Position numbers and translations under genes: made by a program
Notes under the pieces: generated by a model
Databases searched by the model: none
What the model was told of the DNA's origin: nothing
Seen by the model: only the letters and a program-made list of their open reading frames with translations
Assembly: GCA_050117845.1 (NCBI GenBank)
Contig: JASFLY010000017.1
Location: 1 to 56,522 of the forward strand
Length of the DNA stretch: 56,522 nt
Direction: 5' to 3'
Source of the DNA: Candidatus Zixiibacteriota bacterium
GTDB lineage: Bacteria > RBG-13-66-14 > B26-G2 > WVWN01
In this document: one piece after another, positions 1 to 56,522 of the stretch
Numbering within the stretch: position 1 is the stretch's first letter
How the letters are laid out: each line of letters starts with the position of its first letter

Positions 1-243
1 CCGAACGGTTATCTTATTATAAAGGAAATGACGGACCGGCCTGCCTGGAAGCGGCGTTGGTGCGCCTTCCAGGAATGGCTTGCCGTCAAGGTGTTTCATT
101 TCACGGCCGGCTCCGGTATATACCTTCGTTCCGGGGACGAATACCGCCGGGCGATGGAGGAGGCCGGCCTTAGCGTCGAACAGTTCGAGTTGCACCGGCG
201 TTACCCGCACCCGCATTGCGCGTGGCGGGGAAGGAAGAGGTAA
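1..243 (+). CDS. 3' end of a gene running in from upstream of the window; C-terminus resembles class I SAM-dependent methyltransferase tails
   Basis: Frame is open from nt 1 with no stop before the listed ORF 28..243. The YLRSGDEYRRAMEEAGLSVEQFEL tail resembles methyltransferase C-termini. Weak. Confidence 0.25.
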   Translation, partial: PNGYLIIKEMTDRPAWKRRWCAFQEWLAVKVFHFTAGSGIYLRSGDEYRRAMEEAGLSVEQFELHRRYPHPHCAWRGRKR

Positions 244-245
244 TT

Positions 246-656
246 ATGTCGAGATTAAAAACTTTCGTAGCGGTGGCTCTGGTGCTCGCGATGGCGGGGC
301 CGGCGGCGGCAGGGTTCTTCGACGCGCTGGCCGGGGCTATCGCGTGGACGGCGGAACTCGCGGTGCTTCTCGCCGAGAAGAAGCCGCGCCTCAAGGAGAT
401 ATACCTGGCCCACTTCGGCCCGAGCGGCCCGACGGGCGTCCTGCACCCCAGCCTGACCGTCGCCGGGGACGGCACCGTTACGGCCGCCGTCATCGAGGAG
501 GACGAGATAGGCGACGCCGCGTTCGCCGAAGACGTCCGGCGGGAGCTGTTGACCTGGAAGATGCCGAAATCTACCTGGGATATGACGCTCGGCTTCGACC
601 TCGAGTTCGATCCGAACCGCGACCTCTACGGCGCCGACGTCGAGGTGGAGAAGTGA
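246..656 (+). CDS. small secreted hypothetical protein (signal peptide)
   Basis: Start MSRLKTFVAVALVLAMAGPAAAG is a typical Sec signal. No family recognised. Confidence 0.45.
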   Translation: MSRLKTFVAVALVLAMAGPAAAGFFDALAGAIAWTAELAVLLAEKKPRLKEIYLAHFGPSGPTGVLHPSLTVAGDGTVTAAVIEEDEIGDAAFAEDVRRELLTWKMPKSTWDMTLGFDLEFDPNRDLYGADVEVEK

Positions 657-1255
657 GCGGTGGATTCGACCTCGACGCCTGGAGCGCGGTCGAGGAGGAG
701 GTCCGCCTCGAGAACGAACGCCAGCGCGGCGAGAAATTGCCGCCCGAACGGCGCTACCGCTCCCTTCACCCTCAGTCCGGGGAATTCCTCCATTTGCTGA
801 CGCTCGCGACCGGCGCCCGTAGTATAGTCGAGGTGGGTATGAGCGCCGCCTACTCGACGATGTGGCTGGCCCGGGCCTGCGCGGCCACCGGCGGCCGGGT
901 CGTAACGCTCGAGCGCAACGACGGCGCCGTCGTGACGGCGCGCGACCACCTGACCCGGGCGGGCGTGGCCGATTATGTCGAGATCGTCGTAGGCGACGCC
1001 CGGGAGACGCTGGGGGCTTTGGCCGGGCCGTACGACCTGGCGTTCGTCGACGGCGAGAAGGACGAGTACGTGGCGTACGTCGAGGGCGTGTGGCCGCTGC
1101 TCGCGGCCGGCGCTTCACTCGTGGCCGACAACGTCCTGTCCCACGCCGAGGCCGTGGTTCCCTTCCTGGAATACCTGGACGCCGTACCCGGAGCGAGCAC
1201 GACCGTACTCGAGATAGGCATGGGCCTGTCCTGGACCGTCAAGGCGCGGGAATAA
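653..1255 (+). CDS. class I SAM-dependent O-methyltransferase (caffeoyl-CoA OMT-like)
   Basis: GTG start overlapping the upstream stop. Motifs VEVGMSAAYSTMWLA ... LAFVDGEKDEY ... LVADNVL are typical of the O-methyltransferase family 3 fold. Confidence 0.6.
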   Translation: MSGGFDLDAWSAVEEEVRLENERQRGEKLPPERRYRSLHPQSGEFLHLLTLATGARSIVEVGMSAAYSTMWLARACAATGGRVVTLERNDGAVVTARDHLTRAGVADYVEIVVGDARETLGALAGPYDLAFVDGEKDEYVAYVEGVWPLLAAGASLVADNVLSHAEAVVPFLEYLDAVPGASTTVLEIGMGLSWTVKARE

Positions 1256-1451
1256 TCGCGGCGTTACCGGCCGGGGTTTCGCGGGCGAGATAATCACCGC
1301 GGCGCCGCGGGGGGAGATCCGTACCGTTGTCCCGTCCGGGCGCCGTTTTATTTGTTTTCGGGTACGGAAGCGGTTACAATTAAGAGTGGGTACGAGGGGA
1401 TTTTGTTGATTCGGAGGATGAAAACGCCGGCCCCAACCGGAGGTAAACCCA

Positions 1452-2111
1452 ATGCCGGATGTGGACCTGGACGTCCCCGCGGCCGAGGAGTTCATAGGCC
1501 GCTGCCGGGACTACGAACAGCGAGTCAAGAAGGACCCGTATTACAAGATGTACGGCGTCGCGTTATACCTGGTCGACAGGGCGTGGGGCGACGCCGCCGG
1601 TATGGCCAACGGCGTAAGCGTTCTTTTGGTAACCTGGAATTGGGCGTTCTTTAATCGTTACGGCCGCTACGACGTCGACAACCTCGCCCGACTCATCGAC
1701 GATAACATGGAAGTGTTGGCGGCGTACCGGGCCCGGGACGTCCGTGAGTTGACCGAGGCGGACGTCGCCGAAATCCGGGCCCTCTTCACGGGCTTCCTGA
1801 ACGCCCTCCGGGCCGACACCAACGACGCCGCCGGCAACGAAAGCCCGGTCGCCGCGGGTAAGGCCCTGCACGTAGTTTGCCCCGCGTTCTTCCCCCTGTG
1901 GGACCGTAAGACGGCCTTGCACTACGTCGGCGAGTACGGCGACGACGCGGCCGGGAAATACATAGCGTTTTGCCGCGCCACGAGTTATATCCTTCGGGAA
2001 CTCTGCGGCGAGCCGGACGTGGAATTGTACGTCGACGGTTCCAAACACACCCTCGTAAAACTGTTCGACGAGTATAATTACTCCAAATATACCCGGGGTT
2101 GGCCGGGGTAG
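1452..2111 (+). CDS. hypothetical protein, no recognisable family
   Basis: 219-aa ORF with coding-like composition and an RBS-like GGAGG upstream. Confidence 0.45.
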   Translation: MPDVDLDVPAAEEFIGRCRDYEQRVKKDPYYKMYGVALYLVDRAWGDAAGMANGVSVLLVTWNWAFFNRYGRYDVDNLARLIDDNMEVLAAYRARDVRELTEADVAEIRALFTGFLNALRADTNDAAGNESPVAAGKALHVVCPAFFPLWDRKTALHYVGEYGDDAAGKYIAFCRATSYILRELCGEPDVELYVDGSKHTLVKLFDEYNYSKYTRGWPG

Positions 2112-2134
2112 GTTGGGGATAAACGGATAACGAC

Positions 2135-2165
2135 GGCGGGTCCCTCGAGGCCCGCCTTTCGATTT
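2135..2165 (+). terminator. putative rho-independent terminator
   Basis: GGCGGG-N11-CCCGCC hairpin followed by TTTCGATTT, just after the stop at 2111. Confidence 0.3.
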
Positions 2166-2177
2166 ATTCCGGCCCGG

Positions 2178-2207
2178 TTGACAACGGCCGGCCTAGTATC
2201 ATAATAT
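2178..2207 (+). promoter_or_regulatory. sigma70-like promoter (TTGACA-N18-TAATAT), near-leaderless for the MBL gene
   Basis: TTGACA at 2178-2183 and TAATAT at 2202-2207. The ATG at 2215 is only ~8 nt downstream of the -10. Confidence 0.35.
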
Positions 2208-2214
2208 ACCGCCG

Positions 2215-2865
2215 ATGCTACTAGAGACGCTTCAACTCGGCCCCATCGGGACCAACTGCTACATCTATTCCCGGGACGGCGAACGCGCGGTCGTCATAGA
2301 CCCCGCGGCCGAGGCCGCGGAGATAATAGGCCACGTCCGGGCCCTGGGGGTGGAAGTGGCCGCCATCGTCAATACCCACGGCCACTTCGACCACATCGGC
2401 GCCAACGGCCCGCTCAAGGAAGCCTTCGACGCGCCGCTCTGCATCGGCGCCGGCGACGCGCCCTACCTGGGCCCCGACGCCGAAGCCGTCCACCGCCAGG
2501 ACGCGCTCATCCTCGGCCCCGAGGCGGTCGCGCTGTTCCAAATAGTATACGTCGCGTCGCCCCCACCTGACGTGCTGCTACGCGAGGGGGACGAGATCCC
2601 GGGAATGGACCTGCGGGTCCTCGAGACGCCCGGCCACTCGCCGGGCGGCATATCGCTCGCGGCCCCCGACGTCGTATTCACCGGCGACTCGCTCGTCGCC
2701 GGGGCCATAGGCCGGACGGACCTCTGCGGCGGCGACGAGGACCTGTTGATATCCTCCATTAAAAGGAAACTGATGTCCCTGCCGGCGGAGACGGCCGTTT
2801 TTCCCGGCCACGGGCCCGCGACGACCGTCGCCGCGGAGAAGGCCTACAACCCGTTCTTAACGTAA
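2215..2865 (+). CDS. MBL-fold metallo-hydrolase (glyoxalase II-like)
   Basis: HGHFDHIG metal-binding motif (HxHxDH). Typical ~215-aa beta-lactamase-fold hydrolase. Paralogous to 54090..54674. Confidence 0.75.
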   Translation: MLLETLQLGPIGTNCYIYSRDGERAVVIDPAAEAAEIIGHVRALGVEVAAIVNTHGHFDHIGANGPLKEAFDAPLCIGAGDAPYLGPDAEAVHRQDALILGPEAVALFQIVYVASPPPDVLLREGDEIPGMDLRVLETPGHSPGGISLAAPDVVFTGDSLVAGAIGRTDLCGGDEDLLISSIKRKLMSLPAETAVFPGHGPATTVAAEKAYNPFLT

Positions 2866-2942
2866 AAGGTATCATAATCGGGGGTGGTCGGGGCGGCCGG
2901 GAATCGACTCGGACCCCTCGGTAAAAGCGGCCAAAATCGATA

Positions 2943-2971
2943 TTGACTTTAAGTAGGCAGTGTGCTAGTTT
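2943..2971 (+). promoter_or_regulatory. candidate promoter TTGACT-N17-TAGTTT with TGC extended -10
   Basis: Lies upstream of the aminotransferase-gcv gene block. An imperfect CCAAT/ATTGG inverted repeat follows at ~2975-3010. Confidence 0.3.
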
Positions 2972-3044
2972 CACAACCAATAGGAAATACGTTCCATTGT
3001 TGGGTTCTTTGGTTGAAAAAGTTCCTTAAGAGATAGGAGAGCGT

Positions 3045-4208
3045 ATGTACATCGCGAAGCGAATGAGCCGGCTCGGTACCGAGACGGCTTTCGAGGTTTT
3101 GGCGAAGGCCAAGGCGCTCGAATGCCAGGGGCGAGACATCGTCCATCTGGAAATCGGCGAACCGGATTTCGATACGCCGGTGAACATTCGGGAAGCCGCC
3201 AAGCGCGCCCTCGACGAGGGCTGGACGCACTACGGCCCCAGCGCCGGCTTGCCGGAGAACCGCAAGATAATCTCGGAGTACATGAAGAAGTACTGGGACC
3301 TCGATTACACGACGGACGAAATCGTCGTCGTCCCCGGCGCCAAGCCCATTATGTTCTATACTATCTTGGCCTGCGTCGAGGATACCGACGAAGTCATCTA
3401 CCCCAACCCCGGGTTCCCCATCTACGAGTCGATGATCAACTACATCGGCGCCAAGGCCGTGCCGATTCAGCTTCGCGAAGAACTGGACTTCCGGCTGGAC
3501 GTGAACGAACTCGCTTCCCTCGTGAACGATAAGACGCGCCTTGTTATAATCAACTCGCCGCAGAACCCGACCGGTGGCGTCCTGACCCCCGACGACCTCA
3601 AGGCCGTCGCCGACCTCGCCGTCAAGCACGACTTCATGGTCATGTCGGACGAGGTTTACAACCGTATTATTTACGACGGCGAGCATCACTCCATCGCGAG
3701 TTTGCCCGGCATGAAGGAACGGACCATCATCATCGACGGTTTCTCGAAGACCTACGCCATGACGGGGTGGCGTCTCGGCTGGGGCGCCATGCCCGCCGAC
3801 CTGGCGCCGCACATCACGCGCCTGATGACGAATTCCAATTCCTGCGCCTGCTCCTTCGCGCAGGTCGCCGGGATGGAGGGCCTGACCGGCCCGCAGGAAG
3901 ACTCGGCCAAAATGGTGGAGGCCTTCCGCCAGCGCCGCGACGTTATAGTGGACGGAATGAACTCCCTGCCGGGGGTAACCTGCAAAAAGCCCCGCGGCGC
4001 GTTCTACGTTTTCCCGAACATCACCGGAACCGGCAAGGACGAAAAATTCCTGGCCGACTATTTCCTCAACGAAGCGGGCGTGGCCTGCCTCGCCGGGACG
4101 TCTTTCGGCGCGTTCGGCAAGGGCTACATCCGTTTCTCGTACGCCAACTCGGTGGACAATATCGAGAAGGCTATCAGCCGCATGGGCGAAGCCCTGAAGT
4201 CGCTGTAG
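3045..4208 (+). CDS. pyridoxal-phosphate aminotransferase class I/II (aspartate/aromatic aminotransferase-like)
   Basis: SKTYAMTGWRLGW lysine motif, NPTG, and the N-terminal LEIGEPDFDTP motif of the AspAT family. Confidence 0.85.
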   Translation: MYIAKRMSRLGTETAFEVLAKAKALECQGRDIVHLEIGEPDFDTPVNIREAAKRALDEGWTHYGPSAGLPENRKIISEYMKKYWDLDYTTDEIVVVPGAKPIMFYTILACVEDTDEVIYPNPGFPIYESMINYIGAKAVPIQLREELDFRLDVNELASLVNDKTRLVIINSPQNPTGGVLTPDDLKAVADLAVKHDFMVMSDEVYNRIIYDGEHHSIASLPGMKERTIIIDGFSKTYAMTGWRLGWGAMPADLAPHITRLMTNSNSCACSFAQVAGMEGLTGPQEDSAKMVEAFRQRRDVIVDGMNSLPGVTCKKPRGAFYVFPNITGTGKDEKFLADYFLNEAGVACLAGTSFGAFGKGYIRFSYANSVDNIEKAISRMGEALKSL

Positions 4209-4221
4209 GGGGGCGGCGGGA

Positions 4222-5325
4222 ATGTCGAAAGTTATCAAAACGCCGCTATACGAAAAACACGTCTCACTCGGCGGCAAGATGGTCGAGTTCGCCGGCTACA
4301 TGATGCCGGTTCAATATACCGGGATTATCGACGAGCACTTAACCGTGCGCGAGAACGCCGGTATCTTCGACCTAAGCCACATGGGCGAGTTTTTCGTATC
4401 GGGCAAGGGCGCCCCGGCGGCCCTCAACCACGTCGTCACCAACGACGTCGAGAAGCTCAAAGTGGGTCGGGCGTTGTACACTCCCGTGTGTACGCCGGAA
4501 GGCGGCATCGTGGACGACATCCTCGTCTACCGCGATGCCGACGAGGAGTACATGCTGGTCGTCAACGCCTCCAACATCCCTAAGGACTACAAGTGGTTCC
4601 AGGACCACCTGCCGAAGGGCGTTAAGCTCGACGACCGATCGCTCGATACGGCCCTCGTGGCCGTGCAGGGACCGCAGTCGGAAGCCATTCTCGGCGAGGC
4701 CACCGGTGCCGACCTGAGCACGCTGAAGTACTACGCCTTCATGCAGACGGTCATCGACGATATTCCGGTGCGCCTGTCGCGAACCGGATACACCGGCGAG
4801 GACGGCTTCGAGGTCTACGTGAAGAACGAATACGCCCCGGACATCTGGGACATCCTCTTCGACCTCACGGCCGGTATCGGCGGCGTGCCCGTGGGCCTCG
4901 GGGCCCGGGACACCCTTCGCCTCGAGATGAAGTATTGCCTCTACGGCAACGACATCGACGAGACGACGACGCCGCTCGAGGCGGACATCGCCTGGACGGT
5001 CAAACTCGGCAAGGAAGATTTCATAGGCCGGGAGCCCCTTCTCAAGCAGCACGACGACGGCCTCTCCCGCGAGCTGGTCGGTTTCGTTATGGTCGACCCG
5101 GGCGTGCCCCGCCACGATTACGAGATAATCGACGTGGACGAACAGAAGATAGGGCGCGTGACCTCCGGGTCCTATTCGCCGAGCCTGGGCGAGAATATCG
5201 GCCTCGGATACCTGGACGTCGGCAACGCGGACGTCGGGACCGAGATTATGATAAATATCCGCAACAAACCGCGTTTGGCACGCGTGGTCGAAACGCCGTT
5301 TTTAAAACTACTCGGCGGAAAATAA
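4222..5325 (+). CDS. gcvT: glycine cleavage system T protein (aminomethyltransferase)
   Basis: TPLYEKHVSLGGKMVEFAGYMMPVQY ... GIFDLSHMGEF matches the GcvT N-terminus. Length is 367 aa. Confidence 0.9.
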   Translation: MSKVIKTPLYEKHVSLGGKMVEFAGYMMPVQYTGIIDEHLTVRENAGIFDLSHMGEFFVSGKGAPAALNHVVTNDVEKLKVGRALYTPVCTPEGGIVDDILVYRDADEEYMLVVNASNIPKDYKWFQDHLPKGVKLDDRSLDTALVAVQGPQSEAILGEATGADLSTLKYYAFMQTVIDDIPVRLSRTGYTGEDGFEVYVKNEYAPDIWDILFDLTAGIGGVPVGLGARDTLRLEMKYCLYGNDIDETTTPLEADIAWTVKLGKEDFIGREPLLKQHDDGLSRELVGFVMVDPGVPRHDYEIIDVDEQKIGRVTSGSYSPSLGENIGLGYLDVGNADVGTEIMINIRNKPRLARVVETPFLKLLGGK

Positions 5326-5351
5326 ACGGCCATTTGCGAAAGGAGCCGCCG

Positions 5352-5729
5352 GTGTATCCGGAAGATCTGCGCTACGACGAAACGCACGAGTGGGCGAAGG
5401 TGGAGGGCGACGTCGCCACCATCGGCATCACGAATCACGCCCAGTCGGAACTGGGGGATATGGTTTACCTCGAGCTGCCCGCCGTGGGTACCGAGGTGAC
5501 GGCCGGCGGCGAGTTCGGCGTCGTCGAATCGGTCAAGGCCGCGTCGGACGTCTACGCCCCGCTCTCCGGCAAGATAATAGAGGTCAACGACGCCGCCGTC
5601 GAGGACCCCACCGCCGTGAACCGCGACTGCTACGGCGAGGGGTGGCTCGTCAAGATAGAGATAAAAGACGCCTCGGAAGTCGAGAACCTCAAATCGGCCG
5701 CCGAGTATAAAGAGTTCATCGGAGCATAA
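5352..5729 (+). CDS. gcvH: glycine cleavage system H protein (lipoyl carrier)
   Basis: GTG start with an AGGAG RBS. LRYDETHEWAKVEGDVATIGIT ... ESVKAASDVYAPLSG carries the lipoyl-lysine motif. Confidence 0.85.
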   Translation: MYPEDLRYDETHEWAKVEGDVATIGITNHAQSELGDMVYLELPAVGTEVTAGGEFGVVESVKAASDVYAPLSGKIIEVNDAAVEDPTAVNRDCYGEGWLVKIEIKDASEVENLKSAAEYKEFIGA

Positions 5730-5847
5730 TATAGTAGGGCGCGTCGCGCCGGCCGGCCTCGGGCTGGCCGCGCTTCCTCGCAGGCGAGGGGTTGCGGCCC
5801 CTCGTTTTGTTTAAGGAGCCCGGCGCCGCCCTCCACGGAGGACCCGA

Positions 5848-7200
5848 ATGCCGTACGTTCCCCATACCGACAAAGACAGGGGGGAAATGCTCGCCGGCCT
5901 CGGCGCCGCGAGCGTTGACGAATTGTTCTCGCCCGTCGCGAAGGAACTCCTGCGCGACGGTTTCGACCTGCCGGAGGGGCTGGACGAACCCGCCTTGGCC
6001 CGGCACATGGAAGAGCTGGCCGCGGAAGGCCGGGCGCACAACCTCTCGTTCCTCGGCGCCGGCTGCTACGACCACTTCGTGCCCGCCGCCGTAAAAGATC
6101 TCGCCGGCCAGAGCCAGTTCTACACTGCGTACACGCCGTACCAGCCCGAAGTCAGCCAGGGTACGCTGGCGGTCATCTTCGAGTTCCAGACCTACGTCGC
6201 CGGCCTCACCGGCATGGAGGTCGCCAACGCGTCCATGTACGACGGCGCGACCGCCGCGGCCGAGGCCGCGCTTATGTCGCTCCGCGTAAAGCGGGACCGC
6301 TCCCGCGTCATGCTGGCGCCCAACCTCCACCCGGAGTACCGGCAGGTCGTCGAGACCTACCTCTCCAACATCCCGGGCGTGTCCGCCCGGACGCTGGAGT
6401 GCTGCGCGCCGTACGCCGAGGGCGGCAAGGTGGACCTGAACCGCCTCACCGGGTCGCTGGGCGAGTCGGCCTGTTTCATCATGCAGTACCCGAACTTTTT
6501 CGGCCTGGTGGAAACGGACCTCGCCGAGATAGCGGAAGTCGTCCACGGCGAGGGGGCGCTCCTCGTCGTCGCGGTGGCGGAGCCCTTGAGCCTCGCCCTG
6601 CTCGAGCCGCCCGGCAAGTTCGGCGCCGACATCGTCGTGGGGGAGGGGCAGAGCTTCGGCCTGGCCCGTTCCTTCGGCGGCCCGGGCGTCGGCCTCTTCG
6701 CGACCCGCATGGAGTATGTGCGCCAGATGCCCGGCCGGTTGGTCGGCAAGACGACGGACCGGGAAGGCAAGCCGGGCTACGTTATGACGCTCCAAACCCG
6801 CGAGCAGCACATCCGCCGGGAGAAGGCCACCTCCAACATCTGCACCAACCACGCCCTCGCCGCCACTATTTTTACTATATTCCTCTCGACCGTGGGCCGG
6901 ACGGGCCTGCTCGAGCTGGCCCGGCAGAACCTGCAAAACTGTACCTACGCCCAGTACAAGACGACGGAACTCGCCGGTTATATAATGGTCTTCGAGGAGC
7001 CGGTCTTCAACGAGTTCGTCTTGCGCTGTCCCAGGGACGCGGAGGAAGTGCGCGCGGCGTGTCTGGAGCGGGGCGTCGACCCCGGCCTGCCGCTGGGCCG
7101 CTTCTACCCCGAGTACGACGACTGCCTCCTCGTCACGGTCACGGAGACCAAGACCAAGGCCGACATCGACCGGCTGTGCGAGGCGCTGGCGTTGGCGTAA
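5848..7200 (+). CDS. gcvPA: glycine dehydrogenase (decarboxylating) subunit 1
   Basis: MPYVPHTDKDRGEMLAGLG ... GAGCYDHFVPAAV is typical of the GcvPA N-terminal half of the P protein. Confidence 0.9.
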   Translation: MPYVPHTDKDRGEMLAGLGAASVDELFSPVAKELLRDGFDLPEGLDEPALARHMEELAAEGRAHNLSFLGAGCYDHFVPAAVKDLAGQSQFYTAYTPYQPEVSQGTLAVIFEFQTYVAGLTGMEVANASMYDGATAAAEAALMSLRVKRDRSRVMLAPNLHPEYRQVVETYLSNIPGVSARTLECCAPYAEGGKVDLNRLTGSLGESACFIMQYPNFFGLVETDLAEIAEVVHGEGALLVVAVAEPLSLALLEPPGKFGADIVVGEGQSFGLARSFGGPGVGLFATRMEYVRQMPGRLVGKTTDREGKPGYVMTLQTREQHIRREKATSNICTNHALAATIFTIFLSTVGRTGLLELARQNLQNCTYAQYKTTELAGYIMVFEEPVFNEFVLRCPRDAEEVRAACLERGVDPGLPLGRFYPEYDDCLLVTVTETKTKADIDRLCEALALA

Positions 7201-7221
7201 AGGAGGGACGCGGGGGAGGAT

Positions 7222-8226
7222 ATGATGCGGGCAATAATCGCCGGGATCGTTACGGCGGCCGTGGCGCTGGCCATCGCCGTAACGTTCCGTGAGTACGATT
7301 GGGTCCTGGATGGTATGGCGCCGGGATGGCGCGGACCGGACTTTATCGCCCCGGGCGCGAAGTTGCCGGAGGCCGATTTCGAGGGATGGGTGCCTCCCGA
7401 CCCCGTAATCCACGTAAGCGAGAAGTGGGTTAAGGTTAGCGGCAAACGCGTCGTGTCCGCCGACGAAGTGATCTCCGATCCCGATTATGTTATAGAGTCA
7501 CTTCATGAGGAAATCGTATTTGCCGTCGAGGGCCGGTGGGACCGCTCCTGCGCGCTCAGTCGTTGGAATACGTATCTTAAGGTACCTATATCCGGCGACG
7601 CTAGCGGCAACCCCCGCGGCGTTATTATCCAGGCCGACGAGGGGGTCGAATTCGGATTACTTCGGACCGTTTTATATAACTGCCACAGGGCCAACTGCGA
7701 AGCATGGCGCCTCGCGGCCGTTAACGGCGAAAGCGGCGCGCTTGAAGTTGTAACGGTCCACCCGTTGTTTCTGCGGTACCCCTGGCCCGAGGGTCTTTGG
7801 GGAGTCGGCGCCGGCCCCGTTTCGGGTATCTCGCCCGCGTTGACCGAACGGGAGGGCGTAAGCGAGTTGGACCTGGAGTACGGTCCTATTCCCGAAATCG
7901 AGGGGCCGTTGGGGGAGGACATTCAATATGCCGTTGTTTTATACGTCGGCGAAGGTTGGTTTCTACTCCCGGATAGAGAGGCCGGCGCGACGCTCATATT
8001 GCGCGACGACGGCGACGGCGCGTATACTTTGTTGGCGGAGAAACTTAAACGGATTAAACGACGGTACCCCGACCAAAGGTGTTTGATAATCGTGTGCACC
8101 GCCGGCGTGGAATACGAGGAACTCATCCGCGTCCTGGAAGTTTCGGTTCAACCCGAAATCGCCTTAACGGAAATATACCTGGATCTGGCGCTGCTGGAAG
8201 AGAAGCAACGAGTAATTATAGATTAG
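7222..8226 (+). CDS. membrane-anchored protein with two ExbD/TolR-like periplasmic domains (paralog A)
   Basis: N-terminal TM helix. Two segments fit the ExbD/TolR periplasmic fold, with ...IIQADEGVEFGLLRTVLY... and ...LIIVCTAGVEYEELIRVLEVS... as its VVIRADKdVpYg-type cores. The family call is tentative. Confidence 0.4.
   Translation: MMRAIIAGIVTAAVALAIAVTFREYDWVLDGMAPGWRGPDFIAPGAKLPEADFEGWVPPDPVIHVSEKWVKVSGKRVVSADEVISDPDYVIESLHEEIVFAVEGRWDRSCALSRWNTYLKVPISGDASGNPRGVIIQADEGVEFGLLRTVLYNCHRANCEAWRLAAVNGESGALEVVTVHPLFLRYPWPEGLWGVGAGPVSGISPALTEREGVSELDLEYGPIPEIEGPLGEDIQYAVVLYVGEGWFLLPDREAGATLILRDDGDGAYTLLAEKLKRIKRRYPDQRCLIIVCTAGVEYEELIRVLEVSVQPEIALTEIYLDLALLEEKQRVIID
8119..8178 (+). repeat. ~60-nt near-identical segment shared with 9003..9062 (3' ends of the two ExbD-like paralogs)
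   Basis: Direct comparison: gaactcatccgcgtcctggaagtttcggttcaacccgaaatcgcctt(a/g)acggaaatatac occurs in both genes. The gene bodies are much more diverged. Confidence 0.8.
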
Positions 8227-8264
8227 CGGCCTTAAAGGCGTAAAGAAGGAGAGCGGGGGAGGAA

Positions 8265-9095
8265 ATGACGCGGGCCATTATTGCCGGGATCGTTACGGCG
8301 GCCGTGGCGTTCGCCATCGCCGTAACGCTCCGCGAGGACGTCGGCCTAAGGTGGTTCGGGCCCGATTTCATAGCCCCCGGCGCCAGGTTGCCGGAGGCCA
8401 GGATGGGGGAGAAGCCGCCCGCCGCCCCGGTCGTCCACGTTAGCAGGGAGTGGATTACGGTCCGCGCCAAACGCGTGGCCTCGGCCGAAGAGGCGATTGC
8501 CGACGAGGATTTAATTATAGATGGTTTTTACGGGGAGTTAGTTTCGATCGGTGAAACGTTAGGGAAATGGGATGGGCCCCGTGTGATTCCAGTTGACGCC
8601 GAGGGTCGAATTATCCCCGAATATGGGCCCGAAGACGATTTAATTATTCAAGCCGATAGGGACGTCGAATTCGAATTACTACGCCGCGTTTTTTATACTT
8701 GTGGCCGCGCCGAGTACGGGAGGTTGAACCTTGCGGCAATTAATCCGGATAACCGGGAGTTGGGAGTATTCTCCTTGGATTTACCTACCCTCGGCGATAT
8801 AGACGAACTTGAACCTGAGCCCGGTTTAATAATGGGGGATGATTCGTTGAAGCTAAGTTATAGAGATACCTCCGGGGAGTACGTATTTAGTACCATCGAA
8901 AAGGATTATTCCGTATTGGCGGAGGAGTTAAGGCAAATGAAACGGCGGCGGCCCGGGCAGAAGAGTTTATTGATCATTTGCGCCGCCCACGTGAGATACG
9001 AAGAACTCATCCGCGTCCTGGAAGTTTCGGTTCAACCCGAAATCGCCTTGACGGAAATATACTTAGCCAAATCGGTCGAGGCTTTTGTTAAATGA
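8265..9095 (+). CDS. membrane-anchored protein with two ExbD/TolR-like domains (paralog B)
   Basis: N-terminal 25 aa and C-terminal ~25 aa are near-identical to 7222..8226. The middle is diverged, with visibly lower GC over ~8500-8950. Confidence 0.4.
   Translation: MTRAIIAGIVTAAVAFAIAVTLREDVGLRWFGPDFIAPGARLPEARMGEKPPAAPVVHVSREWITVRAKRVASAEEAIADEDLIIDGFYGELVSIGETLGKWDGPRVIPVDAEGRIIPEYGPEDDLIIQADRDVEFELLRRVFYTCGRAEYGRLNLAAINPDNRELGVFSLDLPTLGDIDELEPEPGLIMGDDSLKLSYRDTSGEYVFSTIEKDYSVLAEELRQMKRRRPGQKSLLIICAAHVRYEELIRVLEVSVQPEIALTEIYLAKSVEAFVK
9003..9062 (+). repeat. second copy of the ~60-nt segment (see 8119..8178)
   Basis: Identical apart from one or two substitutions. Confidence 0.8.
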
Positions 9096-9586
9096 AAATC
9101 GCAACCATAGTAATGGGGGTAATCGTCGCGATCCTGATTGGCGTCGCGATATGGCGGGGCGAAGGTTCCTTGCAGAAGGGCCTTACCTTCGGCGGCAAGA
9201 CCTTCCTGAGTACGTTGCCGCTGCTCGTTTTCGCCTTCGCGATAGCCGGCCTGGTGCAGGTCCTGGTGCCGCGCGAGTTCATCGTAAAGTGGTTGGGTGA
9301 AGGGTCGGGGATTAAAGGCATTTTAATAGCGACGGTCGTGGGCGGCCTGACGCCCGGCGGCCCCTACGTCTCGTTCCCCATCGTGGCCTCGCTGTACAAG
9401 GCCGGCGCGTCGGTGGGGACGGTGGTGGCCTTCGTGACGTCGTGGTCGGTATGGGCCTTCAACCGCCTCCCTTTGGAGATAGGACTGGTCGGCCCCAAAC
9501 TCGCGATCGCCCGTTTCCTGACGACGCTCATCGTCCCGCCGCTCGCGGGCCTGTTCGCGCAGGCCGTGTTCGGCCGGTGGCTCTAA
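9092..9586 (+). CDS. small polytopic membrane protein, putative permease (DUF318/ArsP-like half-size)
   Basis: Four or more hydrophobic helices. The GGLTPGGPYVSFPIVASLYKAG motif resembles predicted-permease families. Overlaps the upstream stop (ATGA). Confidence 0.4.
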   Translation: MKIATIVMGVIVAILIGVAIWRGEGSLQKGLTFGGKTFLSTLPLLVFAFAIAGLVQVLVPREFIVKWLGEGSGIKGILIATVVGGLTPGGPYVSFPIVASLYKAGASVGTVVAFVTSWSVWAFNRLPLEIGLVGPKLAIARFLTTLIVPPLAGLFAQAVFGRWL

Positions 9587-9607
9587 TCGTTCCTTGCGGA
9601 GTGACGT

Positions 9608-11071
9608 ATGAATTTCGAATATCGTAACATCTTCGAAGTCCCCGGCGGCCCGGCGTTCCGGGTGGGCCGGACGGATACCCCCGACGTTAAACCCGAGGAG
9701 TTCTTCCCGAAAGAGTTCCTGCGGACGGACCTGGGGCCGATGGCCGACCACGCCGAGGGCGAGGTCGTCCGGCACTACACCCGGCTGGCGGCGATGAACT
9801 TCGGCGTCGATTCCGGCTTCTATCCCCTCGGGTCCTGCACCATGAAGTACAACCCCAAAATAAACGAGGAAGCGGCGCGCCTGCCCGGCTTCGCTAACCT
9901 GCACCCCTACGCCACGCCCCGGGACGCGGCGGGAGCGCTGCGCCTGATGTACGAACTCGAGCGCGACCTCTCCGAGATATGCGGCATGGCGGCCTTCACG
10001 CTCTGCCCGGCGGCCGGGGCCCACGGCGAACTCGTGGGGATGCTCATGGCCCGGGCGTACCACCGGGCGAACGGCGGCGACGGCCGCAACGTCATGCTTA
10101 TCCCCGACTCGGCCCACGGGACCAACCCCGCGTCGGCCCGGATGGTGGGCTTCGACGTCGTATCGGTGAAGTCGACCGACGAGGGTCTCATCGACCTCGA
10201 CGACCTCAAATCCAAATTGGACGACCGCGTCGCCGGCATGATGATAACGAACCCGAATACGCTGGGCCTCTTCGAGCGCGACATCCTGGAGATTGCGAAG
10301 CTCGTGCACGGGGCCGGCGGCCTGCTCTACTACGACGGCGCGAACCTGAACGCCATCGTGGGCCGCGCCCGCCCCGGCGACATGGGTTTCGACATCTGCC
10401 ACGTCAACCTGCATAAAACGTTCTCGACGCCGCACGGCGGCGGCGGCCCGGGCTCCGGGCCCGTCGGCGTCTCCGCCCGGCTGGTCGATTTCCTCCCGGT
10501 CCCGCGCGTCGTCAAGGAAGGCGACGGCTACGGTTGGGCCGAGGCCTGCCCGAAGTCCATAGGCCGGATCCGTTCCTTCGCCGGGAACTTCGGCGTGCTC
10601 GTCAAAGCCTACACGTATATACGGAACCTCGGCGCGGCGGGTCTCAGGAACGTGGCCGAGGCTGCGGTGCTGAACGCCAACTACCTCCGGGCCCGGGTGG
10701 CCGAGTTCCTGGAAGTGGCTGGCTCCGCCCCCTGCATGCACGAGTTCGTGGCGTCGTCGGAGAAGTTCGGCCGCGGTTCCGCCGGGGATATAGACAAGGC
10801 ACTGATAGACGCCGGCTACCACCCGCCGACGACTTACTTCCCGCTGGTGGTGCACGAGGCGCTCATGATCGAGCCGACCGAGACCGAATCCCGCGAGACG
10901 CTGGACGCCTTCGCGGATACGCTCGCGGCTATCGTGGCCGAGATGGAGAAGGACCCGCACGCCTACGCCGACGCGCCGCTGTTGGCGCCGGTGCGGCGTC
11001 TCGACGAGGCCGGGGCCGCCCGCAACCCCGTCCTCACGCAGATGATGGCCGAGGCGGCGGGCGAAGAGTAA
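9608..11071 (+). CDS. gcvPB: glycine dehydrogenase (decarboxylating) subunit 2
   Basis: HYTRLAAMNFGVDSGFYPLGSCTMKYNP ... SAHGTNPASA are the PLP-binding-half motifs of the P protein. Confidence 0.9.
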   Translation: MNFEYRNIFEVPGGPAFRVGRTDTPDVKPEEFFPKEFLRTDLGPMADHAEGEVVRHYTRLAAMNFGVDSGFYPLGSCTMKYNPKINEEAARLPGFANLHPYATPRDAAGALRLMYELERDLSEICGMAAFTLCPAAGAHGELVGMLMARAYHRANGGDGRNVMLIPDSAHGTNPASARMVGFDVVSVKSTDEGLIDLDDLKSKLDDRVAGMMITNPNTLGLFERDILEIAKLVHGAGGLLYYDGANLNAIVGRARPGDMGFDICHVNLHKTFSTPHGGGGPGSGPVGVSARLVDFLPVPRVVKEGDGYGWAEACPKSIGRIRSFAGNFGVLVKAYTYIRNLGAAGLRNVAEAAVLNANYLRARVAEFLEVAGSAPCMHEFVASSEKFGRGSAGDIDKALIDAGYHPPTTYFPLVVHEALMIEPTETESRETLDAFADTLAAIVAEMEKDPHAYADAPLLAPVRRLDEAGAARNPVLTQMMAEAAGEE

Positions 11072-11075
11072 GGCC

Positions 11076-11741
11076 GTGGCGGACTGGAGCGGGTACCGCT
11101 TGATAGTCGACGGCCCGGGCGAGGCGCGGGAGAACATGGCCCGGGACGAGGCCCTGCTGGCGGCCTACCGGGCCGGGGAGATTCCGCCCACGTGGCGGCT
11201 CTACACCTGGCGGGAGCCGGCGGTCACGTACGGCCGGTCCCAGGAAGCGCCGGCGTGGCCCGCCGAGGTAACCGTGTTGCCCCGGGTGAGCGGCGGCGGT
11301 TACGTCCCCCACGGCGCGGACTTCACGTACTGCGTCGTGCGGGAGCGGCGGACCGGTTTCAGCAATTACGAGGACATCGTGGCCGCGGTGGCCGCGGCGC
11401 TGGCGGAGTTAGGCGTTCCGGCGGACGTGTGGCGGAGCGGCCCGGCGGGCGCGGCGGGTCGTTGTTTCGCGTCGCTCGCGCCCTTCGACGTCCACGTCAA
11501 GGGCAGGAAGATAGCGGGTTGCGCCCAGCGCCGTTTCCGCGACGCGATACTGCATCACGGCTCGATTGCGGCGGCGGTTCCGGCCCCGGCCTTGCGCGAC
11601 CTCGGCCTCTGGGACGAGCGGCGAACGGTAACTCTGGAATCCATCGCCGGCCGAAGCGTCGAATTGGCGGAGTTCGCCGAGGCGCTGGCGGCGATTACGG
11701 GTATGCAAATAACTCCGGTTTCAAGCGCAGAGGATAAGTAA
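11076..11741 (+). CDS. lipoate-protein ligase / octanoyltransferase family protein (LplA/LipM-like catalytic domain)
   Basis: YRLIVDGPGEARENMARDEALL resembles the LplA N-terminus. Has the BPL/LplA/LipB-type domain. Sits in the GcvH context. Confidence 0.65.
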   Translation: MADWSGYRLIVDGPGEARENMARDEALLAAYRAGEIPPTWRLYTWREPAVTYGRSQEAPAWPAEVTVLPRVSGGGYVPHGADFTYCVVRERRTGFSNYEDIVAAVAAALAELGVPADVWRSGPAGAAGRCFASLAPFDVHVKGRKIAGCAQRRFRDAILHHGSIAAAVPAPALRDLGLWDERRTVTLESIAGRSVELAEFAEALAAITGMQITPVSSAEDK

Positions 11742-11743
11742 TT

Positions 11744-12655
11744 ATGAAAATAAAAAAAGTGATACTCTCGGGATGCGCGCTAATAATCGTAGCGGCCCTC
11801 GTCGGATGCGGCAAGGGACAGGCCCCCGAGCCCGAGGTAGTGGCCCGCGTGGGCGACGCCGTCCTTACGCTGGACGAACTCAACCGGCTGGACGAGGACC
11901 AGCATCGCGTAAAGATGCCGACCTACCTCACCAAAGAGGAGCTGATGGAGGAGTGGATTCGCAGCGAGGTCCTCTACCAGAACGCGGTGGAGGAGGGCGT
12001 TCCGGAGGAGAAGGAATGCGCCTGGCGGATCCGCAACAGCGCCAAGGGGATCGTCATCCAGCGGTACTGGGAACTCAACGTCTACGAAAAAAAGGCCGAA
12101 GTCAGCGACGAGGAAGCCCTGGCCTGGTACGAGGATAATAAAGAAAAAAGCTACCGGGCCAAGGAAACCGGCGTCTGGCTGAGGCGGATACTCCTTAATT
12201 CCGAAGGGGCGGCCGCCGACGTTTTGGCGCGTATCGGTAAGGGCGAGGACTTCGCCGCCGTGGCCTTGGACGTTTCGGTTACGCCCGAAAAGCTGAAAGG
12301 CGGAGACCTGGGATATCGGCGCCTGGGCGACGTCAGCCCGACTTACCGGGACGCCGTCGGGAAGATGAAGGAGGGCGAGGTCGCCGGGCCGTTCCGCCTC
12401 GGTCAATTCTACGCCGTATTGAAATTGGAAGACCGGGTGGATGCGGGCGATTACCTGAAGCCCGAGGGCATCGGGATGGAAAGCCTGCGCGATAAGGCGA
12501 AGGTCGAGATGTGGCGCGAGAAGGCGGCCCGCATCGCCGCGGACCTCGGCGCCGCGGCGGACGTCGAACGTCACCCGGAGCGGATCCCCGAGCCGGCCGT
12601 GGATATGGCGTTGGGGGAGGATCTTAAACCGGGGACCGCCGAAAAGGGCGAATAG
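11744..12655 (+). CDS. lipoprotein with parvulin-type peptidyl-prolyl isomerase domain (PrsA/SurA-like)
   Basis: Lipobox LVGC. The LKGGDLGYRRLGDVSPTYRDAV ... GEVAGPF segment resembles the PpiC/rotamase domain. Confidence 0.6.
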   Translation: MKIKKVILSGCALIIVAALVGCGKGQAPEPEVVARVGDAVLTLDELNRLDEDQHRVKMPTYLTKEELMEEWIRSEVLYQNAVEEGVPEEKECAWRIRNSAKGIVIQRYWELNVYEKKAEVSDEEALAWYEDNKEKSYRAKETGVWLRRILLNSEGAAADVLARIGKGEDFAAVALDVSVTPEKLKGGDLGYRRLGDVSPTYRDAVGKMKEGEVAGPFRLGQFYAVLKLEDRVDAGDYLKPEGIGMESLRDKAKVEMWREKAARIAADLGAAADVERHPERIPEPAVDMALGEDLKPGTAEKGE

Positions 12656-14128
12656 ATGGACCGAGACCTCGGATCGATTCAGGAAGCGCGCGATTGTATC
12701 CGGGCCGGCCGCAAGGCCGCGGAGGCGTTCGCGCACTTCGGCCAGGAGGCCGTCGACCGTATAGTCGCGGCCATGGCGCGTGCGGCCGAAGAGGCCGCCG
12801 TCCCCCTGGCGGAATCGGCGGCCGAGGAAACGGCCTTCGGCGTCGCCCGGGATAAAATACAGAAAAACCTCTTCGCGGCGCGCAACGTATACGAGTACAT
12901 AAAGGATATAAAGACCTGCGACGTAATCGCGGACGACCCGGCGACCGGCGTCACCGAGATAGCGAGCCCCGTGGGCCTCATCGCCGGCATAACGCCTACG
13001 ACCAACCCCACGTCGACGACCATATATAAAGCGCTGATTTCGGTAAAAGCGCGGAACGCGGTAGTTTTCTCGCCGCACCCGGCGGCGCTGCGCTGCTCGG
13101 GAGAGGCGGCCGCGATATTGGCCCGGGCCGCGACGGCCGCGGGAGCGCCCGAGGGCGTAATAACGTGGTTGACGCAGCCCACGGCCGAGGCCGCCGAGGA
13201 GTTAATGCGGCACCGCGACGTGGACCTTATCCTCGCGACCGGCGGGATGGCGATGGTGCGGGCGGCGTACTCCTCCGGGAAGCCGGCGTACGGCGTCGGT
13301 CCGGGGAACGTCCCTGCCTATATCGACCGCTCGGCCGACGTGCCGCGGGCCGTCGCCGACATCATATCGTCCAAAACGTTCGACAACGGCGTCATCTGCG
13401 CGTCGGAGCAGGCGGTGGTTTGCGACGCGCCGGCGCGGGACGAGGCGACCCGGGAATTCGAGCGGGGCGGCGCGGCCTTCCTCTCGGCCGAACAGAAACG
13501 CGCGGTCGCGAAAGTCCTCGACGGCGGCGGCCGCCTCAACCCGGCGGTCGTGGGGCAGCCGGCGAGCCGCATCGCCGAGATGGCCGGCTTCGCCGTCCCG
13601 GCGGGCACGAAGCTTTTAATCGGATACGAGGACCGGGTGGGCCCGGACTTCCCGTTCTCCTGGGAGAAGATATCGCCCGTGCTGGCCTGGTACGATACTA
13701 CCGACTGGAAGGCCGGGTGCGAGCGCTGCATGGAAATCCTGGCGTACGGTGGCATGGGGCATACGCTCTCGCTGCACGCGCGCGACGAGGAGGTCATCCG
13801 CGAGTTCGGCCTCCGCAAGCCCGTCTACCGCGTCGTCGTCAACACGCCCTCCTCCCAGGGCGCCATCGGCCTTACGACGGGCCTCGCGCCGGCGCTGACG
13901 CTCGGCTGCGGGACGTTGGGCGGCAATATCACGTCGGACAACATTACGCCCCGGCACCTCATGCACGTCAAGCGCGTGGCCCGGGGACGGGCGCCGGTTA
14001 CTCCCGAGAGTACGGCTTGCCCGGCGGTCGAAGGCGGCGACTCGCCCTGCGGCGGCACGGCCGACCCGGTCCTGGTGGAAAAGATAGTACGGGAGGTCCT
14101 CCGGGAATTGGGAAAAGGGGCGAGTTAG
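12656..14128 (+). CDS. CoA-acylating aldehyde dehydrogenase (EutE/PduP/AdhE-N family), BMC core enzyme with C-terminal encapsulation-peptide-like helix
   Basis: SKTFDNGVICASEQAVV catalytic-Cys motif of acetylating ALDHs. C-terminal DPVLVEKIVREVLRELGK amphipathic helix follows a low-complexity linker. Confidence 0.85.
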   Translation: MDRDLGSIQEARDCIRAGRKAAEAFAHFGQEAVDRIVAAMARAAEEAAVPLAESAAEETAFGVARDKIQKNLFAARNVYEYIKDIKTCDVIADDPATGVTEIASPVGLIAGITPTTNPTSTTIYKALISVKARNAVVFSPHPAALRCSGEAAAILARAATAAGAPEGVITWLTQPTAEAAEELMRHRDVDLILATGGMAMVRAAYSSGKPAYGVGPGNVPAYIDRSADVPRAVADIISSKTFDNGVICASEQAVVCDAPARDEATREFERGGAAFLSAEQKRAVAKVLDGGGRLNPAVVGQPASRIAEMAGFAVPAGTKLLIGYEDRVGPDFPFSWEKISPVLAWYDTTDWKAGCERCMEILAYGGMGHTLSLHARDEEVIREFGLRKPVYRVVVNTPSSQGAIGLTTGLAPALTLGCGTLGGNITSDNITPRHLMHVKRVARGRAPVTPESTACPAVEGGDSPCGGTADPVLVEKIVREVLRELGKGAS

Positions 14129-14620
14129 ATGGTCCTCTTCGTACGCCGCATCGTCGACGCGTTCCGAAGACGGCCCCTGGATTTGCACGTTTTCTGCCTG
14201 GTCCTCTTCATGATCGGCGCCGTTTTCGTCTTCGGGTACCAGGTGCGCGTCTTTTGGGAGGTCGTGATTACGGACCGGACGCCCCTGGAGGGGACGCCCG
14301 TCTTCCAGGCGCTCACCGGCATGACGCTGTTGACCGACCTGGTGTGGTCGCCGTTTCTCGTGGCTTCGTCGATAGGTATCTGGCTGTACCGGAACTGGGG
14401 CCGCAAGCTCGGTTTCATCATCGGCGGCGTCATGGCCTATATGGGGACGCAGGGGCTGCTATTCTTCCCGCTGACGCGCCGCTTCGGCGTCGACGCGGTG
14501 GAGGACTTCACTCGCTATTACGAATTCACGGCCTATATGGCCTACTACGCAATTTACGCGGCCGTCGGGTTCACGATGATATTTTACCTCTGGTTCCGAA
14601 AAATAGACTTGAGCCGGTAG
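14129..14620 (+). CDS. hypothetical 4-TM integral membrane protein embedded in the BMC locus
   Basis: Four hydrophobic helices and aromatic-rich. No family recognised. Confidence 0.5.
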   Translation: MVLFVRRIVDAFRRRPLDLHVFCLVLFMIGAVFVFGYQVRVFWEVVITDRTPLEGTPVFQALTGMTLLTDLVWSPFLVASSIGIWLYRNWGRKLGFIIGGVMAYMGTQGLLFFPLTRRFGVDAVEDFTRYYEFTAYMAYYAIYAAVGFTMIFYLWFRKIDLSR

Positions 14621-14676
14621 CATTTATTTGATAAATAGCGTTAAACGTATTCATACCATACGCGAAAGGAGCGAGG

Positions 14677-14976
14677 ATGCCCTCTAAAACGGAGATGGCC
14701 CTCGGAATGGTGGAAACGCGGGGCCTCGTGGCCGCAATCGAAGCGGCGGACGCGATGGTCAAGGCGGCGAACGTTCGACTCTTGGACAAGGTGCGGGTCG
14801 GCGGCGGCCTCGTAACCGTACTGGTGCGCGGCGAGACCGGCGCGGTCAAGGCCGCGACGGAGGCCGGCGCGGCGGCGGCGGCCAAGGTCGGCGAACTCGT
14901 ATCGGTCCACGTTATCCCGCGGCCCGACGACCACGTGGAATTTATACTCCCGGAAGAAGTCGGGAAAAAAGGCTAA
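14677..14976 (+). CDS. BMC shell protein, single-domain hexamer type (BMC-H, PduA/EutM-like)
   Basis: [29 protein letters not shown] is the canonical PF00936 BMC-domain signature. AGGAG RBS. Confidence 0.9.
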
Positions 14977-14995
14977 GCGGGGAAAACGTTAAGAC

Positions 14996-15823
14996 ATGGC
15001 CGCGGACGACCATGAAGCCGTTGTACGGGCTGTAACCGCGGCGGTGATGGCGAAGCTGGGGGCCGGCGGGCCTCGGACTTTCGAGGCGCCGGTGGGCGTT
15101 TCCGGCCCCCACATTCACCTGACGCCCGGGGACGTGGCGACGCTGTTCGGCGCCGGCGCGCGTTTGTCGGTAATGAGGCCGCTGGTGCAATGCGGCCAGT
15201 TCGCGGCGAACGAAGCGGTGACTATCGTCGGGCCGGCTTCGTCGCTTTCCGGCGTTCGCGTGGTCGGCCCGACGCGCGAGAGCACGGTGGCGGAACTTCT
15301 GGCGGGGGACCTGGTGCGGCTCGGCCTGGACCCGGACGTACGGGCGGGCGAGCCGTTCGCCGTTACCGTCGCGGGACCCGCGGGCGTCGTCCACCTTCCG
15401 GCGGGGGGCGTCGTGGCCCGGCGGCACCTCCACGTCCCGGCGGCCAGGGCCGGAGAATTGGGCGTGACGGACGGGATGGACGTCTCCGCGCGGATGGGTG
15501 CGCCGGGGCGGCGGGTTACGTTCCACGACGTCCTGGTGCGCGTGAGCCCGGAGGCCGGCCTGGAACTCCACGTCGACCGGGAGGAGGCCAACGCTTGCGG
15601 CGTCCGGACGGGAGCCGCGGCCGAGATCGTGATGGGCGCGGCCGTTCCCGCGGCGAGCGGGGTGCCGGCGAAAACGGCCGGAAGGCCCCTCGTAACCGAG
15701 GAAGACGTCGTGCGGGCCCACGCGGAAGGCCGGGAGCCCCGGCTGGCGGGCGCCATTCTTACGCCTTACGCCCGGGACGCCGTCCGTAAATTATTCCCGG
15801 AGTTGCTTAACTTTTTAGAATGA
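14996..15823 (+). CDS. phosphate acyltransferase PduL/EutD-type (phosphotransacylase of metabolosomes)
   Basis: Two PduL repeats: VGVSGPHIHLTPGDVATLFG and VVARRHLHVPAARAGELGV. N-terminal EAVVRAVTAAVMAKLG is amphipathic and encapsulation-peptide-like. Confidence 0.8.
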   Translation: MAADDHEAVVRAVTAAVMAKLGAGGPRTFEAPVGVSGPHIHLTPGDVATLFGAGARLSVMRPLVQCGQFAANEAVTIVGPASSLSGVRVVGPTRESTVAELLAGDLVRLGLDPDVRAGEPFAVTVAGPAGVVHLPAGGVVARRHLHVPAARAGELGVTDGMDVSARMGAPGRRVTFHDVLVRVSPEAGLELHVDREEANACGVRTGAAAEIVMGAAVPAASGVPAKTAGRPLVTEEDVVRAHAEGREPRLAGAILTPYARDAVRKLFPELLNFLE

Positions 15824-15946
15824 GTTATAATCCTATAAGGAAAGAAACATAATGAACGGGACCGGGGCCGGTTCCGCTAACGCGCGACGCGGCCTCCGGC
15901 GCATACGGCCGACGCGTAGGCCGGTTTATTATTGGGGTTCGATACG

Positions 15947-16219
15947 ATGATGCGGATCGCGGAAGTGGTGGGCAACGTGTGGGCGACGCGCAAGGTTGAA
16001 AGCGTGCGCTCTCTCAAGATGCTGCTCGTTCGACCCTTGAACGCCGACCTAAAACCGACCGACGAAATGTGGGTCGCGGCGGACGTGGTGGACGCCGGCG
16101 CCGGCGACCGGGTCATCGTCGCCGTAGGCCGGGCGGCCCGGCTGGCGGTGGGCGACGACGACGCGGCCGTATCCGCGGCCGTTGTAGGCGTCGTGGACTC
16201 GCACGAGGTGAAGGCGTAA
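15947..16219 (+). CDS. BMC vertex protein (BMC-P, EutN/CcmL/PduN family)
   Basis: MMRIAEVVGNVWATRK N-terminus and ~90-aa size are typical of PF03319 pentamer proteins. Confidence 0.8.
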   Translation: MMRIAEVVGNVWATRKVESVRSLKMLLVRPLNADLKPTDEMWVAADVVDAGAGDRVIVAVGRAARLAVGDDDAAVSAAVVGVVDSHEVKA

Positions 16220-16226
16220 CGGCCCG

Positions 16227-17537
16227 ATGACCTTCGTCGAGACCATTAGAAACGCCGGAATCCTGGGGGCCGGGGGAGCCGGCTTCCCGGCTCACGTGAA
16301 GTACGGCCGGGAGGCCGAGATACTTATTATTAACGGTGCGGAGTGCGAACCCCTCTCCCGCAAGGACGCGGCCATCCTGGCCCACCGGGCCGCCGACGTA
16401 GTAACCGCGGCCGGTACGTTGCGGGAGGAACTCCGGGCCCGGGAAGTAATCCTGGCGGTCAAGGGGCCCGCGGCGACCGAAATAAGCGGCCTTTACGGCG
16501 GCGTCAGGATACACCCTTTGCCGGAGGTGTATCCCGCCGGCGACGAGGCCGTCCTGGTATACGAGGTGGCGGGCCGTCGCGTTCCGGCCGACGGCGTTCC
16601 GCCCGACGTGGGCGTCGTTGTCTCGAACGTCGAGACGGTGCTCAACGTCGCCCGGGCGGGCCGGGGAGCGCCGGTGCTCACGACCTGGGTGACGGTGGCG
16701 GGGGCGGTGCGCGAGCCCTTCACCGCGGAGGTTCCGGTCGGGACGGGCGCGCGTTTTCTCATAGACGAGGCGGGCGGCCCCGCGGTCGCCGATTACGTCG
16801 TCTTTGAGGGGGGACCGATGATGGGCGAGGAGGTGGACCCGGCCTCGTTCGGCGTCGGGCCCACGACCGGTTTGATCCTCGTCCTGCCGGCGGGCCATCC
16901 GGTGGTGGCGCGAAACCGCCTGCCGCTCGAGCACGTACGGACCATCGCCGGTAGCGCCTGCACGCAGTGCCGCGACTGCACCGAGATGTGCCCGCGGTAC
17001 CTCCTGGGCTACGACGTTACGCCCCACCTTTCGATGCGGCGCTTCTTCAGTTGGGGCGACGACGCCGCGGCCGCGGGGGAGTTTTTCGCGAACGCCGCCG
17101 GCTGTACCGGCTGCGGCCTTTGCGAATTGTACGCCTGCCCGATGGCCATATCGCCTCGTCGCGTCCAGCTTCACTTGCGGGAAATCGTAACGGCGGCGAG
17201 GGCCGAAGGGGCCGGCGAGGTGCACGCCGACCGTTCGGGGCGGCAGGTCCCGGCGGGGCGGCTCAAGAAGCGCATAGAAGTGGACGAGTACGACCGGCCG
17301 GCGCCGCTGCGGGAACTCGCCGAGGCGCCCCGGACGGTGACGATAAAGCTGGTTCAACCGTACGCCGGCGCGCTCGACGTACTCGTGCGGGAGGGGGACC
17401 GCGTGGAAGCGGGGCAGGTTCTGGCGAAGCCGAAAGAGGGCGACGACCGGGCCGTACCGGCGTACGCGAGCATCGGCGGCCGGGTGGCCGCGGCCGGCCC
17501 GGGCGAAGTGACGATAGACCGAACGCAGGTGGCCTAA
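16227..17537 (+). CDS. RnfC/PduS-like Fe-S flavoprotein (SLBB + NADH-binding motif + two 4Fe-4S clusters)
   Basis: GILGAGGAGFPAHVKY is the RnfC/NuoF/PduS motif. Cys clusters CTQCRDCTEMCP and CTGCGLCELYACP. Confidence 0.75.
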   Translation: MTFVETIRNAGILGAGGAGFPAHVKYGREAEILIINGAECEPLSRKDAAILAHRAADVVTAAGTLREELRAREVILAVKGPAATEISGLYGGVRIHPLPEVYPAGDEAVLVYEVAGRRVPADGVPPDVGVVVSNVETVLNVARAGRGAPVLTTWVTVAGAVREPFTAEVPVGTGARFLIDEAGGPAVADYVVFEGGPMMGEEVDPASFGVGPTTGLILVLPAGHPVVARNRLPLEHVRTIAGSACTQCRDCTEMCPRYLLGYDVTPHLSMRRFFSWGDDAAAAGEFFANAAGCTGCGLCELYACPMAISPRRVQLHLREIVTAARAEGAGEVHADRSGRQVPAGRLKKRIEVDEYDRPAPLRELAEAPRTVTIKLVQPYAGALDVLVREGDRVEAGQVLAKPKEGDDRAVPAYASIGGRVAAAGPGEVTIDRTQVA

Positions 17538-17564
17538 CGCGTTGCGGTTAAGGAGATGTTGGCG

Positions 17565-18275
17565 ATGATAAGGAAAACGGCGATAATGCTGCTGGCGCTC
17601 GCGACGTTCGCGGCGGTAGGGTGGGCCGACTACGAGAAGCCGGACCTCGAGAAAGCGGACATCGACAAGGACGACCTCGCCCGTTTCAAGGAGGCGTACA
17701 CCCGCTACCTCGAGGGCGTCGAGTTCGAAAAGGAAGGGTCCTGGGTGTCGGCGAGCAAGTCGTACCGCGCGGCGGTGGATATTTACAATAACTATCCGGA
17801 CGCGCAGTACGGCCTGGGCCGGATGGCCCTGCGGCTGGGCCGCCTCGACGAGGCGGAGGATGCTTTGCGGGAAGCCCTTACCCTCAAGCCCGAACTGCAC
17901 CAGGCCCACACCGAACTCGGCAGCGTGCATTACCGGCGCGGCGATTACAATAAAGCTGCGTTCGAATATAAGGAAGCGCTCAAGCACGACTCGAGCGACG
18001 TCGTGGCCCGCTACAACCTGGGTAACGCATACCGGAACCTGGACAAGCCCAAGAACGCGATCGACCAGTACGAAAAGACGCTCGCGCTCGACGCTTCTTA
18101 CGTGGACTGTTACTACAACATGGCGCTGGCCTACGAGGACCTGGAAGACGCGGACAAGGCCATCACGGCGTACGACAGGTTCATAGAGGCGGCGCGGGAC
18201 GACCCCGATCAGGCCGAGTGGGTAAATCGGGCGAAAGAGTATAAACAGAAATTATTGGACGAGAAGGGTAAATAG
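17565..18275 (+). CDS. TPR-repeat protein, probably lipo/secreted, inside the BMC locus
   Basis: Signal-like IMLLALATFAAVGW. Multiple 34-aa TPR units (AQYGLGRMALRLGRLDEAE, AHTELGSVHYRRGDY, ARYNLGNAYRNLDK, CYYNMALAYEDL). The first ATG (17556) lacks RBS spacing, so the second was chosen. Confidence 0.65.
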   Translation: MIRKTAIMLLALATFAAVGWADYEKPDLEKADIDKDDLARFKEAYTRYLEGVEFEKEGSWVSASKSYRAAVDIYNNYPDAQYGLGRMALRLGRLDEAEDALREALTLKPELHQAHTELGSVHYRRGDYNKAAFEYKEALKHDSSDVVARYNLGNAYRNLDKPKNAIDQYEKTLALDASYVDCYYNMALAYEDLEDADKAITAYDRFIEAARDDPDQAEWVNRAKEYKQKLLDEKGK

Positions 18276-18833
18276 TTGACGCTGCCGGAAGAGGCCATCG
18301 GCCTGGTCGAGTTCTCATCCATCGCCCGGGGCATCGAAGCCGTGGACGCGATGGTGAAGGAGGCGGACGTCCGGCTGCTGGCGGCGCGGACGGCGTGCTC
18401 CGGCAAGTACATCGGCCTCGTGGCCGGGGCGGTCGCGGCGGTGAAATCGGCGGTGAGCGCCGGCAAGGATATGGGGCGAGGGCATTACGTAGACGGTTTG
18501 GTAATCCCGAACGTGCACAAACAGGTCCTGGCCGCGGCGGCCGGGACGGTGGAAGTACCCGAAAAGGGGGCCCTGGGGATAATCGAGACGTTTTCGCTGG
18601 CGTCCGCCCTTTTGGCGGCGGACGCGGCGGTGAAGGCCGCGCCGGTGACGCTTCTGGAAGTGCGCCTCGGCACGGGCATAGGCGGTAAAGGTTTCGCCAC
18701 GCTGGTGGGCGAGACGGCGGCGGTAACGTCGGCCGTGGGCGCGGGCGCTCGAGAGGCGTCGGCCCGGGGCCTTCTGGTCGCGACCGCGGTAATCCCGGCT
18801 CCGTACCGGGAAGTGATGGATAAACTCATATAA
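18276..18833 (+). CDS. tandem-domain BMC shell protein (BMC-T, PduT-like)
   Basis: Two BMC domains: IGLVEFSSIARGIEAVDAMVKEADVRLL and LGIIETFSLASALLAADAAVKAAPVTLLEV. TTG start assumed. Confidence 0.75.
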   Translation: MTLPEEAIGLVEFSSIARGIEAVDAMVKEADVRLLAARTACSGKYIGLVAGAVAAVKSAVSAGKDMGRGHYVDGLVIPNVHKQVLAAAAGTVEVPEKGALGIIETFSLASALLAADAAVKAAPVTLLEVRLGTGIGGKGFATLVGETAAVTSAVGAGAREASARGLLVATAVIPAPYREVMDKLI

Positions 18834-18859
18834 CCGGTAACTGGCGGTATGATTAAGAG

Positions 18860-19147
18860 ATGACTGTCAAGGAGATAATCAACGTAAAGGGTAAGCACCT
18901 CGGCTATTTCGAAGCCTGGTGCAAGGCGTGCGGCATTTGCATCGCGCTGTGCCCGAAACACGTCTTCGACACCGGGGCCGACGGCAAGCCCATCGTGGCC
19001 CGGCCGGCCGATTGCATAAACTGCGGCATGTGCGAAATCATGTGCCCCGATTTCGCGATAGGCTGGTACGAGGACCCGTTGTGTGACGAAGAGTTGAAAG
19101 AGGCTCACAAACGCAGTGGCGACGACGAGTGGGCCAAGCACCGCTAA
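18860..19147 (+). CDS. 2-oxoacid:ferredoxin oxidoreductase delta subunit (2x[4Fe-4S] ferredoxin)
   Basis: CKACGICIALCP and CINCGMCEIMCP motifs in a ~95-aa protein immediately upstream of the alpha subunit. Confidence 0.75.
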   Translation: MTVKEIINVKGKHLGYFEAWCKACGICIALCPKHVFDTGADGKPIVARPADCINCGMCEIMCPDFAIGWYEDPLCDEELKEAHKRSGDDEWAKHR

Positions 19148-19189
19148 CCAATCGTTCTTAACTCCGTTCATAAGGTAGCGTGCAGTAAA

Positions 19190-20323
19190 ATGACCTTGAT
19201 GCAAGGGAACGAGGCGATTGCCCGGGCGGCGTTGGACGCCGGCGTGCGTTTTTTCGCCGGTTATCCGATAACGCCCTCGACGGAGATCGCCGAAATCATG
19301 TCGGTGGAACTCCCCAAGGTAGGCGGGAAGTTCCTTCAGATGGAGGACGAGATAGCGTCGCTGGCCGCGGTCATCGGCGCCTCTCTCACCGGGGCGCGGG
19401 CCATGACGGCCACGAGCGGCCCCGGCTTCTCTCTCATGCAGGAGAACCTCGGCTACGCGTACATGACCGAGGTTCCTTGTTTAATCGTTAACGTAATGCG
19501 GGGCGGCCCCAGCACCGGCCTTCCCACCGGCCCGTCCCAGGGCGACGTTATGCAGGCGCGCTGGGGTACCCACGGCGACCATCCGGCCATTTCGCTGGTG
19601 CCGTCGTCCGTCCTCGATTGCTACAAGCAGACCGTGCGGGCCATTAACCTGGCCGAACGTTTCCGGATGCCCGTCATACTCCTGCCGGACGAGGTGGTGG
19701 CCCACATGCGCGAGGACGTGACCCTGCCCGACCACGCCGACGTCGTCCCCCGCGCCGAACCGGAAGTCCCGTACGAGTGGTACAACCCGTACGACGACTC
19801 CACGACCGACGTGGCGCCGCTCGCGTCTTTCGGGACGGGGTTCCGCTTCCACGTCACCGGCCTGGTGCACGACCGGGCGGGCTTCGCCACAACGGTGCCG
19901 GCGGAAGTCGACCGGGCGATACGCAATCTCAAACGCAAGATGGACCGTTTCCGCAAGGAGATAATACAGGTGGAGCGCCTGCACCTGGCCGACGCCGACA
20001 TCGTCGTCGCGGCCTACGGCATCTGCGCCCGTTCCGCCGAGGCGGCCACGCTCAAGGCCCGCGAGAAGGGCTACCGTGTCGGCTGCATCAATATGAAGAC
20101 CGTATGGCCGTTCTGCTTCAAACTCATCCAGCGCGTGGCACAGACGGCCCGGGCGATAATCGTCCCGGAGATGAACCTCGGCCAGCTCGTGCGCGAGTTC
20201 GAACGCGCCGTATGCGGCAAAACCCAGGTTATACCTCTGAACCGGGTCGACGGCGAGGCGATAACGCCGCGCCAGATTATGGACGTAATCAACGAACTCG
20301 GCCCCGGCGGAGGTGAGGCCTAA
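19190..20323 (+). CDS. 2-oxoacid:ferredoxin oxidoreductase alpha subunit
   Basis: MTLMQGNEAIARAALDAGVRFFAGYPITPSTEI ... ATSGPGFSLMQE match the KorA/PorA/OorA family. Confidence 0.85.
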   Translation: MTLMQGNEAIARAALDAGVRFFAGYPITPSTEIAEIMSVELPKVGGKFLQMEDEIASLAAVIGASLTGARAMTATSGPGFSLMQENLGYAYMTEVPCLIVNVMRGGPSTGLPTGPSQGDVMQARWGTHGDHPAISLVPSSVLDCYKQTVRAINLAERFRMPVILLPDEVVAHMREDVTLPDHADVVPRAEPEVPYEWYNPYDDSTTDVAPLASFGTGFRFHVTGLVHDRAGFATTVPAEVDRAIRNLKRKMDRFRKEIIQVERLHLADADIVVAAYGICARSAEAATLKAREKGYRVGCINMKTVWPFCFKLIQRVAQTARAIIVPEMNLGQLVREFERAVCGKTQVIPLNRVDGEAITPRQIMDVINELGPGGGEA

Positions 20324-21171
20324 TGGAGAAACCGCGCGAATTGAATCCGTCGGAACTCATGCACGAGTTCCTGCGCCATAAAAAGAAGTTCCCCCACGTG
20401 TGGTGTTCCGGCTGCGGCATCGGGACGACGATGGGCGCTATTATCCGCGCCATCGCCGATACCGAACTCGACCGCGACCGGGTCGTAATGGTCTCGGGCA
20501 TCGGCTGCAGCTCGCGTATGCCCATATACGTAGACTTCAACACGCTCCACACCACCCACGGCCGGCCCATCGCCTTCGCGACCGGCATCAAGACCGCCCG
20601 CCCCGACCTCGAGGTCATCGTGGTCACGGGCGACGGCGACGCCGCCGCCATCGGCGGCAACCACCTCATCCACGCCTGCCGGCGCAACATCAACCTCACC
20701 GTCATCTGCATCAACAACAACATCTACGGCATGACCGGCGGCCAGGCCTCGCCCACGACGCCGCCCGGCAAGTTCGCGACGACCGCCCGCTACGGCGACT
20801 TCGAGCGGGACTTCGATTTATGCGATCTGACGGCCGGGGCCGGGGCGGCCTTCGTCGCCCGCGGCGCGGTATACTACGCGAGGCAACTCCAGAAACTGAT
20901 CCAGCAAGCCCTCGTCAAGAAGGGATTCGCCTTCGTCGAGGTCGTCTCACAGTGCCCGACCTACTACGGGCGTTTTAATAAATTCAAATCGCCGGTGGAA
21001 ATGCTCTACTGGCAACGCGACAATACGGTGAACGTTAAGACGGTGGGGAAGATGAAACCGGAAGAGCTCGAAGGCAAGCTGTTAACCGGCGTCCTGGCGG
21101 ACCACGATTATCCCGAATTCACGGAGAAGTACGACAAGCTGATCCAGGATTTGGCGGCGGGGAGGAAGTAA
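20323..21171 (+). CDS. 2-oxoacid:ferredoxin oxidoreductase beta subunit (TPP-binding)
   Basis: WCSGCGIG ... VVTGDGDAAAIGGNHL ... CINNNIYGMTGGQ match the TPP/Fe-S beta-subunit motifs. The start overlaps the alpha stop. Confidence 0.85.
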   Translation: MEKPRELNPSELMHEFLRHKKKFPHVWCSGCGIGTTMGAIIRAIADTELDRDRVVMVSGIGCSSRMPIYVDFNTLHTTHGRPIAFATGIKTARPDLEVIVVTGDGDAAAIGGNHLIHACRRNINLTVICINNNIYGMTGGQASPTTPPGKFATTARYGDFERDFDLCDLTAGAGAAFVARGAVYYARQLQKLIQQALVKKGFAFVEVVSQCPTYYGRFNKFKSPVEMLYWQRDNTVNVKTVGKMKPEELEGKLLTGVLADHDYPEFTEKYDKLIQDLAAGRK

Positions 21172-21173
21172 TA

Positions 21174-21743
21174 ATGGTAGTCGTGAGATTCGCCGGATAC
21201 GGCGGCCAGGGACTCCTAACGGCCGGCCTGATACTAGCGGACGCGGCCGGCATGTATGATAAGAAAAAGGTCGTCCAGACGCAGAGTTACGGCGCCGAGG
21301 CGCGAGGGGGAGCGAGTCGCTCCGACGTCATCGTCTCCGACGAAGACATCGTATTCCCCAAGCCCGACCACCTCGACGTGCTGGTGGCCATGAACCAACT
21401 CTCGGTCGACAAGTACTCCTCGGCGTTGTCCGAGGGCGGAACGCTGATAGCCGACGCGACCTTCGTCACGACGGTTACCTTCACGAACGCGTATCTCATA
21501 CCGTTCACCGCCGTCGCCCGCGACAAGATAGGCCGGGAGATAGTCGCCAACGTCGTGGCCCTCGGGGCCCTGGTGGAGCTCGAGAAGGTCGTTTCCAAGA
21601 AAGCGGTTACGAAGGCCCTCGAGCAGCGCATCCCGCCGGGCGCCCTGGATATCAATCGCAAGGCGTTGGAGGCCGGCTTCAAGGCGGGCCGGGCTTGCGC
21701 GGCCGAGCGCGAAAAGGCGGTCGAGGACTTCGACATCGTATAG
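21174..21743 (+). CDS. 2-oxoacid:ferredoxin oxidoreductase gamma subunit
   Basis: FAGYGGQGLLTAGLILADAA ... QSYGAEARGG match the PorG/KorC/OorC family. Gene order delta-alpha-beta-gamma as in OorDABC. Confidence 0.8.
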   Translation: MVVVRFAGYGGQGLLTAGLILADAAGMYDKKKVVQTQSYGAEARGGASRSDVIVSDEDIVFPKPDHLDVLVAMNQLSVDKYSSALSEGGTLIADATFVTTVTFTNAYLIPFTAVARDKIGREIVANVVALGALVELEKVVSKKAVTKALEQRIPPGALDINRKALEAGFKAGRACAAEREKAVEDFDIV

Positions 21744-21755
21744 CGAAGGAGATTC

Positions 21756-22160
21756 ATGGAAAAAACGCTCTTCATGATCAAGCCGGACGCCACCGCCCGG
21801 GGCCTCGTCGGCGAGTTGGTCGCGCGGATGGAAAGCGAAGGTTTCACGCTGGAGCGACTAGAGCTGCAGCGTTTCGACCGCCCGCGGGCCGAGGCATTCT
21901 ACGGCGTCCATAAGGGCAAACCCTTCTTCGAGAGCCTGGTGGAATACATTACGTCGGGGCCCGTGGTGCCGATGGTCCTTTCCGGCGAGGGCGTCATAGG
22001 CCGCGTCCGGGAGATAATGGGGGCCACGAATCCGGCCGAGGCCGCGTCCGGCACGATCCGCCGGAAGTACGCCGAGTCCTTGGAGCGCAACTCGGTTCAC
22101 GGTTCGGACAGCCCGGCCTCGGCGGAGCACGAAATTCAAGTAGCCTTCGGAGGGCCGTAG
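21756..22160 (+). CDS. ndk: nucleoside diphosphate kinase
   Basis: TLFMIKPDATARGLVGELVARMESEGF ... NSVHGSDS includes the active-site His region. Confidence 0.9.
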   Translation: MEKTLFMIKPDATARGLVGELVARMESEGFTLERLELQRFDRPRAEAFYGVHKGKPFFESLVEYITSGPVVPMVLSGEGVIGRVREIMGATNPAEAASGTIRRKYAESLERNSVHGSDSPASAEHEIQVAFGGP

Positions 22161-22162
22161 GC

Positions 22163-22717
22163 ATGGCCGCGTCGCGGTGGAACCTGGCCAATCTGCTCAC
22201 GCTGTGCCGCCTGCCGCTGGCGGCGGCGGGGGCGTACTTCCTGTGGGGCCGGGAGTACCCGGGCGTGGGCGTGGCGTTCCTCGCCGCGGCGGCGCTGACC
22301 GATATTTTGGACGGCGTGGCGGCCCGAGCGCTGAATCAGATAACCGATTTCGGCAAGAAGATTGACCCTATCGCCGACAAGATATCCATCGCCGCCGTGG
22401 GCGTCGTCCTCGTCCTGCGATACGGCGTACCGTGGTGGATCTTCGCCGTCGCGGTGGCCCGGGACGTGGCGATCCTGATATCGGCCGCGATAATCATCTC
22501 GCGGCGCGAGGTGGTCGTACCGTCCAATTTCTGGGGCAAGGCCGCGGCGCTCATGATGGTGCTCTACGGCATCGCCGCCGTCGTCGCGACCGGGTCCTGG
22601 ATTACCGTAGTATTGATGTGGCTCGTGCTGGCGGCGATTATCATCTCCACCGCCTCGTACGGTTACGATTTCTACCGGGTGCTGTCCTCGGGCGCGCCCG
22701 GCCGCCGCGAGAAGTAA
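22163..22717 (+). CDS. CDP-alcohol phosphatidyltransferase family protein (PgsA-like)
   Basis: DILDGVAARALNQITDFGKKIDPIADK follows the D-G-x2-A-R-x8-G-x3-D-x3-D pattern. Multi-TM. Confidence 0.7.
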   Translation: MAASRWNLANLLTLCRLPLAAAGAYFLWGREYPGVGVAFLAAAALTDILDGVAARALNQITDFGKKIDPIADKISIAAVGVVLVLRYGVPWWIFAVAVARDVAILISAAIIISRREVVVPSNFWGKAAALMMVLYGIAAVVATGSWITVVLMWLVLAAIIISTASYGYDFYRVLSSGAPGRREK

Positions 22718-22788
22718 CGCGGCTAGGTTTTTCGTTATTTAACCGTTCATTTCATTCCACAAAGGAGTCGGGACTTTTCATGGCGTAT

Positions 22789-23616
22789 AAGATACTCGCG
22801 CGGGACGATATTACGAGCGAGTCGGTCCGTATGGTCGTCGCCGCGCCGCACGTGGCCCGAAAATGCGATCCGGGTCAGTTCATCATGTACCGGTTGGACG
22901 AACGGGGCGAACGCATCCCGCTCACTATCGCCGATTTCGACCGCGATGCCGGGACTATCACTATCATCTTCCAGAAGGTCGGGAAGAGCACCTACCATCT
23001 GGCGGAGTTCCAGGCCGGCGACGAGATTCTCGATTTCGTCGGGCCGCTGGGCCGCCATATGGACGTGGGGAAGCTCGGCACCGTGGCCTGCCTCGGCGGC
23101 GGCCTCGGCATAGCGCCCATTTACCCCAAGGTCCGCGCCCTTAAGGCGGCGGGGAACACCGTCGTGTCCGTAATCGGCGCGAGGCGCAAGGACCTCGTCA
23201 TACTCGAGGAAGAGATGCGTTCCCACAGCGACGAACTCTTCGTCACCACTGACGACGGTTCGTACGGCCTTCACGGCTTCGTCACCGACCAGCTCAAACA
23301 GCTCATCGACGAAGGCCGCAAGTTCGACGCCTGTCTCGCCGTAGGCCCCATCCCGATGATGGAAGCGGTTTGCCGACTCACGAAGGAACTCGGCCTCCCG
23401 ACTCTCGTCAGCCTCGACACCATCATGGTCGACGGGACCGGGATGTGCGGTTCCTGCCGCGTAACCGTGGCGGGCGAGACCAAGTTCGCGTGCGTGGACG
23501 GGCCGGTCTTCGACGGCCACCAGGTGGATTGGGATGAGGCGAAAGCGCGGCAGGTCCGGTACCGGCCGCAGGAGTGCCAGGCGTTGGAGAAATTCCAGAA
23601 GGAGCAGGGTCAATAA
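22789..23616 (+). CDS. nfnA: NfnA/SudB-like FAD/NAD-binding [2Fe-2S] oxidoreductase subunit
   Basis: MAYKILARDDITSESVRMVVAAP... is the ferredoxin-NADP-reductase-like fold. C-terminal CGSCRV...C cluster. Family of DHOD electron-transfer subunit / NfnA. Confidence 0.7.
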   Translation, partial: KILARDDITSESVRMVVAAPHVARKCDPGQFIMYRLDERGERIPLTIADFDRDAGTITIIFQKVGKSTYHLAEFQAGDEILDFVGPLGRHMDVGKLGTVACLGGGLGIAPIYPKVRALKAAGNTVVSVIGARRKDLVILEEEMRSHSDELFVTTDDGSYGLHGFVTDQLKQLIDEGRKFDACLAVGPIPMMEAVCRLTKELGLPTLVSLDTIMVDGTGMCGSCRVTVAGETKFACVDGPVFDGHQVDWDEAKARQVRYRPQECQALEKFQKEQGQ

Positions 23617-23618
23617 TA

Positions 23619-25046
23619 ATGGCTGACAAAGACAACAAAGACAAGCCGGCGAAGCCGAAAATAGTCGCCGAGAAATATAAAATGAAGGAACAGCCGCCGG
23701 GCGAGCGTATCCATAATTATAAAGAAGTCCCGTACGGATACGACGTCGAGACGGCGGTCAAGGAAGCCGAGCGCTGCTTGCAGTGCAAGAACGCGACCTG
23801 CGTCGCGGGTTGTCCCGTGGAAATAGATATTCCGGGATTCGTGAAGGCCATCGCGGAGCGTGACTTCGCCGAGGCCATCGGCGTAATGAAGAAGTACAAC
23901 AACCTCCCCGCGGTCTGCGGCCGCGTCTGCCCGCAGGAAGAACAGTGCGAAAAGGTGTGCGTCCTCAGCAAGAAGTTCGAGCCGGTCGCCATAGGCCGCC
24001 TCGAGCGTTTCATCGCCGATTACGACTACGAGCATAAAGTCGCCCCGCCGCCGGAGATAGCGCCGGCCAAGGGCAAGAAGGTCGCCATCGTGGGCGCGGG
24101 GCCCGCGGGCCTCACGGTAGCCGGCGACCTCGCCCGCATGGGCTACGACGTTACGATGTTCGAGGCGTTCCACGCCACCGGCGGCGTCCTCCGGTACGGC
24201 ATTCCGGAGTTCCGTCTCCCCAAGGCCATCCTCGACATGGAAGTGGACTACGTCCGGTCGCTCGGCGTCAAGGTCGAGTGCAACATGGTTATCGGCAAGG
24301 TCTACACCGTTAAGGAGCTCTTCGACGAACTCGGCTTCGAGGCCGCGTTCATCGGCACCGGCGCCGGCCTGCCTCGCTGGATGAACGTCCCCGGCGAGAA
24401 CCTCATCGGCGTGTACTCGTCGAACGAGTGGCTTACCCGCGTCAACCTGATGCGCGCCTTCGAGTTCCCCGAATACGATACGCCGATATGGGCCGGCAAG
24501 AACGTGGCCGTCATCGGCGGCGGCAACACCGCCATGGACTCCGTCCGGACCGCCCTGCGCATGGGCGCCGAGCGCGCGGTAATTTACTACCGCCGTAGCG
24601 AGGCCGAGATGCCCGCCCGTATCGAGGAGATCCACCACGCCAAGGAAGAGGGCGTGGAGTTCAACTTCCTCGTGGTGCCGGACAAGGTACTCGGGACCGA
24701 AGACGGCTGGGTCCGCGGCATGGAACTCTGCCAGATGGAACTGGGCGAGCCCGACGACAGCGGCCGGCGGCGGCCGGTGCGCTGCGAGGGGTCGCAGTTC
24801 GAGATAGAGTGCGACATGATCGTCGTCGCGGTGGGCACGTATCCCAACCCCATCATCCCGGAGACCACGCCCGAACTCAACCTCACGAAGTGGGGAACCA
24901 TAGAGGTCGACGAGGAAACCGGCATGACGAACGTGGCAGGCGTCTTCGCCGGCGGCGACATCGTGACCGGCGGCGCGACCGTCATCTCGGCCATGGGGGC
25001 CGGAAAGCGGGCGGCGCGCGGCATCGACGCGTACCTCAGCAAATAA
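23619..25046 (+). CDS. nfnB: NfnB / glutamate-synthase small-subunit-like NAD(P)H oxidoreductase (two 4Fe-4S, FAD, NADPH)
   Basis: CLQCKNATCVAGCP and CGRVCPQEEQCEKVC clusters. GAGPAGL and GGGNTAMD Rossmann motifs. Confidence 0.75.
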   Translation: MADKDNKDKPAKPKIVAEKYKMKEQPPGERIHNYKEVPYGYDVETAVKEAERCLQCKNATCVAGCPVEIDIPGFVKAIAERDFAEAIGVMKKYNNLPAVCGRVCPQEEQCEKVCVLSKKFEPVAIGRLERFIADYDYEHKVAPPPEIAPAKGKKVAIVGAGPAGLTVAGDLARMGYDVTMFEAFHATGGVLRYGIPEFRLPKAILDMEVDYVRSLGVKVECNMVIGKVYTVKELFDELGFEAAFIGTGAGLPRWMNVPGENLIGVYSSNEWLTRVNLMRAFEFPEYDTPIWAGKNVAVIGGGNTAMDSVRTALRMGAERAVIYYRRSEAEMPARIEEIHHAKEEGVEFNFLVVPDKVLGTEDGWVRGMELCQMELGEPDDSGRRRPVRCEGSQFEIECDMIVVAVGTYPNPIIPETTPELNLTKWGTIEVDEETGMTNVAGVFAGGDIVTGGATVISAMGAGKRAARGIDAYLSK

Positions 25047-25062
25047 ATAACGCCGGGAGTTT

Positions 25063-25773
25063 ATGCCGGGCACGGCGATAAAACTCGTGCGGGAACTGGC
25101 GGGCGGCTTGGAGTCGCTGTTGTTCCCGTCGGTGTGCCGGGCGTGCGGAGCCGAACTGGATGGCTCCCGCGCCCGGCTTTTGTGTCCGCTATGCCGGGAG
25201 GAGTTGACGGCGCCGCTCCCCCCGGGCGGGTACCGCGCTTGCCGTCTGGCCGTCGCGCATCAGCCGGCGTACGCCCGGGCCCGCTACGACGGGCCGGCGG
25301 GGGTCGCCGTCCGCCTCCTCAAGTTCTCCGGTAAAACGCGTATGGCTTCGGTGCTCGCGGAGTGCGTCGCGCCCCTTGCGGCCGACCTCGTCCGTACTTA
25401 TAATCTGGACGTGGCCGTGCCGGTCCCGCTCCACCCGGTGCGGCGCCGCGAGCGCCGCTTCAACCAGGCCGAGGAGATAGGGGAGCGCGCGGCCGAGGCG
25501 GCGGGGGTGCCGTTCCGGCCCCGGGGCCTCTCCCGCGTCCGGAACACCCGGCCGCAGGTGGGTATCCCCGGCGGCGAGCGGGTTGCGAACGTGCGGGGCG
25601 CCTTCGCCGGCCGGGAGGACTTCGGCGGCCGGCGGGTCCTGCTCGTCGACGACGTTATTACGACCGGGGCGACCGCGGCCGAGTGCGCCGCGGCTTTGCG
25701 GGCCGCGGGGGCGGAGGCCGTAGTGGCCCTGGCGGCGGCCGGGGTGGACTTCACGGAAGCGGGTTCGTCATGA
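25063..25773 (+). CDS. comF: ComF family protein (phosphoribosyltransferase-like, competence-associated)
   Basis: N-terminal CRACG...CPLC zinc ribbon plus C-terminal PRTase motif VLLVDDVITTGAT. Confidence 0.7.
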   Translation: MPGTAIKLVRELAGGLESLLFPSVCRACGAELDGSRARLLCPLCREELTAPLPPGGYRACRLAVAHQPAYARARYDGPAGVAVRLLKFSGKTRMASVLAECVAPLAADLVRTYNLDVAVPVPLHPVRRRERRFNQAEEIGERAAEAAGVPFRPRGLSRVRNTRPQVGIPGGERVANVRGAFAGREDFGGRRVLLVDDVITTGATAAECAAALRAAGAEAVVALAAAGVDFTEAGSS

Positions 25774-26483
25774 AGGCAAAAAAGTTTTTCCTGTGGCTCG
25801 GCGTGAGTTTCGTCCTCTTCGTGTGCCTTATCGGCTCGTGCCTGTTGGCCGCGTTCTCGATATCGGAGGCGGGCCGGGAGATAACGGGCGACGCCTGGCG
25901 CGAGGCCGGCAACATAGGCCGCGACTACGAGGAGACGCTCGTGGTTAACGAAACCTACGAGCTCTCGTTCGACGAGGACGGCACGGTCCACTTCTACGGC
26001 GGCGGGATGAGTATCGCGCTGCCGCGGGGATACAAAGTGCGGACGCCGGAAGGGCGCCCCGAGGACGCGAGGCCGTACCAGTACTTCCTCGAAAGTCCCG
26101 ACGGCCGGACGCAGGTGCGCCTCCGCCGCGAAACCGAAACGCCGGGCGTAATGTTCTGGTACGGCGCCGACCGGGAAATATTCCTCGCGCACGCCCAGGC
26201 CTATGCCATGACGCTCGCGGGGGAAGCGGCGGCCGAGGCGACGCCGGTGGCGTTCGTGGGCTCCTCCACGCTAGAGGCGAGTTTCTCGGATATCGGCATC
26301 GAGGGGTGCTATCGATACGCGGGGGACGAGCGCGCGAAGGAGGGCTACGACGGCGAGTATTTCCTTTTACTGGGTCGGGGTTACAACAACGTCGTATTGC
26401 TGTCCGTGGCGTTCAAGCCGTTCGACCGCGCGGCGGCGCTGCAAAAGGGCCGCGAATTCGCGGCGGGGTTGGTTTTTAGTTAA
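25770..26483 (+). CDS. hypothetical membrane-anchored protein
   Basis: N-terminal TM (FFLWLGVSFVLFVCLIGSCLLAAF), start overlapping the comF stop (ATGA). No family recognised. Confidence 0.45.
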   Translation: MKAKKFFLWLGVSFVLFVCLIGSCLLAAFSISEAGREITGDAWREAGNIGRDYEETLVVNETYELSFDEDGTVHFYGGGMSIALPRGYKVRTPEGRPEDARPYQYFLESPDGRTQVRLRRETETPGVMFWYGADREIFLAHAQAYAMTLAGEAAAEATPVAFVGSSTLEASFSDIGIEGCYRYAGDERAKEGYDGEYFLLLGRGYNNVVLLSVAFKPFDRAAALQKGREFAAGLVFS

Positions 26484-26497
26484 CTTAACTAAAAACC
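26471..26497. repeat. perfect 13-bp inverted repeat (GGTTTTTAGTTAA-C-TTAACTAAAAACC) spanning the stop codon of the upstream gene
   Basis: Read directly from the sequence. AT-rich palindrome in a GC-rich context. Could be a terminator hairpin or a protein-binding site. Confidence 0.5.
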
Positions 26498-26737
26498 CGT
26501 AGGAGAGAGGCGGGTTCCCGGGAGGGGCGGCGGCGAGGGTAGGCCGGACGGTTTCAGGTATTCCGGGGGGCCGTTTCGAGGAAGGGGCCGGAGTTGAGGG
26601 AGAATGGCGCCCGGCCAACGTTCCGGGCATTCCCCGAGCGAAGTACGCTGCAACTAAGAGGCGTTCGTCCTATCGGCGAACGACGGTTTTCCGTCCCCGT
26701 ATAAGATAATGGGAGTCGGGGATCACGGGTAGGCGTT

Positions 26738-27661
26738 ATGGCGAATGATAATAAGGTGGATTGGACCGACGACCGGCACCGCCGCGTCATCGAGGAGCAA
26801 CGCAAGTTCCTGTGGACTCCCGAGCAGCGCGAGAGCATCGCCGCGTGGATAGGGTTCGAGGCCGGGTGGTCGATGCTCGACCTCGGCTGCGGGTACGGTT
26901 ACCTCGGCTGGACGTACGCGCCGTACATGTCGCCCGGCGGCCGCGTCGTCTGCGTCGATAGAGAGGCGCCGCTGCTGGACGAGGCCCGGCTCCAGGCCGA
27001 AGAGAAAGCGGACGACGGGTGCGCCTTCGACTTCACGTGCGGCGACGCTTACGCGGTTCCGCTGGCGGACGAGTCGGTGGACGTGGCGTTTTGCCAGACG
27101 CTGTTGATGCATTTGAAGGAACCGGAGAAGTGTCTGGCCGAGATGGTGCGCGTCGTGAGGCCGGGCGGCGTCGTCGTGTGCAACGAGCCGGATAACGCCC
27201 CGGGGAAGCATGACTACGTTTCGACTTACGAACCTACGTTCGAGGAGTTGATGGAGGAGGAACGGGCGCTGTGGATGTCGCACTTCGGCCGCAAGGCGCG
27301 GCGCGAGGGCGATTGGGCCGTGGGGCCCCGCGTGCCCGCGATGATGCATCGCCTGGGCCTCGTCGACATCGAGGGCCGCCAAAATGAAAGAGTAACGCTA
27401 CTCGTTCCCCCCTACGATACGCCGGTCCAGCAGCACGTGAAGCGGATGTACGTCGAGAACTTCGAACGGCGCGAGGAGTGGAAGGAGGAGTTCCGCGAGG
27501 ACTACCTCGCCGGCGGCGGTTCCCCGGAGGACTTCGAGAGTTTTTGGGAGAGGTGGGGCAGGCGGGGAAGCGACATGATAGCGGCGCTGGAGCGCGGCGA
27601 GTTTATTATGGCGAGCGCCGGCAACTTCTACGTATTTAAGGGGCGGAAGCCGGAGGCGTAA
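26738..27661 (+). CDS. class I SAM-dependent methyltransferase
   Basis: [10 protein letters not shown] (motif I) and VVCVDREAP (motif II-like) resemble the Methyltransf_11/25 fold. Confidence 0.65.
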
Positions 27662-27755
27662 GGACGTTACGATTTGCCTTGCGAAGCGGATACCCGATTG
27701 CTATATTTCGGCTAACACACGCTCATTTCTTTCTCGGCAAGGAGGATTTCCGAAT

Positions 27756-28751
27756 ATGGCGATAAAAATAGGCATCAACGGTTTCGGCAGGATAGGACGG
27801 CAGGTCCTACGGATTATGGTCGAACGGGGCGGCTTCGACGTCGTCGGCGTCAACGATCTCACCGACGCGGCGACGTTGGCGCACCTTCTCAAGTACGACT
27901 CGGTCCACGGCCGCTTCGACGCGGACGTGTCCGTCGACGGCAACGACATCGTCGTGAACGGCGACCGCGTACGCGTCATGGCCGAGAAAGACCCGGCCAA
28001 TCTCCCCTGGAAGGACCTCGGCGCCGAGATAGTCATTGAGTCCACCGGCAAATTCCGCGACCGCGACGGCGCCGGCAAGCACATAGCCGGCGGCGCGAAG
28101 CGCGTCCTCATCAGCGCCCCCGCCAAGGAGCCCGACTGGACCGTCGTCCTGGGCGTCAACGACGACGAGTACGACGCCGAAAAGCACTTCATCATCTCGA
28201 ACGCCAGTTGCACCACCAACTGCCTCGCGCCCGTGGCCAAGGTGCTCTTCGATACGTACGGCATCGAGTCCGGCATCATGACCACCATCCACGCCTACAC
28301 CAACGACCAGCGCATCCTCGACTTCCCCCACAAGGACCTCCGGCGGGCCCGGGCCGCCGCCGTCTCGATGATTCCGACGACCACCGGCGCCGCCAAGGCC
28401 ATCGGCCTCGTCATCCCGGAACTCAAGGGCAAGCTGGACGGCTTCGCCGTGCGCGTCCCCACCCCCAACGTCTCGCTCGTGGACCTCACCTGCGTGCTCT
28501 CGAAGGACGCCGACGCCGACGGCATCAACGACGCGATGCGCAAGGCCGCCGCCGGCCCCATGAAGGGCATCCTCGACGTTTCGGACGAGCCGCTCGTCTC
28601 CATCGATTACAACCACTCCGCGGTTTCGTCGACGGTGGACGCCGAGATGACGAAAGTCCTCGATAAACGCCTCGCGAAGATAGTCTCGTGGTACGACAAC
28701 GAGTGGGGCTACGCCGTTCGCCTCGTGGACCTCGCCGTAAAAGTGGGGTAG
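27756..28751 (+). CDS. gap: glyceraldehyde-3-phosphate dehydrogenase
   Basis: [17 protein letters not shown] ... [10 protein letters not shown] catalytic-Cys motif. Confidence 0.92.
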
Positions 28752-28756
28752 AGAGT

Positions 28757-29932
28757 ATGCCGGTAAAAACGATCGACGACGTCGACGTGGCAGGGAAACG
28801 CGTTCTCGTCCGGGCCGACCTCAACGTGCCGCTTTCGGAAGGCCGGGTGGCCGACGACACCCGCATCGTCGCGACGCTGCCCACCGTAAAAAAGCTCATC
28901 GCCGACGGCGGCAGGGTAATCCTCTGTTCGCACCTCGGCCGGCCAAAGGGAGAGGTCAAACCGGAATACAGCCTCGCGCCGGTAGCGGACATACTGCGCG
29001 AAAAACTCGGGCAAGACGTGGCGTTTGTGGAGGCGTGCGGGGGGCCCGAGGCCGAAGCCGCGGCGAACGCCCTCGCCGACGGCGACGTGCTCTTGCTCGA
29101 GAATACGCGCTTCTGGCCGGGCGAAACGGACAACGACCCGGCGTTCGCGAAGGGCCTGGCGGTGCTGGCGGACGTCTTCGTCGACGACGCCTTCGGCACC
29201 GCGCACCGCAAGCACGCGTCGAACTACGGCGTGGCGGAACTCGTCAAGCCGGCGGTAGCGGGATACCTCCTGGCGAAGGAGATACAGTATTTCGACAAGC
29301 TGTTGGAGAATCCGCCCCGGCCTCTCATCTTCGTGTTGGGCGGGGCGAAGTTGAGCACGAAGCTGGCCGTCGTGACCAACATGCTCGAAGCGGTGGACCA
29401 CTTCCTCATCGGCGGCGGCATGGCCTATACCTTCCTCAAGGCCCGGGGCCATAATATCGGCTCGTCGCTGGTGGAGGACGACTTCCTGGGCGAGGCGGAG
29501 AAGGTCCTGGCCGCGGCGAACGAGAAGATAGAACTCCCCGGGGACCACGTCATCGCCGCGGCGCCGGACGACCCGGTGTCGTCCCGGGCGGTCGATTGCC
29601 CGGATATCCCGGACGGGTACGTCGGCGTGGACATCGGCGCCGAAACGACGCAGCGCTTCACGGCCGCCACGGTAGGAGCCGGAGCGATATTCTGGAACGG
29701 CCCGATGGGGGTATTCGAGGTGGCGGCCTTCGCGGACGGCACGCGCGAGGTGGCCCGAGCCATCGCCGATTCGGGGGCCGTAACGGTCGCCGGCGGCGGC
29801 GAGACGGTCCAGGCCGCCCGGCAGTTCGGCGTCGCCGACCGCCTAAGCCATATTTCGACCGGCGGCGGGGCTTCCCTCAAGTATCTGGAGGGCAAGCCGC
29901 TCGCGGCCATAGAGGTATTGGACCGAAAGTAA
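28757..29932 (+). CDS. pgk: phosphoglycerate kinase
   Basis: KRVLVRADLNVPL ... the N-terminal PGK signature. 391 aa. Directly downstream of gap. Confidence 0.92.
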   Translation: MPVKTIDDVDVAGKRVLVRADLNVPLSEGRVADDTRIVATLPTVKKLIADGGRVILCSHLGRPKGEVKPEYSLAPVADILREKLGQDVAFVEACGGPEAEAAANALADGDVLLLENTRFWPGETDNDPAFAKGLAVLADVFVDDAFGTAHRKHASNYGVAELVKPAVAGYLLAKEIQYFDKLLENPPRPLIFVLGGAKLSTKLAVVTNMLEAVDHFLIGGGMAYTFLKARGHNIGSSLVEDDFLGEAEKVLAAANEKIELPGDHVIAAAPDDPVSSRAVDCPDIPDGYVGVDIGAETTQRFTAATVGAGAIFWNGPMGVFEVAAFADGTREVARAIADSGAVTVAGGGETVQAARQFGVADRLSHISTGGGASLKYLEGKPLAAIEVLDRK

Positions 29933-29960
29933 AACTAGAATATATAGTAAAATCGGAACG

Positions 29961-29985
29961 AGCCGGCCTTAGGGCCGGCTTTTTT
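29961..29985 (+). terminator. rho-independent terminator after pgk
   Basis: GCCGGCC-TTAG-GGCCGGC hairpin followed by a T6 tract. Confidence 0.55.
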
Positions 29986-30009
29986 ATTGGGGAAAGCGGC
30001 ACTTTAGGC

Positions 30010-30038
30010 TTGACTACCCGGAATGGGTATTATATTAT
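30010..30038 (+). promoter_or_regulatory. sigma70-like promoter TTGACT-N17-TATTAT for the efflux module
   Basis: Read from the sequence, ~80 nt upstream of the MFP start. Confidence 0.35.
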
Positions 30039-30118
30039 ACTAACCAGTAAGTACACTTTTGAACTAAGCGGTCACATTCACTGGAGGGCACGTCTCAACT
30101 GGTGCCGAGGAAATCAAT

Positions 30119-31018
30119 ATGCGGAAATGGATGATTTGGGCTCTCGTAGCCGTCGTAGCGCTTATAGTCGTTTGGCGGGTCATCGCCTTCGTTAATCGGG
30201 ATAAAGATTTGGCGGAAGATACTACTCCCGTGGTTTTGGCGTCGCCGGCAAGGGTCACGCCTTACGAGGAGTCGCTGGTATTCTACGGAACGCTTGAACC
30301 CCGGGACCAGGTGATGGTCTTTCCGGACGCCCCGGGGAAGGTTATCAGTTTCGCGGTGCGCGAGGGGACGGCGGTCGGCAAGGGTACGACGATAGCCACG
30401 GTGGACCGGGCCATCGCCGGCCTGGACTACAAACCCCTGGTGGTCGCTTCGCCGGCGTACGGCGTCGTGGCCGAGGTGCTGGTCGACCCCGGTATGCAGG
30501 TCGCGCCCAGCACGCCGATGGCGAAGATATACCGGACGAAAGACCTCATTTTGCCGCTCGACGTGGGGGAGAAGGACTTCCCCAAGATCGAAGTCGGCCA
30601 GAAGGTGAAGATAACTTTCGCGACGTTCCCCGACGAAGTCTTCGAAGGCGAAGTCAAGAGGATATTTCCCGCGCTGGATCCGCTCAGCCACATGGTCCGG
30701 GCGGAGGTTACGATAAACGATGCCGAGCGCGAGTTGCGGGCGGGGATGTTCGCCCGGGCCGACATCTCGGTGGGGTATCGCGAGGAAGTATTGTTCGTAC
30801 CTCGCGAGGCCGTCAGCCGGGAAGGCGAAGAGACCTTCGTTTGGGGGCTCGACGGCGGCAAGCTGGCGCGCCGGCCGGTTTGCGTCGGCGCCGTTTGCGG
30901 CGACGCGGTGGAGATAAAGGAAGGTTTGAAGGAAGGGGATCTGGTCGTCGTGCGGGGCGGCGAGGGGCTAGGTGACGGCGTGGCGGTCCACGTGGAAGAA
31001 AGAGGGTGGGCCGAGTGA
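30119..31018 (+). CDS. efflux RND transporter periplasmic adaptor subunit (membrane fusion protein)
   Basis: N-terminal TM anchor, then biotinyl/lipoyl-like and beta-barrel MFP domains (HlyD-like). Precedes the RND pump with overlap. Confidence 0.75.
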   Translation: MRKWMIWALVAVVALIVVWRVIAFVNRDKDLAEDTTPVVLASPARVTPYEESLVFYGTLEPRDQVMVFPDAPGKVISFAVREGTAVGKGTTIATVDRAIAGLDYKPLVVASPAYGVVAEVLVDPGMQVAPSTPMAKIYRTKDLILPLDVGEKDFPKIEVGQKVKITFATFPDEVFEGEVKRIFPALDPLSHMVRAEVTINDAERELRAGMFARADISVGYREEVLFVPREAVSREGEETFVWGLDGGKLARRPVCVGAVCGDAVEIKEGLKEGDLVVVRGGEGLGDGVAVHVEERGWAE

Positions 31019-34000
31019 AGATCCCGGAATTCGCGGTTCGGCGGCCGGTCAGCACGCTTATGCTGACGCTGGCCATCGTGGTCGTGGGGGTAGTGGGCCT
31101 GACGCAACTCCCCATCGACCTCCTGCCGGATATCAGCTATCCCGTGGTGACGGTTATAACGAGTTACGAGGGGTTGGGCCCCTACGACGTCGAGCGCCTG
31201 ATATCGGAACCGGTCGAGAGCTCGCTCAGTACGGTTTCCGACGTAAAGCACGTTACGTCCGTCTCGGAAAAGGGCGTATCGGTGGTGACCGTGGAATTCG
31301 ATTGGGGGACCAACGTAGACGAGGCAACCAACGAAGTCCGCGACCGCCTGAATTCGGTCGAAGCGTATTTGCCGGAAGGCGCCGACGACCCCATTATATA
31401 TAAAATGGATATCAAGGCGATGCCGGTAATGCTGCTCAAGGTGTACAGCGACGCCGGCCGCGATTCCTCCGAACTCCGAACGTACGCCGAGGATATCGTG
31501 AAGCCGGGGCTGGAGCAAATCGACGGCGTCGGCATGGCGATGGTCATGGGGGGCCGCGAGCCCGAGTTCAACGTTCGGGTGGAGCGGGCCGCGCTCGAGG
31601 CTTATAACGTCGATTGGCGCGAGGTGATGACGCGGCTCCAGGCCGAGAACGTGAGTCTGGGCGTGGGCAAAATAACGTACGGTATGACCGAATACACCGT
31701 GCGTTCTCTCGGCGAGTTCACGACCGCGGAGGATATCGGCGCGGTCGTCGTCGCCAATAGGGGCGGGAAGGTCATCCGGGTGCGGGACGTCGCGACCGTC
31801 GAGGACGGCTTCAAGGAGCGGGACGGGTACACGCTGACCGGGCGGGCGGAGAGCGTCATCGTAATGATCCGCAAGCAGGGCAACGCCAACACGGTGGAAG
31901 TGGCGGACGATGTAATGGCGGTCTTGCCCGACGTCGAGAAGCGTTTGCCCGGCGACGTGCGCGTGGGGCAGGCCTTCGACATGTCGTATATGATCAAGAA
32001 CTCCATTCGCAACGTCATGTGGGCGGGGCTGGAGGGGGCCCTTCTGGCCTTCCTCATAGTTTTCGTTTTCCTGCGCAACGTGCGGCCCACGTTGGTCGTC
32101 ATAGTGGCGATTCCGACGTCGGTCCTGTTCGCGCTGGGATTCATGTATTTCGGCGGCTTTACGATCAACGTCATGACGCTCGGGGGGTTGACGGTCGCGC
32201 TGGGCCGATTGGTGGACGACTCCATTGTCGTCACGGAAAATACCTTCCGGCACCTCGCCGTGGGCCGAACGCGCCACGAGGCCGCGGAAAAGGGCGCCTC
32301 CGAAGTGGGAATGGCCATTACGGCCTCCACGCTGGTTACCGTAATCGTTTTCCTGCCGCTCATTTTCGTGAAGGGCATCACCGGCGTCATCTTCAAGTCC
32401 TTCGCCCTTACGGTTACGGCGGCGATGTTGGCCTCTCTGTTCGTCGCCCTCACGGTCGTGCCGATGTTCGCCTCGCGCTTCCTCTCCGCGCGGGCCGGCG
32501 TCGAAAAGGAGTCGGGCATATTCCACCGATTCCGGGAGTGGTACGGCCGGGTGTTGTCCTGGTGCCTTGAGAGGAAAGGCCGGGTCGTCGGCGCCGCGAT
32601 GGCGGCGTTCGCGGCGAGCCTGCTCCTCTTGCTGGTCGTGGATACGGAATTCATGCCGGAAGGCGAGGAGTCGGAATTTATAGTTACCGTGGAGTTGCCG
32701 CAGGGGACGCCCCTGGAGGAGACGGAGCGCGCGGTGGCGCCGCTCTACGATTACGTCCTCGGCCTGGACGGCATCGATTCCGAAGTCATACTGATGGGCG
32801 AAATATCGTCGGACGCCCGCGGGATGAGCATGGGGAACGTGAAGCCGGGCCCCAATACCGCGATCTTGATGGTGTCGCTGGGAGAGGAGGGCGATTACCG
32901 GGAATTCATGAGCGGCTTCAGGTGGGAAGCGCGGAAGATAGCGGGCGCCCGTACCGAGGTCGGGTCGATGTCGGATCTCATGATGGGCGGCGGTAAGCCC
33001 GTGAGTATCGAGATAACCGGTTACGAAGTGGACGAGTTGACCCGCTATGCCGGGGAGGCCGAGCGTCGGATGGGGAAGGTCCGCGGCATTGCGGACGTCG
33101 ATAACAGCATGGCGCGGGGCCGGCCCGAGATAGAGATAGATTACGACCGGCGCAAGGCGGCGGAGATGGGTTTCACGGCCGGGTCCCTCGCGTCCTCGGT
33201 TAGCGTCGCGCTCGAGGGCGAAGTCGTCACGAGGGTCCGGCGCGAGGGTAAGGAGATAGACGTACGTGTCCGCCTCCGCGAGGAGGATCGGCGGACGGTG
33301 GAGGACATCGGCGCCCTTCCGCTCGTGTCGCCGTTGGGGTATACGGTTCCGTTGCGCGAGATAGCCACGATCCGGGAGGTGACGGCGCCCGCGGAAATAA
33401 AGCACAGCGACCAGCGGCGGCTGGCCGAGGTCACCGCCAACATCGAGGGGCGTAGCCTCGGGGCGGTCATCGCCGACGCGCGTACGGCGCTCGAAGGTAT
33501 GGATTTGCCGGCGGGGTACGTGTTAAAATACGCTGGCGAGTATGAACAGATGACCGAGAGTTTCACGTGGCTCGGCGCTATGCTCGCGATGGCGGTGCTG
33601 TTGGTCTATATGATAATGGCCGCCGAATTCGAGTCGCTCGTTCACCCCCTCGCGATAATGTTCGCGATGCCGTTCGCGGCCACCGGCGCTTTACTCGCGC
33701 TGTTCCTCACCGGCGAGAGTTTGGATATAACGGCCTTGATAGGCCTTATAATGCTGATGGGCATAGCGGTCACCAACGCTATCGTCCTGGTGGATTACGT
33801 GAACCAACTCCGGCGGGCGGGGACGCCGCTTCACGAGGCGCTGGTGGAAGGCGCGAAGGTACGGCTCCGGCCGGTGGTAATGACCGCGGTCGCGACCGTT
33901 TTCGCGATGCTCCCGATGGCGCTGGCTCTCCGCGAGGGCCAGGAGCTGGAGCGGAGTATGGCCATAGTCGTGATCGGCGGCCTCGCGACCACCACTGTAC

Positions 34001-34134
34001 TAACGCTGGTGATAGTGCCGCTGGTTTATGCTATCCTGGATAGCTTGGGCGGTACTATAAAAAACAAGTTCGCGAACCTGCTTCATCGAGGAGAAACGGA
34101 GAAGGGGGCCGCCGTTTCCTCGGACGCGTCCTAA
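31006..34134 (+). CDS. efflux RND transporter permease (AcrB/HAE1-like, 12 TM)
   Basis: 1042 aa with the AcrB-like N-terminus IPEFAVRRPVSTLMLTLAIVVVG and repeated TM bundles. GTG start at 31006 or 31015. Confidence 0.9.
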   Translation: MGRVKIPEFAVRRPVSTLMLTLAIVVVGVVGLTQLPIDLLPDISYPVVTVITSYEGLGPYDVERLISEPVESSLSTVSDVKHVTSVSEKGVSVVTVEFDWGTNVDEATNEVRDRLNSVEAYLPEGADDPIIYKMDIKAMPVMLLKVYSDAGRDSSELRTYAEDIVKPGLEQIDGVGMAMVMGGREPEFNVRVERAALEAYNVDWREVMTRLQAENVSLGVGKITYGMTEYTVRSLGEFTTAEDIGAVVVANRGGKVIRVRDVATVEDGFKERDGYTLTGRAESVIVMIRKQGNANTVEVADDVMAVLPDVEKRLPGDVRVGQAFDMSYMIKNSIRNVMWAGLEGALLAFLIVFVFLRNVRPTLVVIVAIPTSVLFALGFMYFGGFTINVMTLGGLTVALGRLVDDSIVVTENTFRHLAVGRTRHEAAEKGASEVGMAITASTLVTVIVFLPLIFVKGITGVIFKSFALTVTAAMLASLFVALTVVPMFASRFLSARAGVEKESGIFHRFREWYGRVLSWCLERKGRVVGAAMAAFAASLLLLLVVDTEFMPEGEESEFIVTVELPQGTPLEETERAVAPLYDYVLGLDGIDSEVILMGEISSDARGMSMGNVKPGPNTAILMVSLGEEGDYREFMSGFRWEARKIAGARTEVGSMSDLMMGGGKPVSIEITGYEVDELTRYAGEAERRMGKVRGIADVDNSMARGRPEIEIDYDRRKAAEMGFTAGSLASSVSVALEGEVVTRVRREGKEIDVRVRLREEDRRTVEDIGALPLVSPLGYTVPLREIATIREVTAPAEIKHSDQRRLAEVTANIEGRSLGAVIADARTALEGMDLPAGYVLKYAGEYEQMTESFTWLGAMLAMAVLLVYMIMAAEFESLVHPLAIMFAMPFAATGALLALFLTGESLDITALIGLIMLMGIAVTNAIVLVDYVNQLRRAGTPLHEALVEGAKVRLRPVVMTAVATVFAMLPMALALREGQELERSMAIVVIGGLATTTVLTLVIVPLVYAILDSLGGTIKNKFANLLHRGETEKGAAVSSDAS

Positions 34135-34145
34135 GGAGGCACGCC

Positions 34146-34781
34146 ATGGCCGAAGATACCAAAACTCCCGTAGTTTCGCGCCGAGAAAGGGAACGGTTGG
34201 CGCACCGGCGCGAAATGCTCGACGCCGCGCGACGGGTCTTCGGCCGTCGGGGTTTCGACCGGGCGACGATGGACGAGATTGCGGAGGAAGCCGGCTTCGC
34301 CAAAGGGACGTTCTATCAACATTTTAAAGACAAGACGGCCCTGTTCATCGTAGTTATCGAGGAGGATTTCAACGAATTAATTAAGGCCATGGACGAGGCG
34401 ATGGCGGCCGCCGACGGCGCGGCGGAAATAGTCAAGGGTTGCGTCACGGCCGAGTTGAAATACTTCGAAAGAAGGAAGGAATTTTACGATATCTTCGTCT
34501 CCCACTGGCCGACCAGCTTCACGGGCGAAATCGACGCCTTGCGCCAGGCGATGCTCAAGCGGGTGGAGGAGTTGACGAGTTCCCTCGCCCGACATTTGAA
34601 GAGGGGCGTCGACAAGGGGGAGATAAAACCGTACGACGTGCGTTTACTCGCCACTCTCCTTATGGGAATGGCGTCCTCTTATAGCTACGAAGTCCTGACC
34701 GGAAAAGCGAACTACTCCATCGAAGAGGCCGCGGAAACCATCGCGAATATATATATGGATGGCGTTCGCGCCGACCGTTAA
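34146..34781 (+). CDS. TetR/AcrR family transcriptional regulator
   Basis: HTH TetR N-terminal motif RRVFGRRGFDRATMDEIAEEAGFAKGTFYQHFKDK. Confidence 0.8.
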   Translation: MAEDTKTPVVSRRERERLAHRREMLDAARRVFGRRGFDRATMDEIAEEAGFAKGTFYQHFKDKTALFIVVIEEDFNELIKAMDEAMAAADGAAEIVKGCVTAELKYFERRKEFYDIFVSHWPTSFTGEIDALRQAMLKRVEELTSSLARHLKRGVDKGEIKPYDVRLLATLLMGMASSYSYEVLTGKANYSIEEAAETIANIYMDGVRADR

Positions 34782-34943
34782 AAGTGGGGGGCGCCGCCGG
34801 CCCGGCCTTTATTTTATGGCCGTAGTACGTCCCGGAACGAGAGTGGGGATTTTTGATTTGCCGTAACCGCCTTTTTATGGTATAGTCGGTTCGTTAACTG
34901 CCCTCTCTGGTCCAATTATTGACCCATCGGTCGATTTGTTGAT

Positions 34944-35594
34944 ATGTCTGAGGAAAAAAGAAAACCCGGCCGCCGAGAACGAGAGAAATTAACACGGCGT
35001 CAGGAAATACTTAACGCGGCGCGTAAGATATTCGGAGCCCGGGGTTACGAAGGCGCGACGCTGGACGAAGTGGCCCGTGAGGCGGAGTTCGCTAAAGGGA
35101 CGCTTTATAGTTATTTCGACTCCAAAGCCGAATTGTTCACGGCTTTAATGGAATACGAATTCGGCGAACTGACGGACAGGGCGGAAGAAGCTTTGACGGG
35201 GGAAAAGGATACCGTCCGGGCCGTACAGGCAACAATAGTCGCTTTCCTCACGTATTTCGAGGAGAGGATGGACTTCTTCCGCGCGGCGATAGCCCTACAC
35301 AAGTCCGGTTTACACGATGACGTCGAGGTCGTACACGATAAATTCATGCAGCACTTCGGCAGAATAGGCGCGCTACTCGCCGGGAAATTGGCCGAAGGTG
35401 CCCGGGGCGGCGTAATCAAGGAATACGATTCCGGCCTTCTCGGCTTTTTACTCCTGGGAATGGTACATTATTACGCGGCATATATCTTGAAGTTCGGGAG
35501 CGATCGGGCGCGTACCGACGCCGCCGAAATGCTTTCCGACATATATTTGGACGGCGTGCGGACCTTGGCCGCGTGCCGGCCGGAGGAACGATGA
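34944..35594 (+). CDS. TetR/AcrR family transcriptional regulator (second paralog)
   Basis: RKIFGARGYEGATLDEVAREAEFAKGTLYSYFDSK is the HTH motif. The overall architecture is the same as 34146..34781. Confidence 0.8.
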   Translation: MSEEKRKPGRREREKLTRRQEILNAARKIFGARGYEGATLDEVAREAEFAKGTLYSYFDSKAELFTALMEYEFGELTDRAEEALTGEKDTVRAVQATIVAFLTYFEERMDFFRAAIALHKSGLHDDVEVVHDKFMQHFGRIGALLAGKLAEGARGGVIKEYDSGLLGFLLLGMVHYYAAYILKFGSDRARTDAAEMLSDIYLDGVRTLAACRPEER

Positions 35595-36937
35595 ACAAGG
35601 TTAAATGGTTAACGGCTATTATTGCGCTCGCGGCCGGGATAACGCTCGCGGCCGACGAACCGATGACGCTGACGCTTCGCGAGGCGGTGGACCGGGCGCT
35701 CGAGGTCGACGAAACTTACCGCTCGGCGGCCGAGGACGTCGTGATCGCCGAGGCGCAGATTAAAGAGGCCAAGTCGGCCCTCTATCCCCGGGTCACGCTG
35801 GACGCGTCGGCGACCAAGATATACGGCATCGGGGCCATCGTCATGCCCGCCGATTCCTTCGGGCCGGGGTTTCCTCCCGAGGACGTCAACATCGATATGG
35901 GCTACGACGAGAACCTGGCCGCCGGCATAACCGCCACCCAGCCGTTGTACCAGGGCGGCCGGGCGTGGACGGCGTATAGGGCGTCCAAGGCCTATTACGA
36001 TCTGGCCAACGAGGCCCGAAGGCAGGCGTATTCCGACACGGTGTACGAGGTGGTCAAGGCGTACTACGACGCCGTGCTGGCGGCGGAGGCGGTGGGCGTC
36101 GCGGACACCGGCGTCGCCGTCGCCGGGAGCCACGTCCAGGCGACGGAGGACCGCTACGACGCGGGCCTCGTTTCCGAGTACGACGTGCTGCGGGCGCGGG
36201 TGGAACTCTCCAATCTGGAGACGTCGCGCCACCTGGCCGAAGACGGCCGCGCCGCGGCCGCCCGCTATTTACTATCCAAATTGAACCTGCCGCCCGAAAC
36301 CGAACTGGCGATGGTCGACCGGCTGTCGTACGATCTGGCGGTGTACGACCTCGAGGAGTCGCTCGTGGCGGCGGAGGACAATAGGCCGGAATTGGCTCAG
36401 CTCGAGTTAACCCGTCGCTTGGCGGAGGAGAATATAAAAATCGCCCGGGCGGGCGATAATCCGGGGTTGTATTTCACGGCGAACTTTCAGGAATACGCGA
36501 ACGATTTCACTCTCGATTTCGGCGACGAGTGGCAGGATCAGACGACGTTGAATCTCTCCTTTTCGTGGCCTATCTTCGACGGTTTCGCGACGCGCAGCCG
36601 CGTGCGGCAGGCGCGGGCCGATCTGTACAAGGCCGAGCTGAATCAGAACCAGTTGGAGGAAGGTATCGACATGGAGGTGCGGGCCGCGTACGACGCCCTT
36701 AAAACAGCCGAGGGCACGGTCCGGACCAGCAAGGAGAACGTAACGCTCGCGGAGCGGGGCCTGGAAATCGCGCAGGCCCGTTACGACGCAGGTCTGATGT
36801 CGAACCTGGAGGTTTTGGATGCCCAGGCGGCGCTGACGCAAGCGCGCCTCGGCTACTACGAAGCCTTGCACGGATACGCCGTGGCCAAACTCAATATGAT
36901 GCGGGCCCGCGGCGAATTAGACGAAGCCCAATTCTAA
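35591..36937 (+). CDS. TolC-family outer membrane efflux protein
   Basis: Signal peptide MNKVKWLTAIIALAAG. Two OEP repeats with coiled-coil alpha-helical barrel segments. ATG overlaps the TetR stop. Confidence 0.8.
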   Translation: MNKVKWLTAIIALAAGITLAADEPMTLTLREAVDRALEVDETYRSAAEDVVIAEAQIKEAKSALYPRVTLDASATKIYGIGAIVMPADSFGPGFPPEDVNIDMGYDENLAAGITATQPLYQGGRAWTAYRASKAYYDLANEARRQAYSDTVYEVVKAYYDAVLAAEAVGVADTGVAVAGSHVQATEDRYDAGLVSEYDVLRARVELSNLETSRHLAEDGRAAAARYLLSKLNLPPETELAMVDRLSYDLAVYDLEESLVAAEDNRPELAQLELTRRLAEENIKIARAGDNPGLYFTANFQEYANDFTLDFGDEWQDQTTLNLSFSWPIFDGFATRSRVRQARADLYKAELNQNQLEEGIDMEVRAAYDALKTAEGTVRTSKENVTLAERGLEIAQARYDAGLMSNLEVLDAQAALTQARLGYYEALHGYAVAKLNMMRARGELDEAQF

Positions 36938-36963
36938 GGAGGAGTTGGGGAATACCCAAAAAA

Positions 36964-36999
36964 GGACGGCCGCTTCTTTGGCGGCCGTCCCGTTTTTTT
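36964..36999. terminator. bidirectional rho-independent terminator between convergent TolC gene and rpmE
   Basis: A-tract, then GGACGGCCGC-TTCTTTG-GCGGCCGTCC hairpin, then a T7 tract. Confidence 0.6.
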
Positions 37000-37013
37000 A
37001 GGCAGTAGTAACT

Positions 37014-37529
37014 TTATTCTTCGGTCTTCTCTTCGGCCGGAGCCGCACCCTCCGTTTCGGCCGGAGTCGTAGCCTCCGTTTCGGCCGGAGTCGTAGCTTC
37101 GGTTTCGGCCGGAGCGGCAGGCTCGGTTTCCACGGGAGCGGGGGCTTCCGTTTTACCGGGTGTTTCCGCTTTAACTTCAGTCTCCGCTTTGGCCTTCGGG
37201 GGGGCCGGCGCCTTGGCTTTACGCTTGGCCTCGGCCTTCTCCCTGGCTTTCTTCTTCTTGCCCGTCCGCGCTTCCTTCTCTTCGCGGATCTTATCGCCGC
37301 GGGCTATGGCGTCGGCGGTGGAGCCCTCGTCACCGAGGCCGTAGCGCTTGCGGAAGCGGTCGACACGGCCGGCGGTGTCGACGAGCTTTTGCTTACCCGT
37401 GTAGAACGGGTGGCAATTGGAACATATTTCTACGTTGACGCCCGGGCGGGTGGTCCGTATTTCAACCTCGTTACCGCAGGCGCAACGAATGATGGCGAGC
37501 TCGTATTCGGGATGTATGTCTTTTTTCAT
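37014..37529 (-). CDS. rpmE: 50S ribosomal protein L31 with ~100-aa low-complexity C-terminal extension
   Basis: [64 protein letters not shown] matches L31 (CxxC...CxxC zinc type). It continues into a Lys/Ala/Glu/Pro/Thr-rich tail with PAETEATT repeats. The track ORF extends further upstream, but the first in-family Met is at 37529. Confidence 0.75.
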
Positions 37530-37851
37530 TTTGTCCGTCAACCTTCCATTCGAAAATAATCGACGCGAAATATAACACAAACGGCCGCGTATCGCAATAT
37601 AATTTTGCATTATGAGTTGGGGGTTACGATTTATGGAACCGTTTCTATTATCCGCGAGGCCATTCCTACGTATTTCTTTGCGGAGTAGGCTTGAATGATA
37701 ATAGTTCGTACTATTAATAAATGTCAAAAAAGCGATTGACAAATGTCGCGTAATATATTAAGCTACGGCATGATAATTTTTTTATTACGACGCGACCATG
37801 ATACTAATCGCTTCACAAAGGGTTAGGTTGGTTGCTGACCCTATTTTCAAC

Positions 37852-37870
37852 ATATCGGTAATACCGATAT
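37852..37870 (+). promoter_or_regulatory. perfect 9-bp-arm palindrome ATATCGGTA-A-TACCGATAT, 17 nt upstream of the paralog-1 start codon
   Basis: Read from the sequence. A degenerate version (ATATTTCGGTAATGCTTATAT) is present at the same position upstream of paralog 2. Confidence 0.35.
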
Positions 37871-37886
37871 TAACAAGGAGGGCACG

Positions 37887-38747
37887 ATGAAGAAGGTAGG
37901 TTTGGCAATTTTAATCGTCGGCGTCGGCGCCGCTTTTGCCGCGGAACCGCTCGTCGACCGGGACCCCGGCGCGGTACCGTGTAACGTCGCCGCGCCTCTT
38001 GACTATAATCCCGCATGGGGTACCGTCGTCCGCTCCTTTTCTTGCGTCGCATACCCTGGCGGCATTTGTAGCACGTACGACAATTACGTCATCACCGGCC
38101 ACTGGGGGACGTCGTTCACCGCGTGGTACGTCTATACCGAGGGCGGGACGCTGGTCCGCACCGTCAGCGGTCTGTCCGGAAACTCGGGCGGCTTCCGAGG
38201 CGGCTCGGCACGGAACCACCTGGGGACGGGTTACATCGTATCGGCTCAGTACACCGGCGGGTGCAATTACTGGACATACTCCGCCGGCGGCAACCCCGGG
38301 ACCACCGGCACGTCTCTGGGCATCCCGGCGGCCGGCCGCGGCATCAGCTGGGACGGCACCTACTACTACGCGACGACGGGCGGTTACAGCACGCCCATCG
38401 GCATCTACACCAGCTCGGGCACGCAGGTCGGTACGGTGCCCGGCACGGTTCATACCCTGGGTATCTACGACAACGCAACTACCTATCCCGGTAACGGTTA
38501 CCTCTACGTCTCCACGCAGTCGCCGAACGTCATGCGTGAAGTAGACCTCGCCACCGGCAACACGACCCGTTCGTTCACGGAGAGCGGTTTCAACGCGGGT
38601 TGCGATTTGGACTGGACTTCCCTCCCCTCCGACCCGTCGATATGGAGTACGCTCCAGGCCAGCCCGGGTTACGTATTCCTGTACGGTAACCCCATCACGG
38701 GTATTGAACCGGCGAGCCTGGGCAAGATCAAGGCAGTGTATCGGTAG
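37887..38747 (+). CDS. secreted Gly/Thr/Tyr-rich protein, unknown family (paralog 1 of 3); possible beta-propeller/lectin-like
   Basis: Signal peptide MKKVGLAILIVGVGAAFA. Repeated G..Y(V/I)..S/T..G blade-like units. C-terminal SLGKIKAVYR. Strong AGGAGG RBS. Confidence 0.6.
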   Translation: MKKVGLAILIVGVGAAFAAEPLVDRDPGAVPCNVAAPLDYNPAWGTVVRSFSCVAYPGGICSTYDNYVITGHWGTSFTAWYVYTEGGTLVRTVSGLSGNSGGFRGGSARNHLGTGYIVSAQYTGGCNYWTYSAGGNPGTTGTSLGIPAAGRGISWDGTYYYATTGGYSTPIGIYTSSGTQVGTVPGTVHTLGIYDNATTYPGNGYLYVSTQSPNVMREVDLATGNTTRSFTESGFNAGCDLDWTSLPSDPSIWSTLQASPGYVFLYGNPITGIEPASLGKIKAVYR

Positions 38748-39026
38748 TAGATACTAAGATGGTAAAGGGGGGGGGCGGTCGGCCACGGCCGTTCCCGCCT
38801 CCTCCCAGTCGGGCGCCGGGCAACGCCGGCGCCCGGCGACTGTTTCGGTTAGGCCGCCGGTTCGATCACTAAAACTTGACAGGTGGGGGAAGCTTTTAGG
38901 TGTTAAACCGGAGAGGATCGGGATGGCGGCGCCGGCCATTCCCGTACGCTGTTGCCGCGGCGTAGGGGATGGCGCCGGTTAACGAGTTAATATTTCGGTA
39001 ATGCTTATATCAATAAGGAGGGCACG

Positions 39027-39887
39027 ATGAAGAAGGTAGGTTTAGCTATTTTAATCGTCGGCGTCGGCGCCGCGTTGGCCGCCGACCCGCTCGTCGACCG
39101 GGACCCCGGAGCGGTGCCGTCTAGCGTCGCGGGGCCGCTCGACTACAACCCGGCGTGGGGTTCCATCCTCTACTCGTTCCCTTGTCTGGCGTATCCGGGC
39201 GGCGTTGCCAGCACGTACGACGGCTACGTTATCACCGGCCACTGGGGAGCTTCTTTTACGGAGTTCTGGGTCTACACCAGGTACGGTTCACTCGTTAGGA
39301 CGGTAAGTGGCCTGACCGGCAACGACGGTGGCTTCCGCGGCGGCTCGGCACGGAATCACCTGGGGACGGGTTACATCGTATCGGCTCAGTACACCGGCGG
39401 TTGCCGTTATTGGGAATACTCCGCCGGCGGTAACCCCGGCACCACCGGCACGCCGCTGGGCGTCCCGGCGGCCGGCCGCGGCATCAGCTGGGACGGCACA
39501 TACTACTACGCCACTACCGGTACCTACAGCACGCCCATCGGCATCTACACCAGCTCGGGCACGCAGGTCGGTACGGTGCCCGGCACGGTTCACACCCTGG
39601 GCATCTACGACAATGCGACTACCTATCCCGGCAACGGTTACATTTACGTCTCCACCCAGTCGCCGTACGTCATGCGGGAAGTGGATCTCGCCACCGGGAG
39701 CACGACCCGTTCGTTCGCGGAGGACGGTTTCAACGCCGGCTGTGATTTTGACTGGGACTACTTCGCGATCTAGAGTACCCAGCAGTCGAATCCGGGTTAC
39801 ATATTTCTATACGGCGACTCTAACTCTCTCTATCGTAATAGCGTTGAGCCGGAGAGCCTGGGCAGGATCAAGGCTGTGTACCGTTAG
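39027..39887 (+). pseudogene. paralog 2 of the secreted protein family, interrupted by an in-frame TAG (39771-39773) at a Trp conserved in paralogs 1 and 3
   Basis: Alignment of the three copies: DLDW..IWSTLQASPGY in copies 1 and 3, versus DFDWDYFAI*STQQSNPGY in copy 2. Reading continues in frame to TAG at 39885-39887 and ends with the family C-terminus ...SLGRIKAVYR. The 5' UTR and signal peptide are near-identical to paralog 1. Confidence 0.5.
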
Positions 39888-39969
39888 AAGGTACCAAGTT
39901 AAAAAGAAGGCGGTATAGGCGGCGTTCGCTTCGCTGCTTACGTTTTCACGCGGTTTGTGTTATCGTTGT

Positions 39970-40368
39970 GCGGGAAGGTGTCCGGGCGGCCGCGGCCGCG
40001 CCTTGCGCGCGAGCCGAGGAAATTCCGGGCTTCACCGGGCAGGGTGCCGGGTAACCCCCGGGCGCCGCGAGGCGACGGAAAGTGCCACAGAAAATACACC
40101 GCCGATGGCCCGCCCCCGGGCGGCGCACAGGTAAGGGTGAAAAGGCGAGGTAAGAGCTCACCGCGGCGCCGGTAACGGCGCCGGCACGGCAAACCCCACC
40201 CGAAGCAAGGCCGCATAGGCGGCGGGACCCGCCCGGGTCACGCGCCTTCGGGCGCGCCGCCGCGGGTAGGCCGCAAGAGCCGGTCGGCGACGTCCGGCCT
40301 AGATGAATGGTCGCCGTCTCTCCGCGAGGGGAGAAACAGAACCCGGATTATGGGACACCTTCCCGTAT
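39970..40368 (+). ncRNA. rnpB: RNase P RNA, bacterial type A
   Basis: Conserved blocks: GAGGAAATTCCGGGCT, GGGCAGGGTGCCGGGTAAC, ACAGAAAA, CACCGCCGATGGCCCG, CAGGTAAGGGTGAAAAGG, GGTAAGAGCTCACC, CACGGCAAACCCCACCCGAAGCAAGGCC, GGCCTAGATGAATGG and ACAGAACCCGGATTAT. P1 helix pairs GGGAAGGTGTCC (39972-39983) with GGACACCTTCCC (40353-40364). Blocks match the E. coli M1 RNA recalled from memory. Confidence 0.85.
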
Positions 40369-40396
40369 TTCCCCGGCGCTCGCGACGAAAAAAAGC

Positions 40397-40425
40397 TTGA
40401 CATGCGGCCCGTTTTTTCTTAAATT
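40397..40425 (+). promoter_or_regulatory. sigma70-like promoter TTGACA-N17-TAAATT upstream of paralog 3
   Basis: Read from the sequence, just downstream of the rnpB 3' end. Overlapping short inverted repeats ACACAT..ATGTGT / ATGTG..CACAT follow at ~40460-40490. Confidence 0.4.
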
Positions 40426-40550
40426 TCCGTTAGATAAAATTGAATTGAGCGCGGCCCGTCGTTACACATCCTCTATGTGTGGCACATAAGGGAAAACTGC
40501 AACGGCGGGACGAAAAAGCAAACCCCCTCAAACCCTTAAAGGAGGGTAAG

Positions 40551-41402
40551 ATGAAAAAGCTCGCTTTAATCATGGCGGTATTTGTAGCCAGCGCTGCTTT
40601 TGCTGCCGAACCGCTCGTGGACCGGGACCCCAACGTAATCCCGTCTAACGCTGCTACGCCTCTTGACTACAATCCGGCGTGGGGTTCCACCATCCGCTCG
40701 TTCTCCTGCGTTGCGTATCCGGGCGGCATCGCCAATACGTACGACGGCTATGTCATCACCGGGCACTGGGGAACGTCGTTCACGGCGTGGTACGTCTACA
40801 CCGAAACCGGGTCCCTCGTCCGCACCGTCAGCGGCCTGTCCGGAAATTCCGGCGGCTTCCGCGGCGGCTCCGCGCACAACCACTTGGGCACCGGTTATAT
40901 CGTATCGGCTCAGTACACCGGCGGTTGCAATTCCTGGACCTACGCCGCTGGCGGTAACCCCGGCACCACCGGTACGGCCCTGGGCATCCCGGCGGCCGGC
41001 CGCGGTATCAGCTGGGATGGCACTTACTACTACGCCACTACCGGTACCTACAGCACGCCGATCGGTATCTACACCAGCACCGGTTCGCAGGTCGGTACGG
41101 TGCCCGGCACGGTTCACACCCTGGGCATCTACGACAACGCGACCCACTACCCCGGCAACGGTTACATGTACGTCTCCACGCAGTCGCCGAACGTTATGCG
41201 CGAGGTAGACCTCACCACCGGTAATACGACCCGTTCGTTCGCGGAAACCGGCTTCAACGCCGGCTGCGATCTCGACTGGGATGCGGACGCCATTTGGAGC
41301 ACCCTCCAGGCGAGCCCGGGCTACGTATTCCTGTACGACGGCCCCGGCCACACCGGCGTTCAGCCGTCCAGCCTCGGCAACATCAAGGCTCTCTACCGCT
41401 AA
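40551..41402 (+). CDS. secreted Gly/Thr/Tyr-rich protein (paralog 3 of 3)
   Basis: ATG after GGAGGG RBS. Signal MKKLALIMAVFVASAAFA. Body co-linear with paralogs 1 and 2. C-terminal SLGNIKALYR. Confidence 0.6.
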   Translation: MKKLALIMAVFVASAAFAAEPLVDRDPNVIPSNAATPLDYNPAWGSTIRSFSCVAYPGGIANTYDGYVITGHWGTSFTAWYVYTETGSLVRTVSGLSGNSGGFRGGSAHNHLGTGYIVSAQYTGGCNSWTYAAGGNPGTTGTALGIPAAGRGISWDGTYYYATTGTYSTPIGIYTSTGSQVGTVPGTVHTLGIYDNATHYPGNGYMYVSTQSPNVMREVDLTTGNTTRSFAETGFNAGCDLDWDADAIWSTLQASPGYVFLYDGPGHTGVQPSSLGNIKALYR

Positions 41403-41430
41403 ACGGCGGTAATACCTTAGCTAAAAGAAA

Positions 41431-41453
41431 GGGCCCCTTTCGGGGCCCTTTTT
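41431..41453. terminator. bidirectional rho-independent terminator (convergent genes)
   Basis: GGGCCCC-TTTC-GGGGCCC hairpin flanked by an A-tract upstream and T5 downstream. Confidence 0.6.
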
Positions 41454-41538
41454 GTTTTACGGAAAGGCGGGGGGATGGAACGGGGCCGGGATAAATCTTT
41501 ACTTAATATCGGCGACAAGGCCAATTACCTTTCGGCGG

Positions 41539-43344
41539 TTATTCCTCCTCCCCGCGGTTGAGCCGCGCCGCCGCGGCCTCGTACGACGCCGCGTTCGTTA
41601 CGACCTCGTGGCGGGAGCGCAGCGACGCCAGCCACTCCAGGCTGAGCTTCCAGACCTCTTCGCCGGCGTAGTATTCCGCCCATGCTTTCTTCTGACACTT
41701 GCGGAACGTGCTGTCGTCGTCCAGCGTTTTCTGGACCCGCGGTTGGTAGTAGATGGGTTCGTAGAAAGCTCCCCGGCCGTCGTTTAGTTCGAAGACCTCG
41801 CCGAGTCGGCGGAGGCCGTTCGGGCCTTCGGGGTCGAACGGGAAGAGACGAGGCCGGAGCGCGGCTGCGAACGGGCCGTCGGGCCCTTCGGCGCCCGGCG
41901 CTTTCGTAACGGCGACTACGCCCCGCCACTCCTGTTCCTCGGGCGGGAGCACGGGAGGGGCCTCGTACATGTCCATCAGTTCGCGGCCCATGGCTTGATT
42001 GAGAGCCTCGTTGATTTCCACGATGTTACCGCCGGCCGCGATTTCCTCGTGGAAGGCGGTCAACTCCTCGCGGTCGGGCAGGGCCACCAGGTATACCTCC
42101 ACTTTTTCGGGTACTACGAACTCGTCCTTGTGCGCCTCGTAATACGCGGCGCAATCTTCGGCTGTTACCGGGGGAAGCTTCGCCGTGAATTCCCGGGTAA
42201 TGAATTTCTCGGTAATAAGCCGGCCGCGGTGATTGGCGAACTCCCTCTCCATTTCCGGTTCCCGGTCAAGGCCCCGTCGAAGGGCCTCGTGTTCGATGAG
42301 CGCCTCGTTCTCCAGTTCGTGCAGTAGGCGGTCGGCGACGTAGAAGAAATCATCGGCGTCGTCGGCGCGAAGGGTTTCCAGGCCTTCGTCCGGGGCGAGG
42401 AAATAATTGCCTATCAGGTCATAGAAGTCCGCGCCCGTAACGACGATGCCGCCGACGTCGGACGCGGTAATATCCGGTAAAGCCCACGTGGCGTGGAACT
42501 CCGTTAACGGCATTTCCCGGAGCGCGTTCCAAAACTCCTCGTTCCTTCGTATCGTTACTGAACCGCGCAACTCGGAAGCGAGTTCCGCCCCCAAGACGTG
42601 GCCCCGGAGCTGTTCCACCACGTACCGAAGTCGAGTGTGCGCTTCCTCGTAGGTATCGGTGCGGCCGTGGACGACTTTATCGACTCGATAGATGTTCCAT
42701 CGGATGTGGTCGTTCGCCGGCGTCGGCGGCGTGTACTCGCCGACGGGCGTAGCGAAAACGGCCTCGCTTGCCGTCAACCCGTCGTATATCATAGGGACCG
42801 TAACGGCGCCCGGTTCGTCCCCTGTTTCTTCACGTATGGTATACGTACGTACTACCTCCGCCCAGGGTTTTCCTGCGCGGAGTTCGTCGTACGCCGCTTC
42901 AGCGTCGGCCCGGTTCTTGGTTTCGATTACGGCGTATTTCCGCCATTTCGAATCCTTCTCGTAGTATGCCCGGAGGTCGTCTTCGGTTACCGGGTGCTGT
43001 TCCACCAGGGCCTCGCGCATCCTTTCCCGCAGACGGGCGTGACGATAATCGGCGACCTCTTTTGCGAGCGCCGGGTCGTCGGCGTAACCCAGCGCCTCCG
43101 CCTCCCGCAACACGATATCGGCGTTAACGATAGTCTCTACTATCATTTCGACGTCGGCCGCCTTAATTTCAACTCCCGCCGGGAGTTGGGCCGTGCCGAG
43201 GTAATAGGACAGGTCTTCAAGTGTCACGACCGGTTCGCCGTCCACCGTCGCGAGGACGTCGGTCCCCGCGGCCGGCGCGTAATAGAGTAAGGCCGAGGAC
43301 AGGAGGGCGAACGCGGCTGTTCGTAAGCTGCCGGTATTTGCCAT
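41539..43344 (-). CDS. periplasmic chaperone-like protein with SurA N-terminal-type domain (PpiD/SurA-like)
   Basis: Signal peptide. VLATVDGEPVVTLEDLSYYL is typical of the SurA_N domain. Long alpha-helical acidic protein with no clear intact PPIase motif. Confidence 0.5.
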   Translation of the reverse strand: MANTGSLRTAAFALLSSALLYYAPAAGTDVLATVDGEPVVTLEDLSYYLGTAQLPAGVEIKAADVEMIVETIVNADIVLREAEALGYADDPALAKEVADYRHARLRERMREALVEQHPVTEDDLRAYYEKDSKWRKYAVIETKNRADAEAAYDELRAGKPWAEVVRTYTIREETGDEPGAVTVPMIYDGLTASEAVFATPVGEYTPPTPANDHIRWNIYRVDKVVHGRTDTYEEAHTRLRYVVEQLRGHVLGAELASELRGSVTIRRNEEFWNALREMPLTEFHATWALPDITASDVGGIVVTGADFYDLIGNYFLAPDEGLETLRADDADDFFYVADRLLHELENEALIEHEALRRGLDREPEMEREFANHRGRLITEKFITREFTAKLPPVTAEDCAAYYEAHKDEFVVPEKVEVYLVALPDREELTAFHEEIAAGGNIVEINEALNQAMGRELMDMYEAPPVLPPEEQEWRGVVAVTKAPGAEGPDGPFAAALRPRLFPFDPEGPNGLRRLGEVFELNDGRGAFYEPIYYQPRVQKTLDDDSTFRKCQKKAWAEYYAGEEVWKLSLEWLASLRSRHEVVTNAASYEAAAARLNRGEEE

Positions 43345-43491
43345 ATTCGATTCCCGCTTTCTGGTCGGAGTGAATTGAGATTTGCGCCTATAATAATAAA
43401 AACGGCGTCCTCGTGCAACGGGTAGTTCCGAAGAAAACAGCGCTACCGCAGGTGTTGATTTCGTTTCCGGCTTAAGCTAAACTTACGTCAT

Positions 43492-45426
43492 ATGGAAGAG
43501 GGCCAAAGAGAATATAGGGCGTACACCGTCGGAACCGCGGGCCACGTGGATCACGGCAAGTCGGCGCTCGTGCGGGCGCTGACGGGCGAGGACCCCGACC
43601 GTCTCCCGGAAGAGAAGGAGCGGGGGATGACTATTGACCTCGGCTTCGTGCACGCGGATTTCGGCGATGGCGTAATCGCGACTTTCATCGACGTTCCGGG
43701 CCACGAACGCTTCATTCGGACCGCGGTCGCCGGCGTCGCCGCCATCGACCTCGCTCTGTTCGTGGTCGCCGCCGACGAGGGCGTGATGCCGCAGACGCGC
43801 GAGCACCTCGCCGTTCTGCGGCACCTCGGCATCTCCCGCGGCATCGTCGCGTTGACGAAGGTGGACATGGTGGAGGAAGAATGGCTCGAACTCGTCCGCG
43901 ACGACGTGGCGAAGTTTTTCGCGGGGTCGTTTCTGGCCGAGGCGCCGATGCTCGCCGTGTCCTCGACCACCGGGGCCGGGGTGGAGGAGCTGCGGGAGGC
44001 GCTCAAGGCCGCTCTCGCCGGCGTCCCGCCGCGGCCCGCCGGTACGGCCTTCCGCATGGCTATTGACCGTGTCTTTTCCTTGAAGGGCCACGGCACTATC
44101 GTGGCGGGGACGGTGGCCTCGGGCGCCGTGAAGCCGCGGGACGAACTCGAGATTCAGCCCCGCGGTCTGGCCGTCCGCGTGCGCGCGGTGCAGAGTCGCC
44201 ACGAGAGCGTCGACGTGGCCACGGTCGGGATGCGGACCGCGCTCAACGTCGCCGGCGCGGACCAGGACGAAATCCAGCGCGGTTACGAAATAGCGGAACC
44301 CGGCCTGCTATCGGCGACGCGGCGCATCGACGTGGAGTTGAATATGGACGCGGGCCAGATCCGCCACCGCGCGCGCGTCCGCCTGAACAAGGGAACGGCC
44401 GAGGCTATGGGGCGCGTACTGCTGCTGGCGGCGGACGTGGCCGAGGCCGGCGAAAGTCACTTCGCCCAGGTTGTCCTCGAAGAACCGATAGTGGCGATTC
44501 GCTTCGAGCCGTTCGTCGTGCGGGACCCGTCGACGCTGCGCCTCCTCGGCGGCGGTAAAATACTGGACCCGTTCCCGACGCCCCATCGGCGCCAGCCTTG
44601 GGTAGTGGAGGAACTCGCGAAACTGAAGGCGGCGGAAGGCGACCCGGCCGCGGTCCTGCGGGCGGTGTTTACCCGGGCCCGGGGGCCGAAGCGGGCGCAC
44701 CGGCCGGCGGAGTTGGCCCACGCGCTCGCTCCGGCCACGGTCGCCGACGTGGAGCGTTTGCTGGACGAACTCGTGGCGGAGGGCGTGGCGGCGCGGCTGG
44801 GGTCGGAGTATATCCCGGGGAAGGACGCGGACGCGGTCAGGGAAGCGGCGCTCAAGGCGGTGGGGGACGCGTTGGCTCGCGACCCCGTGCGGGAAGCCGT
44901 GGGTCGCGACGAGATCCGGGCCAAACTGCCGTACCGCCTCTCGCCCGAGAGCTGTACGACCCTTTTGGAGGCCATGGTCGACGAAGGCTCTTTGGAGACT
45001 CGCGGCGGCGGGTACCGTCCGCCGGGCGAGGGGCCGGCCTTGTCTCCCGCGCACGAGGAGGCGCTCGCGGCACTGAACGAGTTTATGGAGGCGGGCGCGC
45101 CTTTGCGGGGGCGGGAAGAGGTGGACCAGCTGTTGAGCGGCTATCCCGAAGGGGAGACGATGCTCAAGTACGCCCTCAGCCGGGGCATACTCGTAATGTT
45201 GCCGGAGAAGGTAGTTGCCCGGGCCGAGTTCGTGGCGTCGATGCAAGACGAACTCGTCGCTTATTTAAAGAAACACGAAACGGTCCGGGCGGCCGATTAT
45301 AAAGATATGTATAACGTGTCCCGGAAGCAGGCGACCGCGCTCCTGGATTATTATTACGAACAGGGAGTAACGGTACGCGAGGGCGGAACGCATCGCCTGT
45401 CCCCCCGGCATTTAAAGGACCGATAA
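43492..45426 (+). CDS. selB: selenocysteine-specific translation elongation factor
   Basis: GTPase motifs GTAGHVDHGKS, DVPGHERF and TKVD. Domain II/III, then a long C-terminal extension with winged-helix-like repeats characteristic of SelB (644 aa). Confidence 0.85.
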   Translation: MEEGQREYRAYTVGTAGHVDHGKSALVRALTGEDPDRLPEEKERGMTIDLGFVHADFGDGVIATFIDVPGHERFIRTAVAGVAAIDLALFVVAADEGVMPQTREHLAVLRHLGISRGIVALTKVDMVEEEWLELVRDDVAKFFAGSFLAEAPMLAVSSTTGAGVEELREALKAALAGVPPRPAGTAFRMAIDRVFSLKGHGTIVAGTVASGAVKPRDELEIQPRGLAVRVRAVQSRHESVDVATVGMRTALNVAGADQDEIQRGYEIAEPGLLSATRRIDVELNMDAGQIRHRARVRLNKGTAEAMGRVLLLAADVAEAGESHFAQVVLEEPIVAIRFEPFVVRDPSTLRLLGGGKILDPFPTPHRRQPWVVEELAKLKAAEGDPAAVLRAVFTRARGPKRAHRPAELAHALAPATVADVERLLDELVAEGVAARLGSEYIPGKDADAVREAALKAVGDALARDPVREAVGRDEIRAKLPYRLSPESCTTLLEAMVDEGSLETRGGGYRPPGEGPALSPAHEEALAALNEFMEAGAPLRGREEVDQLLSGYPEGETMLKYALSRGILVMLPEKVVARAEFVASMQDELVAYLKKHETVRAADYKDMYNVSRKQATALLDYYYEQGVTVREGGTHRLSPRHLKDR

Positions 45427-45447
45427 CGCAAGGAGGTTGCGTTCGAA

Positions 45448-46677
45448 ATGGTGAGCGCACAGGAGCTAATCTCGTACGAAGACACGTGGGGCGCGAACAA
45501 CTACAAGCCGCTGGACGTCGTGCTGACGCGCGGCGAGGGCGTATGGGTATACGACGTCGACGGCAATAAATACCTCGACTTCCTCGCGGCCTATTCCGCT
45601 CTCAATCAGGGTTACTGCCATCCCCGCCTCGTAAAGGTCATGCAGGAACAGGCGGCCCGCCTGACGCTGACCTCGCGGGCGTTCCGCAACGACCAGTTGC
45701 CGCTCTTCGAGAAGGAGCTGTGTAGCCTGCTGGGTTTCGAGAAGATGCTGCCCATGAACTCGGGCGCCGAGGCGGTCGAAACGGTAATCAAGCTGGCCCG
45801 GAAGTGGGGCTACCGGGTCAAGGGCGTCCCCGACGGCCGGGCCCACATCATCGCCTGCGACGGTAATTTCCACGGCCGTACGACGACTATCGTCGGTTTC
45901 TCGTCCGAGGAACAGTACAAGGACGGCTTCGGGCCGTTCACGCCGGGCTTCTCGCGTATACCCTACGGCGACGTGGCGGCGCTCGAGGCGGCCATCACGG
46001 ACGATACGGTCGCCTTTTTGGTGGAACCACTCCAGGGCGAGGCCGGGATCGTCGTCGCGCCGGACGGATACCTCCGGGCCGTGCGCGAACTCTGCACCGA
46101 GAAAAACGTTCTCTTAATCGCGGACGAAATCCAGAGCGGCCTGGGGCGTACCGGGAGGATGCTCTGCTGCGACCACGAGGGCGTAAAACCCGACGTCCTG
46201 ACGTTGGGTAAGGCGCTGTCCGGCGGCATGTACCCGGTATCGGCGGCGTTGAGTTCCAGGGCGATAATGGACATGTTCGAGCCCGGCGACCACGGCTCCA
46301 CTTTCGGCGGCAACCCCTTGGGTTCGGCCGTCGCCCGGGAGGCCGTAAAGATTATCGTGGACGAGGACCTCTGCGGCCGAGCCGCGGAACTCGGCGAATA
46401 CCTGATGGGCCGGCTCCGGGAAATCGAGAGCCCGTACGTCGAAACGGTGCGCGGCAAGGGATTATGGGCCGGCATCGTTCTCAAACAGGACGCCGGCGGC
46501 GCCCGGCGCTTCTGCGAGGCGCTCATGAGGCTGGGCGTCCTGGCCAAGGAGACGCACGAGACGGTCATCCGGCTGGCCCCGCCGCTGGTGATAAAGAAAA
46601 CCGAGGTGGACTGGGCGCTCGAACATATCACGCGGGTTCTCAGCGCCGACGTTCCTGAAGAGATAGGAGCGCTTTAG
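45448..46677 (+). CDS. rocD: ornithine aminotransferase (class III PLP aminotransferase)
   Basis: WGANNYKPLDVVLTRGEGVWVYDVDGNKYLDFLAAYSALNQGYCHP ... ADEIQSGLGRTG ... TLGKALSGG are OAT family motifs. Confidence 0.8.
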   Translation: MVSAQELISYEDTWGANNYKPLDVVLTRGEGVWVYDVDGNKYLDFLAAYSALNQGYCHPRLVKVMQEQAARLTLTSRAFRNDQLPLFEKELCSLLGFEKMLPMNSGAEAVETVIKLARKWGYRVKGVPDGRAHIIACDGNFHGRTTTIVGFSSEEQYKDGFGPFTPGFSRIPYGDVAALEAAITDDTVAFLVEPLQGEAGIVVAPDGYLRAVRELCTEKNVLLIADEIQSGLGRTGRMLCCDHEGVKPDVLTLGKALSGGMYPVSAALSSRAIMDMFEPGDHGSTFGGNPLGSAVAREAVKIIVDEDLCGRAAELGEYLMGRLREIESPYVETVRGKGLWAGIVLKQDAGGARRFCEALMRLGVLAKETHETVIRLAPPLVIKKTEVDWALEHITRVLSADVPEEIGAL

Positions 46678-46727
46678 GATAATCCTCCTCCGGCCCGTCG
46701 GGAGTGGGTCGGTCGGGAATTGCTTTA

Positions 46728-46758
46728 ACTGCTACGAACGGCCGGGGCATAAGCGCCC
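46728..46758 (+). terminator. rho-independent terminator after rocD
   Basis: CGGCCGGGGC-ATAAGC-GCCCCGGCCG hairpin followed by GTTTTCGG. Confidence 0.45.
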
Positions 46759-46774
46759 CGGCCGGTTTTCGGCG

Positions 46775-48169
46775 TTGACCCGGCGCCGGTATTATGATAA
46801 CTTTCACGAGTTAATATGCCGCTTTCGGCGGCTTTATATTTATATCGTGACCGGACTTTTTAAAAAGATACTCGGCCTCGGGCCGGTAAGCGCGGTGGTG
46901 TGCGCGGCGCTCGTAATGTCTTGCGGCGCGCCGACCGGCGACCCCGTGGGCTCGCCCGGCCCCGACCGGCCCCTTACCAAAGTAACCCTCTATCCCCCCG
47001 ACGTCGATTGGCGGGATACGTACTACGACGTATTCGTGCCGACGGGCCGGCATTACCGGCTGGCGGTCGGCAGCTACGGCGCCTCCGGCGAGCGTTTCCG
47101 CAGTCGGATGCTTTTGCGGTTCGAACTCGGCGACGTTCCGAAGAGGGTGCCCGTTTCCAAAATCGAGGCCGTACTTCTCAAACTCCCGTACTTGCGCGTC
47201 TCCGGGACGCTTAACGACGATATTTACGCCGACCCCAACGTGACGTTGGAGGCGAGGCCGCTCCACCGGGATTTCGACGAGGACCGGGCCACCTGGTGGC
47301 GGGCCACCCGCAAGGAGAACTGGACCGTCGAGGGCGGCGATTTCGGGCCGACGGTCGCGACGGCCGTCGTCGGCAAGCCGAGCTACCAGCGCGAGTTCGT
47401 AACGCTGGATATAACGCAACTCGGCATGGAATGGTTCTCCAACCCCTTCCGGAATTACGGCGTTATGCTCAAGGGCAGGGACGAGGAGCTGGGCCCCGGG
47501 ATCAAGGAGTTCTACTCCACCAATACCTACAGCAAGGTCGACCCTCCCCGCCTCGAGATAACCTACCTCAACGACGACGACGAGAAAACCTACGAGGTTA
47601 TTCTGCCGGAGAAGGACTGTTTTATAACCGATTACGAGGGCGAATTCGGCGGGGAAGAGGTCCACGGCTACGACGAGTACCTCGACTTCGGTTCGTTCAA
47701 CGGCTACGGCCGGCGAGTGTTGATCTACTTCGACCTGACGCCGGCGATATCGACGATCCCGGCCGACGCCTCCATCGCCCGGGCCAAGCTCCGGCTGTAT
47801 TACGTCCCGGCGAGCCGCGACGAGAGGGTGTACGTGGCGCTGTACCGCCTGACCGAAGCTTTCAGGGAAGGGGCGAAGCAGGACGAACTTGAGTTCCAGA
47901 AATACCACAACAACGTCGCCTATATCGACCGGGAGTTCAAAATCGGGGCTCCCGGCTACGTGGATTTATATATTAACCCGATGGTCCAGGAGTGGGTCTC
48001 GGGCAGCCACCTCAATTTCGGCCTGATGGTAAAGGCGCCCGACGAGGGCAAAGCCCAGGCTTTCCCGCGCTTCGGTTCGCGCGACAACGGCCAGACGGAC
48101 CGCCGGCCCTACCTCGAAATAGAATATACGGTGCCGGCCGACCCGTGGTATACGTCTCCCGGTGAATAG
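46775..48169 (+). CDS. putative lipoprotein with two repeated ~150-aa domains (DNRLRE/CBM-like, tentative)
   Basis: A probable later start (GTG ~46847) gives signal/lipobox KKILGLGPVSAVVCAALVMSC. Two repeats end ...GVMLKGRDEE...PPRLEITY and ...GLMVKAPDEG...RRPYLEIEY. Confidence 0.4.
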   Translation: MTRRRYYDNFHELICRFRRLYIYIVTGLFKKILGLGPVSAVVCAALVMSCGAPTGDPVGSPGPDRPLTKVTLYPPDVDWRDTYYDVFVPTGRHYRLAVGSYGASGERFRSRMLLRFELGDVPKRVPVSKIEAVLLKLPYLRVSGTLNDDIYADPNVTLEARPLHRDFDEDRATWWRATRKENWTVEGGDFGPTVATAVVGKPSYQREFVTLDITQLGMEWFSNPFRNYGVMLKGRDEELGPGIKEFYSTNTYSKVDPPRLEITYLNDDDEKTYEVILPEKDCFITDYEGEFGGEEVHGYDEYLDFGSFNGYGRRVLIYFDLTPAISTIPADASIARAKLRLYYVPASRDERVYVALYRLTEAFREGAKQDELEFQKYHNNVAYIDREFKIGAPGYVDLYINPMVQEWVSGSHLNFGLMVKAPDEGKAQAFPRFGSRDNGQTDRRPYLEIEYTVPADPWYTSPGE

Positions 48170-48195
48170 TGATAGTTAAAGTAATATCTTCGCAT

Positions 48196-49389
48196 ATGCG
48201 TTATATGGCGCTGTTATCCTTGGGGATAGCGCTGGTCGTTGCGTCGGCCGGGGCCAATTCGATATTGTCCGAAGGGACGCCCGGCGACCCCGGGGCCGGC
48301 GTGGACGCCCGCGCCGTCGGGATGGGCGGCGCGGCCCTGGGCATCTTCGACGGGAGCAACGTCAACGCCCTCAATCCGGCTGTTCCGGCCTCGTACGAGC
48401 GGGCCGTATTCAACCTCACGCTGATACGGGGCTACAATTCATACGAGACCGAACAGGGCAAAAGCGTCGAGGTCTCGTACGACATCCCCCGGGCGGAATT
48501 GACGATTCCGGTGTCGCGCGTCCTCGCGACGACCATATCTTTCTCGCAGGAGCTTAATCAGAATTACGAATACACCAGGCCGCTGGAAGCGGAGGGCAAC
48601 ACAATCGGCACCAGCCGCGTCCGGCGCCAGGGTTCGCTGTATACGTTCTCGCTCGGCCTCGCCGGCCGTCTGGGCGAGAAGTGGTACGTCGGCGGGGCGG
48701 TAGGTTACGACTTCGGCGCGCCCAAGGAAATCTTCACCAAGGAGTTCAAGGAGAAAGGCTATTCCAAGGTAGAGGAAAACCTCGAGGCCGCGTACAAGGG
48801 CGTCAGGGGGACGGTCGGCGCCGGGTGCTTGCTTACCGATAGACTTTCGGTCGGGGCGACGGCCGAAGTGTTCAGTAAGCACCGCGTGGACGAAACCATC
48901 TTCACGGAGTACGCGACGCTATACGAGAACGAGTACGATTTTACGATGCCCTGGTCCGCGGGCGCGGGCGCGGCGTACATAATCGGGCCGCGGGGCCGCT
49001 TGGCCGCCGACGTCCGATATACCGGGTGGTCCGGCTTCGCCGTGGACGGCGAGGGTCGGAGATACCGGGACACGCTCGAGTTCCACGCCGGCGTCGAGGG
49101 ACGCATATCCTCGGCCAACCGTGGCTTTTTCCTCTGGCGGATGCCGTACCGCGCGGGCGCGTTCTATGTCCCGTGGTACGCGACGGACCGGGGCGAATTC
49201 TCGAAGGTCGGGTTCTCGGTGGGCGCCGGGTACCTCTTCGCCAACAACGAGAACAGCCGCCTGGACTTCGCCCTCGAGGTGGGCCGACGGGGCGACCTCG
49301 CTTCGGCCGGCATACAGGAACAAACGTTGGACTTTTATATATCCGTGGTGGGGCTTGAAACCTGGTTCGGGAAGCGCGAGGAAGATTGA
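48196..49389 (+). CDS. hypothetical outer-membrane beta-barrel protein
   Basis: Signal peptide MRYMALLSLGIALVVASAGA. Alternating amphipathic beta-strand pattern rich in G/Y/F with aromatic C-terminal region (GLETWF). The track ORF starts at 48169. Confidence 0.35.
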   Translation: MRYMALLSLGIALVVASAGANSILSEGTPGDPGAGVDARAVGMGGAALGIFDGSNVNALNPAVPASYERAVFNLTLIRGYNSYETEQGKSVEVSYDIPRAELTIPVSRVLATTISFSQELNQNYEYTRPLEAEGNTIGTSRVRRQGSLYTFSLGLAGRLGEKWYVGGAVGYDFGAPKEIFTKEFKEKGYSKVEENLEAAYKGVRGTVGAGCLLTDRLSVGATAEVFSKHRVDETIFTEYATLYENEYDFTMPWSAGAGAAYIIGPRGRLAADVRYTGWSGFAVDGEGRRYRDTLEFHAGVEGRISSANRGFFLWRMPYRAGAFYVPWYATDRGEFSKVGFSVGAGYLFANNENSRLDFALEVGRRGDLASAGIQEQTLDFYISVVGLETWFGKREED

Positions 49390-49426
49390 GCCGGGGGCGT
49401 AGGGCCCAAAAGGAGCGAGTAATATT

Positions 49427-49966
49427 ATGCGTATAAAAACGATCCTGGGCGTGGTTTTGGCGGTCGCGATGCTAACGCCGGCCGTCCTGCGCGCCGACGA
49501 CGAAGAAGTTTTCAAGTACGCGTACGTCAATATGGAACGCCTTATCGACGAATACGTGCTGTTCGCGGAAGCGGAGAAAGAGGCCGAGGCGAAGATAGAC
49601 GCCGCCCGCGTGGGAGACGCCGACAAGCTGGCCGCTTACCAGACACAGGTGGACGCCCTGGAGGAGAAACTCGCCGGGCCGCTCACTCCCGAAGCCAAGG
49701 AAGAGACGATGGCGGAATACAAGGCCGTCGTGCAGGAGGCCCTCGATTTCCGGAACGGCGTTCTGGCCAGTTACAAGCAGATCGAGCGCGACGCGTTTGA
49801 AACCGTATACAAGAACGTTTACGAGAAAATCGAATCGTACGCGATAAAAAACGATTACGAGGTCGTTTTCGATTATTCCGCAATCCTCCTTTACGCGAAC
49901 GAGAAATTCGACATCACCGAAGATATCATCACGGAATTGAACGAAGAGGCGGGCATCGAAAATTAA
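49427..49966 (+). CDS. skp: OmpH/Skp family periplasmic chaperone
   Basis: Signal peptide. Acidic coiled-coil ~160 aa with KYAYVNMERLIDEY start typical of Skp. Directly upstream of lpxD, as in many Gram-negatives. Confidence 0.7.
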   Translation: MRIKTILGVVLAVAMLTPAVLRADDEEVFKYAYVNMERLIDEYVLFAEAEKEAEAKIDAARVGDADKLAAYQTQVDALEEKLAGPLTPEAKEETMAEYKAVVQEALDFRNGVLASYKQIERDAFETVYKNVYEKIESYAIKNDYEVVFDYSAILLYANEKFDITEDIITELNEEAGIEN

Positions 49967-49990
49967 TGCCCGCGAACGGGGCGACTGGTA

Positions 49991-51025
49991 ATGCCGGAAT
50001 ATACGGTCGATGAACTCGCGGCCGCGGTCGGCGGCGAAGTCGTGGGCGACGGCAGTGCCGTCATAACGGGCGTCAACGGCATAGAGGACGCCGGCCCCGG
50101 CGAAGCCGCCTTCATCGCGAACCCCAAATACCGGTCCGCCCTGCGGGACACCCGCGCCTCGGTCGTGATAGTGAGCCCGGACGTCGAGGCCGCGAACGTA
50201 ACGCTGATACGCGTACCCCACCCGTACCCGGCCTTCGCCCGTGTCATCACCATGTTCGCCCCCGCGCCGGAAGTCCCGACCGGCGTCTCGGAACTCGCCC
50301 ATATTCATGAAGATGCGCAAATCGGCGAAGGCGCCGGCGTGGGGCCGTTCGCCGTCGTGCGCGAGGGCGCGAAGGTGGGCGCGCGGACGACCATCGGCTC
50401 CGGGACGTACGTCGGCTCGGGCGCCGTCGTGGGCGAGGACTGCCTGCTCTATCCGGGCGTAACGCTGCGGGAATACGTCCGGGTCGGCGACCGTTGCATT
50501 ATCCACTCCGGTACGGTCGTCGGTTCCGACGGCTTCGGCTTCGCCACCGAGGGCACGGTTCACCATAAAATCCCCCAAATAGGGACCGTGGTCGTCGAGG
50601 ACGACGTCGAAATCGGCGCCAACTGCGCCATCGACCGGGCGACGATGGGGGAGACGCGCATAGGCCGCGGGTCAAAGCTCGACAACCTCATCCAGGTGGC
50701 CCATAACGTCAAAATAGGCGCGGGGACGCTCATCGCCGCTCAGACGGGCATCTCCGGCTCCACCACCATCGGCGACTACTGCGTCTTCGGCGGCCAGGTG
50801 GGCGTGGTGGGGCATATTCGCATCGAGGACCACGCCATCATAGCGGCTCAGAGCGGCGTTACGAAGTCGGTGAAGAGCGGCGTAACGCTCTTCGGCCGGC
50901 CCGCCCGGCCCATCATCGAGGTTAAAAAACGCGAGGGGCGCGTCGCCCTTCTCGGTAAGTACTTCGGCCGCGTTAAGGAACTCGAGCGGGAAGTGGAAGA
51001 GATTAAAAAGAAACTCAAGGACTGA
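49991..51025 (+). CDS. lpxD: UDP-3-O-(3-hydroxyacyl)glucosamine N-acyltransferase
   Basis: The N-terminal LpxD-type domain is followed by left-handed beta-helix hexapeptide repeats. 344 aa. Confidence 0.9.
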   Translation: MPEYTVDELAAAVGGEVVGDGSAVITGVNGIEDAGPGEAAFIANPKYRSALRDTRASVVIVSPDVEAANVTLIRVPHPYPAFARVITMFAPAPEVPTGVSELAHIHEDAQIGEGAGVGPFAVVREGAKVGARTTIGSGTYVGSGAVVGEDCLLYPGVTLREYVRVGDRCIIHSGTVVGSDGFGFATEGTVHHKIPQIGTVVVEDDVEIGANCAIDRATMGETRIGRGSKLDNLIQVAHNVKIGAGTLIAAQTGISGSTTIGDYCVFGGQVGVVGHIRIEDHAIIAAQSGVTKSVKSGVTLFGRPARPIIEVKKREGRVALLGKYFGRVKELEREVEEIKKKLKD

Positions 51026-51028
51026 CGC

Positions 51029-52363
51029 ATGGCCGACGACGGCATACAAGCGACCATAGGCAAGGACGTAACGCTGGACGGCGTGGGCCTCCACACCGGC
51101 GAGGCCGCCCGGGTGGTATTCAAACCCGCGCCCCCGGACACCGGCATCGTCTTCGAACGGGTGGACCTGGAGGGCAGGCCGCGAGTCCGGGCCCGCGTCG
51201 AGAACGTCACCGGCGCCAGCCGCGGCACGACCGTGACCGAAGGGGACGTTTCGGTCCACACCGTGGAGCACCTCTGCGCCGCGGCGACGGGCCTCGGCAT
51301 CGACAACCTCCTCGTCGAGATAAGCGGCCCGGAGCCCCCCGCCACCGACGGCTCGAGCGCCGTCTTCGCGCGGGCGTTGCTCGAGGCCGGGGTCGCGCCC
51401 CAGGGCGTACCGCGGAAAGTCATCACGCTGGACCAGCCGTTCGACTACAAGCAGGACGGCGCCGAGATGACCATCGTTCCGGAGGACAAACTCCGGATAT
51501 CGTTCACCATAAAATTCGACCACCCCTACCTGAAATCGCAGTTCTACACTTTCGACGTCGGCGACGACAATTTCGTCGACGAGATAGCGCCCGCCCGGAC
51601 CTTTGCGCTCGAGAGCGAAATAGAGATGCTCCGCCGGGCAGGCCTTATAAAGGGAGGAAGTTTGGAGTGCGCCGTCGTCGTCGGCGACAAGGGGCCGCTT
51701 AACCCGGACGGCTTCCGCTTCGACGACGAACCGGTACGGCATAAAATACTGGACTTGATCGGCGATTTGACGTTGTTCGGCGCCCGGTTCCACGGCCACA
51801 TCATCGCGATGCGTTCGGGCCACGCGGTCAACGTCGGCATGATAAGGAGCGTGAAACGCTATATGGAACGGAAGAGGGGCGTCCCGTCGGTTGAACCGTC
51901 CCAGTCGCTTTTCGACATTAACTACATAATGAAGTGCTTACCGCACCGGTACCCGTTTCTTTTAGTGGACCGAATCGTCGATTACAGCCCCGGCGAGTAC
52001 ATCATCGGAATCAAGAACGTTACGATAAACGAGCCTTTCTTCAACGGCCATTTCCCCGGGGCGCCGGTAATGCCGGGCGTCCTTATTATCGAGGCCATGG
52101 GCCAGGTGGGCGGCGTTCTCCTTATGCAGACGGTGGAGAACCCGGAGGATAAGCTGATTTACTTAATCGGTTTGGACAAGGTGAAGTTGCGCCGGCCCGT
52201 GATGCCCGGAGACCAGCTGGTCTTTAAACTCGTGCCCACCAAGTTCAAGGGGCGCATCGGCGTAATGCGCGGCCAGGCGTTCGTGGGTGATAACGTCGTG
52301 GCCGAGGGCGAATTCAAGGCCTGTCTGGTGGAAAAGAACGGCGTCGAAGATAAAGCGCCCTAA
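51029..52363 (+). CDS. lpxC/fabZ: bifunctional UDP-3-O-acyl-N-acetylglucosamine deacetylase / 3-hydroxyacyl-ACP dehydratase (LpxC-FabZ fusion)
   Basis: LpxC N-terminal part (TLDGVGLHTGE...HTVEHL...) continues without a stop into the FabZ hotdog domain (LPHRYPFLLVDRIVDY...INEPFFNGHFPGAPVMPGVL). Confidence 0.9.
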   Translation: MADDGIQATIGKDVTLDGVGLHTGEAARVVFKPAPPDTGIVFERVDLEGRPRVRARVENVTGASRGTTVTEGDVSVHTVEHLCAAATGLGIDNLLVEISGPEPPATDGSSAVFARALLEAGVAPQGVPRKVITLDQPFDYKQDGAEMTIVPEDKLRISFTIKFDHPYLKSQFYTFDVGDDNFVDEIAPARTFALESEIEMLRRAGLIKGGSLECAVVVGDKGPLNPDGFRFDDEPVRHKILDLIGDLTLFGARFHGHIIAMRSGHAVNVGMIRSVKRYMERKRGVPSVEPSQSLFDINYIMKCLPHRYPFLLVDRIVDYSPGEYIIGIKNVTINEPFFNGHFPGAPVMPGVLIIEAMGQVGGVLLMQTVENPEDKLIYLIGLDKVKLRRPVMPGDQLVFKLVPTKFKGRIGVMRGQAFVGDNVVAEGEFKACLVEKNGVEDKAP

Positions 52364-52472
52364 CGCGTTGAGAGTTTGTGGATAACTGCGCGCCGGAAGC
52401 GGTACAATATTAATAATCAGGCGGATACGGGCCTAAGTTAAAGTTAATAATAGGTTAAAAGGTGCCTACGCA

Positions 52473-53246
52473 ATGGCGGGAATACACGAAACGGCGATAA
52501 TCGACGGCCGGGCCGAACTGGCCGCGGGCGTCGAGGTCGGGCCCTACACCGTTATCGAAGGGCCCGTCGTTATAGGCGCGGATACCGTGATAGGCCCCCA
52601 CGTTTACATACAGGGGAGCGTGACGCTGGGCGAGCGGTGTTTGGTATTCTCGCACGCCGCCATCGGCGCGATTCCCCAGGACCTGAAATTCGAGGGGGAG
52701 GAGTCGACCGTCAGCATCGGCGACGGGACGACGATCCGCGAGTTCGTGACGGTGAACCGGGGGACCAAGGCCGCGGGCACGACGCGCATCGGCAAAAACT
52801 GCCTCCTCATGACGGAGGCCCACGTGGCCCACGATTGTATCCTCGGCGAAAACGTCGCGCTGGCCAATACGGTCGCGCTGGCGGGCCACGTGGAGGTGGA
52901 AGACCAGGCTTTCATCGGCGGCCTCTCCGCGGTGCACCAGTTCTCGCGCATCGGGAAACACGCCTACATCGGCGGGATGAGCCGTGTCAGCCAGGACATC
53001 ATCCCGTACGCGCTGGTCGCGAGCGAGCCCACCCGCATCGCCGGCATCAACGTCATCGGCCTCCAGCGCCGCGGCTTCTCCGAAGAGGCGCGCCACGCCC
53101 TCAAACGAGCGTACGCCATCCTGTACCGGGAGAAATTAAATACGGCACAAGCGCTCGAGAAACTAAAGGAAGAACTCGGGGACGTGGCGGAAGTCCGGGA
53201 TATAATCGAGTTCGTCGAGAAATCCGAACGGGGAATACTCAAATAG
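52473..53246 (+). CDS. lpxA: acyl-ACP--UDP-N-acetylglucosamine O-acyltransferase
   Basis: IHETAIIDGRAELAAGVEVGPYTVIEG hexapeptide repeats plus the C-terminal alpha-helical LpxA domain. 257 aa. Confidence 0.9.
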   Translation: MAGIHETAIIDGRAELAAGVEVGPYTVIEGPVVIGADTVIGPHVYIQGSVTLGERCLVFSHAAIGAIPQDLKFEGEESTVSIGDGTTIREFVTVNRGTKAAGTTRIGKNCLLMTEAHVAHDCILGENVALANTVALAGHVEVEDQAFIGGLSAVHQFSRIGKHAYIGGMSRVSQDIIPYALVASEPTRIAGINVIGLQRRGFSEEARHALKRAYAILYREKLNTAQALEKLKEELGDVAEVRDIIEFVEKSERGILK

Positions 53247-53253
53247 CGTAGAC

Positions 53254-54084
53254 ATGGAAGAGCTGGACGGAAAGATAGGCATAATCGCCGGCTCGGGCCA
53301 GATGCCCGTGCTCGTGGCGGAAGAGGTCATTTCCCGGCACCCCGAGGGCGTCGCCGGCGTCTTCGCCGTATGCATCACGGACGAGGCGGAGCGCCGCCTC
53401 AAGGACCGCATCCAGGTCGAGCGGGTGGCCCTGGGGCAGGCGGGCCGCGCCATCAAACTCCTCAAGAAGAACGGGGTCAAGTACTGCGTCTTCGCGGGGA
53501 AGGTGGAGAAGGCGCCGGTACTGGCCGGCCTCAAGTTCGACGCCCGGGCGATTAAAATACTGGCCCGCGTTCGCGACTTCACCGACGACGAGCTTATGGG
53601 CGAACTCGTCCGCGAACTCGAGGGCGAGGGCTTCGACGTTATCGCCCAGACCGAAGTGCTGGAGCGGTACGTCGTCCGGCCCCGGGCGTACACGAAGCGG
53701 AAGCCCACCAAGAAGGAACGGGAGGACATCGCCTTCGGCCTGGAGAAGGCCCGCGGCCTGGCGGCCCTGAGTATCGGCCAGACGGTCGTCGTGCGGAACC
53801 GCGCGGTCTACGCAGCCGAGGCGCTGGAGGGCACCGACGAGGCCATAAAGCGCGGCGCGAAATTGGCCGGGGGCAAGGGGGGCGTAGTCGTAAAGGCCAT
53901 GAAGCCGGGGCAGGACCTTCGCTTCGACATCCCCACGGTCGGCCTGGCGACCCTGCGGCTCGTTATCTCCGGGGGACTAAAAGTCCTGGCGCTGGAAGCG
54001 GGGACGTCGTTTCTCATAGACCAGGAAGAAGTGATAGCCGCCGCGGACGGCGGCAAGATAAGCATCGTCGGCGTGGGGGACTGA
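53254..54084 (+). CDS. lpxI: UDP-2,3-diacylglucosamine pyrophosphatase LpxI family (DUF1009)
   Basis: KIGIIAGSGQMPVLVAEE N-terminus and ~276-aa size. Sits in lipid A cluster context in place of lpxH. Confidence 0.75.
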   Translation: MEELDGKIGIIAGSGQMPVLVAEEVISRHPEGVAGVFAVCITDEAERRLKDRIQVERVALGQAGRAIKLLKKNGVKYCVFAGKVEKAPVLAGLKFDARAIKILARVRDFTDDELMGELVRELEGEGFDVIAQTEVLERYVVRPRAYTKRKPTKKEREDIAFGLEKARGLAALSIGQTVVVRNRAVYAAEALEGTDEAIKRGAKLAGGKGGVVVKAMKPGQDLRFDIPTVGLATLRLVISGGLKVLALEAGTSFLIDQEEVIAAADGGKISIVGVGD

Positions 54085-54089
54085 GAGCC

Positions 54090-54674
54090 GTGGACGTTAC
54101 CCGTCTGGTCGTGGGGCCGCTGGCGACGAATTGCTACATCCTGGCGGCCGGGGACAAGCGCGTCATTATCGACGCCGGGGCCGGGGCGGAGGAGATCCGG
54201 GCCGCCCTCGGCGGCGGCGAGGTCCTGGCGATAATCGCGACCCACGGCCATAACGACCACGTCGACGCCGTCGATTCTCTCGTCGCGCTTACGGGGGCGC
54301 CGTTCATGGTTCCCGCGGCCGACGCGGCCCTCGCCGGCCGTTCGGTAGAAACTAGCGCCGCGACGCTCCTCGAAGACGGCGCGACGCTCGATTTCCCCGG
54401 CATATCGCTCGACGTTATCGCCACCCCCGGCCACACGCCGGGGTGCGTTTGTCTTTACGCCCCGCCGCTGCTCTTCTCGGGCGACACGCTTTTCGCCGGT
54501 GGCGTGGGCCGTTTCGACCTGCCCGGCGGCTCGTCGGACGCGCTCTTCGATTCCATCAAGGAACGGATTTTCGTCCTGCCGGACGAGACCGACGTCCTCC
54601 CGGGCCACGGGCCGGCGACGACGGTGGGGCGGGAGAAGAGGTCGAATCCCTTCTTCTCGTCGGCATGGGTATGA
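54090..54674 (+). CDS. MBL-fold metallo-hydrolase (second paralog)
   Basis: ATHGHNDHVDA HxHxDH motif. The C-terminal ...PGHGPATTVGREKRSNPFF parallels 2215..2865. Confidence 0.7.
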   Translation: MDVTRLVVGPLATNCYILAAGDKRVIIDAGAGAEEIRAALGGGEVLAIIATHGHNDHVDAVDSLVALTGAPFMVPAADAALAGRSVETSAATLLEDGATLDFPGISLDVIATPGHTPGCVCLYAPPLLFSGDTLFAGGVGRFDLPGGSSDALFDSIKERIFVLPDETDVLPGHGPATTVGREKRSNPFFSSAWV

Positions 54675-55627
54675 ACGGTAACGTAGATACCGGTTCCGGC
54701 GCCCCCGGCCTTTCTACCGACGGGGCCGTAGCGCTCCGCGGTTTCAAGGCCTACCTGGTGGCCGAATGCGGCCTGGCCGAAAACACCGTGGCCGCGTACC
54801 TCCGCGACGTCGAGGACTTCGTCGCGTTCCACCCGGAATTCAAAGGGGCCGAGTTGGCCGACGTCGTGGCGTACGTGCGGAAACTCTCGGCGGCGGGGGC
54901 GGCGGCCTCGTCGCTTTCACGGCGTCTTTCGTCGCTCCGCGTTTTTTACCGCCACCTCCAGGACGAGGGCGAGGTAAAAAAGTCGCCGCTGGAGTTCGTG
55001 GCGTCGCCCAAGAAGCCGGCGCGCCTGCCGGACTACCTTCACATCTCCGAGGTCGAGGCGGTAATAAACGCCGCGGCGGCGCGGCTCGCGGCGGAGGAGA
55101 GGGCGGGGGCTTCCCCCCGGCGTATACGGCGCGTCGCCCGGGACGCGGCTCTCCTCGCGCTGGCGTACGCCTGCGGCCTGCGGGCCAGCGAACTCGTCGG
55201 CCTGCGGCGGGCCGACGTCGACTTGAAGCTGGGCCTATTGCGCGTGCGGGGAAAGGGCGGAAAGGAACGGCTGGTGCCCTTCGGCCCGGTCGCCCGGGAG
55301 CATATCGCCAAATTCCTACGTCTGGAGGAGGGCGGGGCCGGGAGCGATTCGGCGTTTCTCTTCCCTTCCGACCGGCGGCCGGGTCCCGTGAGCCGGCAGT
55401 ATTTATGGAAGGTGGTAAAGGAATACGCCGCCCTGGCGGGGGTCCCCGGCGTTAAGCCTCACCTTTTCCGCCATACCTTCGCGACGCATTTAATCCAGGC
55501 CGGGGCGGACGTCCGCACGGTCCAGGAGCTGTTGGGCCACGCCAACATAACGACCACGCAGATATACGCCCACCTGGATACGAAGAGCCTTAAGGAATTT
55601 CACGAGCGCTTTCACCCGAGGAAGTAA
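54665..55627 (+). CDS. site-specific tyrosine recombinase XerC/XerD family
   Basis: N-terminal SAM-like core-binding domain, then the catalytic R...HxxR...Y motifs (LRASELVGLRRADVD ... HLFRHTFATHL ... TQIYAHL). The ATG overlaps the MBL stop. Confidence 0.85.
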   Translation: MGMNGNVDTGSGAPGLSTDGAVALRGFKAYLVAECGLAENTVAAYLRDVEDFVAFHPEFKGAELADVVAYVRKLSAAGAAASSLSRRLSSLRVFYRHLQDEGEVKKSPLEFVASPKKPARLPDYLHISEVEAVINAAAARLAAEERAGASPRRIRRVARDAALLALAYACGLRASELVGLRRADVDLKLGLLRVRGKGGKERLVPFGPVAREHIAKFLRLEEGGAGSDSAFLFPSDRRPGPVSRQYLWKVVKEYAALAGVPGVKPHLFRHTFATHLIQAGADVRTVQELLGHANITTTQIYAHLDTKSLKEFHERFHPRK

Positions 55628-55630
55628 ATC

Positions 55631-56344
55631 ATGTTCACTGCCGATTGGTGGTTCGATAAATTGTACCTGGCGCCGGGCATATTGTTCGGCCTCGTCGTCC
55701 ACGAGGTATCCCACGGTTTCGCGGCGTATCGGATGGGCGACCCCACCGCCAAACGCGCCGGCCGCCTCAGTTTCAACCCCTTAAAGCACCTGGACCTTTT
55801 GGGCACGGCGGCGCTGTTCCTGTTCCGCTTCGGCTGGGCCAAGCCCGTACCGGTGGACAGCCGGAACTTCCGCGACCCGCGCAAGGGCATTTTGGTAACG
55901 TCCCTCGCGGGGCCGGTGTCGAACCTCGTCCTGGGTCTCATCTTCGGCGTGGTGCTGGGGGCGATTTTCTCGTACGCGCTGAAGACGCCCGCGGCGTTCT
56001 CTTCCTCGTGGCTGCGGCTGTTGTACTTCGTACTCTTCAACGCCGTCTATATCAACTTCGTCCTCGCCATCTTTAATATGTTGCCGGTACCGCCGCTCGA
56101 CGGGTCGAACGTCCTGTGGTCGATTCTGCCCCGCAACGCGGCGGTATCCTACGGCCGCTTCGTGGCGAAATACGGCAGGCCGATAGTGATCGTTTTCTTC
56201 CTGGCGCTCGCGTTCGGCCCATCGGTCGGCGTTCCCGTTTTCCAGTGGGTGCTAATGCCGCCGATGAAATTCCTCGTACGCGTGGCCACCGGGTATTCGC
56301 TAAACGAACTCTGGTATTTCTATAACGCTCTCATCTCTTTATAG
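55631..56344 (+). CDS. site-2 protease family (M50) membrane metalloprotease
   Basis: HEVSHG (HExxH) lies in the first TM region. A second motif, LPPLDG, is present. Polytopic. Confidence 0.7.
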   Translation: MFTADWWFDKLYLAPGILFGLVVHEVSHGFAAYRMGDPTAKRAGRLSFNPLKHLDLLGTAALFLFRFGWAKPVPVDSRNFRDPRKGILVTSLAGPVSNLVLGLIFGVVLGAIFSYALKTPAAFSSSWLRLLYFVLFNAVYINFVLAIFNMLPVPPLDGSNVLWSILPRNAAVSYGRFVAKYGRPIVIVFFLALAFGPSVGVPVFQWVLMPPMKFLVRVATGYSLNELWYFYNALISL

Positions 56345-56366
56345 CGCCCCGCGACCAAGTAAAAAA

Positions 56367-56387
56367 CCGCCCGTTAAGGGCGGTTTT
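56367..56387 (+). terminator. rho-independent terminator
   Basis: CCGCCC-GTTAA-GGGCGG hairpin followed by a T4 tract and preceded by an A6 tract. Confidence 0.5.
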
Positions 56388-56522
56388 CTAATTCTTCGGG
56401 TGGAGCGTTAGCGGTAAATCGCTTTAATGCTCCCGAACGAGGACGGGGATACGCTTACCGTAGCCGGGCAATGTACGCGATATACGTACCCGTTTCCGGC
56501 GCAGGCTACCCAGAGGTACTGG

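Follow-up and report, generated by a model that had tools for sequence, protein, structure and literature searches.

An ExbD-derived, copy-number-variable gene family beside a half-size permease in the glycine-cleavage operon of a Zixiibacteriota bacterium

Why are the genes for the two subunits of the glycine-cleavage P-protein parted by three membrane-protein genes, two of which recall the ExbD/TolR subunits of energy-transducing stators, and do these two still serve such a motor? In the window, by which we mean the whole analysed stretch of 56,522 nt from a Candidatus Zixiibacteriota bacterium, the ORF map and the Pfam matches agree with the first-pass annotation in that gcvT, gcvH and gcvPA are contiguous and gcvPB follows only after two paralogs, here A and B, and a permease. 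All features named below lie on the forward strand. The gene gcvT (aminomethyltransferase, 4222–5325) has been read from its ORF and from the GCV_T and GCV_T_C matches of orthologs in related loci, gcvH (lipoyl carrier, 5340–5729, start codon uncertain) from GCV_H in orthologs of 125–131 aa, and gcvPA (P-protein subunit 1, 5848–7200) from Pfam GDC-P (401 bits). Paralogs A (7222–8226, placed by the family alignment, GC3 0.67) and B (8265–9095) are ORFs of 334 and 276 aa, as had been given before, and the start codon of the following half-size UPF0718/ArsP_1 permease (164 aa, 9092–9586; Pfam ArsP_1, 56.3 bits) overlaps the stop codon of B (ATGA). The same operon continues with gcvPB (P-protein subunit 2, 9608–11071; Pfam GcvP2_C, 68.6 bits) and an LplA/LipB-type lipoyl ligase domain protein (11076–11741; Pfam LplA-B_cat, 84.9 bits). 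No terminator has been predicted on the coding strand of the operon interior, where the promoter/terminator scan stayed at background level, and an Rfam scan of the operon has returned neither a glycine riboswitch nor any other RNA element. A microcompartment locus lies immediately downstream. No earlier description of such an arrangement has come up in searches of the literature on UPF0718, on ExbD in tandem or as an orphan, or on glycine cleavage and the microcompartment in Zixibacteria.

Each paralog consists of one N-terminal hydrophobic helix and two domains of ExbD/TolR fold. In A, the helix (7231–7287) precedes domain 1 (7387–7761), a long linker (7762–7926) and domain 2 (7927–8190); in B, the helix spans 8274–8330 and the domains 8412–8780 and 8814–9074. 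The two proteins are 41% identical (BLASTP, E 2e-62). With 23.6 bits for A and 24.7 bits for B, the Pfam ExbD profile (PF02472) stays about 1–2 bits below its cut-off of 25.4, the match covering profile positions 89–125 only, and the NCBIfam library has given no match for either. An ExbD-like fold has nevertheless been found by profile search. The precomputed PF02472 flag is present on several close relatives, and a family profile retrieves proteins of ~160 aa that hold either domain 1 or domain 2, the sampled ones of which pass the Pfam ExbD model. Paralog B shares 39% identity over 129 aa with the ExbD3 protein of locus L092 (E 1e-26), all matches in a PDB sequence search are ExbD chains, and domains 1 and 2 align with each other by hhalign (E 1.2e-3, 74 colinear columns). 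Like ExbD, the paralogs have an LPEA motif at the juxtamembrane position and a core that reads IIQAD..V.F.LL, and the family alignment has 33 invariant and ~29 nearly invariant columns. Profile, PDB, hhalign and BLAST evidence thus agree on two paralogs with duplicated ExbD/TolR-like domains of the periplasmic alpha/beta fold, as had been proposed from the letters alone, and at the level of sequence the ExbD homology of both is real. The AF2 model of B has a moderate pLDDT of 64.6, with its N-terminal 51 residues below 50; on account of this low confidence, the helix may be a cleavable signal peptide instead of an anchor.

The closest outgroup of the family is P0135, a gene of Ton operons (loci L092–L095) ordered MotA_ExbB-ExbD-ExbD-ExbD-TonB-TonB, in which two different ExbD paralogs have been fused. 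Its residues 1–177 are 75% identical to ExbD3, and its residues 174–297 are 72% identical to the periplasmic domain of ExbD1. It has been found as the best non-family match of the family profile (E 5e-37) and shares 31% identity with B over 257 aa. Both paralogs align colinearly with it over the two domains, and domain 2 of the profile separately matches ExbD proteins. P0135 corresponds in effect to an ExbD periplasmic heterodimer in one chain, with a whole ExbD3-type protein in front and the periplasmic domain of an ExbD1-type protein behind it. The family to which A and B belong as two tandem copies is small, lineage-restricted and of ExbD origin.

The second copy has arisen in place. A 5' repeat of 87% identity connects 7194–7297, which holds the last 7 nt of gcvPA, a ribosome-binding site and the region coding for the helix of A, with 8237–8340, which holds a GGCGTAA remnant, a ribosome-binding site and the corresponding region of B; since the repeat starts inside gcvPA, a tandem duplication at this site is indicated. 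Identity at third codon positions between A and B reaches 83% in codons 1–20 and 94% in codons 295–314 and falls to 25–55% across most of the middle, the exception being one 19-codon window of 100% that rests on only four identical residues. Near-identical 5' ends and strongly diverged middles, both pointed out in the first-pass annotation, are therefore well documented, and its identical 3' segment of ~60 nt exists as a shared block with one mismatch (8119–8178 against 9003–9062, 59/60 identical). Over this 3' block, the identity between A and B is 95%, as compared with 82–83% to copy E1 and 67–68% to copy E2 of the closest ortholog locus (L008), and the copies are mosaic in structure. The gene conversion that had been suggested is thus supported for the 3' block, which has been homogenised within the genome after the duplication. 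For the 5' block, all four copies (A, B, E1 and E2) are 88–92% identical, which makes conversion inseparable from constraint.

Related loci have separated the permease from its companions. In all of the related loci found, the permease stands between gcvPA and gcvPB, and the slot between gcvPA and the permease holds 0, 1 or 2 ExbD-like genes, which always lie there and usually overlap or abut the permease start codon. The slot is filled also in lineages with no more than 71–82% identity in the flanking proteins, and the family member at this site in locus L017 is ~31–36% identical over the alignable part. At least three or four divergent ExbD-like types exist, in discord with the phylogeny of the flanks, and the copy-number states are scattered on the flank trees. 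No gene remnant has been seen in the gcvPA-permease spacers of loci with 0 copies, among them the 158-nt spacer of L023, which leaves gain and loss indistinguishable. In this lineage the permease is accordingly the older element, always present, that interrupts gcvPA-gcvPB, and the ExbD-like gene is a variable cassette.

This cassette evolves fast under purifying selection, with dS and dN both raised. Its dN/dS of 0.2–0.47 compares with 0.04–0.16 in the neighbours and is roughly 2–7 times theirs within the same pair of loci. Between the window and L008, the flanks show dS of 0.08–0.17 and dN/dS of 0.04–0.11, as against a dS of 0.33 and a dN/dS of 0.27 for B and E1. The pN/pS is 0.14–0.16 in the domain cores and 0.56–0.76 in loops and linker, and no 25-codon window with pN/pS above 1, which would mark positive selection, has been detected. 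One may read A and B as nearly neutral passengers, displaced relics of Ton genes that are weakly constrained and expressed only through the operon, and the relaxed constraint, the atypical composition and the repeated absence of the gene in sister lineages would fit this. Yet some dozen independent and deeply diverged loci have kept the ORF intact, invariant columns and core pN/pS are as given above, the N-terminal helix is preserved even at the nucleotide level, and the gene has been kept and duplicated instead of decaying, so that we hold passengers to be unlikely.

The description as a rapidly diversifying surface-exposed module survives in its first half, as fast evolution and copy-number variation are evident; its second half does not, the host being a diderm (LpxC, LpxA, LpxI, OEP and AcrB are present) and the domains periplasmic. 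Somewhat less probable than passengers, and doubtful in our judgement, is a conflict module, in which a Ton-derived periplasmic decoy or variable target would be kept in divergent alleles by frequency-dependent selection from bacteriocins or phages that exploit Ton/Tol. Polymorphism in presence and copy number, allele types discordant with the flank tree, dS above that of the flanks (suggestive of exchange or of old alleles), variable loops upon a conserved core and tandem arrays with gene conversion are what such a module would leave behind; an overall dN/dS that stays at 0.2–0.47 with no window above 1, the lack of any match for A, B or the permease among the anti-phage defence models of PADLOC, and a constant site in one metabolic operon beside a permease, with no defence island, speak against it. 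We know of no system that works in this way.

A role as stator is tied to features of ExbD that A and B have lost. Their helix (residues 4–22) contains no Asp or Glu, and in the alignment a Thr stands in the column of the essential Asp of ExbD, the positions taken for comparison being ExbD D25, TolR D23 and MotB D32. A protonatable Asp is common to TolR, ExbD and MotB (PMC7391070). In E. coli ExbD, 18 of the 19 substitutions of Asp25 abolish activity, D25E retains 5–10%, and no relocation of the residue is tolerated (bioRxiv 10.1101/2022.09.26.509584). The cytoplasmic N-terminal tail is absent as well, the helix of A and B starting at residue 4 as compared with 20–35 preceding residues in canonical members and P0135. 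Neither MotA_ExbB nor TonB has been found among the Pfam-scanned ORFs of the 56.5-kb window, and ExbB and TonB of a related Ton operon, used as queries in a six-frame tblastn, have returned nothing there, which confirms for the window that, as noted at first pass, no ExbB or TonB partner is nearby. The energy-transducing stator fragment offered there as one possible function is contradicted by the absent transmembrane Asp, and we infer that the A and B proteins are not PMF-driven stators. Working Ton/Tol stators that pair with ExbB/TolQ encoded elsewhere and couple the PMF to an outer-membrane process linked to glycine metabolism are accordingly very improbable: the clear ExbD homology including the LPEA motif and the core, the Ton operon of the closest outgroup and the visible sequence of only 56 kb of the genome lend them some room, but besides the missing Asp, where all changes except D25E kill the E. 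coli protein, the missing tail and a window lacking ExbB and TonB, one helix per two periplasmic domains is at odds with the 5:2 stoichiometry of ExbB and ExbD (PMC7391070), and the gene is missing in sister lineages with the same operon.

The composition of the locus has invited yet another reading. GC falls to 48% at 8500–9100, the contig mean being 63%; the dip in B, reported at first pass, is thus genuine, but the background of 67% given with it fits only gcvPA and gcvPB. Values of 50% or less occur in only 1.3% of the contig's 451-nt windows, at two places, one of which is paralog B. In every relative, however, the ExbD-like gene has a GC3 of 0.48–0.67 as compared with 0.70–0.91 in the neighbours, and since this low GC3 marks the gene in every locus, it does not indicate that the gene entered this genome recently; the low GC belongs to the ExbD-like gene itself. 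A recent horizontal insertion of all three genes, also proposed earlier, with the low GC as the mark of foreign DNA, can hardly be upheld, for although the 48% trough, an A/B GC3 far under that of the neighbours and the absence of the ExbD-like gene from some close relatives would suit it, the permease has a host-like GC3 (0.83) and the same place in all related loci, the slot is shared with lineages of 71–82% identical flanks, neither mobility genes nor repeats have been found flanking the insert in the ORF list and repeat search, and what remains of the stop region of gcvPA stands at the start of the second copy, a mark of duplication in place. Lineages may, however, have exchanged ExbD-like alleles repeatedly, and such exchange forms part of the explanation we prefer.

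The permease matches ArsP_1 (PF03773) with 56.3 bits against a threshold of 32.3, over profile positions 8–132 of 294, hence its half size, and its AF2 model (pLDDT 88) is all-helical. A search at E ≤ 1e-3 gives 474 homologs, and of the 120 listed almost all have about 160–190 aa; some distant relatives are tandem half-size pairs, and the half-size protein is presumably active as a homo-oligomer. Half-size permeases that are more distant lack an ExbD-like neighbour (in locus L015, the 293-aa gene upstream of such a permease is not ExbD-like), and no position of the permease separates loci with the ExbD-like gene from those lacking it. Both observations count against contact between the two proteins. 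In ArsP, cysteine residues bind trivalent arsenicals. Efflux of arsenicals or metals, protecting the lipoyl dithiol, has been rejected as unsupported, since the 164-aa permease contains no cysteine and stays far under the NCBIfam cut-offs (44.7 against 325), with neither the SaoE nor the SO_0444 equivalog matched. Lipoate import by the permease beside lplA has been considered and not adopted.

To the explanation we prefer, a tandem family derived from ExbD that forms a variable cassette by the permease and serves as an accessory other than a stator, we assign as a whole a probability of roughly 0.5. Its role is probably that of a dispensable, periplasm-facing accessory of the permease. The ExbD-like protein would be co-translated with the permease and anchored to the inner membrane through a conserved helix that is rich in small residues; packed against each other, its two domains may imitate the ExbD/TolR dimer within one molecule and bind either peptidoglycan or a protein in the periplasm. 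A bolder version, which we regard as speculative and improbable, takes the cassette as a periplasmic module derived from the Ton motor, a single-chain mimic of the ExbD1/ExbD3 heterodimer devoid of the proton sensor, which has been recruited for a new role; it would be either a hypervariable modulator or decoy, or an accessory subunit, the first one known, of a half-size UPF0718 permease, with copy number and alleles kept polymorphic by frequency-dependent selection; as a decoy or modulator, it might target the usual partners of ExbD, namely the TonB linker and peptidoglycan, or an invading bacteriocin or phage protein. A five-subunit proton channel is taken to be the obligate partner of ExbD, TolR and MotB. 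This lineage shows that the periplasmic module of ExbD can be fused into a single chain, lose the Asp that responds to protons, move out of the Ton operon and endure for long beside an unrelated transporter in a core metabolic operon. The locus also offers a clean natural case of a variable cassette (0, 1 or 2 copies, several allele classes, gene conversion) between conserved flanks, and a binding partner, if found, would reveal roles of the ExbD periplasmic dimer beyond force transduction. For the physiology of these uncultured hosts, the permease in the gcvPA-gcvPB gap and the downstream microcompartment locus may outweigh the ExbD-like genes.

Compared with known systems, A and B differ from ExbD/TolR (PF02472), the "plunger" subunits of the Ton and Tol stators, in carrying two periplasmic domains per chain, in lacking the tail, the transmembrane Asp and an ExbB/TonB neighbour, and in lying inside a glycine-cleavage operon. 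With P0135 they have in common the order of parts, a helix, an ExbD3-type domain and an ExbD1-type domain; P0135, however, still has both a cytoplasmic tail and the Asp motif PLID, and it sits between ExbD1 and ExbD3 beside ExbB and two TonB genes. The order gcvT-gcvH-gcvPA...gcvPB-lplA is common to split P-protein operons, in which gcvPA and gcvPB are adjacent, whereas here one to three membrane-protein genes part them in the whole lineage. From full-length UPF0718/ArsP_1 proteins (ArsP, the Cu/Zn efflux protein SO_0444 and SaoE), whose N-terminal half it matches, the permease differs by its half size, its freedom from cysteine and its embedding in the gcv operon.

The two tandem genes between gcvPA and gcvPB are best read as encoding ExbD-derived, non-motor proteins that are probable accessories of the adjoining permease, a reading to which we assign a probability of about 0.5. 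Paralogs A (334 aa, 7222-8226) and B (276 aa, 8265-9095) belong to a run of + strand genes that starts with an aminotransferase (3045-4208) and continues through gcvT (4222-5325), gcvH (about 5340-5729) and gcvPA (5848-7200) to A, B, the 164-aa permease (9092-9586), gcvPB (9608-11071), an LplA/LipB-type ligase domain protein (11076-11741), a PpiC-type isomerase and an acylating acetaldehyde dehydrogenase. The layout and repeats reported in the first-pass annotation have been confirmed with small corrections. The stop codon of B overlaps with the start codon of the permease in an ATGA, and the ExbD-derived protein is translationally coupled to this conserved half-size permease. In a consensus scan, the + strand has one promoter-like match, a weak one close to the operon 3' end (11759-11787), and a single terminator-like match within gcvPA, with overall counts no higher than the shuffle background. 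The NCBI label of the contig is that of a Candidatus Zixiibacteriota metagenome-assembled genome, and the host organisms are uncultured. Since LpxC, LpxA, LpxI, an outer-membrane efflux protein and an AcrB-type pump are encoded, the host cell is diderm, and "outside the membrane" refers to the periplasm. The contig also carries a phage-integrase-family tyrosine recombinase near its end (54443-55627), a SelB selenocysteine elongation factor (43492-45426) and a class A bacterial RNase P RNA (39974-40366, 264.8 bits, Rfam). Directly downstream of the gcv operon lies a microcompartment locus (12656-21743) with BMC-H and tandem-BMC shell proteins, a EutN-like ORF, acylating acetaldehyde dehydrogenase, PduL, a three-subunit 2-oxoacid:ferredoxin oxidoreductase, an RnfC-like flavo-iron-sulfur protein, a ferredoxin, a TPR protein and a 163-aa ORF without any family match; an aldehyde-generating signature enzyme has not been recognised in it. 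This synteny is kept in L001, L002 and L010-L012, and an aldehyde dehydrogenase also follows the gcv operon in L019-L025.

Both paralogs score just below the Pfam ExbD cut-off (23.6 and 24.7 against 25.4 bits), with a short stretch matched. A family profile searched against 1.84 billion representative proteins has returned 170 matches at E ≤ 0.001, mostly of ~160 aa and aligning to positions 36-160 (domain 1) or 165-270 (domain 2); those sampled are Pfam ExbD matches from end to end. ExbD3 of a genuine Ton operon (L092) shares 39% identity with B over 129 residues (E 1e-26), all matches of a PDB sequence search are ExbD chains, but with weak E-values (0.013-1), and hhalign superimposes domain 1 on domain 2 (E 1.2e-3, 74 colinear columns). 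These results support the duplicated ExbD/TolR-like domains proposed earlier, and by sequence A and B clearly descend from ExbD/TolR. Among non-family proteins the best match is P0135 (304 aa, E 5e-37), encoded in the same operon (L092 4814-10373; also L093-L095) in the order MotA_ExbB, ExbD1, P0135, ExbD3, TonB, TonB, and the family is colinear with it across both domains. Because residues 1-177 of P0135 share 75% identity with the ExbD3 beside it and residues 174-297 share 72% with the periplasmic domain of the adjoining ExbD1, the two-domain protein has been formed by fusing two distinct ExbD paralogs and amounts to a heterodimer of their periplasmic parts in one chain; a recent internal duplication has been rejected on the same grounds. 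P0135 itself looks as if the ExbD1-ExbD3 pair had been duplicated in tandem and then joined in frame. Two other proteins, P0143 and P0157, have two ExbD-like domains but start with a lipoprotein-like signal sequence (LxxC) and no ExbD helix, so that tandem ExbD domains may have been uncoupled from the motor more than once.

Over their length, A and B share 41% identity (BLASTP E 2e-62). Because the 5' repeat (7194-7297 and 8237-8340, 87% identity) opens with GGCGTAA, the end of gcvPA in the first copy, and includes the ribosome-binding site, the second copy is the product of a tandem duplication in place. The ~60-nt 3' segments, previously taken as identical, are nearly so (59/60 nt, 8119-8178 and 9003-9062). 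Counted over identical residues only, third-codon-position identity reaches 83% in codons 1-20 and 94% in codons 295-314, and falls to 25-55% in most windows of the middle; one 19-codon window there stands at 100%, but with just four identical residues. The 3' block is 95% identical between A and B, compared with 82-83% and 67-68% to copies 1 and 2 of the closest relative, L008, and thus bears the signature of gene conversion within the window genome. The earlier proposal of conversion holds for this block, in which A and B are closer to each other than to L008, whereas at the 5' block identity among the four copies is 88-92% throughout and conversion is inseparable from constraint. B, although second in position, is nearer to copy 1 (E1) of L008 than to copy 2 (E2) and in part matches copy 1 at 100% over about 100 nt, and for the middle of A (about 7490-8030) none of the loci offers a close relative at the DNA level. 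Such a mosaic fits unequal crossing-over that recurred within a tandem array.

Between the window and L008, flanking genes show a dS of 0.08-0.17 and a dN/dS of 0.04-0.11, compared with 0.33 and 0.27 for B against E1, and 0.21-1.5 and 0.20-0.47 for the other ExbD-like pairs. The ExbD-like gene is coding and constrained, though far less than its neighbours, and its synonymous divergence, being higher than that of the flanks, points to old alleles, allele exchange or a locally raised mutation rate. A nearly neutral relic is unlikely: the gene is dispensable, variable in copy number and fast-evolving, yet it does so under purifying selection, with a pN/pS of 0.14-0.16 in the domain cores of the B type and 0.56-0.76 in loops, linker and C-terminus. 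Slightly less probable still is a decoy driven by conflict, to which the rapid change might be ascribed; pN/pS exceeds 1 in no window within the B type.

The family is rare: out of 5.8 billion proteins, 13 belong to it at E ≤ 1e-3, besides a few more distant members. Wherever context is available (L001-L009, L017, L020, L025, L096, L097), the ExbD-like gene has gcvPA on one side and the half-size permease on the other, and in the majority of cases it overlaps or abuts the start codon of the latter. The gcvPA match of L020 (4023-5186) is in two pieces (4023-4721, 4881-5183), which might reflect a frameshift or insertion, or else an error of the assembly. Two copies occur in the window and L008, and L018 also has a tandem pair, of divergent types: on this short contig (2-1108), a B-type C-terminus precedes a P0136-type protein ~24% identical to B. 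Other loci of the lineage (e.g., L010-L012, L019, L023 and L022, a Candidatus Coatesbacteria chromosome) have no copy, and the permease still separates gcvPA from gcvPB. In neighbour-joining trees of flank genes, zero-copy loci are scattered among one-copy loci, and A-like and B-like types do not track these trees. As gcvPA-permease spacers of zero-copy loci hold no remnant of the gene, gain and loss are indistinguishable.

The permease aligns to the N-terminal half only of the ArsP_1/UPF0718 profile and, far under cut-offs, to the N-terminal half of the SaoE and of the SO_0444 efflux family; it has zero cysteines and presumably acts as a homo-oligomer. Its 474 homologs (E ≤ 1e-3) make it far more widespread than the ExbD-like gene, none of its residues separates loci with the gene from those without, and half-size permeases at greater distance (66% identity or less) never occur in gcv context or beside an ExbD-like gene. 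Such proteins of about 164 aa form a widespread family of their own in many phyla (9092-9586 here; L013-L091), mostly as single genes and among some distant relatives in tandem pairs (L080, L084-L090), with an invariant T-P-G-x-P motif joining two short helices. Lysine and arginine are near-balanced across the two loop sets (manual count), which would allow a dual topology. Distant members at L013 4689-7492 and L015 7001-8670 adjoin amino-acid-related genes: one locus has a CN-hydrolase together with a Na+/alanine symporter, the other a radical SAM enzyme resembling lysine 2,3-aminomutase. Such neighbours hint at an amino-acid-related substrate. We propose that the ExbD-like protein would not be a motor part, that its conserved small-residue-rich helix would keep it in or at the inner membrane, that its two domains may be packed in the manner of an ExbD/TolR dimer and have a periplasmic binding partner, and that it would probably be an optional permease accessory. 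Its identity and history are held with good confidence, and the accessory role, taken by itself, is tentative.

A true stator served by a distant ExbB, which the ExbD ancestry might suggest, is improbable: as stated in the first-pass annotation, no ExbB/TolQ or TonB partner lies nearby, with no ExbB/TolQ/MotA or TonB gene found in the window by Pfam scans of ORFs, nor ExbB/TonB by six-frame tblastn with proteins from the related Ton operon. The GC dip in B is real (48% at 8500-9100), and the ~67% background fits gcvPA and gcvPB but not the contig mean of 63%. GC ≤ 50% is found in 1.3% of 451-nt windows of the whole contig, at two places; the one besides B (37281-37900, minimum near 40%) adjoins an L31 ribosomal protein gene (37014-37742, minus strand) and holds nothing in Rfam. 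A recent horizontal insertion, for which low GC had been taken as a mark, is very improbable, as in every locus GC3 of the ExbD-like gene (0.48-0.67) is below that of its neighbours (0.70-0.91), and low GC is a long-standing trait, not a sign of recent arrival in the window genome.

In the literature searched, neither such an orphan ExbD derivative nor this gcv arrangement is described, and the evolutionary history, clear in itself, comes as something of a surprise for the ExbD field. In canonical ExbD proteins and in P0135, 20-35 residues in the cytoplasm precede the helix, which bears an (L/M)ID motif, whereas in the window family the helix begins at residue 4 (AIIAGIVTAAVAFAIAVTL), has Thr in the Asp column and is devoid of acidic residues. 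In E. coli ExbD, all substitutions of Asp25 but D25E abolish activity, and the Asp cannot be moved to another helix position (bioRxiv 10.1101/2022.09.26.509584); TolR and MotB share this conserved Asp, and the motor combines five ExbB with two ExbD helices (PMC7391070). Because the Asp is missing, one helix serves two periplasmic domains and ExbB/TonB partners are absent nearby, A and B have not been classed as functional ExbD/TolR proteins, and their predicted architecture does not fit a stator.

Follow-up and report, generated by a model that had tools for sequence, protein, structure and literature searches.

The six bacterial microcompartment (BMC) genes found in the 56.5-kb stretch of DNA analysed here (the window) probably encode a functional minimal aldehyde-oxidising metabolosome, with an aldehyde source that is not encoded in cis (probability about 0.6). 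[quoted passage not shown] Judged from the protein sequences, the most likely function would be the conversion of acetaldehyde to acetyl-phosphate, the aldehyde source being encoded elsewhere.

Table 1. Features of the BMC locus and its flanks (window positions).
Feature	Positions	Strand	Remarks
Conserved upstream string	4222-12655	+	same order in clades A and B, part of it in clade C
GcvT	4222-5325	+
GcvH	5352-5729	+
GcvPA	5848-7200	+
Window-specific tandem pair	7222-9095	+
ArsP_1-like membrane protein, 164 aa	9092-9586	+
GcvPB	9608-11071	+
LipB-like lipoyl transferase	11076-11741	+
PPIase lipoprotein	11744-12655	+	stop at 12655 abuts AldDH start at 12656
BMC locus	12656-18833	+	six BMC genes
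AldDH	12656-14128	+	CoA-acylating (acetylating), EutE/AdhE-N-like; PF00171, E=1.9e-23
163-aa protein	14129-14620	+	four hydrophobic segments
BMC-H, hexamer shell protein	14677-14976	+	PF00936, E=9.9e-28
PduL-type phosphotransacylase	14996-15823	+	PF06130, E=9.5e-48
BMC-P, pentamer (vertex) shell protein	15947-16219	+	one copy; PF03319, E=2.4e-24
MNdh, PduS-type	16227-17537	+	PF01512, PF10531, PF13534, PF13375
TPR protein	17556-18275	+	TPR families; cleavable Sec-type signal peptide
BMC-T, PduT-type, tandem-domain (BMC-T^SE)	18276-18833	+	2x PF00936, E=3.3e-42
2x[4Fe-4S] ferredoxin (delta) and 2-oxoacid/2-oxoglutarate:ferredoxin oxidoreductase alpha, beta, gamma	18860-21743	+

Gene content and conservation of the locus

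The gene calls of an earlier note on this DNA (shell proteins, AldDH, PduL and a PduS/RnfC-like protein) all stand on the basis of Pfam and NCBIfam profile matches. The HMM search of the shell genes gave strong matches to PF00936 and PF03319 (E=3.3e-42 to 2.4e-24). The locus is of the metabolosome type, as the note had it; the minimal shell set (H, P and T) is complete, and core enzymes are also present. The BMC-H has the usual KAAN motif at its interface, whereas PRPH is replaced by PRPD in the alignment with PduA. The start of the BMC-P gene (ATG at 15947) agrees with the aligned starts of its orthologues. Alignment with the Salmonella PduT placed the pore cysteine of BMC-T in a C-S-G-K motif; this Cys is kept family-wide, and the Pro of the Salmonella motif is changed to Ser across the whole family.

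The AldDH has its catalytic Cys within the motif FDNGVICASEQ, and ends with a Pro/Gly-rich linker and an amphipathic encapsulation helix. This C-terminal helix (LVEKIVREVLRELG), which had been described as encapsulation-peptide-like, is confirmed by alignment, and is kept in every family member and also in L086 and L088, which are EUT-type loci. The AldDH matched the EutH_ACDH model of acetylating acetaldehyde dehydrogenases (TIGR02518) over its full length (residues 2-485) with 615.2 bits; its acetaldehyde specificity is uncertain because this score is just under the curated equivalog cutoff (620.1). The closest typed relatives of the enzyme belong to two EUT2-like loci: L133, from the P0030 group, with about 60-62% identity, and L086, which also has EutABC, with 53-55%.

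The AF2 model of PduL (mean pLDDT 84.6) was matched by Foldseek to the R. palustris PduL (5CUO) with a TM score of 0.91 and an rmsd of 1.8 Å, and the predicted PduL fold is confirmed by this match. The protein also has an N-terminal helix resembling an encapsulation peptide (EP), absent from the earlier note, which alignment showed in most family members; beyond a disordered linker it ends in a C-terminal module of some 45 aa that is likewise conserved. The MNdh is composed of Complex1_51K, SLBB, 2x[4Fe-4S] and a C-terminal RnfC_N barrel, and contains a GAGGAGFP NADH/FMN motif and two Cys4 [4Fe-4S] motifs. Its match to TIGR01945 (rnfC) is at the subfamily level.

Two other genes lie among the six. 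The 163-aa protein had been noted as a membrane protein with four TM segments; the four hydrophobic segments were found, with no match in Pfam or NCBIfam, and homologues were found in this BMC-locus family only (25 clusters, 66-100% identity). The slot of this gene is variable, being occupied by a 618-aa pentapeptide-repeat protein in L083 and by HisC in L134, and empty in L090. The protein probably does not belong to the organelle. Clades A and B both have the TPR gene, following MNdh and preceding BMC-T (41-79% identity in the alignment), and the signal peptide is conserved among the homologues; the protein is probably periplasmic and not a component of the lumen. It had been called a lipoprotein, which is not tenable because the lipobox cysteine is missing: the protein is exported, and the lipoprotein near the locus is the PPIase.

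The family to which the locus belongs is small and lineage-specific, with about 35-38 protein clusters, and its MAGs carry the labels Ca. Coatesbacteria or Zixiibacteriota. The gene set recurs in three clades; in all related loci that extend far enough, the six BMC genes are intact and arranged as here. With AldDH identities of about 60% to about 80% in these loci, this speaks for purifying selection on a working unit.

Proposed aldehyde oxidation and NAD+ regeneration

The three shell proteins might assemble around the EutE-like AldDH and PduL; a C-terminal amphipathic helix would direct the former into the shell, and an N-terminal helix the latter. The AldDH would oxidise a small aldehyde, most probably acetaldehyde, to acyl-CoA with the reduction of NAD+; PduL would then form acyl-phosphate and recycle CoA within the shell. 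The acyl-phosphate would exit the shell, with a possible ATP yield. [quoted passage not shown] The aldehyde might be made by a satellite module elsewhere in the genome, or the organelle might consume cytoplasmic aldehyde. No acetate kinase, regulator or riboswitch was found in or near the BMC locus, which, like the missing signature enzyme described below, counts against this explanation.

The putative function of MNdh is assigned by analogy. The MNdh/BMC-T^SE pair was shown in 2024 to regenerate NAD+ via electron export, and is present without alcohol dehydrogenase in 361 catalogued loci (PMC11626177). The absence of an alcohol dehydrogenase had been correctly noted for the locus and its surroundings; however, it is not an oddity, because such a PduS/PduT-type pair would account for NAD+ regeneration. 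The locus resembles the published module in the MNdh domains, the tandem BMC-T with a pore cysteine, and the AldDH without alcohol dehydrogenase (PMC11626177). It differs in having C-S-G-K instead of the published CP(G/S)K, and in the exported TPR gene that splits the pair; both features weigh against the proposed explanation.

Absence of a signature enzyme and comparison with catalogued types

The called ORFs of the window yielded no diol dehydratase, EutBC, glycyl-radical enzyme, class II or DeoC aldolase, phospho-lyase-type aminotransferase or alcohol dehydrogenase, and neither an enzyme that generates aldehyde nor an alcohol dehydrogenase was found within ±10 kb of those related loci whose genes had Pfam annotation. 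The earlier note read the kind of locus and the missing signature enzyme correctly, but its interpretation is only partly supported, because the weight put on that absence and on the flanking genes was overstated. By itself the absence is no surprise: AldDH metabolosomes in which no signature enzyme is evident form a large and recognised group in the catalogue of Sutter et al. 2021 (ACI, FRAG1-8, HO, MIC2-7, MUF2-3 and EUT2x), where precedents exist for both satellite signature modules and signature-less loci (PMC8217296). The present orphan locus is a member of this recognised class, in a version from poorly known candidate phyla that is as yet unnamed. None of the PDU, EUT, GRM, PVM, RMM, ETU and SPU types matches its gene content, as had been stated. 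An undescribed metabolosome type is still defensible, although the orphan class itself is already recognised, because the catalogue met the shell genes of these phyla in fragmentary MAGs only and left them unclassified as fragmented or incomplete (PMC8217296).

The EUT2 type, including EUT2x, shares with this locus the EutH_ACDH-type AldDH with a C-terminal EP, a BMC-specific PF06130 phosphotransacylase (PTAC) and a single BMC-P, and many EUT2 subtypes also have the PduS/PduT pair (Sutter et al. 2021). These similarities, together with the EUT2-like closest relatives of the AldDH, might point to a core that derives from an EUT system and relies on a satellite module for ethanolamine. EutBC, EutA, an adenosyltransferase and perhaps an EutL-type shell protein would then be encoded elsewhere and encapsulated here, so the locus would be a split EUT2-like system. 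Satellite ‘EUT modules’ are indeed catalogued for SPU3, SPU6 and HO genomes, and the catalogue also lists EUT2x, a type without a signature enzyme that is found in Bacillales only and mostly alongside a full EUT2 locus (PMC8217296). However, this explanation is rather unlikely. The locus is without EutABC and adenosyltransferase, and retains no remnant of a permease or of EutA, EutT/PduO, EutQ, EutJ or EutL; a cobalamin riboswitch was likewise not found in or near it. Protein identities to EUT2 are about 40-62%, and the AldDH is only 53-62% identical to EUT-type enzymes, about equal to its identity to ACI, SPU-like and other types.

The main loci of FRAG7, MIC4, MUF3 and SPU7 also contain AldDH, PTAC, PduS/PduT and BMC-H, and in them too no enzyme that would make the aldehyde is obvious; their AldDHs, in contrast, have N-terminal EPs and their BMC-P genes are triplets. 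Moreover, this locus lacks the PF02441 flavoprotein of FRAG7, the PF00596 aldolase and acetate kinase of MIC4 and MUF3, and the PF02502/PF01791 enzymes of SPU7. The ACI satellite loci of Acidobacteria share an AldDH (55-57% identical) with an EP near the C-terminus and an adjoining BMC-H gene, but have no PduL, MNdh or BMC-P; the ACI main locus differs in its class II aldolase and BMC-P triplet.

Flanking genes and alternative explanations

The flanks are as the earlier note described them, with GcvT/H/PA/PB and LipB upstream, and ferredoxin and the oxidoreductase alpha/beta/gamma subunits downstream. The BMC genes sit inside a long co-directional housekeeping string that also encodes exported proteins, and in relatives HisC (L134) or a toxin-antitoxin pair (L090). 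These flanking genes are weak functional clues, because the string is so mixed and the oxidoreductase link is limited to one clade; with such obviously unrelated genes in the string, gene neighbourhood says little about function in this lineage.

A glycine-coupled metabolosome is improbable. In such a system, threonine or a different beta-hydroxy amino acid would be split into an aldehyde and glycine by a reaction of the threonine aldolase or SHMT type; the acetaldehyde would be oxidised in the BMC, and the glycine would be used by the co-transcribed glycine cleavage system. The order from GcvT-H-PA-PB through LipB, PPIase and AldDH to BMC-T is kept in clades A and B while the outer flanks on both sides change, and LipB-PPIase-AldDH is also present in clade C. 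The genes abut or overlap (12655/12656), and no terminator-like site and no promoter-like site with at least 10 of 12 matches was found from 2205 to the PduL/BMC-P gap. Amino-acid catabolism and redox genes are abundant nearby, including an aspartate aminotransferase family enzyme, the oxidoreductase and NfnAB-like genes. However, an aldolase or SHMT gene is absent from the window and all flanks, the Gcv proteins have no EP-like extensions, and the same string carries the exported PPIase and TPR proteins and, in relatives, the HisC and toxin-antitoxin genes. A literature search turned up no precedent, and vertical inheritance suffices for the linkage because all the loci belong to related lineages.

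The adjacent ferredoxin and oxidoreductase are very doubtful candidates for cargo, redox partner or aldehyde source. In the window, 26 nt separate BMC-T from the start of the ferredoxin gene, which is followed by the oxidoreductase, and this arrangement is shared by all clade-A loci (L002, L085, L089 and L094-L101); but the linkage is missing in clade B (L083 and L090). The low-potential ferredoxin is not reducible by NADH-derived electrons without extra energy. The oxidoreductase subunits match models of non-BMC families along their entire length, with no extension resembling an EP, and the enzyme is probably not cargo. It yields acyl-CoA directly, so no AldDH would be needed. The BUF3 type ties PFOR-like enzymes, proposed as cargo, to a BMC (PMC8217296), but has no AldDH.

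A decaying, non-functional remnant of a formerly complete metabolosome that lost its signature enzyme is hardly credible: the signature enzyme, regulator and transporter are all missing and unrelated genes are interspersed, but across the clades all six BMC genes are intact in each related locus of sufficient length, even where AldDH identity falls to about 60%, and conservation extends to the targeting helices, the pore Cys, and the motifs of metal-binding His and Fe-S Cys residues.

Shell proteins and core enzymes

The locus is best read as a minimal metabolosome for aldehyde oxidation, in working order. The earlier note's by-eye gene calls for 12656-19147 proved right, and the hexamer (BMC-H), pentamer (BMC-P) and tandem-domain (BMC-T) shell proteins were all matched by profile HMMs. 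Intergenic gaps from the aldehyde dehydrogenase gene through the ferredoxin gene are 0-123 nt. The interface motifs of BMC-H could be aligned with those of PduA, and BMC-P is single-copy in the related loci as in the window. [quoted passage not shown] The features of the window are collected in the table.

Features of the window and their positions
Feature	Position (nt)	Strand	Family match or description
Terminator-like hairpin	2135-2156		8 bp, 7 GC
Sigma-70-like promoter match	2178-2205		11/12
MBL-fold hydrolase	from 2215
Class I aminotransferase	3045-4208		aspartate aminotransferase family
GcvH	5352-5729
Tandem paralogues	7222-8226, 8265-9095		weak ExbD/TolR-like match
ArsP_1-like protein	9092-9586		164 aa, membrane protein
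PPIase	11744-12655		lipoprotein signal LVGC
AldDH	12656-14128	+	PF00171
163-aa protein	14129-14620	+	four hydrophobic segments; no family match
BMC-H	14677-14976	+	PF00936, single domain, E=9.9e-28
PduL	14996-15823	+	PF06130, E=9.5e-48
PduL C-terminal module	15686-15823		residues ~230-275
BMC-P	15947-16219	+	PF03319, E=2.4e-24
PduS/RnfC-like flavo-iron-sulfur protein (MNdh)	16227-17537	+	Complex1_51K, SLBB, 2x[4Fe-4S], C-terminal RnfC_N
TPR protein	17556-18275	+
BMC-T	18276-18833	+	two PF00936 domains, E=3.3e-42
2x[4Fe-4S] ferredoxin	18860-19147	+
NfnAB-like pair	22432-25046		DHODB-type Fe-S/FAD subunit, GltD-like subunit
Bacterial class A RNase P RNA	39974-40366		RF00010, 264.8 bits
SelB	43492-45426		selenocysteine-specific elongation factor
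Class III aminotransferase	45448-46677		ornithine aminotransferase, TIGR01885, above cutoff
BamG-like gene	48169-49389
Outer-membrane/lipid A cluster	49427-54084		OmpH/Skp, LpxD, fused LpxC-FabZ, LpxA, LpxI

The CoA-acylating aldehyde dehydrogenase (AldDH) scored 615.2 bits against the NCBIfam model of acetylating acetaldehyde dehydrogenase (TIGR02518; curated cutoff 620.1), with residues 2-485 of 490 aligned. Its C-terminus consists of a Pro/Gly-rich linker and the amphipathic helix LVEKIVREVLRELG, which is kept in the alignment of all family relatives and of the EUT-type relatives; the encapsulation-like nature proposed earlier for this helix is therefore upheld. A C-terminal encapsulation peptide (EP) has been linked to EUT2-type AldDHs in the 2021 catalogue of BMC loci (Sutter et al. 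2021, PMC8217296).

The assignment of PduL as a phosphotransacylase was confirmed by the Pfam match and by the fold. The AlphaFold model (mean pLDDT 84.6) matched the R. palustris PduL (5CUO) with a TM score of 0.91 and an rmsd of 1.8 Å. The N-terminus bears an EP-resembling helix, EAVVRAVTAAVMAKL, and the helical prediction spans residues 2-23. Behind a disordered linker lies a confidently modelled module of ~45 aa, predicted as a small beta-alpha-beta-alpha unit. This module had no Pfam match and no PDB sequence match, and the fold search with the whole PduL model was dominated by the PduL core. Its motif (LVTE.DV..A...G......GAI.TP.ARD) also occurs on the PduLs of the unrelated BMC loci L131 (10001-10852), L132 (10001-11065) and L088 (7447-8253), C-terminally in most and N-terminally in L088; the module is therefore a recurrent accessory and not specific to the locus. 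A PF00171 CoA-acylating AldDH with a putative EP and a PF06130 phosphotransacylase give the locus the predicted core of an aldehyde-oxidising metabolosome.

The RnfC/PduS-like flavoprotein, a metabolosome NADH dehydrogenase (MNdh), was also called correctly, with all four domains present. Its Cys motifs, CTQCRDCTEMCP and CTGCGLCELYACP, read as two complete Cys4 sets, and the nucleotide motif GAGGAGFP is present. BMC-T could be aligned with the Salmonella PduT, and the pore Cys is kept at the position of PduT C38. All family members have C-S-G-K as the pore motif, in place of the published CP(G/S)K; the variant might still bind a [4Fe-4S] cluster.

Related loci and the surrounding gene string

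The AldDH search gave ~35 close clusters at 90% identity, and 34 of them grouped with the window in the neighbour-joining tree, in three clades. Clade A (AldDH identity 68-93%) includes the window and the loci L002, L085, L089 and L094-L102; clade B (~61%) includes L083/L084 and L090-L092; and clade C (~59%) is represented by L134. Outside the family, the AldDH shares 52-62% identity with enzymes of many contexts. A genome-contig search with the AldDH gave ACI-type loci of Acidobacteria only, without reaching the Coatesbacteria genomes; of the loci matched in a metagenome search with the TPR alignment, 11 truly belong to the family and 27 are unrelated TPR genes. Locus L002 lies on CP070633.1, a complete genome of assembly GCA_020356085.1, with which the synteny of the window is complete. 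The taxon labels conflict: the window proteins are filed under a Ca. Zixiibacteriota MAG (PVH29_10140), and this closest complete syntenic genome was deposited as Ca. Coatesbacteria.

The architecture recurs in related genomes, a check that the earlier note had proposed. The invariant order in clades A and B is GcvT-H-PA-[insert]-PB, LipB, PPIase, AldDH, [slot], BMC-H, PduL, BMC-P, MNdh, TPR, BMC-T; on the short contig of clade C, LipB-PPIase-AldDH-[slot]-BMC-H-PduL was seen. In clade A, the slot 3' of the AldDH gene is occupied by the 163-aa membrane protein, for which searches revealed homologues in family members only. The same slot holds a 618-aa pentapeptide-repeat protein in L083, HisC in L134, and is empty in L090. 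In L083, PduL is also followed by a gene of the glyoxalase family. The TPR gene lies between the MNdh and BMC-T genes in every locus of clades A and B.

The BMC genes are part of a long, tight, co-directional gene string of mixed functions, and therefore adjacency is a weak sign of common function here. Upstream of the AldDH, the string has an aspartate-aminotransferase-family gene, GcvT, GcvH, GcvPA and GcvPB, then the genes of a LipB-type lipoyl transferase and of a PPIase. Downstream of the ferredoxin, the three subunits (alpha, beta, gamma) of a 2-oxoacid:ferredoxin oxidoreductase are followed by NDK and a CDP-alcohol phosphatidyltransferase, and then by the NfnAB-like pair, which is kept in all clade-A loci. 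Both flanks, glycine cleavage with lipoylation on one side and the oxidoreductase on the other, agree with the earlier description. The ferredoxin-oxidoreductase-NDK-NfnAB run was found in every sufficiently long clade-A locus and is absent in clade B, where the class I aminotransferase also has no linkage to the locus. The PPIase and the TPR protein are exported, judging from the lipoprotein signal of the former and the conserved Sec signal peptide of the latter, which has an Ala-X-Ala-type cleavage site.

In clade A, an ArsP_1-like gene lies between GcvPA and GcvPB; in L090, this gap is taken by a nucleotidyltransferase/HepT toxin-antitoxin pair. The ArsP_1-like protein is roughly half as long as the Pfam permease model and is kept in clade A only. 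Between GcvPA and the ArsP_1-like gene, the window also has two tandem paralogues that are 41% identical and occur in none of the related loci; their N-terminal TM helices and C-terminal ~30 aa are near-identical, and the local GC drops to 0.58. The shared position of this pair and the toxin-antitoxin genes of L090 indicates an insertion hot spot within the gcv genes. Promoter and terminator counts were not above those of shuffled controls. One strong terminator-like hairpin stands out, and the top sigma-70-like promoter match of the region scanned (2-22 kb) lies just 5' of the MBL-fold hydrolase gene; this pair may mark the start of the string.

Comparison with known metabolosomes

The earlier note had reported neither an alcohol dehydrogenase nor a signature enzyme, the enzyme that generates the aldehyde, and both absences held. 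No alcohol dehydrogenase family was matched (Pfam/NCBIfam) in any called ORF of the 56.5-kb window. The PduS homologues, renamed MNdh, were shown in a 2024 study to oxidise lumenal NADH and to hand the electrons to an external acceptor by way of the [4Fe-4S] cluster in their partner PduT homologue (BMC-T^SE); 361 BMC loci were counted that have this pair and an AldDH without an alcohol dehydrogenase (PMC11626177). The locus presumably follows this design, with the pair taking over the NAD+ recycling role of the alcohol dehydrogenase. With such loci on record, the lack of an alcohol dehydrogenase here is not anomalous.

The Pfam and NCBIfam scan of all called window ORFs gave no diol dehydratase, EutBC, glycyl-radical enzyme, class II or DeoC aldolase, or phospho-lyase. 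No signature enzyme was found within +-10 kb of the Pfam-annotated related loci (L002, L083-L085, L089-L092); the loci L093-L103 were compared with the window's own proteins only, and their gene order is identical. EutB/EutC (PF06751/PF05985) were found neither in the window nor in the Pfam-annotated flanks of related loci, and the window has no PF00596 class II aldolase, PF01791 DeoC-type aldolase or PF02502 RpiB-type isomerase. Several PLP enzymes were considered and rejected: the class III aminotransferase as a phospho-lyase, being an ornithine aminotransferase; the class I aminotransferase as Kbl or threonine aldolase, belonging to the aspartate aminotransferase family; and the 350-aa enzyme between AldDH and BMC-H in L134 as a signature enzyme, being HisC (TIGR01141, above cutoff). 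No regulator genes were found at the locus. The Rfam search for riboswitches and regulatory RNAs, at gathering and permissive thresholds, gave the RNase P RNA as the sole match in the window, far downstream.

Many catalogued metabolosomes have an AldDH without an obvious signature enzyme, including ACI, FRAG1-7, HO, MIC2-7 and MUF2-3, and EUT2x is defined as an EUT2-like locus without EutBC (PMC8217296). Among the catalogued types, FRAG7, MIC4, MUF3 and SPU7 share the AldDH, phosphotransacylase and PduS/T set with the window locus; however, they have N-terminal EPs on the AldDH, BMC-P triplets, and extras absent here (a PF02441 flavoprotein, PF00596 aldolase, acetate kinase or PF02502/PF01791 enzymes). 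The ACI/MUF2-3/MIC4/PVM-like loci combine a BMC-P triplet with PF00596, which in most cases bears a C-terminal EP; in the window locus both PF00596 and the triplet are absent. BUF3 comprises PFOR-like enzymes with BMC-specific extensions and no AldDH; in the window an AldDH is present, the oxidoreductase is extension-free, and its linkage is absent in clade B.

The loci of more distant AldDH relatives are of several kinds. L133 (P0030 group, EUT2-like; AldDH ~60-62%) has an adenosyltransferase, EutJ, a flavoprotein, PduS/T and a permease; L086 is an EutABC locus; the acidobacterial ACI satellite loci have AldDH and BMC-H only; and the SPU-like L131 shares just the PduL C-terminal module. L088 (2930-16745) belongs to another BMC locus type, with glutamine synthetase-like, octopine-dehydrogenase-like and glutamate-synthase-like (GATase, GXGXG, Glu_synthase) genes, and also carries AldDH, PduL, PduS/T, BMC-H, BMC-P, acetate kinase and an amino-acid permease.

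The catalogue shell trees contain BMC-Ps of Ca. Coatesbacteria 4484_99 and RBG_13_66_14, and a BMC-P and a PduT-type BMC-T of Zixibacteria, all tagged 'fragmented' or 'incomplete', '(sat) (omitted)' (PMC8217296). For these phyla, shell genes had therefore been seen before in poor assemblies, but never assigned to a type. The literature search found no paper on a BMC in these phyla, and none relevant on glycine-cleavage-linked or threonine-aldolase BMCs. The suggestion of an undescribed type is partly supported: the gene set differs from each catalogue type with which it was compared, but metabolosomes without a signature enzyme are already catalogued and in general well documented. The locus is an unnamed variant within this known class, and uses the known MNdh/BMC-T^SE cofactor recycling.

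Proposed pathway and source of the aldehyde

In the proposed pathway, a small aldehyde, probably acetaldehyde in view of the AldDH family, would be converted to acyl-CoA by the AldDH. PduL would then form the acyl-phosphate and recycle CoA, whereas NAD+ would be regenerated by MNdh/BMC-T^SE through electron export. The aldehyde itself would come from the cytoplasm or from an enzyme encoded elsewhere. A decaying remnant is argued against by the six intact genes in constant order across three clades, down to ~60% AldDH identity, and by the conservation of the helices for targeting, of the pore Cys and of the motifs for cofactors.

One possible supplier is a satellite EUT module elsewhere in the genome. 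The EUT2-like character of the AldDH and precedents in the catalogue point to it; however, there are no accessory eut genes at all and no B12 riboswitch, which weakens this idea. A glycine-coupled aldolase reaction is suggested solely by the conserved gcv linkage; the mosaic make-up of the string and the failure to find an aldolase gene count against it. It is improbable, on our estimate, that the gcv co-linearity is functional and the organelle is the acetaldehyde half of a threonine/beta-hydroxy-amino-acid aldolase pathway, or another glycine-linked C1/C2 aldehyde handler. If true, the locus would represent a new type of metabolosome for amino-acid catabolism, with a signature enzyme that forms glycine and an aldehyde; the conserved linkage offers a cheap, testable hypothesis for the substrate. 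Coupling of the 2-oxoacid oxidoreductase to the BMC is also weakened, because its linkage is limited to clade A, its subunits have no extensions, and the enzyme produces acyl-CoA directly.

The locus, a putative minimal aldehyde-oxidising metabolosome, shows a BMC locus type of the candidate phyla behind Coatesbacteria/Zixibacteria-labelled MAGs in full for the first time; for these phyla the 2021 catalogue had only fragmented or incomplete shell genes. [quoted passage not shown] It is thus a compact natural example of electron-exporting NAD+ recycling and possibly a minimal engineering chassis.

Elsewhere in the window, the SelB gene is directly followed by the ornithine aminotransferase gene; the organism presumably makes selenoproteins, and none were identified in the window. 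The outer-membrane/lipid A cluster, together with the BamG-like gene just 5' of it, indicates a diderm envelope.

Follow-up and report, generated by a model that had tools for sequence, protein, structure and literature searches.

How does a bacterial microcompartment (BMC) that contains an NADH-producing aldehyde dehydrogenase recover its NAD+ when the surrounding genes include no alcohol dehydrogenase (ADH)? The question is raised by a locus in the 56.5-kb stretch of DNA analysed here (the window), for which the initial annotation had proposed that NADH is reoxidised across the shell by an RnfC/PduS-like protein, replacing alcohol formation. The gene at the centre of that proposal is likely to encode a metabolosome NADH dehydrogenase (MNdh), the partner of a PduT-type shell trimer, regenerating NAD+ by electron export. 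The locus comprises the following genes:

12656..14128, forward strand: acylating aldehyde dehydrogenase (AldDH), the NADH producer (PF00171), with a C-terminal encapsulation peptide
14129..14620, forward strand: 163-residue hydrophobic protein, its start abutting the AldDH stop
14677..14976, forward strand: BMC-H shell hexamer protein (PF00936, 1e-27)
14996..15823, forward strand: PduL-type phosphotransacylase, which recycles CoA (PF06130, 9.5e-48, residues 32–203)
15932..16219, forward strand: BMC-P shell pentamer protein (PF03319, 2.4e-24)
16227..17537, forward strand: PduS-family flavo-Fe-S protein (MNdh), assigned from Pfam domains, a split alignment to RnfC, invariant motifs and an AlphaFold2 model
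17556..18275, forward strand: TPR protein with a Sec-type signal peptide (TPR families; N-terminal hydrophobic segment)
18276..18833, forward strand: PduT-type tandem BMC-T (BMC-T^SE) with pore residue Cys41 in the motif C-S-G-K-Y (PF00936 twice; PDB sequence matches)

The BMC setting described in the initial annotation is borne out by Pfam, which identifies the AldDH, BMC-H, PduL, BMC-P and tandem BMC-T genes. The locus is minimal, with one each of BMC-H, BMC-P, BMC-T, AldDH, PduL and MNdh, and a six-frame phmmer search of the window found no second BMC-H copy. The AldDH scores 615 bits against TIGR02518 EutH_ACDH (cutoff 620), has a further match to the AldDH portion of AdhE and carries the catalytic motif NGVICASEQ. 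It ends, after a variable linker, in an amphipathic helix, LVEKIVREVLRELGK, that is conserved in the related loci L082, L083 and L087. An NAD+-dependent acylating AldDH thus accompanies MNdh in its locus, a co-occurrence by which MNdh proteins are recognised. PduL begins with an encapsulation-peptide helix, EAVVRAVTAAVMAKL, and closes with a C-terminal extension of about 45 residues, ‘LVTEEDV...ILTPYARDAVRKLFPEL’; both are conserved in relatives, and the extension has no match to any Pfam family even at E≤1. The true start of BMC-P is probably at 15947, and the identical gene in L001 is called as 90 residues. The 163-residue hydrophobic protein matches no Pfam (even at E≤1) or NCBIfam family; its slot holds an orthologue in L082 and a pentapeptide-repeat protein of 611–618 residues in sub-clade B. 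The genes for LplA and a lipoprotein PPIase are spaced from AldDH as tightly as the rest of the run.

The activity of the compartment is uncertain, as neither a signature enzyme nor an aldehyde source is seen in the window. An Rfam search of the window for a riboswitch hinting at the substrate found none, its sole match being RNase P RNA. With AldDH and PduL present, and ADH and a signature enzyme missing from the window, the locus falls within the MIC class of Axen 2014, defined by shell genes and AldDH in the absence of AlcDH and/or PTAC and of any signature enzyme that can be identified. Naming it as a type of the 2021 BMC catalogue was also tried, and no type fits exactly.

The absence of ADH noted in the initial annotation holds throughout the window. 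Pfam and NCBIfam scans of all plausible genes revealed no member of the Fe-ADH, Zn-ADH or SDR families, a purpose-built Fe-ADH HMM gave zero matches in the six frames at E≤10, and in six related loci from three sub-clades the roughly 10 kb flanking the BMC genes contain no ADH. Among 80 PduS loci of GTDB genomes, 60 contain an AldDH, of which 15 also have an Fe-ADH and 45 do not; this tally is descriptive only and unable to test substitution, because it has no PduS-less controls, leaves Zn-ADHs unscored and includes many truncated contigs. A published survey catalogued 361 ADH-less loci with the MNdh/BMC-T^SE pair and 1,725 loci with both ADH and the pair (PMC11626177).

The MNdh open reading frame starts with ATG and encodes 436 residues. 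Its Pfam domains are Complex1_51K (PF01512, residues 7–142, 1.2e-34), SLBB (PF10531, residues 155–200), Fer4_17 (residues 244–308, 2e-13) and RnfC_N (PF13375, residues 365–425). This order (PF01512, PF10531, 4Fe-4S dicluster, C-terminal PF13375) is the four-domain arrangement with a permuted C-terminal RnfC_N barrel that defines the PduS/MNdh family (PMC6325248; PMC11626177). The circular permutation is evident in the alignment to RnfC, in which MNdh residues 4–309 pair with RnfC residues 129–424, and residues 364–425 with the N-terminal barrel of RnfC. The GAGGAGFP loop and the two 4Fe-4S motifs reported in the initial annotation are confirmed: the loop spans residues 14–21, and the clusters would be bound by C245-x2-C248-x2-C251-x3-C255-P and C293-x2-C296-x2-C299-x4-C304-P. 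In an alignment of 61 homologous sequences, no variation occurs at G14, G16, G17, F20, P21 or any of the eight cluster cysteines. Although the loop is present, calling it an NADH-binding motif was imprecise; such glycine-rich loops are part of the FMN/NADH pocket of the Nuo51 fold and are not NADH-specific.

The AlphaFold2 model of MNdh (pLDDT 94.3, pTM 0.93) has RnfC chains as its top Foldseek matches in the PDB (TM ~0.62, E 1.5e-22), followed by NuoF, and RnfC is also the closest solved-structure relative by sequence (3.4e-35). No PduS- or MNdh-named NCBIfam model matched, and the best NCBIfam match is TIGR01945 rnfC, at 177.6 bits, below its cutoff of 245.95. MNdh is approximately 35–45% identical to Firmicute homologues. 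A contig scan with generic peptide patterns (for example, IINGAECE) returned, among the matches listed, relatives of at most 42% identity, mostly from Clostridia; close-relative loci were gathered through exact-protein look-ups.

A search for the N-terminal extension or encapsulation peptide that the initial annotation had suggested looking for on MNdh turned up neither. Terminal hydrophobic moments are low. A longer N terminus is impossible, since the in-frame open segment starts at 16212, just five codons upstream, and the 13 residues ahead of the glycine-rich loop equal the family median. As MNdh carries no encapsulation peptide, its placement in the lumen rests on analogy.

The tandem BMC-T contains two PF00936 domains and is homologous to PduT, with the size (~185 residues) and family expected of a BMC-T^SE; phmmer aligned residues 6–181 to PDB entries 3NWG (1.4e-50), 3PAC (1.7e-42) and 3N79 (2.6e-37). 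It has one cysteine, Cys41, which occupies the alignment position of PduT Cys38, a [4Fe-4S] ligand (motif C38-P-G-K-F); a [4Fe-4S] site is predicted on the axis of the trimer. The initial annotation, which held that this protein lacks obvious cysteine ligands, was mistaken on this point, and the presence of the ligand strengthens the case for electron export. The pore motif C-S-G-K-Y is kept in all 7 related loci. It agrees with the motif of Ferlez 2019 (C-P/S/A-G-K/R/S-Y/F) and deviates at the proline position from the narrower CP(G/S)K motif of PNAS 2024. Elsewhere, the pore motif is C-P-G-K-Y/F in 71 of 72 other loci, which counts against assignment to the MNdh/BMC-T^SE system.

The BMC-T gene starts 739 bp downstream of MNdh, and the TPR-protein gene lies between them. 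MNdh and a pore-cysteine BMC-T are arranged alike in 7 related loci, and TPR-protein orthologues lie between the two genes in L082, L083, L085, L087 and L088. The TPR protein probably resides outside the lumen, and the separation of the two partners by a gene for an apparently secreted protein also counts against the assignment; in the published survey, the pair is directly adjacent in 97% of loci and ‘two genes away’ in 1.8% (PMC11626177). PduS and pore-cysteine BMC-T genes are nevertheless linked, within 1.5 kb of each other, in 8 of 8 loci of the lineage, including the stand-alone pair L086, and in 72 of 80 PduS loci of GTDB species genomes.

The sequence-visible prerequisites of electron export are therefore all present, namely the domain architecture, the motifs, the RnfC-like fold, the PduT-type BMC-T with its pore cysteine, the encapsulation peptides on AldDH and PduL, and the lack of ADH in the window and in six related loci. 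In the proposed mechanism, the encapsulated AldDH would convert a short-chain aldehyde to acyl-CoA in the lumen, reducing NAD+, and the encapsulated PduL would convert acyl-CoA to acyl-phosphate, releasing CoA. MNdh, docked to the BMC-T trimer on its lumenal side, would oxidise NADH at FMN. The two [4Fe-4S] clusters of MNdh would relay the electrons, one at a time, to a pore [4Fe-4S] cluster held by three Cys41 residues, and a cytosolic acceptor would take them up from there. NAD+ would thereby be restored without an ADH and with no substrate lost to alcohol. We infer the oxidation of NADH by MNdh, the direction of electron flow and the lumenal location from homology to the Clostridium botulinum pair of the GRM1 locus, with which Sutter et al. 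(PNAS 2024, PMC11626177), who coined the pair name MNdh/BMC-T^SE, showed in vitro that NADH drives reduction of the BMC-T^SE cluster.

Downstream of BMC-T lie two groups of redox genes, read in the initial annotation as pointing, together with the RnfC/PduS-like protein, to ferredoxin-linked chemistry:

18860..21743, forward strand: adjacent four-subunit 2-oxoacid:ferredoxin oxidoreductase (OFOR), with subunits delta (18860–19147), alpha (19190–20323), beta (20323–21171) and gamma (21174–21743), from Pfam and NCBIfam
22789–23616 and about 23616–25046, forward strand: NfnA-like and NfnB/GltD-like genes (NF004862, 405 bits; TIGR01316, 593 bits)

The genes are as described there, but they make poor evidence for such chemistry, given the interleaved housekeeping genes, the absence of the block in L083 and L087, and the potentials of the published clusters. 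The OFOR genes are found downstream of BMC-T in L001, L082, L085 and L088 and are absent in L083, L084 and L087, and ndk and a CDP-alcohol phosphatidyltransferase gene sit between the BMC genes and the NfnAB-like genes. OFOR and NfnAB are thus adjacent, and their link to the BMC genes is weak. A scan of positions 9000–27000 gave promoter-like and terminator-like sequences at chance level (3 with 2.7 expected and 13 with 14.4 expected, respectively); one of the latter, a hairpin at 22704–22723 between the BMC genes and NfnA, is alone worth noting and is weak evidence. The possibility that OFOR is packaged in the lumen, as it is in BUF3 loci, was rejected: none of its subunits has a terminal extension, and the BMC genes also occur apart from the block.

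A ferredoxin-coupled or reversed flow, in which the pair would tie the lumen to OFOR, ferredoxin and NfnAB, either exporting electrons to low-potential ferredoxin or importing them to make lumenal NADH, is distinctly unlikely. A gene for a 2x[4Fe-4S] ferredoxin-like protein begins 26 bp past the end of the BMC-T gene, L082, L085 and L088 (down to 49% identity) preserve the order BMC-T, ferredoxin, OFOR, ndk, pgsA-like, NfnAB, and the authors of the PNAS 2024 study expected the natural acceptor to be a small ferredoxin or flavodoxin (PMC11626177). The ferredoxin, however, is an OorD-type OFOR delta subunit; sub-clade B, which retains the BMC genes, lacks it along with OFOR, and in sub-clade C a gap of 207–275 bp separates its gene from BMC-T. 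Housekeeping genes are interleaved, the tightly packed run to which OFOR and Nfn belong also containing ndk, the CDP-alcohol phosphatidyltransferase gene, lplA and the lipoprotein PPIase gene, and the hairpin ahead of NfnA and the lack of extensions on OFOR subunits also count against the coupling. The published Fe-S potentials of an MNdh/BMC-T^SE complex (−0.147, −0.217 and −0.349 V) lie above typical ferredoxin potentials, which disfavours reduction of a low-potential ferredoxin. The acetyl-CoA/acetaldehyde couple lies at about −0.41 V. In a sealed lumenal NAD pool, this couple could drive NADH low enough for ferredoxin reduction, and the OorD-like ferredoxin could then be the cognate cytosolic acceptor. 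Such wiring of the lineage's pair to dedicated partners instead of a generic acceptor, making the compartment an aldehyde:ferredoxin oxidoreductase that feeds OFOR and NfnAB, is very unlikely; on this reading, the conserved signal-peptide TPR protein and the proline-to-serine change next to Cys41 might have arisen to suit ferredoxin coupling.

Three further readings concern MNdh itself. It may be an accessory back-up; the main NAD+ recycling would then fall to an ADH encoded outside this stretch, or to shell pores through which NAD(H) is exchanged. This is unlikely, yet several observations favour it: the surveyed loci that hold both ADH and the pair, the published knock-outs of Salmonella pduS, pduT and pduQ, each of which caused only partial defects, and the frequent scattering of BMC components in related candidate phyla (for example, in FRAG types), to which may be added that the absence of ADH holds for 56 kb of genome only. 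Weighing against it are the lack of ADH in the window and near the BMC genes of the six related loci and the strict retention of the pair across the lineage. As a classical PduS, the protein would be a cobalamin reductase regenerating adenosylcobalamin for a B12-dependent compartment enzyme. Cobalamin reduction, demonstrated biochemically with PduS of Salmonella and Citrobacter, was the first activity established in this family (see the summary in PMC6325248), and the SLBB domain of MNdh fits this role, but the window contains no B12-dependent dehydratase or lyase, PduO/EutT adenosyltransferase, cobalamin riboswitch or cob genes, and an enzyme complement of AldDH and PduL only requires no B12. 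Unlike the 1,2-propanediol (PDU) microcompartment, this locus is without diol dehydratase, PduO, B12 genes and the ADH PduQ, leaving a cobalamin reductase with no visible client; with the published argument that the B12 role of PduS is not general, this reading is highly improbable. It is extremely improbable that MNdh lies among BMC genes by chance, as an RnfC-like NADH:acceptor oxidoreductase free in the cytosol or as a subunit strayed from an Rnf complex. Such an identity would agree with the best NCBIfam match, the missing encapsulation peptide and the label ‘RnfC subunit’ that JGI gives to many homologues; however, the TIGR01945 score is sub-threshold, the barrel is C-terminal and not N-terminal, no rnfABDEG genes occur in the window, and the close linkage to pore-cysteine BMC-T genes (72 of 80 loci, and 8 of 8 in the lineage) is at odds with chance placement.

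Electron export through MNdh and BMC-T thus remains the preferred reading; of the proposal made in the initial annotation, the sequence prerequisites hold, the statement on BMC-T cysteines falls away, and the link to OFOR and Nfn is weak. The locus shares with the C. botulinum GRM1 pair the four domains, permuted barrel, glycine-rich loop, two tetracysteine motifs and RnfC-like fold of MNdh, together with a tandem BMC-T bearing a single pore cysteine, an AldDH and an ADH-less setting like that of the 361 catalogued loci (PMC11626177). It differs in its pore motif, C-S-G-K-Y against C-P-(G/S)-K, in the signal-peptide TPR gene between the partners, and in its host, an uncultivated Zixibacteria-labelled lineage. 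With the PDU PduS and PduT of Salmonella and Citrobacter it shares homology of both proteins, the PduS Pfam architecture, and full-length alignment of the BMC-T to 3PAC and 3N79 with its cluster cysteine conserved. RnfC (PDB 8AHX, 9ERI and 7ZC6) has in common with MNdh the FMN/NADH site and two [4Fe-4S] clusters, but in comparison with RnfC of the Rnf ferredoxin:NAD+ oxidoreductase the MNdh barrel is permuted, the score is under the rnfC cutoff, membrane Rnf genes are missing, and the predicted docking partner is a shell protein and not a membrane complex.

Among the types of the 2021 catalogue, FRAG7, MIC4 and MUF3 (PMC8217296, Supplementary Data 2) share with this locus AldDH and PTAC, the lack of ADH, and a PduS/PduT pair whose shell protein carries the pore cysteine; in FRAG7 (Hydrogenedentes), BMC-H, the PduS-T pair, AldDh and PTAC lie together in one place (PMC8217296). 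[quoted passage not shown] Zixibacteria and Coatesbacteria shell proteins are listed in that catalogue only as ‘fragmented (omitted)’ (PMC8217296).

The electron-export idea is well founded and not new: it was proposed by Axen 2014 and Ferlez 2019, and experimental support came from Sutter et al. (PNAS 2024, PMC11626177). Because the module is already published, the locus adds one more ordinary instance of a known system. Its value is mainly for cataloguing, as a complete, compact ADH-less metabolosome with the MNdh/BMC-T^SE module in a Zixibacteria/Coatesbacteria-like uncultivated lineage. The minimal locus could also serve as a natural template for engineered shells with built-in recycling of NAD+ and CoA, and the lineage-specific C-S-G-K-Y motif is a naturally occurring variant in which the tuning of a cluster by the residue adjacent to its ligand can be examined.

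The PduS-like gene (16227–17537, + strand) begins with ATG and encodes 436 residues, in which four domains were identified with Pfam: a Nuo51 FMN-binding domain (Complex1_51K, residues 7–142, E = 1.2e-34), an SLBB domain (residues 155–200), a Fer4_17 dicluster domain (residues 244–308) and an RnfC_N barrel-sandwich (residues 365–425). The GAGGAGFP loop occupies residues 14–21, and eight cysteines form the motifs C245-x2-C248-x2-C251-x3-C255-P and C293-x2-C296-x2-C299-x4-C304-P. All eight, together with G14, G16, G17, F20 and P21, are invariant in an alignment of 61 sequences (38–72% identity), which also served as input for a confident AlphaFold2 model (mean pLDDT 94.3, pTM 0.93). The domains, loop and cysteines bear out the initial annotation of an RnfC/PduS-like NAD(H)/FMN protein with two [4Fe-4S] clusters. 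The closest relatives in the PDB are RnfC subunits (8AHX, 3.4e-35, then 9ERI and 7ZC6), and the top fold matches of the model are RnfC chains (E 1.5e-22, TM ~0.62, rmsd ~3 Å), followed by NuoF. The alignment to RnfC is split, residues 4–309 matching RnfC 129–424 and residues 364–425 matching its N-terminal barrel (29–87), so that relative to RnfC the protein is circularly permuted. It belongs to a very large family, with over 7,200 homologues (E ≤ 1e-10) that all have ~430–450 residues and these four domains; their JGI labels are mostly ‘RnfC subunit’, with one ‘cobalamin reductase’.

An encapsulation peptide (EP) on this protein, for which a search had been suggested, was not found; the protein has no extension like those on AldDH and PduL described below. 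The open frame starts at 16212, five codons before the ATG, so a longer N-terminus is impossible, and the 13 residues preceding the Gly-rich loop equal the median of 119 family members. This agrees with the report that PduS lacks an EP and binds PduT directly (PMC6325248).

Genes of the BMC locus and adjacent genes
12656–14128, +, acylating aldehyde dehydrogenase (AldDH; TIGR02518, 615 bits; catalytic NGVICASEQ; further match to the AdhE AldDH half)
14129–14620, +, 163-residue hydrophobic protein without a Pfam or NCBIfam family
14677–14976, +, BMC-H
14996–15823, +, PduL
15932–16219, +, BMC-P
16227–17537, +, PduS-like gene
17556–18275, +, TPR protein with a Sec-type signal peptide
18276–18833, +, tandem BMC-T
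18860–21743, +, 2-oxoacid:ferredoxin oxidoreductase (OFOR) delta, alpha, beta and gamma
21756–22160, +, ndk
22163–22717, +, CDP-alcohol phosphatidyltransferase (pgsA-like)
22789–25046, +, NfnA-like and NfnB/GltD-like
25063–25773, +, comF-like

All genes from 12656 to 25773 lie on the + strand with intergenic gaps of 0–108 bp, and a six-frame search found no further shell genes in the window. The AldDH ends in a variable linker and an amphipathic helix, LVEKIVREVLRELGK (hydrophobic moment 0.86), and PduL begins with EAVVRAVTAAVMAKL. Both helices are kept in relatives and, judged by sequence, look like EPs, C-terminal on AldDH and N-terminal on PduL.

The 185-residue BMC-T matches PduT-type structures end to end (3NWG, 1.4e-50; Citrobacter freundii PduT 3PAC, 1.7e-42; Salmonella enterica PduT 3N79, 2.6e-37). 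It had been described as lacking obvious cysteine ligands, which is wrong: its sole cysteine, Cys41 (ARTAC-S-G-K-Y), aligns with PduT Cys38 (SKTIC-P-G-K-F), the residue that ligates the [4Fe-4S] cluster at the trimer axis. The motif (Cys41–Tyr45, window 18396–18410) satisfies the published pore pattern C-P/S/A-G-K/R/S-Y/F (PMC6325248). It reads C-S-G-K-Y in all eight loci of the lineage, and C-P-G-K-Y/F in 71 of the 72 GTDB PduS loci with a pore-Cys BMC-T; the Pro-to-Ser change adjoining the ligand might tune the cluster.

A pore-Cys tandem BMC-T lies within 1.5 kb of the PduS gene in 72 of 80 PduS loci from GTDB species genomes, and this linkage identifies the PduS/BMC-T pair as the conserved, transferable unit. 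The two genes are directly adjacent in 69 of the 72, whereas here they are separated by the gene for a 239-residue TPR protein with the signal peptide MLAMIRKTAIMLLALATFAAVGWA|D, orthologues of which fill the same slot in L082, L083, L085, L087 and L088, five related loci. Its product is thus a predicted secreted protein encoded within a microcompartment gene block. At 42% identity, locus L086 (10001–11926) holds a lone PduS-like/pore-Cys BMC-T pair, with ApbE and PepSY-type membrane proteins nearby and no other BMC genes within 10 kb; in this it resembles the satellite modules known from the literature.

The identical PduS-like protein occurs on two further metagenome contigs with the same neighbours. 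In sub-clade A (L082, ~70% identity) the gene order is gcvPA, gcvPB, lplA, ppiC, AldDH, a 166-residue protein, BMC-H, PduL, BMC-P, an inserted AAA ATPase, PduS, TPR, BMC-T, OFOR, ndk, pgsA-like, NfnAB and comF. The inserted gene (8250–9983; 577 residues, AAA_15/AAA_21-type) is absent from the window. Sub-clade C (L085 and L088, ~49%) has BMC-H, PduL, BMC-P, PduS, TPR and BMC-T, then the OFOR-to-NfnAB block after a gap of 207–275 bp. Sub-clade B (L083, L084 and L087, 56–58%) keeps the genes upstream together with the complete BMC block, to which a VOC/glyoxalase-family gene is added between PduL and BMC-P (L083 9092–9568; L087 9091–9567); BMC-T is followed by mobile DNA and pta, without OFOR or Nfn. 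The conserved block in this lineage is thus AldDH through BMC-T, and its 3′ edge in sub-clade B is marked by the mobile/defence DNA directly after BMC-T (L083 13433–15393, L087 12669–13139; GmrSD and a methyltransferase, or a Y1 transposase).

The alcohol dehydrogenase (ADH) noted as missing is indeed absent from the 56-kb window. Across every plausible gene, neither Pfam nor NCBIfam detected an Fe-ADH, a Zn-ADH or a short-chain dehydrogenase. An HMM seeded with 18 ADHs adjoining PduS homologues in other genomes (8 Pfam-confirmed) detected no Fe-ADH in any window frame at E ≤ 10, nor in the eight loci of the lineage. Among the 80 GTDB loci, 60 have a nearby AldDH; 15 of these also have an Fe-ADH in the stretch retrieved around them and the remaining 45 lack one. 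The count is descriptive, as it takes no account of Zn-ADHs and many of the contigs are cut short.

The idea of electron export is already in the literature. Axen et al. 2014 noted a possible role of PduS and PduT in carrying electrons through the shell and suggested that PduS might make up for the missing alcohol dehydrogenase in SPU loci. The four-domain make-up of PduS, the PduT cysteine motif and the tandem placement of the two genes were defined by Ferlez et al. 2019 (PMC6325248), and the 2021 catalogue (PMC8217296) lists pore-Cys PduS/PduT pairs in MIC4, MIC7, MUF3, SPU1/2/7, FRAG1/6/7, ACI and HO loci. Sutter et al. (PNAS 2024; PMC11626177), who gave the pair the names MNdh and BMC-T^SE, counted 2,172 loci with MNdh; BMC-T^SE is its immediate neighbour in 97% of them and lies two genes away in 1.8%, and 361 loci have the pair but lack ADH. 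They described a permuted RnfC-like fold, showed by EPR that NADH drives reduction of the BMC-T^SE cluster, and reported stepped redox potentials. What is seen directly at the present locus (architecture, motifs, fold, partner, linkage, EP-like helices and ADH absence) matches this system point for point, and the gene is therefore read as MNdh, probably exporting electrons from NADH through the BMC-T pore. [quoted passage not shown] The central proposal of the initial annotation, NADH reoxidation without ADH, is thus sound and in line with a model that has experimental support, but its ferredoxin/OFOR/Nfn part is unsupported.

An accessory role, beside an ADH encoded elsewhere or beside NAD(H) leakage through the pores, has a small chance of being correct: many published loci contain both ADH and the pair (PMC11626177), and the ADH search covered 56 kb of the genome. 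Cobalamin reductase activity is very unlikely, the window containing no B12 enzyme, adenosyltransferase or riboswitch. Hardest to credit is a free RnfC-like protein, given an rnfC score below the cutoff, a permuted barrel, absent rnf partner genes and strict BMC-T linkage.

Lineage-specific coupling of the pair to ferredoxin, OFOR or Nfn is unlikely. It is kept as a possibility because the PNAS 2024 authors, who identified no specific partner, expected the acceptor to be a small ferredoxin or a flavodoxin (PMC11626177). The OFOR and NfnAB identities proposed earlier are correct, but these genes bear weakly on the BMC. Sub-clade B retains the BMC block without them, the 95-residue ferredoxin is an OorD-type delta subunit lost along with OFOR, and the OFOR subunits are all without terminal extensions. 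Fe-S potentials of −0.147, −0.217 and −0.349 V, measured for the Clostridium botulinum complex (PMC11626177), would not favour reduction of a low-potential 2x[4Fe-4S] ferredoxin. Tight spacing is not specific evidence, because all genes from gcvPB (9608) through the pgsA-like gene (22717) are closely spaced (gaps 0–108 bp), among them lplA, a lipoprotein PPIase whose stop adjoins the AldDH start, ndk and the phosphatidyltransferase, genes without a plausible BMC role. A terminator-like hairpin (22704–22723, +; six G-C pairs, then a T-run) immediately after the phosphatidyltransferase stop separates that gene from NfnA, although hits in the scan as a whole were about as frequent as expected by chance.

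By Axen's definition, the MNdh locus is a metabolosome with an incomplete core. The closest named type, FRAG7 (Hydrogenedentes), shares BMC-H, the PduS-T pair, AldDh and phosphotransacylase (PTAC), but its AldDH EP is N-terminal, and it has a PF02441 flavoprotein and a BMC-P triplet located separately; the locus thus combines known parts in an arrangement absent from the catalogue. The closest named relatives of the window's PGK are from Ca. Coatesbacteria (59% identity); shell proteins of Zixibacteria and Coatesbacteria, including a PduT-type BMC-T, appear in the 2021 catalogue only as ‘fragmented (omitted)’ (PMC8217296).

Several lineage-specific features (C-S-G-K-Y, the TPR gene, a PduL extension and the 163-residue protein) may merit a note and leave the overall picture unchanged. 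The 163-residue protein begins directly at the AldDH stop codon and is kept in L082; its slot in sub-clade B (L083, L087) holds a pentapeptide-repeat protein of 611–618 residues. Past its PTAC domain, PduL carries a C-terminal extension of ~45 residues (~230–275; LVTEEDV..A...G..P.L.GAILTPYARDAVRKLFPEL), common to L082, L083 and L087 and without a Pfam family even at E ≤ 1. Upstream (4222–12655, +), gcvT, gcvPA, gcvPB, lplA and a lipoprotein PpiC-type PPIase lead into AldDH with gaps of 0–4 bp; the order gcvPA-gcvPB-lplA-ppiC-AldDH is common to L082, L083 and L087. Between gcvPA and gcvPB, the window has ExbD-like paralogues (7222–8226, 8265–9095) and a short ArsP-like permease (9092–9586). 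The window contains a full-length bacterial class A RNase P RNA (39974–40366, +; Rfam RF00010, 264.8 bits) and a gene for the selenocysteine-specific elongation factor SelB (43492–45426, +); tRNA genes of any kind were not found in it. An outer-membrane/lipid A cluster (49427–54084, +) of ompH, lpxD, fused lpxC-fabZ (51029–52363), lpxA and lpxI-like genes indicates a diderm host.

Follow-up and report, generated by a model that had tools for sequence, protein, structure and literature searches.

A Kor/Oor-type 2-oxoacid:ferredoxin oxidoreductase beside a metabolosome cluster in Candidatus Coatesbacteria looks like a neighbor by inherited gene order

The window, by which we mean the whole stretch of 56,522 nucleotides that was analyzed, carries a small cluster of microcompartment (BMC) genes followed on the same strand by the genes of a 2-oxoacid:ferredoxin oxidoreductase (OFOR). 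The features that matter here are these:

12656-14128, + strand: AldDH, by family match; TIGR02518 at 615 bits, acylating family, best as acetaldehyde dehydrogenase
14129-14620, + strand: membrane protein with hydrophobic segments
14677-14976, + strand: BMC-H, by family match
14996-15823, + strand: PduL, by family match
15932-16219, + strand: BMC-P, by family match
16227-17537, + strand: PduS/MNdh-like protein; Complex1_51K, SLBB, Fer4 and a C-terminal RnfC_N
17556-18275, + strand: signal-peptide TPR protein, by family match; hydrophobic segment
18276-18833, + strand: PduT-like tandem-BMC shell protein (BMC-T); BMC domain twice, 3e-42; best NCBIfam model eut_PduT
18834-18859, + strand: 26-nt spacer from the end of BMC-T (18833) to the start of korD (18860)
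18860-19147, + strand: korD/oorD-like delta subunit, ferredoxin-like, 95 aa; 4Fe-4S dicluster/Fer4 families (Pfam)
19190-20323, + strand: korA/oorA-like alpha subunit, 377 aa; Pfam POR_N 5e-67, PFOR_II 2e-18
20323-21171, + strand: korB/oorB-like beta subunit, 282 aa, predicted to bind TPP and the proximal [4Fe-4S] cluster; TPP_enzyme_C 6e-33
21174-21743, + strand: korG/oorC-like gamma subunit, 189 aa; PF01558 (POR) 4e-35
21756-22160, + strand: nucleoside diphosphate kinase (ndk); NDK 3e-49
22163-22717, + strand: CDP-alcohol phosphatidyltransferase, final gene of the kor-ndk block; PF01066 4e-31
22704-22723, + strand: terminator-like GC hairpin with 6 GC pairs and a T-rich tail; a consensus match only, at the top of the terminator-like list for 11000-24000

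The four open reading frames between 18860 and 21743 make up an intact four-subunit OFOR of the Kor/Oor family, in the order delta, alpha, beta, gamma. An earlier note on this DNA had read the region in the same way; its coordinates hold, and each subunit has matches in Pfam, NCBIfam and PDB that bear it out. KorA exceeds the curated NCBIfam cut-off of NF006412 (556.7 bits vs 411) and scores 398 bits against the OorA model, whose cut-off of 579 it does not reach; its translation has the motif YPITP in the context GYPITPST. The best NCBIfam model for KorB is NF007207 (2-oxoglutarate ferredoxin oxidoreductase beta subunit, OorB), at 308 bits and under the cut-off of 364. KorB also has the motifs GDGDAAAIGG...CINNN (GDG...NN) and WCSGCG with GIGCSS (CxxC...C); the cluster cysteines of H. 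pylori OorB are described in PMC12307629. KorG reaches 104 bits against the OorC model, short of its cut-off of 216. The best models for KorD are OGOR_delta and OorD, both under cut-off (37 bits vs 93 for OorD), and two [4Fe-4S] motifs of the form CxxCxxCxxxCP can be read from its translation. The best specific models of beta, gamma and delta are all 2-oxoglutarate Oor/Kor models with sub-cut-off scores, and the POR, VOR and IOR models score far below Oor, for example 96 bits for PorA vs the 398 for OorA. The scores alone do not place this OFOR in the Oor equivalogs, but it is a member of the family.

Of the four-subunit complexes that have been characterized, H. pylori OorDABC (PDB 8ys5/8ys6; PMC12307629) matches best. 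All of its chains are matched: OorA (8ys5_A) by KorA with 286 bits, OorB (8ys5_C) by KorB with 262 bits over 15-276, OorC (8ys5_B) by KorG with 96 bits and OorD (8ys5_D) by KorD with 38 bits. For KorB this is the best match to any solved structure. KorA scores higher against 1yd7 (385 bits), which was deposited merely as 2-keto acid:ferredoxin oxidoreductase subunit alpha, and KorG higher against 3on3 (168 bits). The H. pylori enzyme also shares with the window proteins the four separate subunits, the order D-A-B-C, the TPP motif, the proximal-cluster cysteines and the two cluster motifs of delta. However, the similarity is moderate, KorB, KorG and KorD stay under the NCBIfam Oor equivalog cut-offs, and the gene context differs, with BMC genes upstream and ndk downstream. 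The OGOR of M. marinus (KorAB, 6n2n/6n2o) is in the same family but is a two-subunit fusion type, and it scores lower (228 bits for KorA against 6n2n, 175 bits for KorB). The D-A-B-C order, with separate gamma and delta genes, is found throughout the related loci, which agrees with the OorDABC-type order that had been suggested. It had also been said that the alpha, beta and gamma genes overlap or abut, and we count a 1-nt overlap between korA and korB and 2 nt between korB and korG.

The neighboring BMC cluster resembles the MNdh/BMC-T(SE) module (PMC11626177) in its PduS-like domains, in the PduT-like pore cysteine and in the missing alcohol dehydrogenase, for which we found no gene in the BMC cluster of the window. 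It differs in having a TPR gene between the PduS-like and PduT-like genes and in its pore motif, which is CSGK (TACSGKYIG in the translation) where the published BMC-T motif is CP(G/S)K (PMC11626177). This likeness applies to the BMC and not to the OFOR. The AldDH has a C-terminal helix, VEKIVREVLRELGK, that is strongly amphipathic (hydrophobic moment 0.86) and looks like an encapsulation peptide. We did not find a Pfam match for the C-terminal 72 aa of PduL.

The delta gene does start just after BMC-T, as the earlier note had it, and a consensus scan found no terminator-like or promoter-like site in the 26-nt spacer, so its reading of a gap free of terminators stands as well. Across 11000-24000 the scan found no more promoter or terminator sites than in shuffled sequence, and for this reason it cannot define an operon. 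In clade A, the window's clade, the spacers are 19-28 nt long and unrelated in sequence at the loci with a readable junction. For L133, taking ATT as the korD start, as the source does, would make the spacer about 41 nt, and at L109, a deeper lineage, it is about 209 nt. This comparison used only loci in which the BMC-T C-terminus ...DKLI or ...DELI was recovered. We consider it plausible that BMC-T and kor are co-transcribed in clade A because the gap is too small to hold a terminator plus a promoter, and kor expression may then be coupled to that of the BMC genes. The abutment had been taken to suggest co-transcription, and this much of the argument survives. However, tight packing is a feature of the array as a whole and does not single out this junction: the 18 same-strand genes that run from gcvPB through the CDP-alcohol transferase have gaps of -1 to 108 nt, an exported lipoprotein PPIase and AldDH are separated by 0 nt, and exported and membrane protein genes are also packed inside the BMC cluster. 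In a Coatesbacteria genome as compact as this one, close spacing on one strand therefore tells little about function.

Judging from its sequence, the window comes from Candidatus Coatesbacteria, the name borne by an AldDH homologue of 79% identity; CP070633.1, a 2.35-Mb genome, has the same gene order as the window. A metagenome scan with BMC-T gave 34 loci, about half of which were merely BMC-H-like and uninformative. In clade A, korD lies immediately 3' of BMC-T in all 16 informative contigs, and the flanking housekeeping genes are likewise all conserved. The adjacency is also kept in L109 (about 67% KorA identity). In both of these, and in L084, a locus without BMC genes, ndk directly follows korG, and the CDP-alcohol phosphatidyltransferase is kept after ndk in clade A and L084.

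Clade B is different. Its BMC-T and AldDH are 68% and 60% identical to those of the window, and it keeps the order gcvT-H-PA-PB-lplA-PPIase-AldDH...BMC-T, including the same PduS-TPR-PduT arrangement, but we did not find kor genes downstream of BMC-T. The JGI samples of clade B do contain a BMC-less korDABC-ndk-CDP-alcohol transferase locus at 65% identity, with unrelated genes upstream across a 490-nt gap. The tetranucleotide signature of this kor contig correlates at 0.92-0.93 with those of the clade B BMC contigs. We infer that the two come from one genome, on the basis of shared samples and composition and not of a single contig. The earlier note had said that OFOR genes lying beside unrelated genes in all relatives would refute a link, and we see this in part, in clade B but not in clade A or L109. 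Conservation of the adjacency thus holds for part of the group. It is retained in two of the three deep lineages, with clade B and L109 equally distant, a little more often than one would predict from trivial drift. Overall, it looks like a lineage-specific inherited gene order and not a partnership between enzyme and organelle.

We also asked whether Kor and BMC genes are linked repeatedly in different phyla, since one KSB1 locus (L134) has BMC-P and DeoC 3.5 kb upstream of korDABC, and rejected the idea. In L134 an opposite-strand gene separates BMC-P and DeoC from korDABC, and in another KSB1 locus (L136) we found no BMC genes within 10 kb of korDABC; for these two reasons we take the L134 pairing as a coincidence.

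Outside this lineage, a Kor-type OFOR was present within 10 kb in none of 80 PduS-containing BMC loci of other phyla (1.27 Mb in total). This background set came from a scan of contigs with the PduS-like protein, and its members are 32-42% identical relatives from other phyla only, none of them of the window's lineage. The pairing had been put forward as novel if functional, and this claim is weakened by the published BUF3 type of BMC, found mostly in Clostridiales (PMC8217296). Because the BUF3 enzyme set includes the OFOR domains pfam01558, pfam17147 and pfam02775 (Sutter 2021 Supplementary Data 2, PMC8217296), an OFOR next to shell genes is already on record. The window cluster is not a BUF3. 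There is no AldDH in BUF3, which has an aminotransferase (pfam00266), a deamidase (pfam13382) and a CoA-binding protein (pfam13380), whereas the window has an AldDH/PduL metabolosome without these BUF3 enzymes; no pfam13382 or pfam13380 protein was found in the cluster.

The earlier note had proposed looking for an encapsulation peptide on the OFOR subunits. Neither an alignment of the termini nor a scan of hydrophobic moments turned one up. In the alignment, which set five BMC-adjacent against two BMC-less loci, no BMC-specific terminal extension is present in KorD, KorA, KorB or KorG. At both termini, KorA, KorB and KorG are co-linear between the BMC-adjacent and BMC-less orthologues, the tail of KorD varies and is charged whether or not BMC genes adjoin, and the KorG tail ...DFDIV corresponds to ...NLEIV in the L084 orthologue. 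The hydrophobic moments of the Kor termini are 0.34-0.61, vs 0.86 for the AldDH helix. Since the Kor subunits have nothing beyond what their BMC-distant orthologues have, we conclude that they lack an encapsulation peptide.

Similarity and gene context both suggest that this OFOR is most likely an ordinary 2-oxoglutarate enzyme of central metabolism. The best-matching characterized enzymes are specific for 2-oxoglutarate, so the product would be succinyl-CoA, which is not a known substrate of PduL, unlike acetyl- or propionyl-CoA. The H. pylori OOR paper (PMC12307629) gives no residue-level determinants of substrate specificity. In uncultured relatives, one of them named Desulfobacterota, korDABC orthologues of about 58-60% identity adjoin sucC-sucD, which lies upstream in L090 and downstream in L135. 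This is the context expected of a 2-oxoglutarate enzyme, although the window operon itself has no sucCD neighbor.

We picture a probably cytosolic KorDABC/OorDABC-type enzyme with TPP and three [4Fe-4S] clusters as cofactors, which would interconvert 2-oxoglutarate and CoA with succinyl-CoA and CO2 using ferredoxin as its redox partner. Its genes, together with ndk and the CDP-alcohol phosphatidyltransferase, form a conserved block that lies directly 3' of a small metabolosome cluster in this Coatesbacteria clade, with both the block and the cluster embedded in a long run of same-strand housekeeping genes that are otherwise unrelated. In clade A the kor genes may receive read-through transcription from upstream. 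Kor would then be neither cargo nor a dedicated partner of the compartment. A housekeeping OFOR whose adjacency to the BMC is inherited synteny is, taken as a whole, the best explanation we have, and we think it is probably right.

The functional link between the OFOR and the BMC that the earlier note favored does not hold up well, given the missing encapsulation peptide, the packing of the whole array, the uncoupling in clade B, the predicted succinyl-CoA product and a compartment CoA pool described as private. A functional pairing would identify a partner outside the microcompartment shell for the traffic of electrons or acyl-CoA across it, and so we weighed three versions of such a link.

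In the first, the PduS/MNdh-PduT proteins export the electrons of lumenal NADH and Kor is the preferred outside partner, reached through its delta subunit or its ferredoxin pool. Electrons could run out of the BMC, or from the oxidation of 2-oxoglutarate into it. We regard this as unlikely. The PduS-like and PduT-like genes, the pore cysteine and the absence of an alcohol dehydrogenase fit it, the gene immediately 3' of BMC-T encodes a 2x[4Fe-4S] protein, and the adjacency is retained in clade A and L109. The suggested outside acceptor of the MNdh/BMC-T(SE) module is ferredoxin or flavodoxin (PMC11626177), so for a BMC that lacks an alcohol dehydrogenase and has a PduS/PduT conduit, a ferredoxin-using neighbor is at least suggestive. 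However, korD comes first in the operon at every related locus, with or without BMC neighbors, and since it is the standard first gene of BMC-less kor operons we take KorD to be a subunit of the OFOR rather than a free carrier. The PduS-TPR-PduT genes of clade B have no kor adjoining them, and none of the 80 other PduS/PduT loci has a Kor-type OFOR near it. NADH, at about -320 mV, also cannot drive ferredoxin-dependent synthesis of 2-oxoglutarate (about -500 mV) unless extra energy is put in. That the external redox partner long sought for the MNdh/BMC-T(SE) conduit is the Coatesbacteria Kor, through delta or its ferredoxin, seems to us very unlikely. If it were true, a metabolosome without alcohol dehydrogenase would be electrically joined to the 2-oxoglutarate/succinyl-CoA node, and the 19-28-nt junction from BMC-T to korD would reflect this coupling.

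OFORs both produce and consume acyl-CoA. On this chemistry, and on the adjacency with probable co-transcription in clade A, the earlier note built its own version, in which the OFOR either feeds acyl-CoA to PduL inside the compartment or uses acyl-CoA from the encapsulated AldDH for reductive carboxylation. We give this little credence. Besides the lack of an encapsulation peptide and the broken link in clade B, succinyl-CoA is what the closest characterized enzymes and the gene contexts in outgroups suggest. A passage in PMC11626177, citing Erbilgin 2016, describes metabolosome CoA as cycling between AldDH and PduL in a pool private to the lumen, so cytosolic acyl-CoA is not expected to reach PduL.

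The last version is a C4 pathway link, with Kor making succinyl-CoA and the acylating AldDH reducing it to succinate semialdehyde. Clostridial SucD carries out this reduction, and the family matched by AldDH also includes CoA-dependent succinate-semialdehyde dehydrogenases. We find it highly improbable, because AldDH has its best score with an acetaldehyde dehydrogenase model, has the encapsulation-peptide-like helix, sits with PduL as an oxidative metabolosome core and loses its link to kor in clade B, and no genes of a 4-hydroxybutyrate pathway were found in the annotated part of the window.

With Kor read as a housekeeping enzyme in inherited synteny, the more interesting object at this locus is the adjoining minimal metabolosome, which is without a signature enzyme and is stably linked to glycine-cleavage genes. 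As a side observation, the sole pfam00266 match is a weak one, that of the glycine-cleavage P subunit upstream.

The four open reading frames at 18860-21743 encode a four-subunit 2-oxoacid:ferredoxin oxidoreductase (OFOR) and lie directly downstream of genuine bacterial microcompartment (BMC) shell genes. Every observed detail of the earlier note on this point holds (open reading frames, Pfam, NCBIfam, motifs and spacing). The genes are:

18860-19147, + strand: korD, delta subunit; Pfam 4Fe-4S dicluster families, two CxxCxxCxxxCP motifs in the translation
19190-20323, + strand: korA, alpha subunit; Pfam POR_N and PFOR_II (5e-67), YPITP in the translation
20323-21171, + strand: korB, beta subunit; Pfam TPP_enzyme_C (6e-33), GDG...NN and cluster cysteines in the translation
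21174-21743, + strand: korG, gamma subunit; Pfam POR (4e-35)

The last base of the gene for the shell protein BMC-T is 18833, which leaves a 26-nt gap before the start of korD at 18860; korA and korB overlap by 1 base, and korB and korG are spaced by 2 nt. Upstream of korD, the BMC cluster runs from an aldehyde dehydrogenase gene (AldDH, 12656-14128) through genes for a 163-aa protein, BMC-H, PduL, BMC-P, a PduS-like flavoprotein, a TPR protein and the PduT-like BMC-T. The OFOR genes are real; a functional BMC-OFOR pairing is not supported.

The match of the gene order to OorDABC-type enzymes was borne out. Each of the four proteins matches the corresponding chain of the Helicobacter pylori OorDABC cryo-EM structure 8ys5, an enzyme that converts 2-oxoglutarate and CoA to succinyl-CoA (PMC12307629). 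The Magnetococcus marinus OGOR (6n2n) and Sulfolobus OFORs come next in similarity, with far lower scores for pyruvate, oxalate and indolepyruvate enzymes in the NCBIfam and solved-structure comparisons. With NF006412 ("2-oxoacid:acceptor oxidoreductase subunit alpha") the alpha subunit reaches 556.7 bits and so passes the curated threshold of 411, and its top structure match is the alpha subunit of a Pyrococcus "2-keto acid:ferredoxin oxidoreductase" (1yd7), a deposited name that gives no substrate. For beta, gamma and delta, the best specific NCBIfam models are Oor/Kor 2-oxoglutarate models, each scoring under its cut-off. In two unrelated lineages (loci L090 and L135), genes for succinyl-CoA synthetase directly adjoin orthologues with 58-60% identity, which makes 2-oxoglutarate/succinyl-CoA the most likely substrate pair, judging from relatives and gene context. 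The OFOR itself is a further representative of an already known enzyme type.

The short BMC-T/korD gap had been taken as a sign of co-transcription with the BMC genes, but gaps are -1 to 108 nt throughout a run of 18 genes that begins with arsP and ends with the CDP-alcohol transferase gene, including 0 nt between the unrelated lipoprotein PPIase and AldDH genes and 2-12 nt among korG, ndk and the transferase gene. The BMC cluster itself includes two genes whose products are ruled out as cargo, one being a membrane protein and the other a TPR protein that bears a signal peptide. Tight packing is a trait of the genome, not of the pathway. A promoter and terminator consensus scan found nothing inside the 26-nt gap, in agreement with the earlier observation that no terminator lies there. 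Terminator-like sites are no commoner than in shuffled sequence; one such hairpin (22704-22723) stands at the end of the kor-ndk-transferase block. Co-transcription of kor with the BMC genes is plausible but unproven in clade A, the window's own Candidatus Coatesbacteria clade.

We compared gene order across the fetchable related loci by tblastn with the window's 17 proteins as queries. Close homologues were almost all metagenome proteins, and three lineages emerged at about equal distance from one another. One AldDH homologue (79% identity), labelled Candidatus Coatesbacteria, lies on a 2.35-Mb chromosome (CP070633.1, locus L133) whose gene order is identical to that of the window. In clade A, with identities of 80% or more for BMC-T and 73% or more for KorA, korD immediately follows BMC-T in 16 of the 16 contigs that reach beyond BMC-T. 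The spacers are 19-28 nt and unrelated in sequence at the junctions that could be read; in L133 the length would be about 41 nt with korD beginning at the ATT codon of the source's gene call. At the conserved N-terminus of korD there is no ATG, GTG or TTG in L133 (16090-16203) or in L081 (8769-8882), a relative with 86% identity. The whole clade A neighbourhood is kept (gcvPB, lplA, PPIase, BMC, kor, ndk, CDP-alcohol transferase, NfnAB-like pair, GAPDH and PGK), and the BMC-T/korD adjacency is therefore no more informative than any other pair in the array. The second lineage, L109 (BMC-T 70%, KorA 67% identical), also has BMC-T and then korDABC-ndk, with a spacer of about 209 nt.

Conservation of the adjacency thus stands for clade A and L109 but fails in the third lineage, clade B (BMC-T 68%, AldDH 60% identical; one contig is 549 kb), which keeps the BMC cluster without kor downstream. 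Its order gcvT-gcvH-gcvPA-gcvPB-lplA-PPIase-AldDH-...-PduS-TPR-like-BMC-T is followed by a GmrSD/methylase pair and a PTA gene, or by hypothetical genes. Two of the JGI samples with BMC contigs of clade B, 3300056903 and 3300057055, also contain korDABC contigs (65% identity). On the longest kor contig (L084, sample 3300056901), korDABC-ndk-CDP-alcohol transferase is preceded by sulfatase, glyoxalase and protease-like genes and a 490-nt gap, and we found no BMC gene upstream of korDABC. The tetranucleotide signatures of those kor contigs correlate with clade B BMC contigs at 0.92-0.93, as high as clade B contigs among themselves, compared with 0.07-0.3 for outgroups. The really conserved units are [gcv-lplA-PPIase-BMC] and [korDABC-ndk-CDP-alcohol transferase], and the BMC-T/korD junction is a point of synteny breakage. 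In the window (4222-18833) and in the related loci L092/L093, L096 and L133, glycine-cleavage genes, a lipoate-protein ligase gene and the lipoprotein PPIase gene stand immediately upstream of the BMC cluster. As the gcv-BMC linkage is present in both clade A and clade B, it is deeper than the BMC-OFOR association.

Nor is the proposal that the OFOR feeds acyl-CoA to PduL supported. Succinyl-CoA is not known to be a PduL substrate. Where PMC11626177 cites Erbilgin 2016, metabolosome CoA is described as a private lumenal pool recycled between AldDH and PduL, and acyl-CoA from a cytosolic OFOR is therefore not expected to feed PduL. Comparison of termini and a hydrophobic-moment scan found no encapsulation peptide on the OFOR subunits. 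Both ends of KorA, KorB and KorG are co-linear between BMC-adjacent loci and loci without a BMC neighbour, the ...DFDIV tail at the KorG C-terminus is common to both, and the KorD tail is variable, charged and short in both alike. The AldDH C-terminus, unlike these, has a linker and then VEKIVREVLRELGK, with a hydrophobic moment of 0.86, the strongest amphipathic helix of the termini scanned; the OFOR is thus without sign of encapsulation. The N-terminal helix of PduL (EAVVRAVTAAVMAKL) resembles an encapsulation peptide.

The one link left is a speculative redox one, in which the PduS/PduT-type module would pass electrons out of the BMC toward the adjacent kor/ferredoxin system. The BMC cluster has such a module and no alcohol dehydrogenase, and export of electrons from it to a ferredoxin or flavodoxin has been proposed (PMC11626177). 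The gene next after BMC-T encodes a 2x[4Fe-4S] protein, KorD, but kor operons everywhere normally begin with korD, and clade B carries the module without kor. NADH, moreover, is insufficiently reducing to drive 2-oxoglutarate synthesis.

The pairing, if functional, had also been put forward as novel. However, the published entry for the BUF3 type of BMC (Sutter 2021 Supplementary Data 2, PMC8217296) already names OFOR domains among its enzymes. The window cluster is not itself BUF3, as it has AldDH and PduL and lacks the BUF3 enzymes. Coatesbacteria shell proteins appear in the Sutter 2021 catalogue only as "fragmented ... omitted" (PMC8217296), so the metabolosome next to this OFOR is unclassified. 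A Kor-type OFOR within 10 kb was found in none of 80 BMC loci with PduS that came from other phyla and covered 1.27 Mb of flanking DNA. A KSB1 MAG from a different phylum (JAPDQQ010000002.1, L134, 1911-3013) has genes for BMC-P and DeoC 3.5 kb upstream of its korDABC operon, with a transpeptidase gene and an opposite-strand gene between them. No BMC genes were found within 10 kb of korDABC in a second KSB1 genome (L136). Given that absence and the intervening opposite-strand gene, we took the KSB1 case as coincidence and not as a recurrent link.

Several other features of the neighbourhood were recorded. The BMC cluster lacks a signature aldehyde-producing enzyme. The TPR protein gene (17556-18275), between the PduS-like and PduT-like genes, encodes an N-terminal signal-peptide-like segment, MLAMIRKTAIMLLALATFAAVGWA, and L109, L092 and L096 have homologues with 39-43% identity in that place; it is odd for a BMC operon to encode an exported protein. 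The 163-aa hydrophobic protein (14129-14620), between AldDH (0-nt gap) and BMC-H, has no family match. It is kept at 74-82% identity in clade A, is replaced by a 618-aa pentapeptide-repeat protein in L092 and is absent in L096. PduL (14996-15823) extends about 70 aa past the PTAC domain at its C-terminus (...LVTEEDVVRAHAEGREPRLAGAILTPYARDAVRKLF...), a stretch with no Pfam match. The PduT-like BMC-T (18276-18833) has the pore motif CSGK, as does that of L109, with the cysteine kept and the proline replaced relative to the published CP(G/S)K. The PduL/BMC-P gap (15824-15931) is the largest in the cluster at 108 nt and holds a terminator-like hairpin (15906-15923) followed by GTTTATTATT, which could be an internal attenuator or a transcript boundary.

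In L081 (2720-4131), two ORFs are called in the AldDH region, one of 141 aa on the minus strand and one of 304 aa with no Pfam match, and tblastn recovers AldDH only from 3235 on; the gene may be truncated or frameshifted, or this may be an assembly error. The window has two ORFs that weakly match ExbD-like families (7222-9095) between gcvPA and the gene for the ArsP-like permease, whereas L133 lacks them there; in both genomes the permease gene splits gcvPA from gcvPB. In clade A, but not in L084, the kor-ndk-transferase block is followed by an NfnAB-like or sulfide-dehydrogenase-like pair (22432-25046; a DHODB Fe-S/NAD-binding subunit and a Fer4_20/Pyr_redox_2 subunit), a candidate for another nearby ferredoxin-linked enzyme. 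Further along, the window encodes the selenocysteine elongation factor SelB (43492-45426) and a tyrosine recombinase/integrase (54443-55627).
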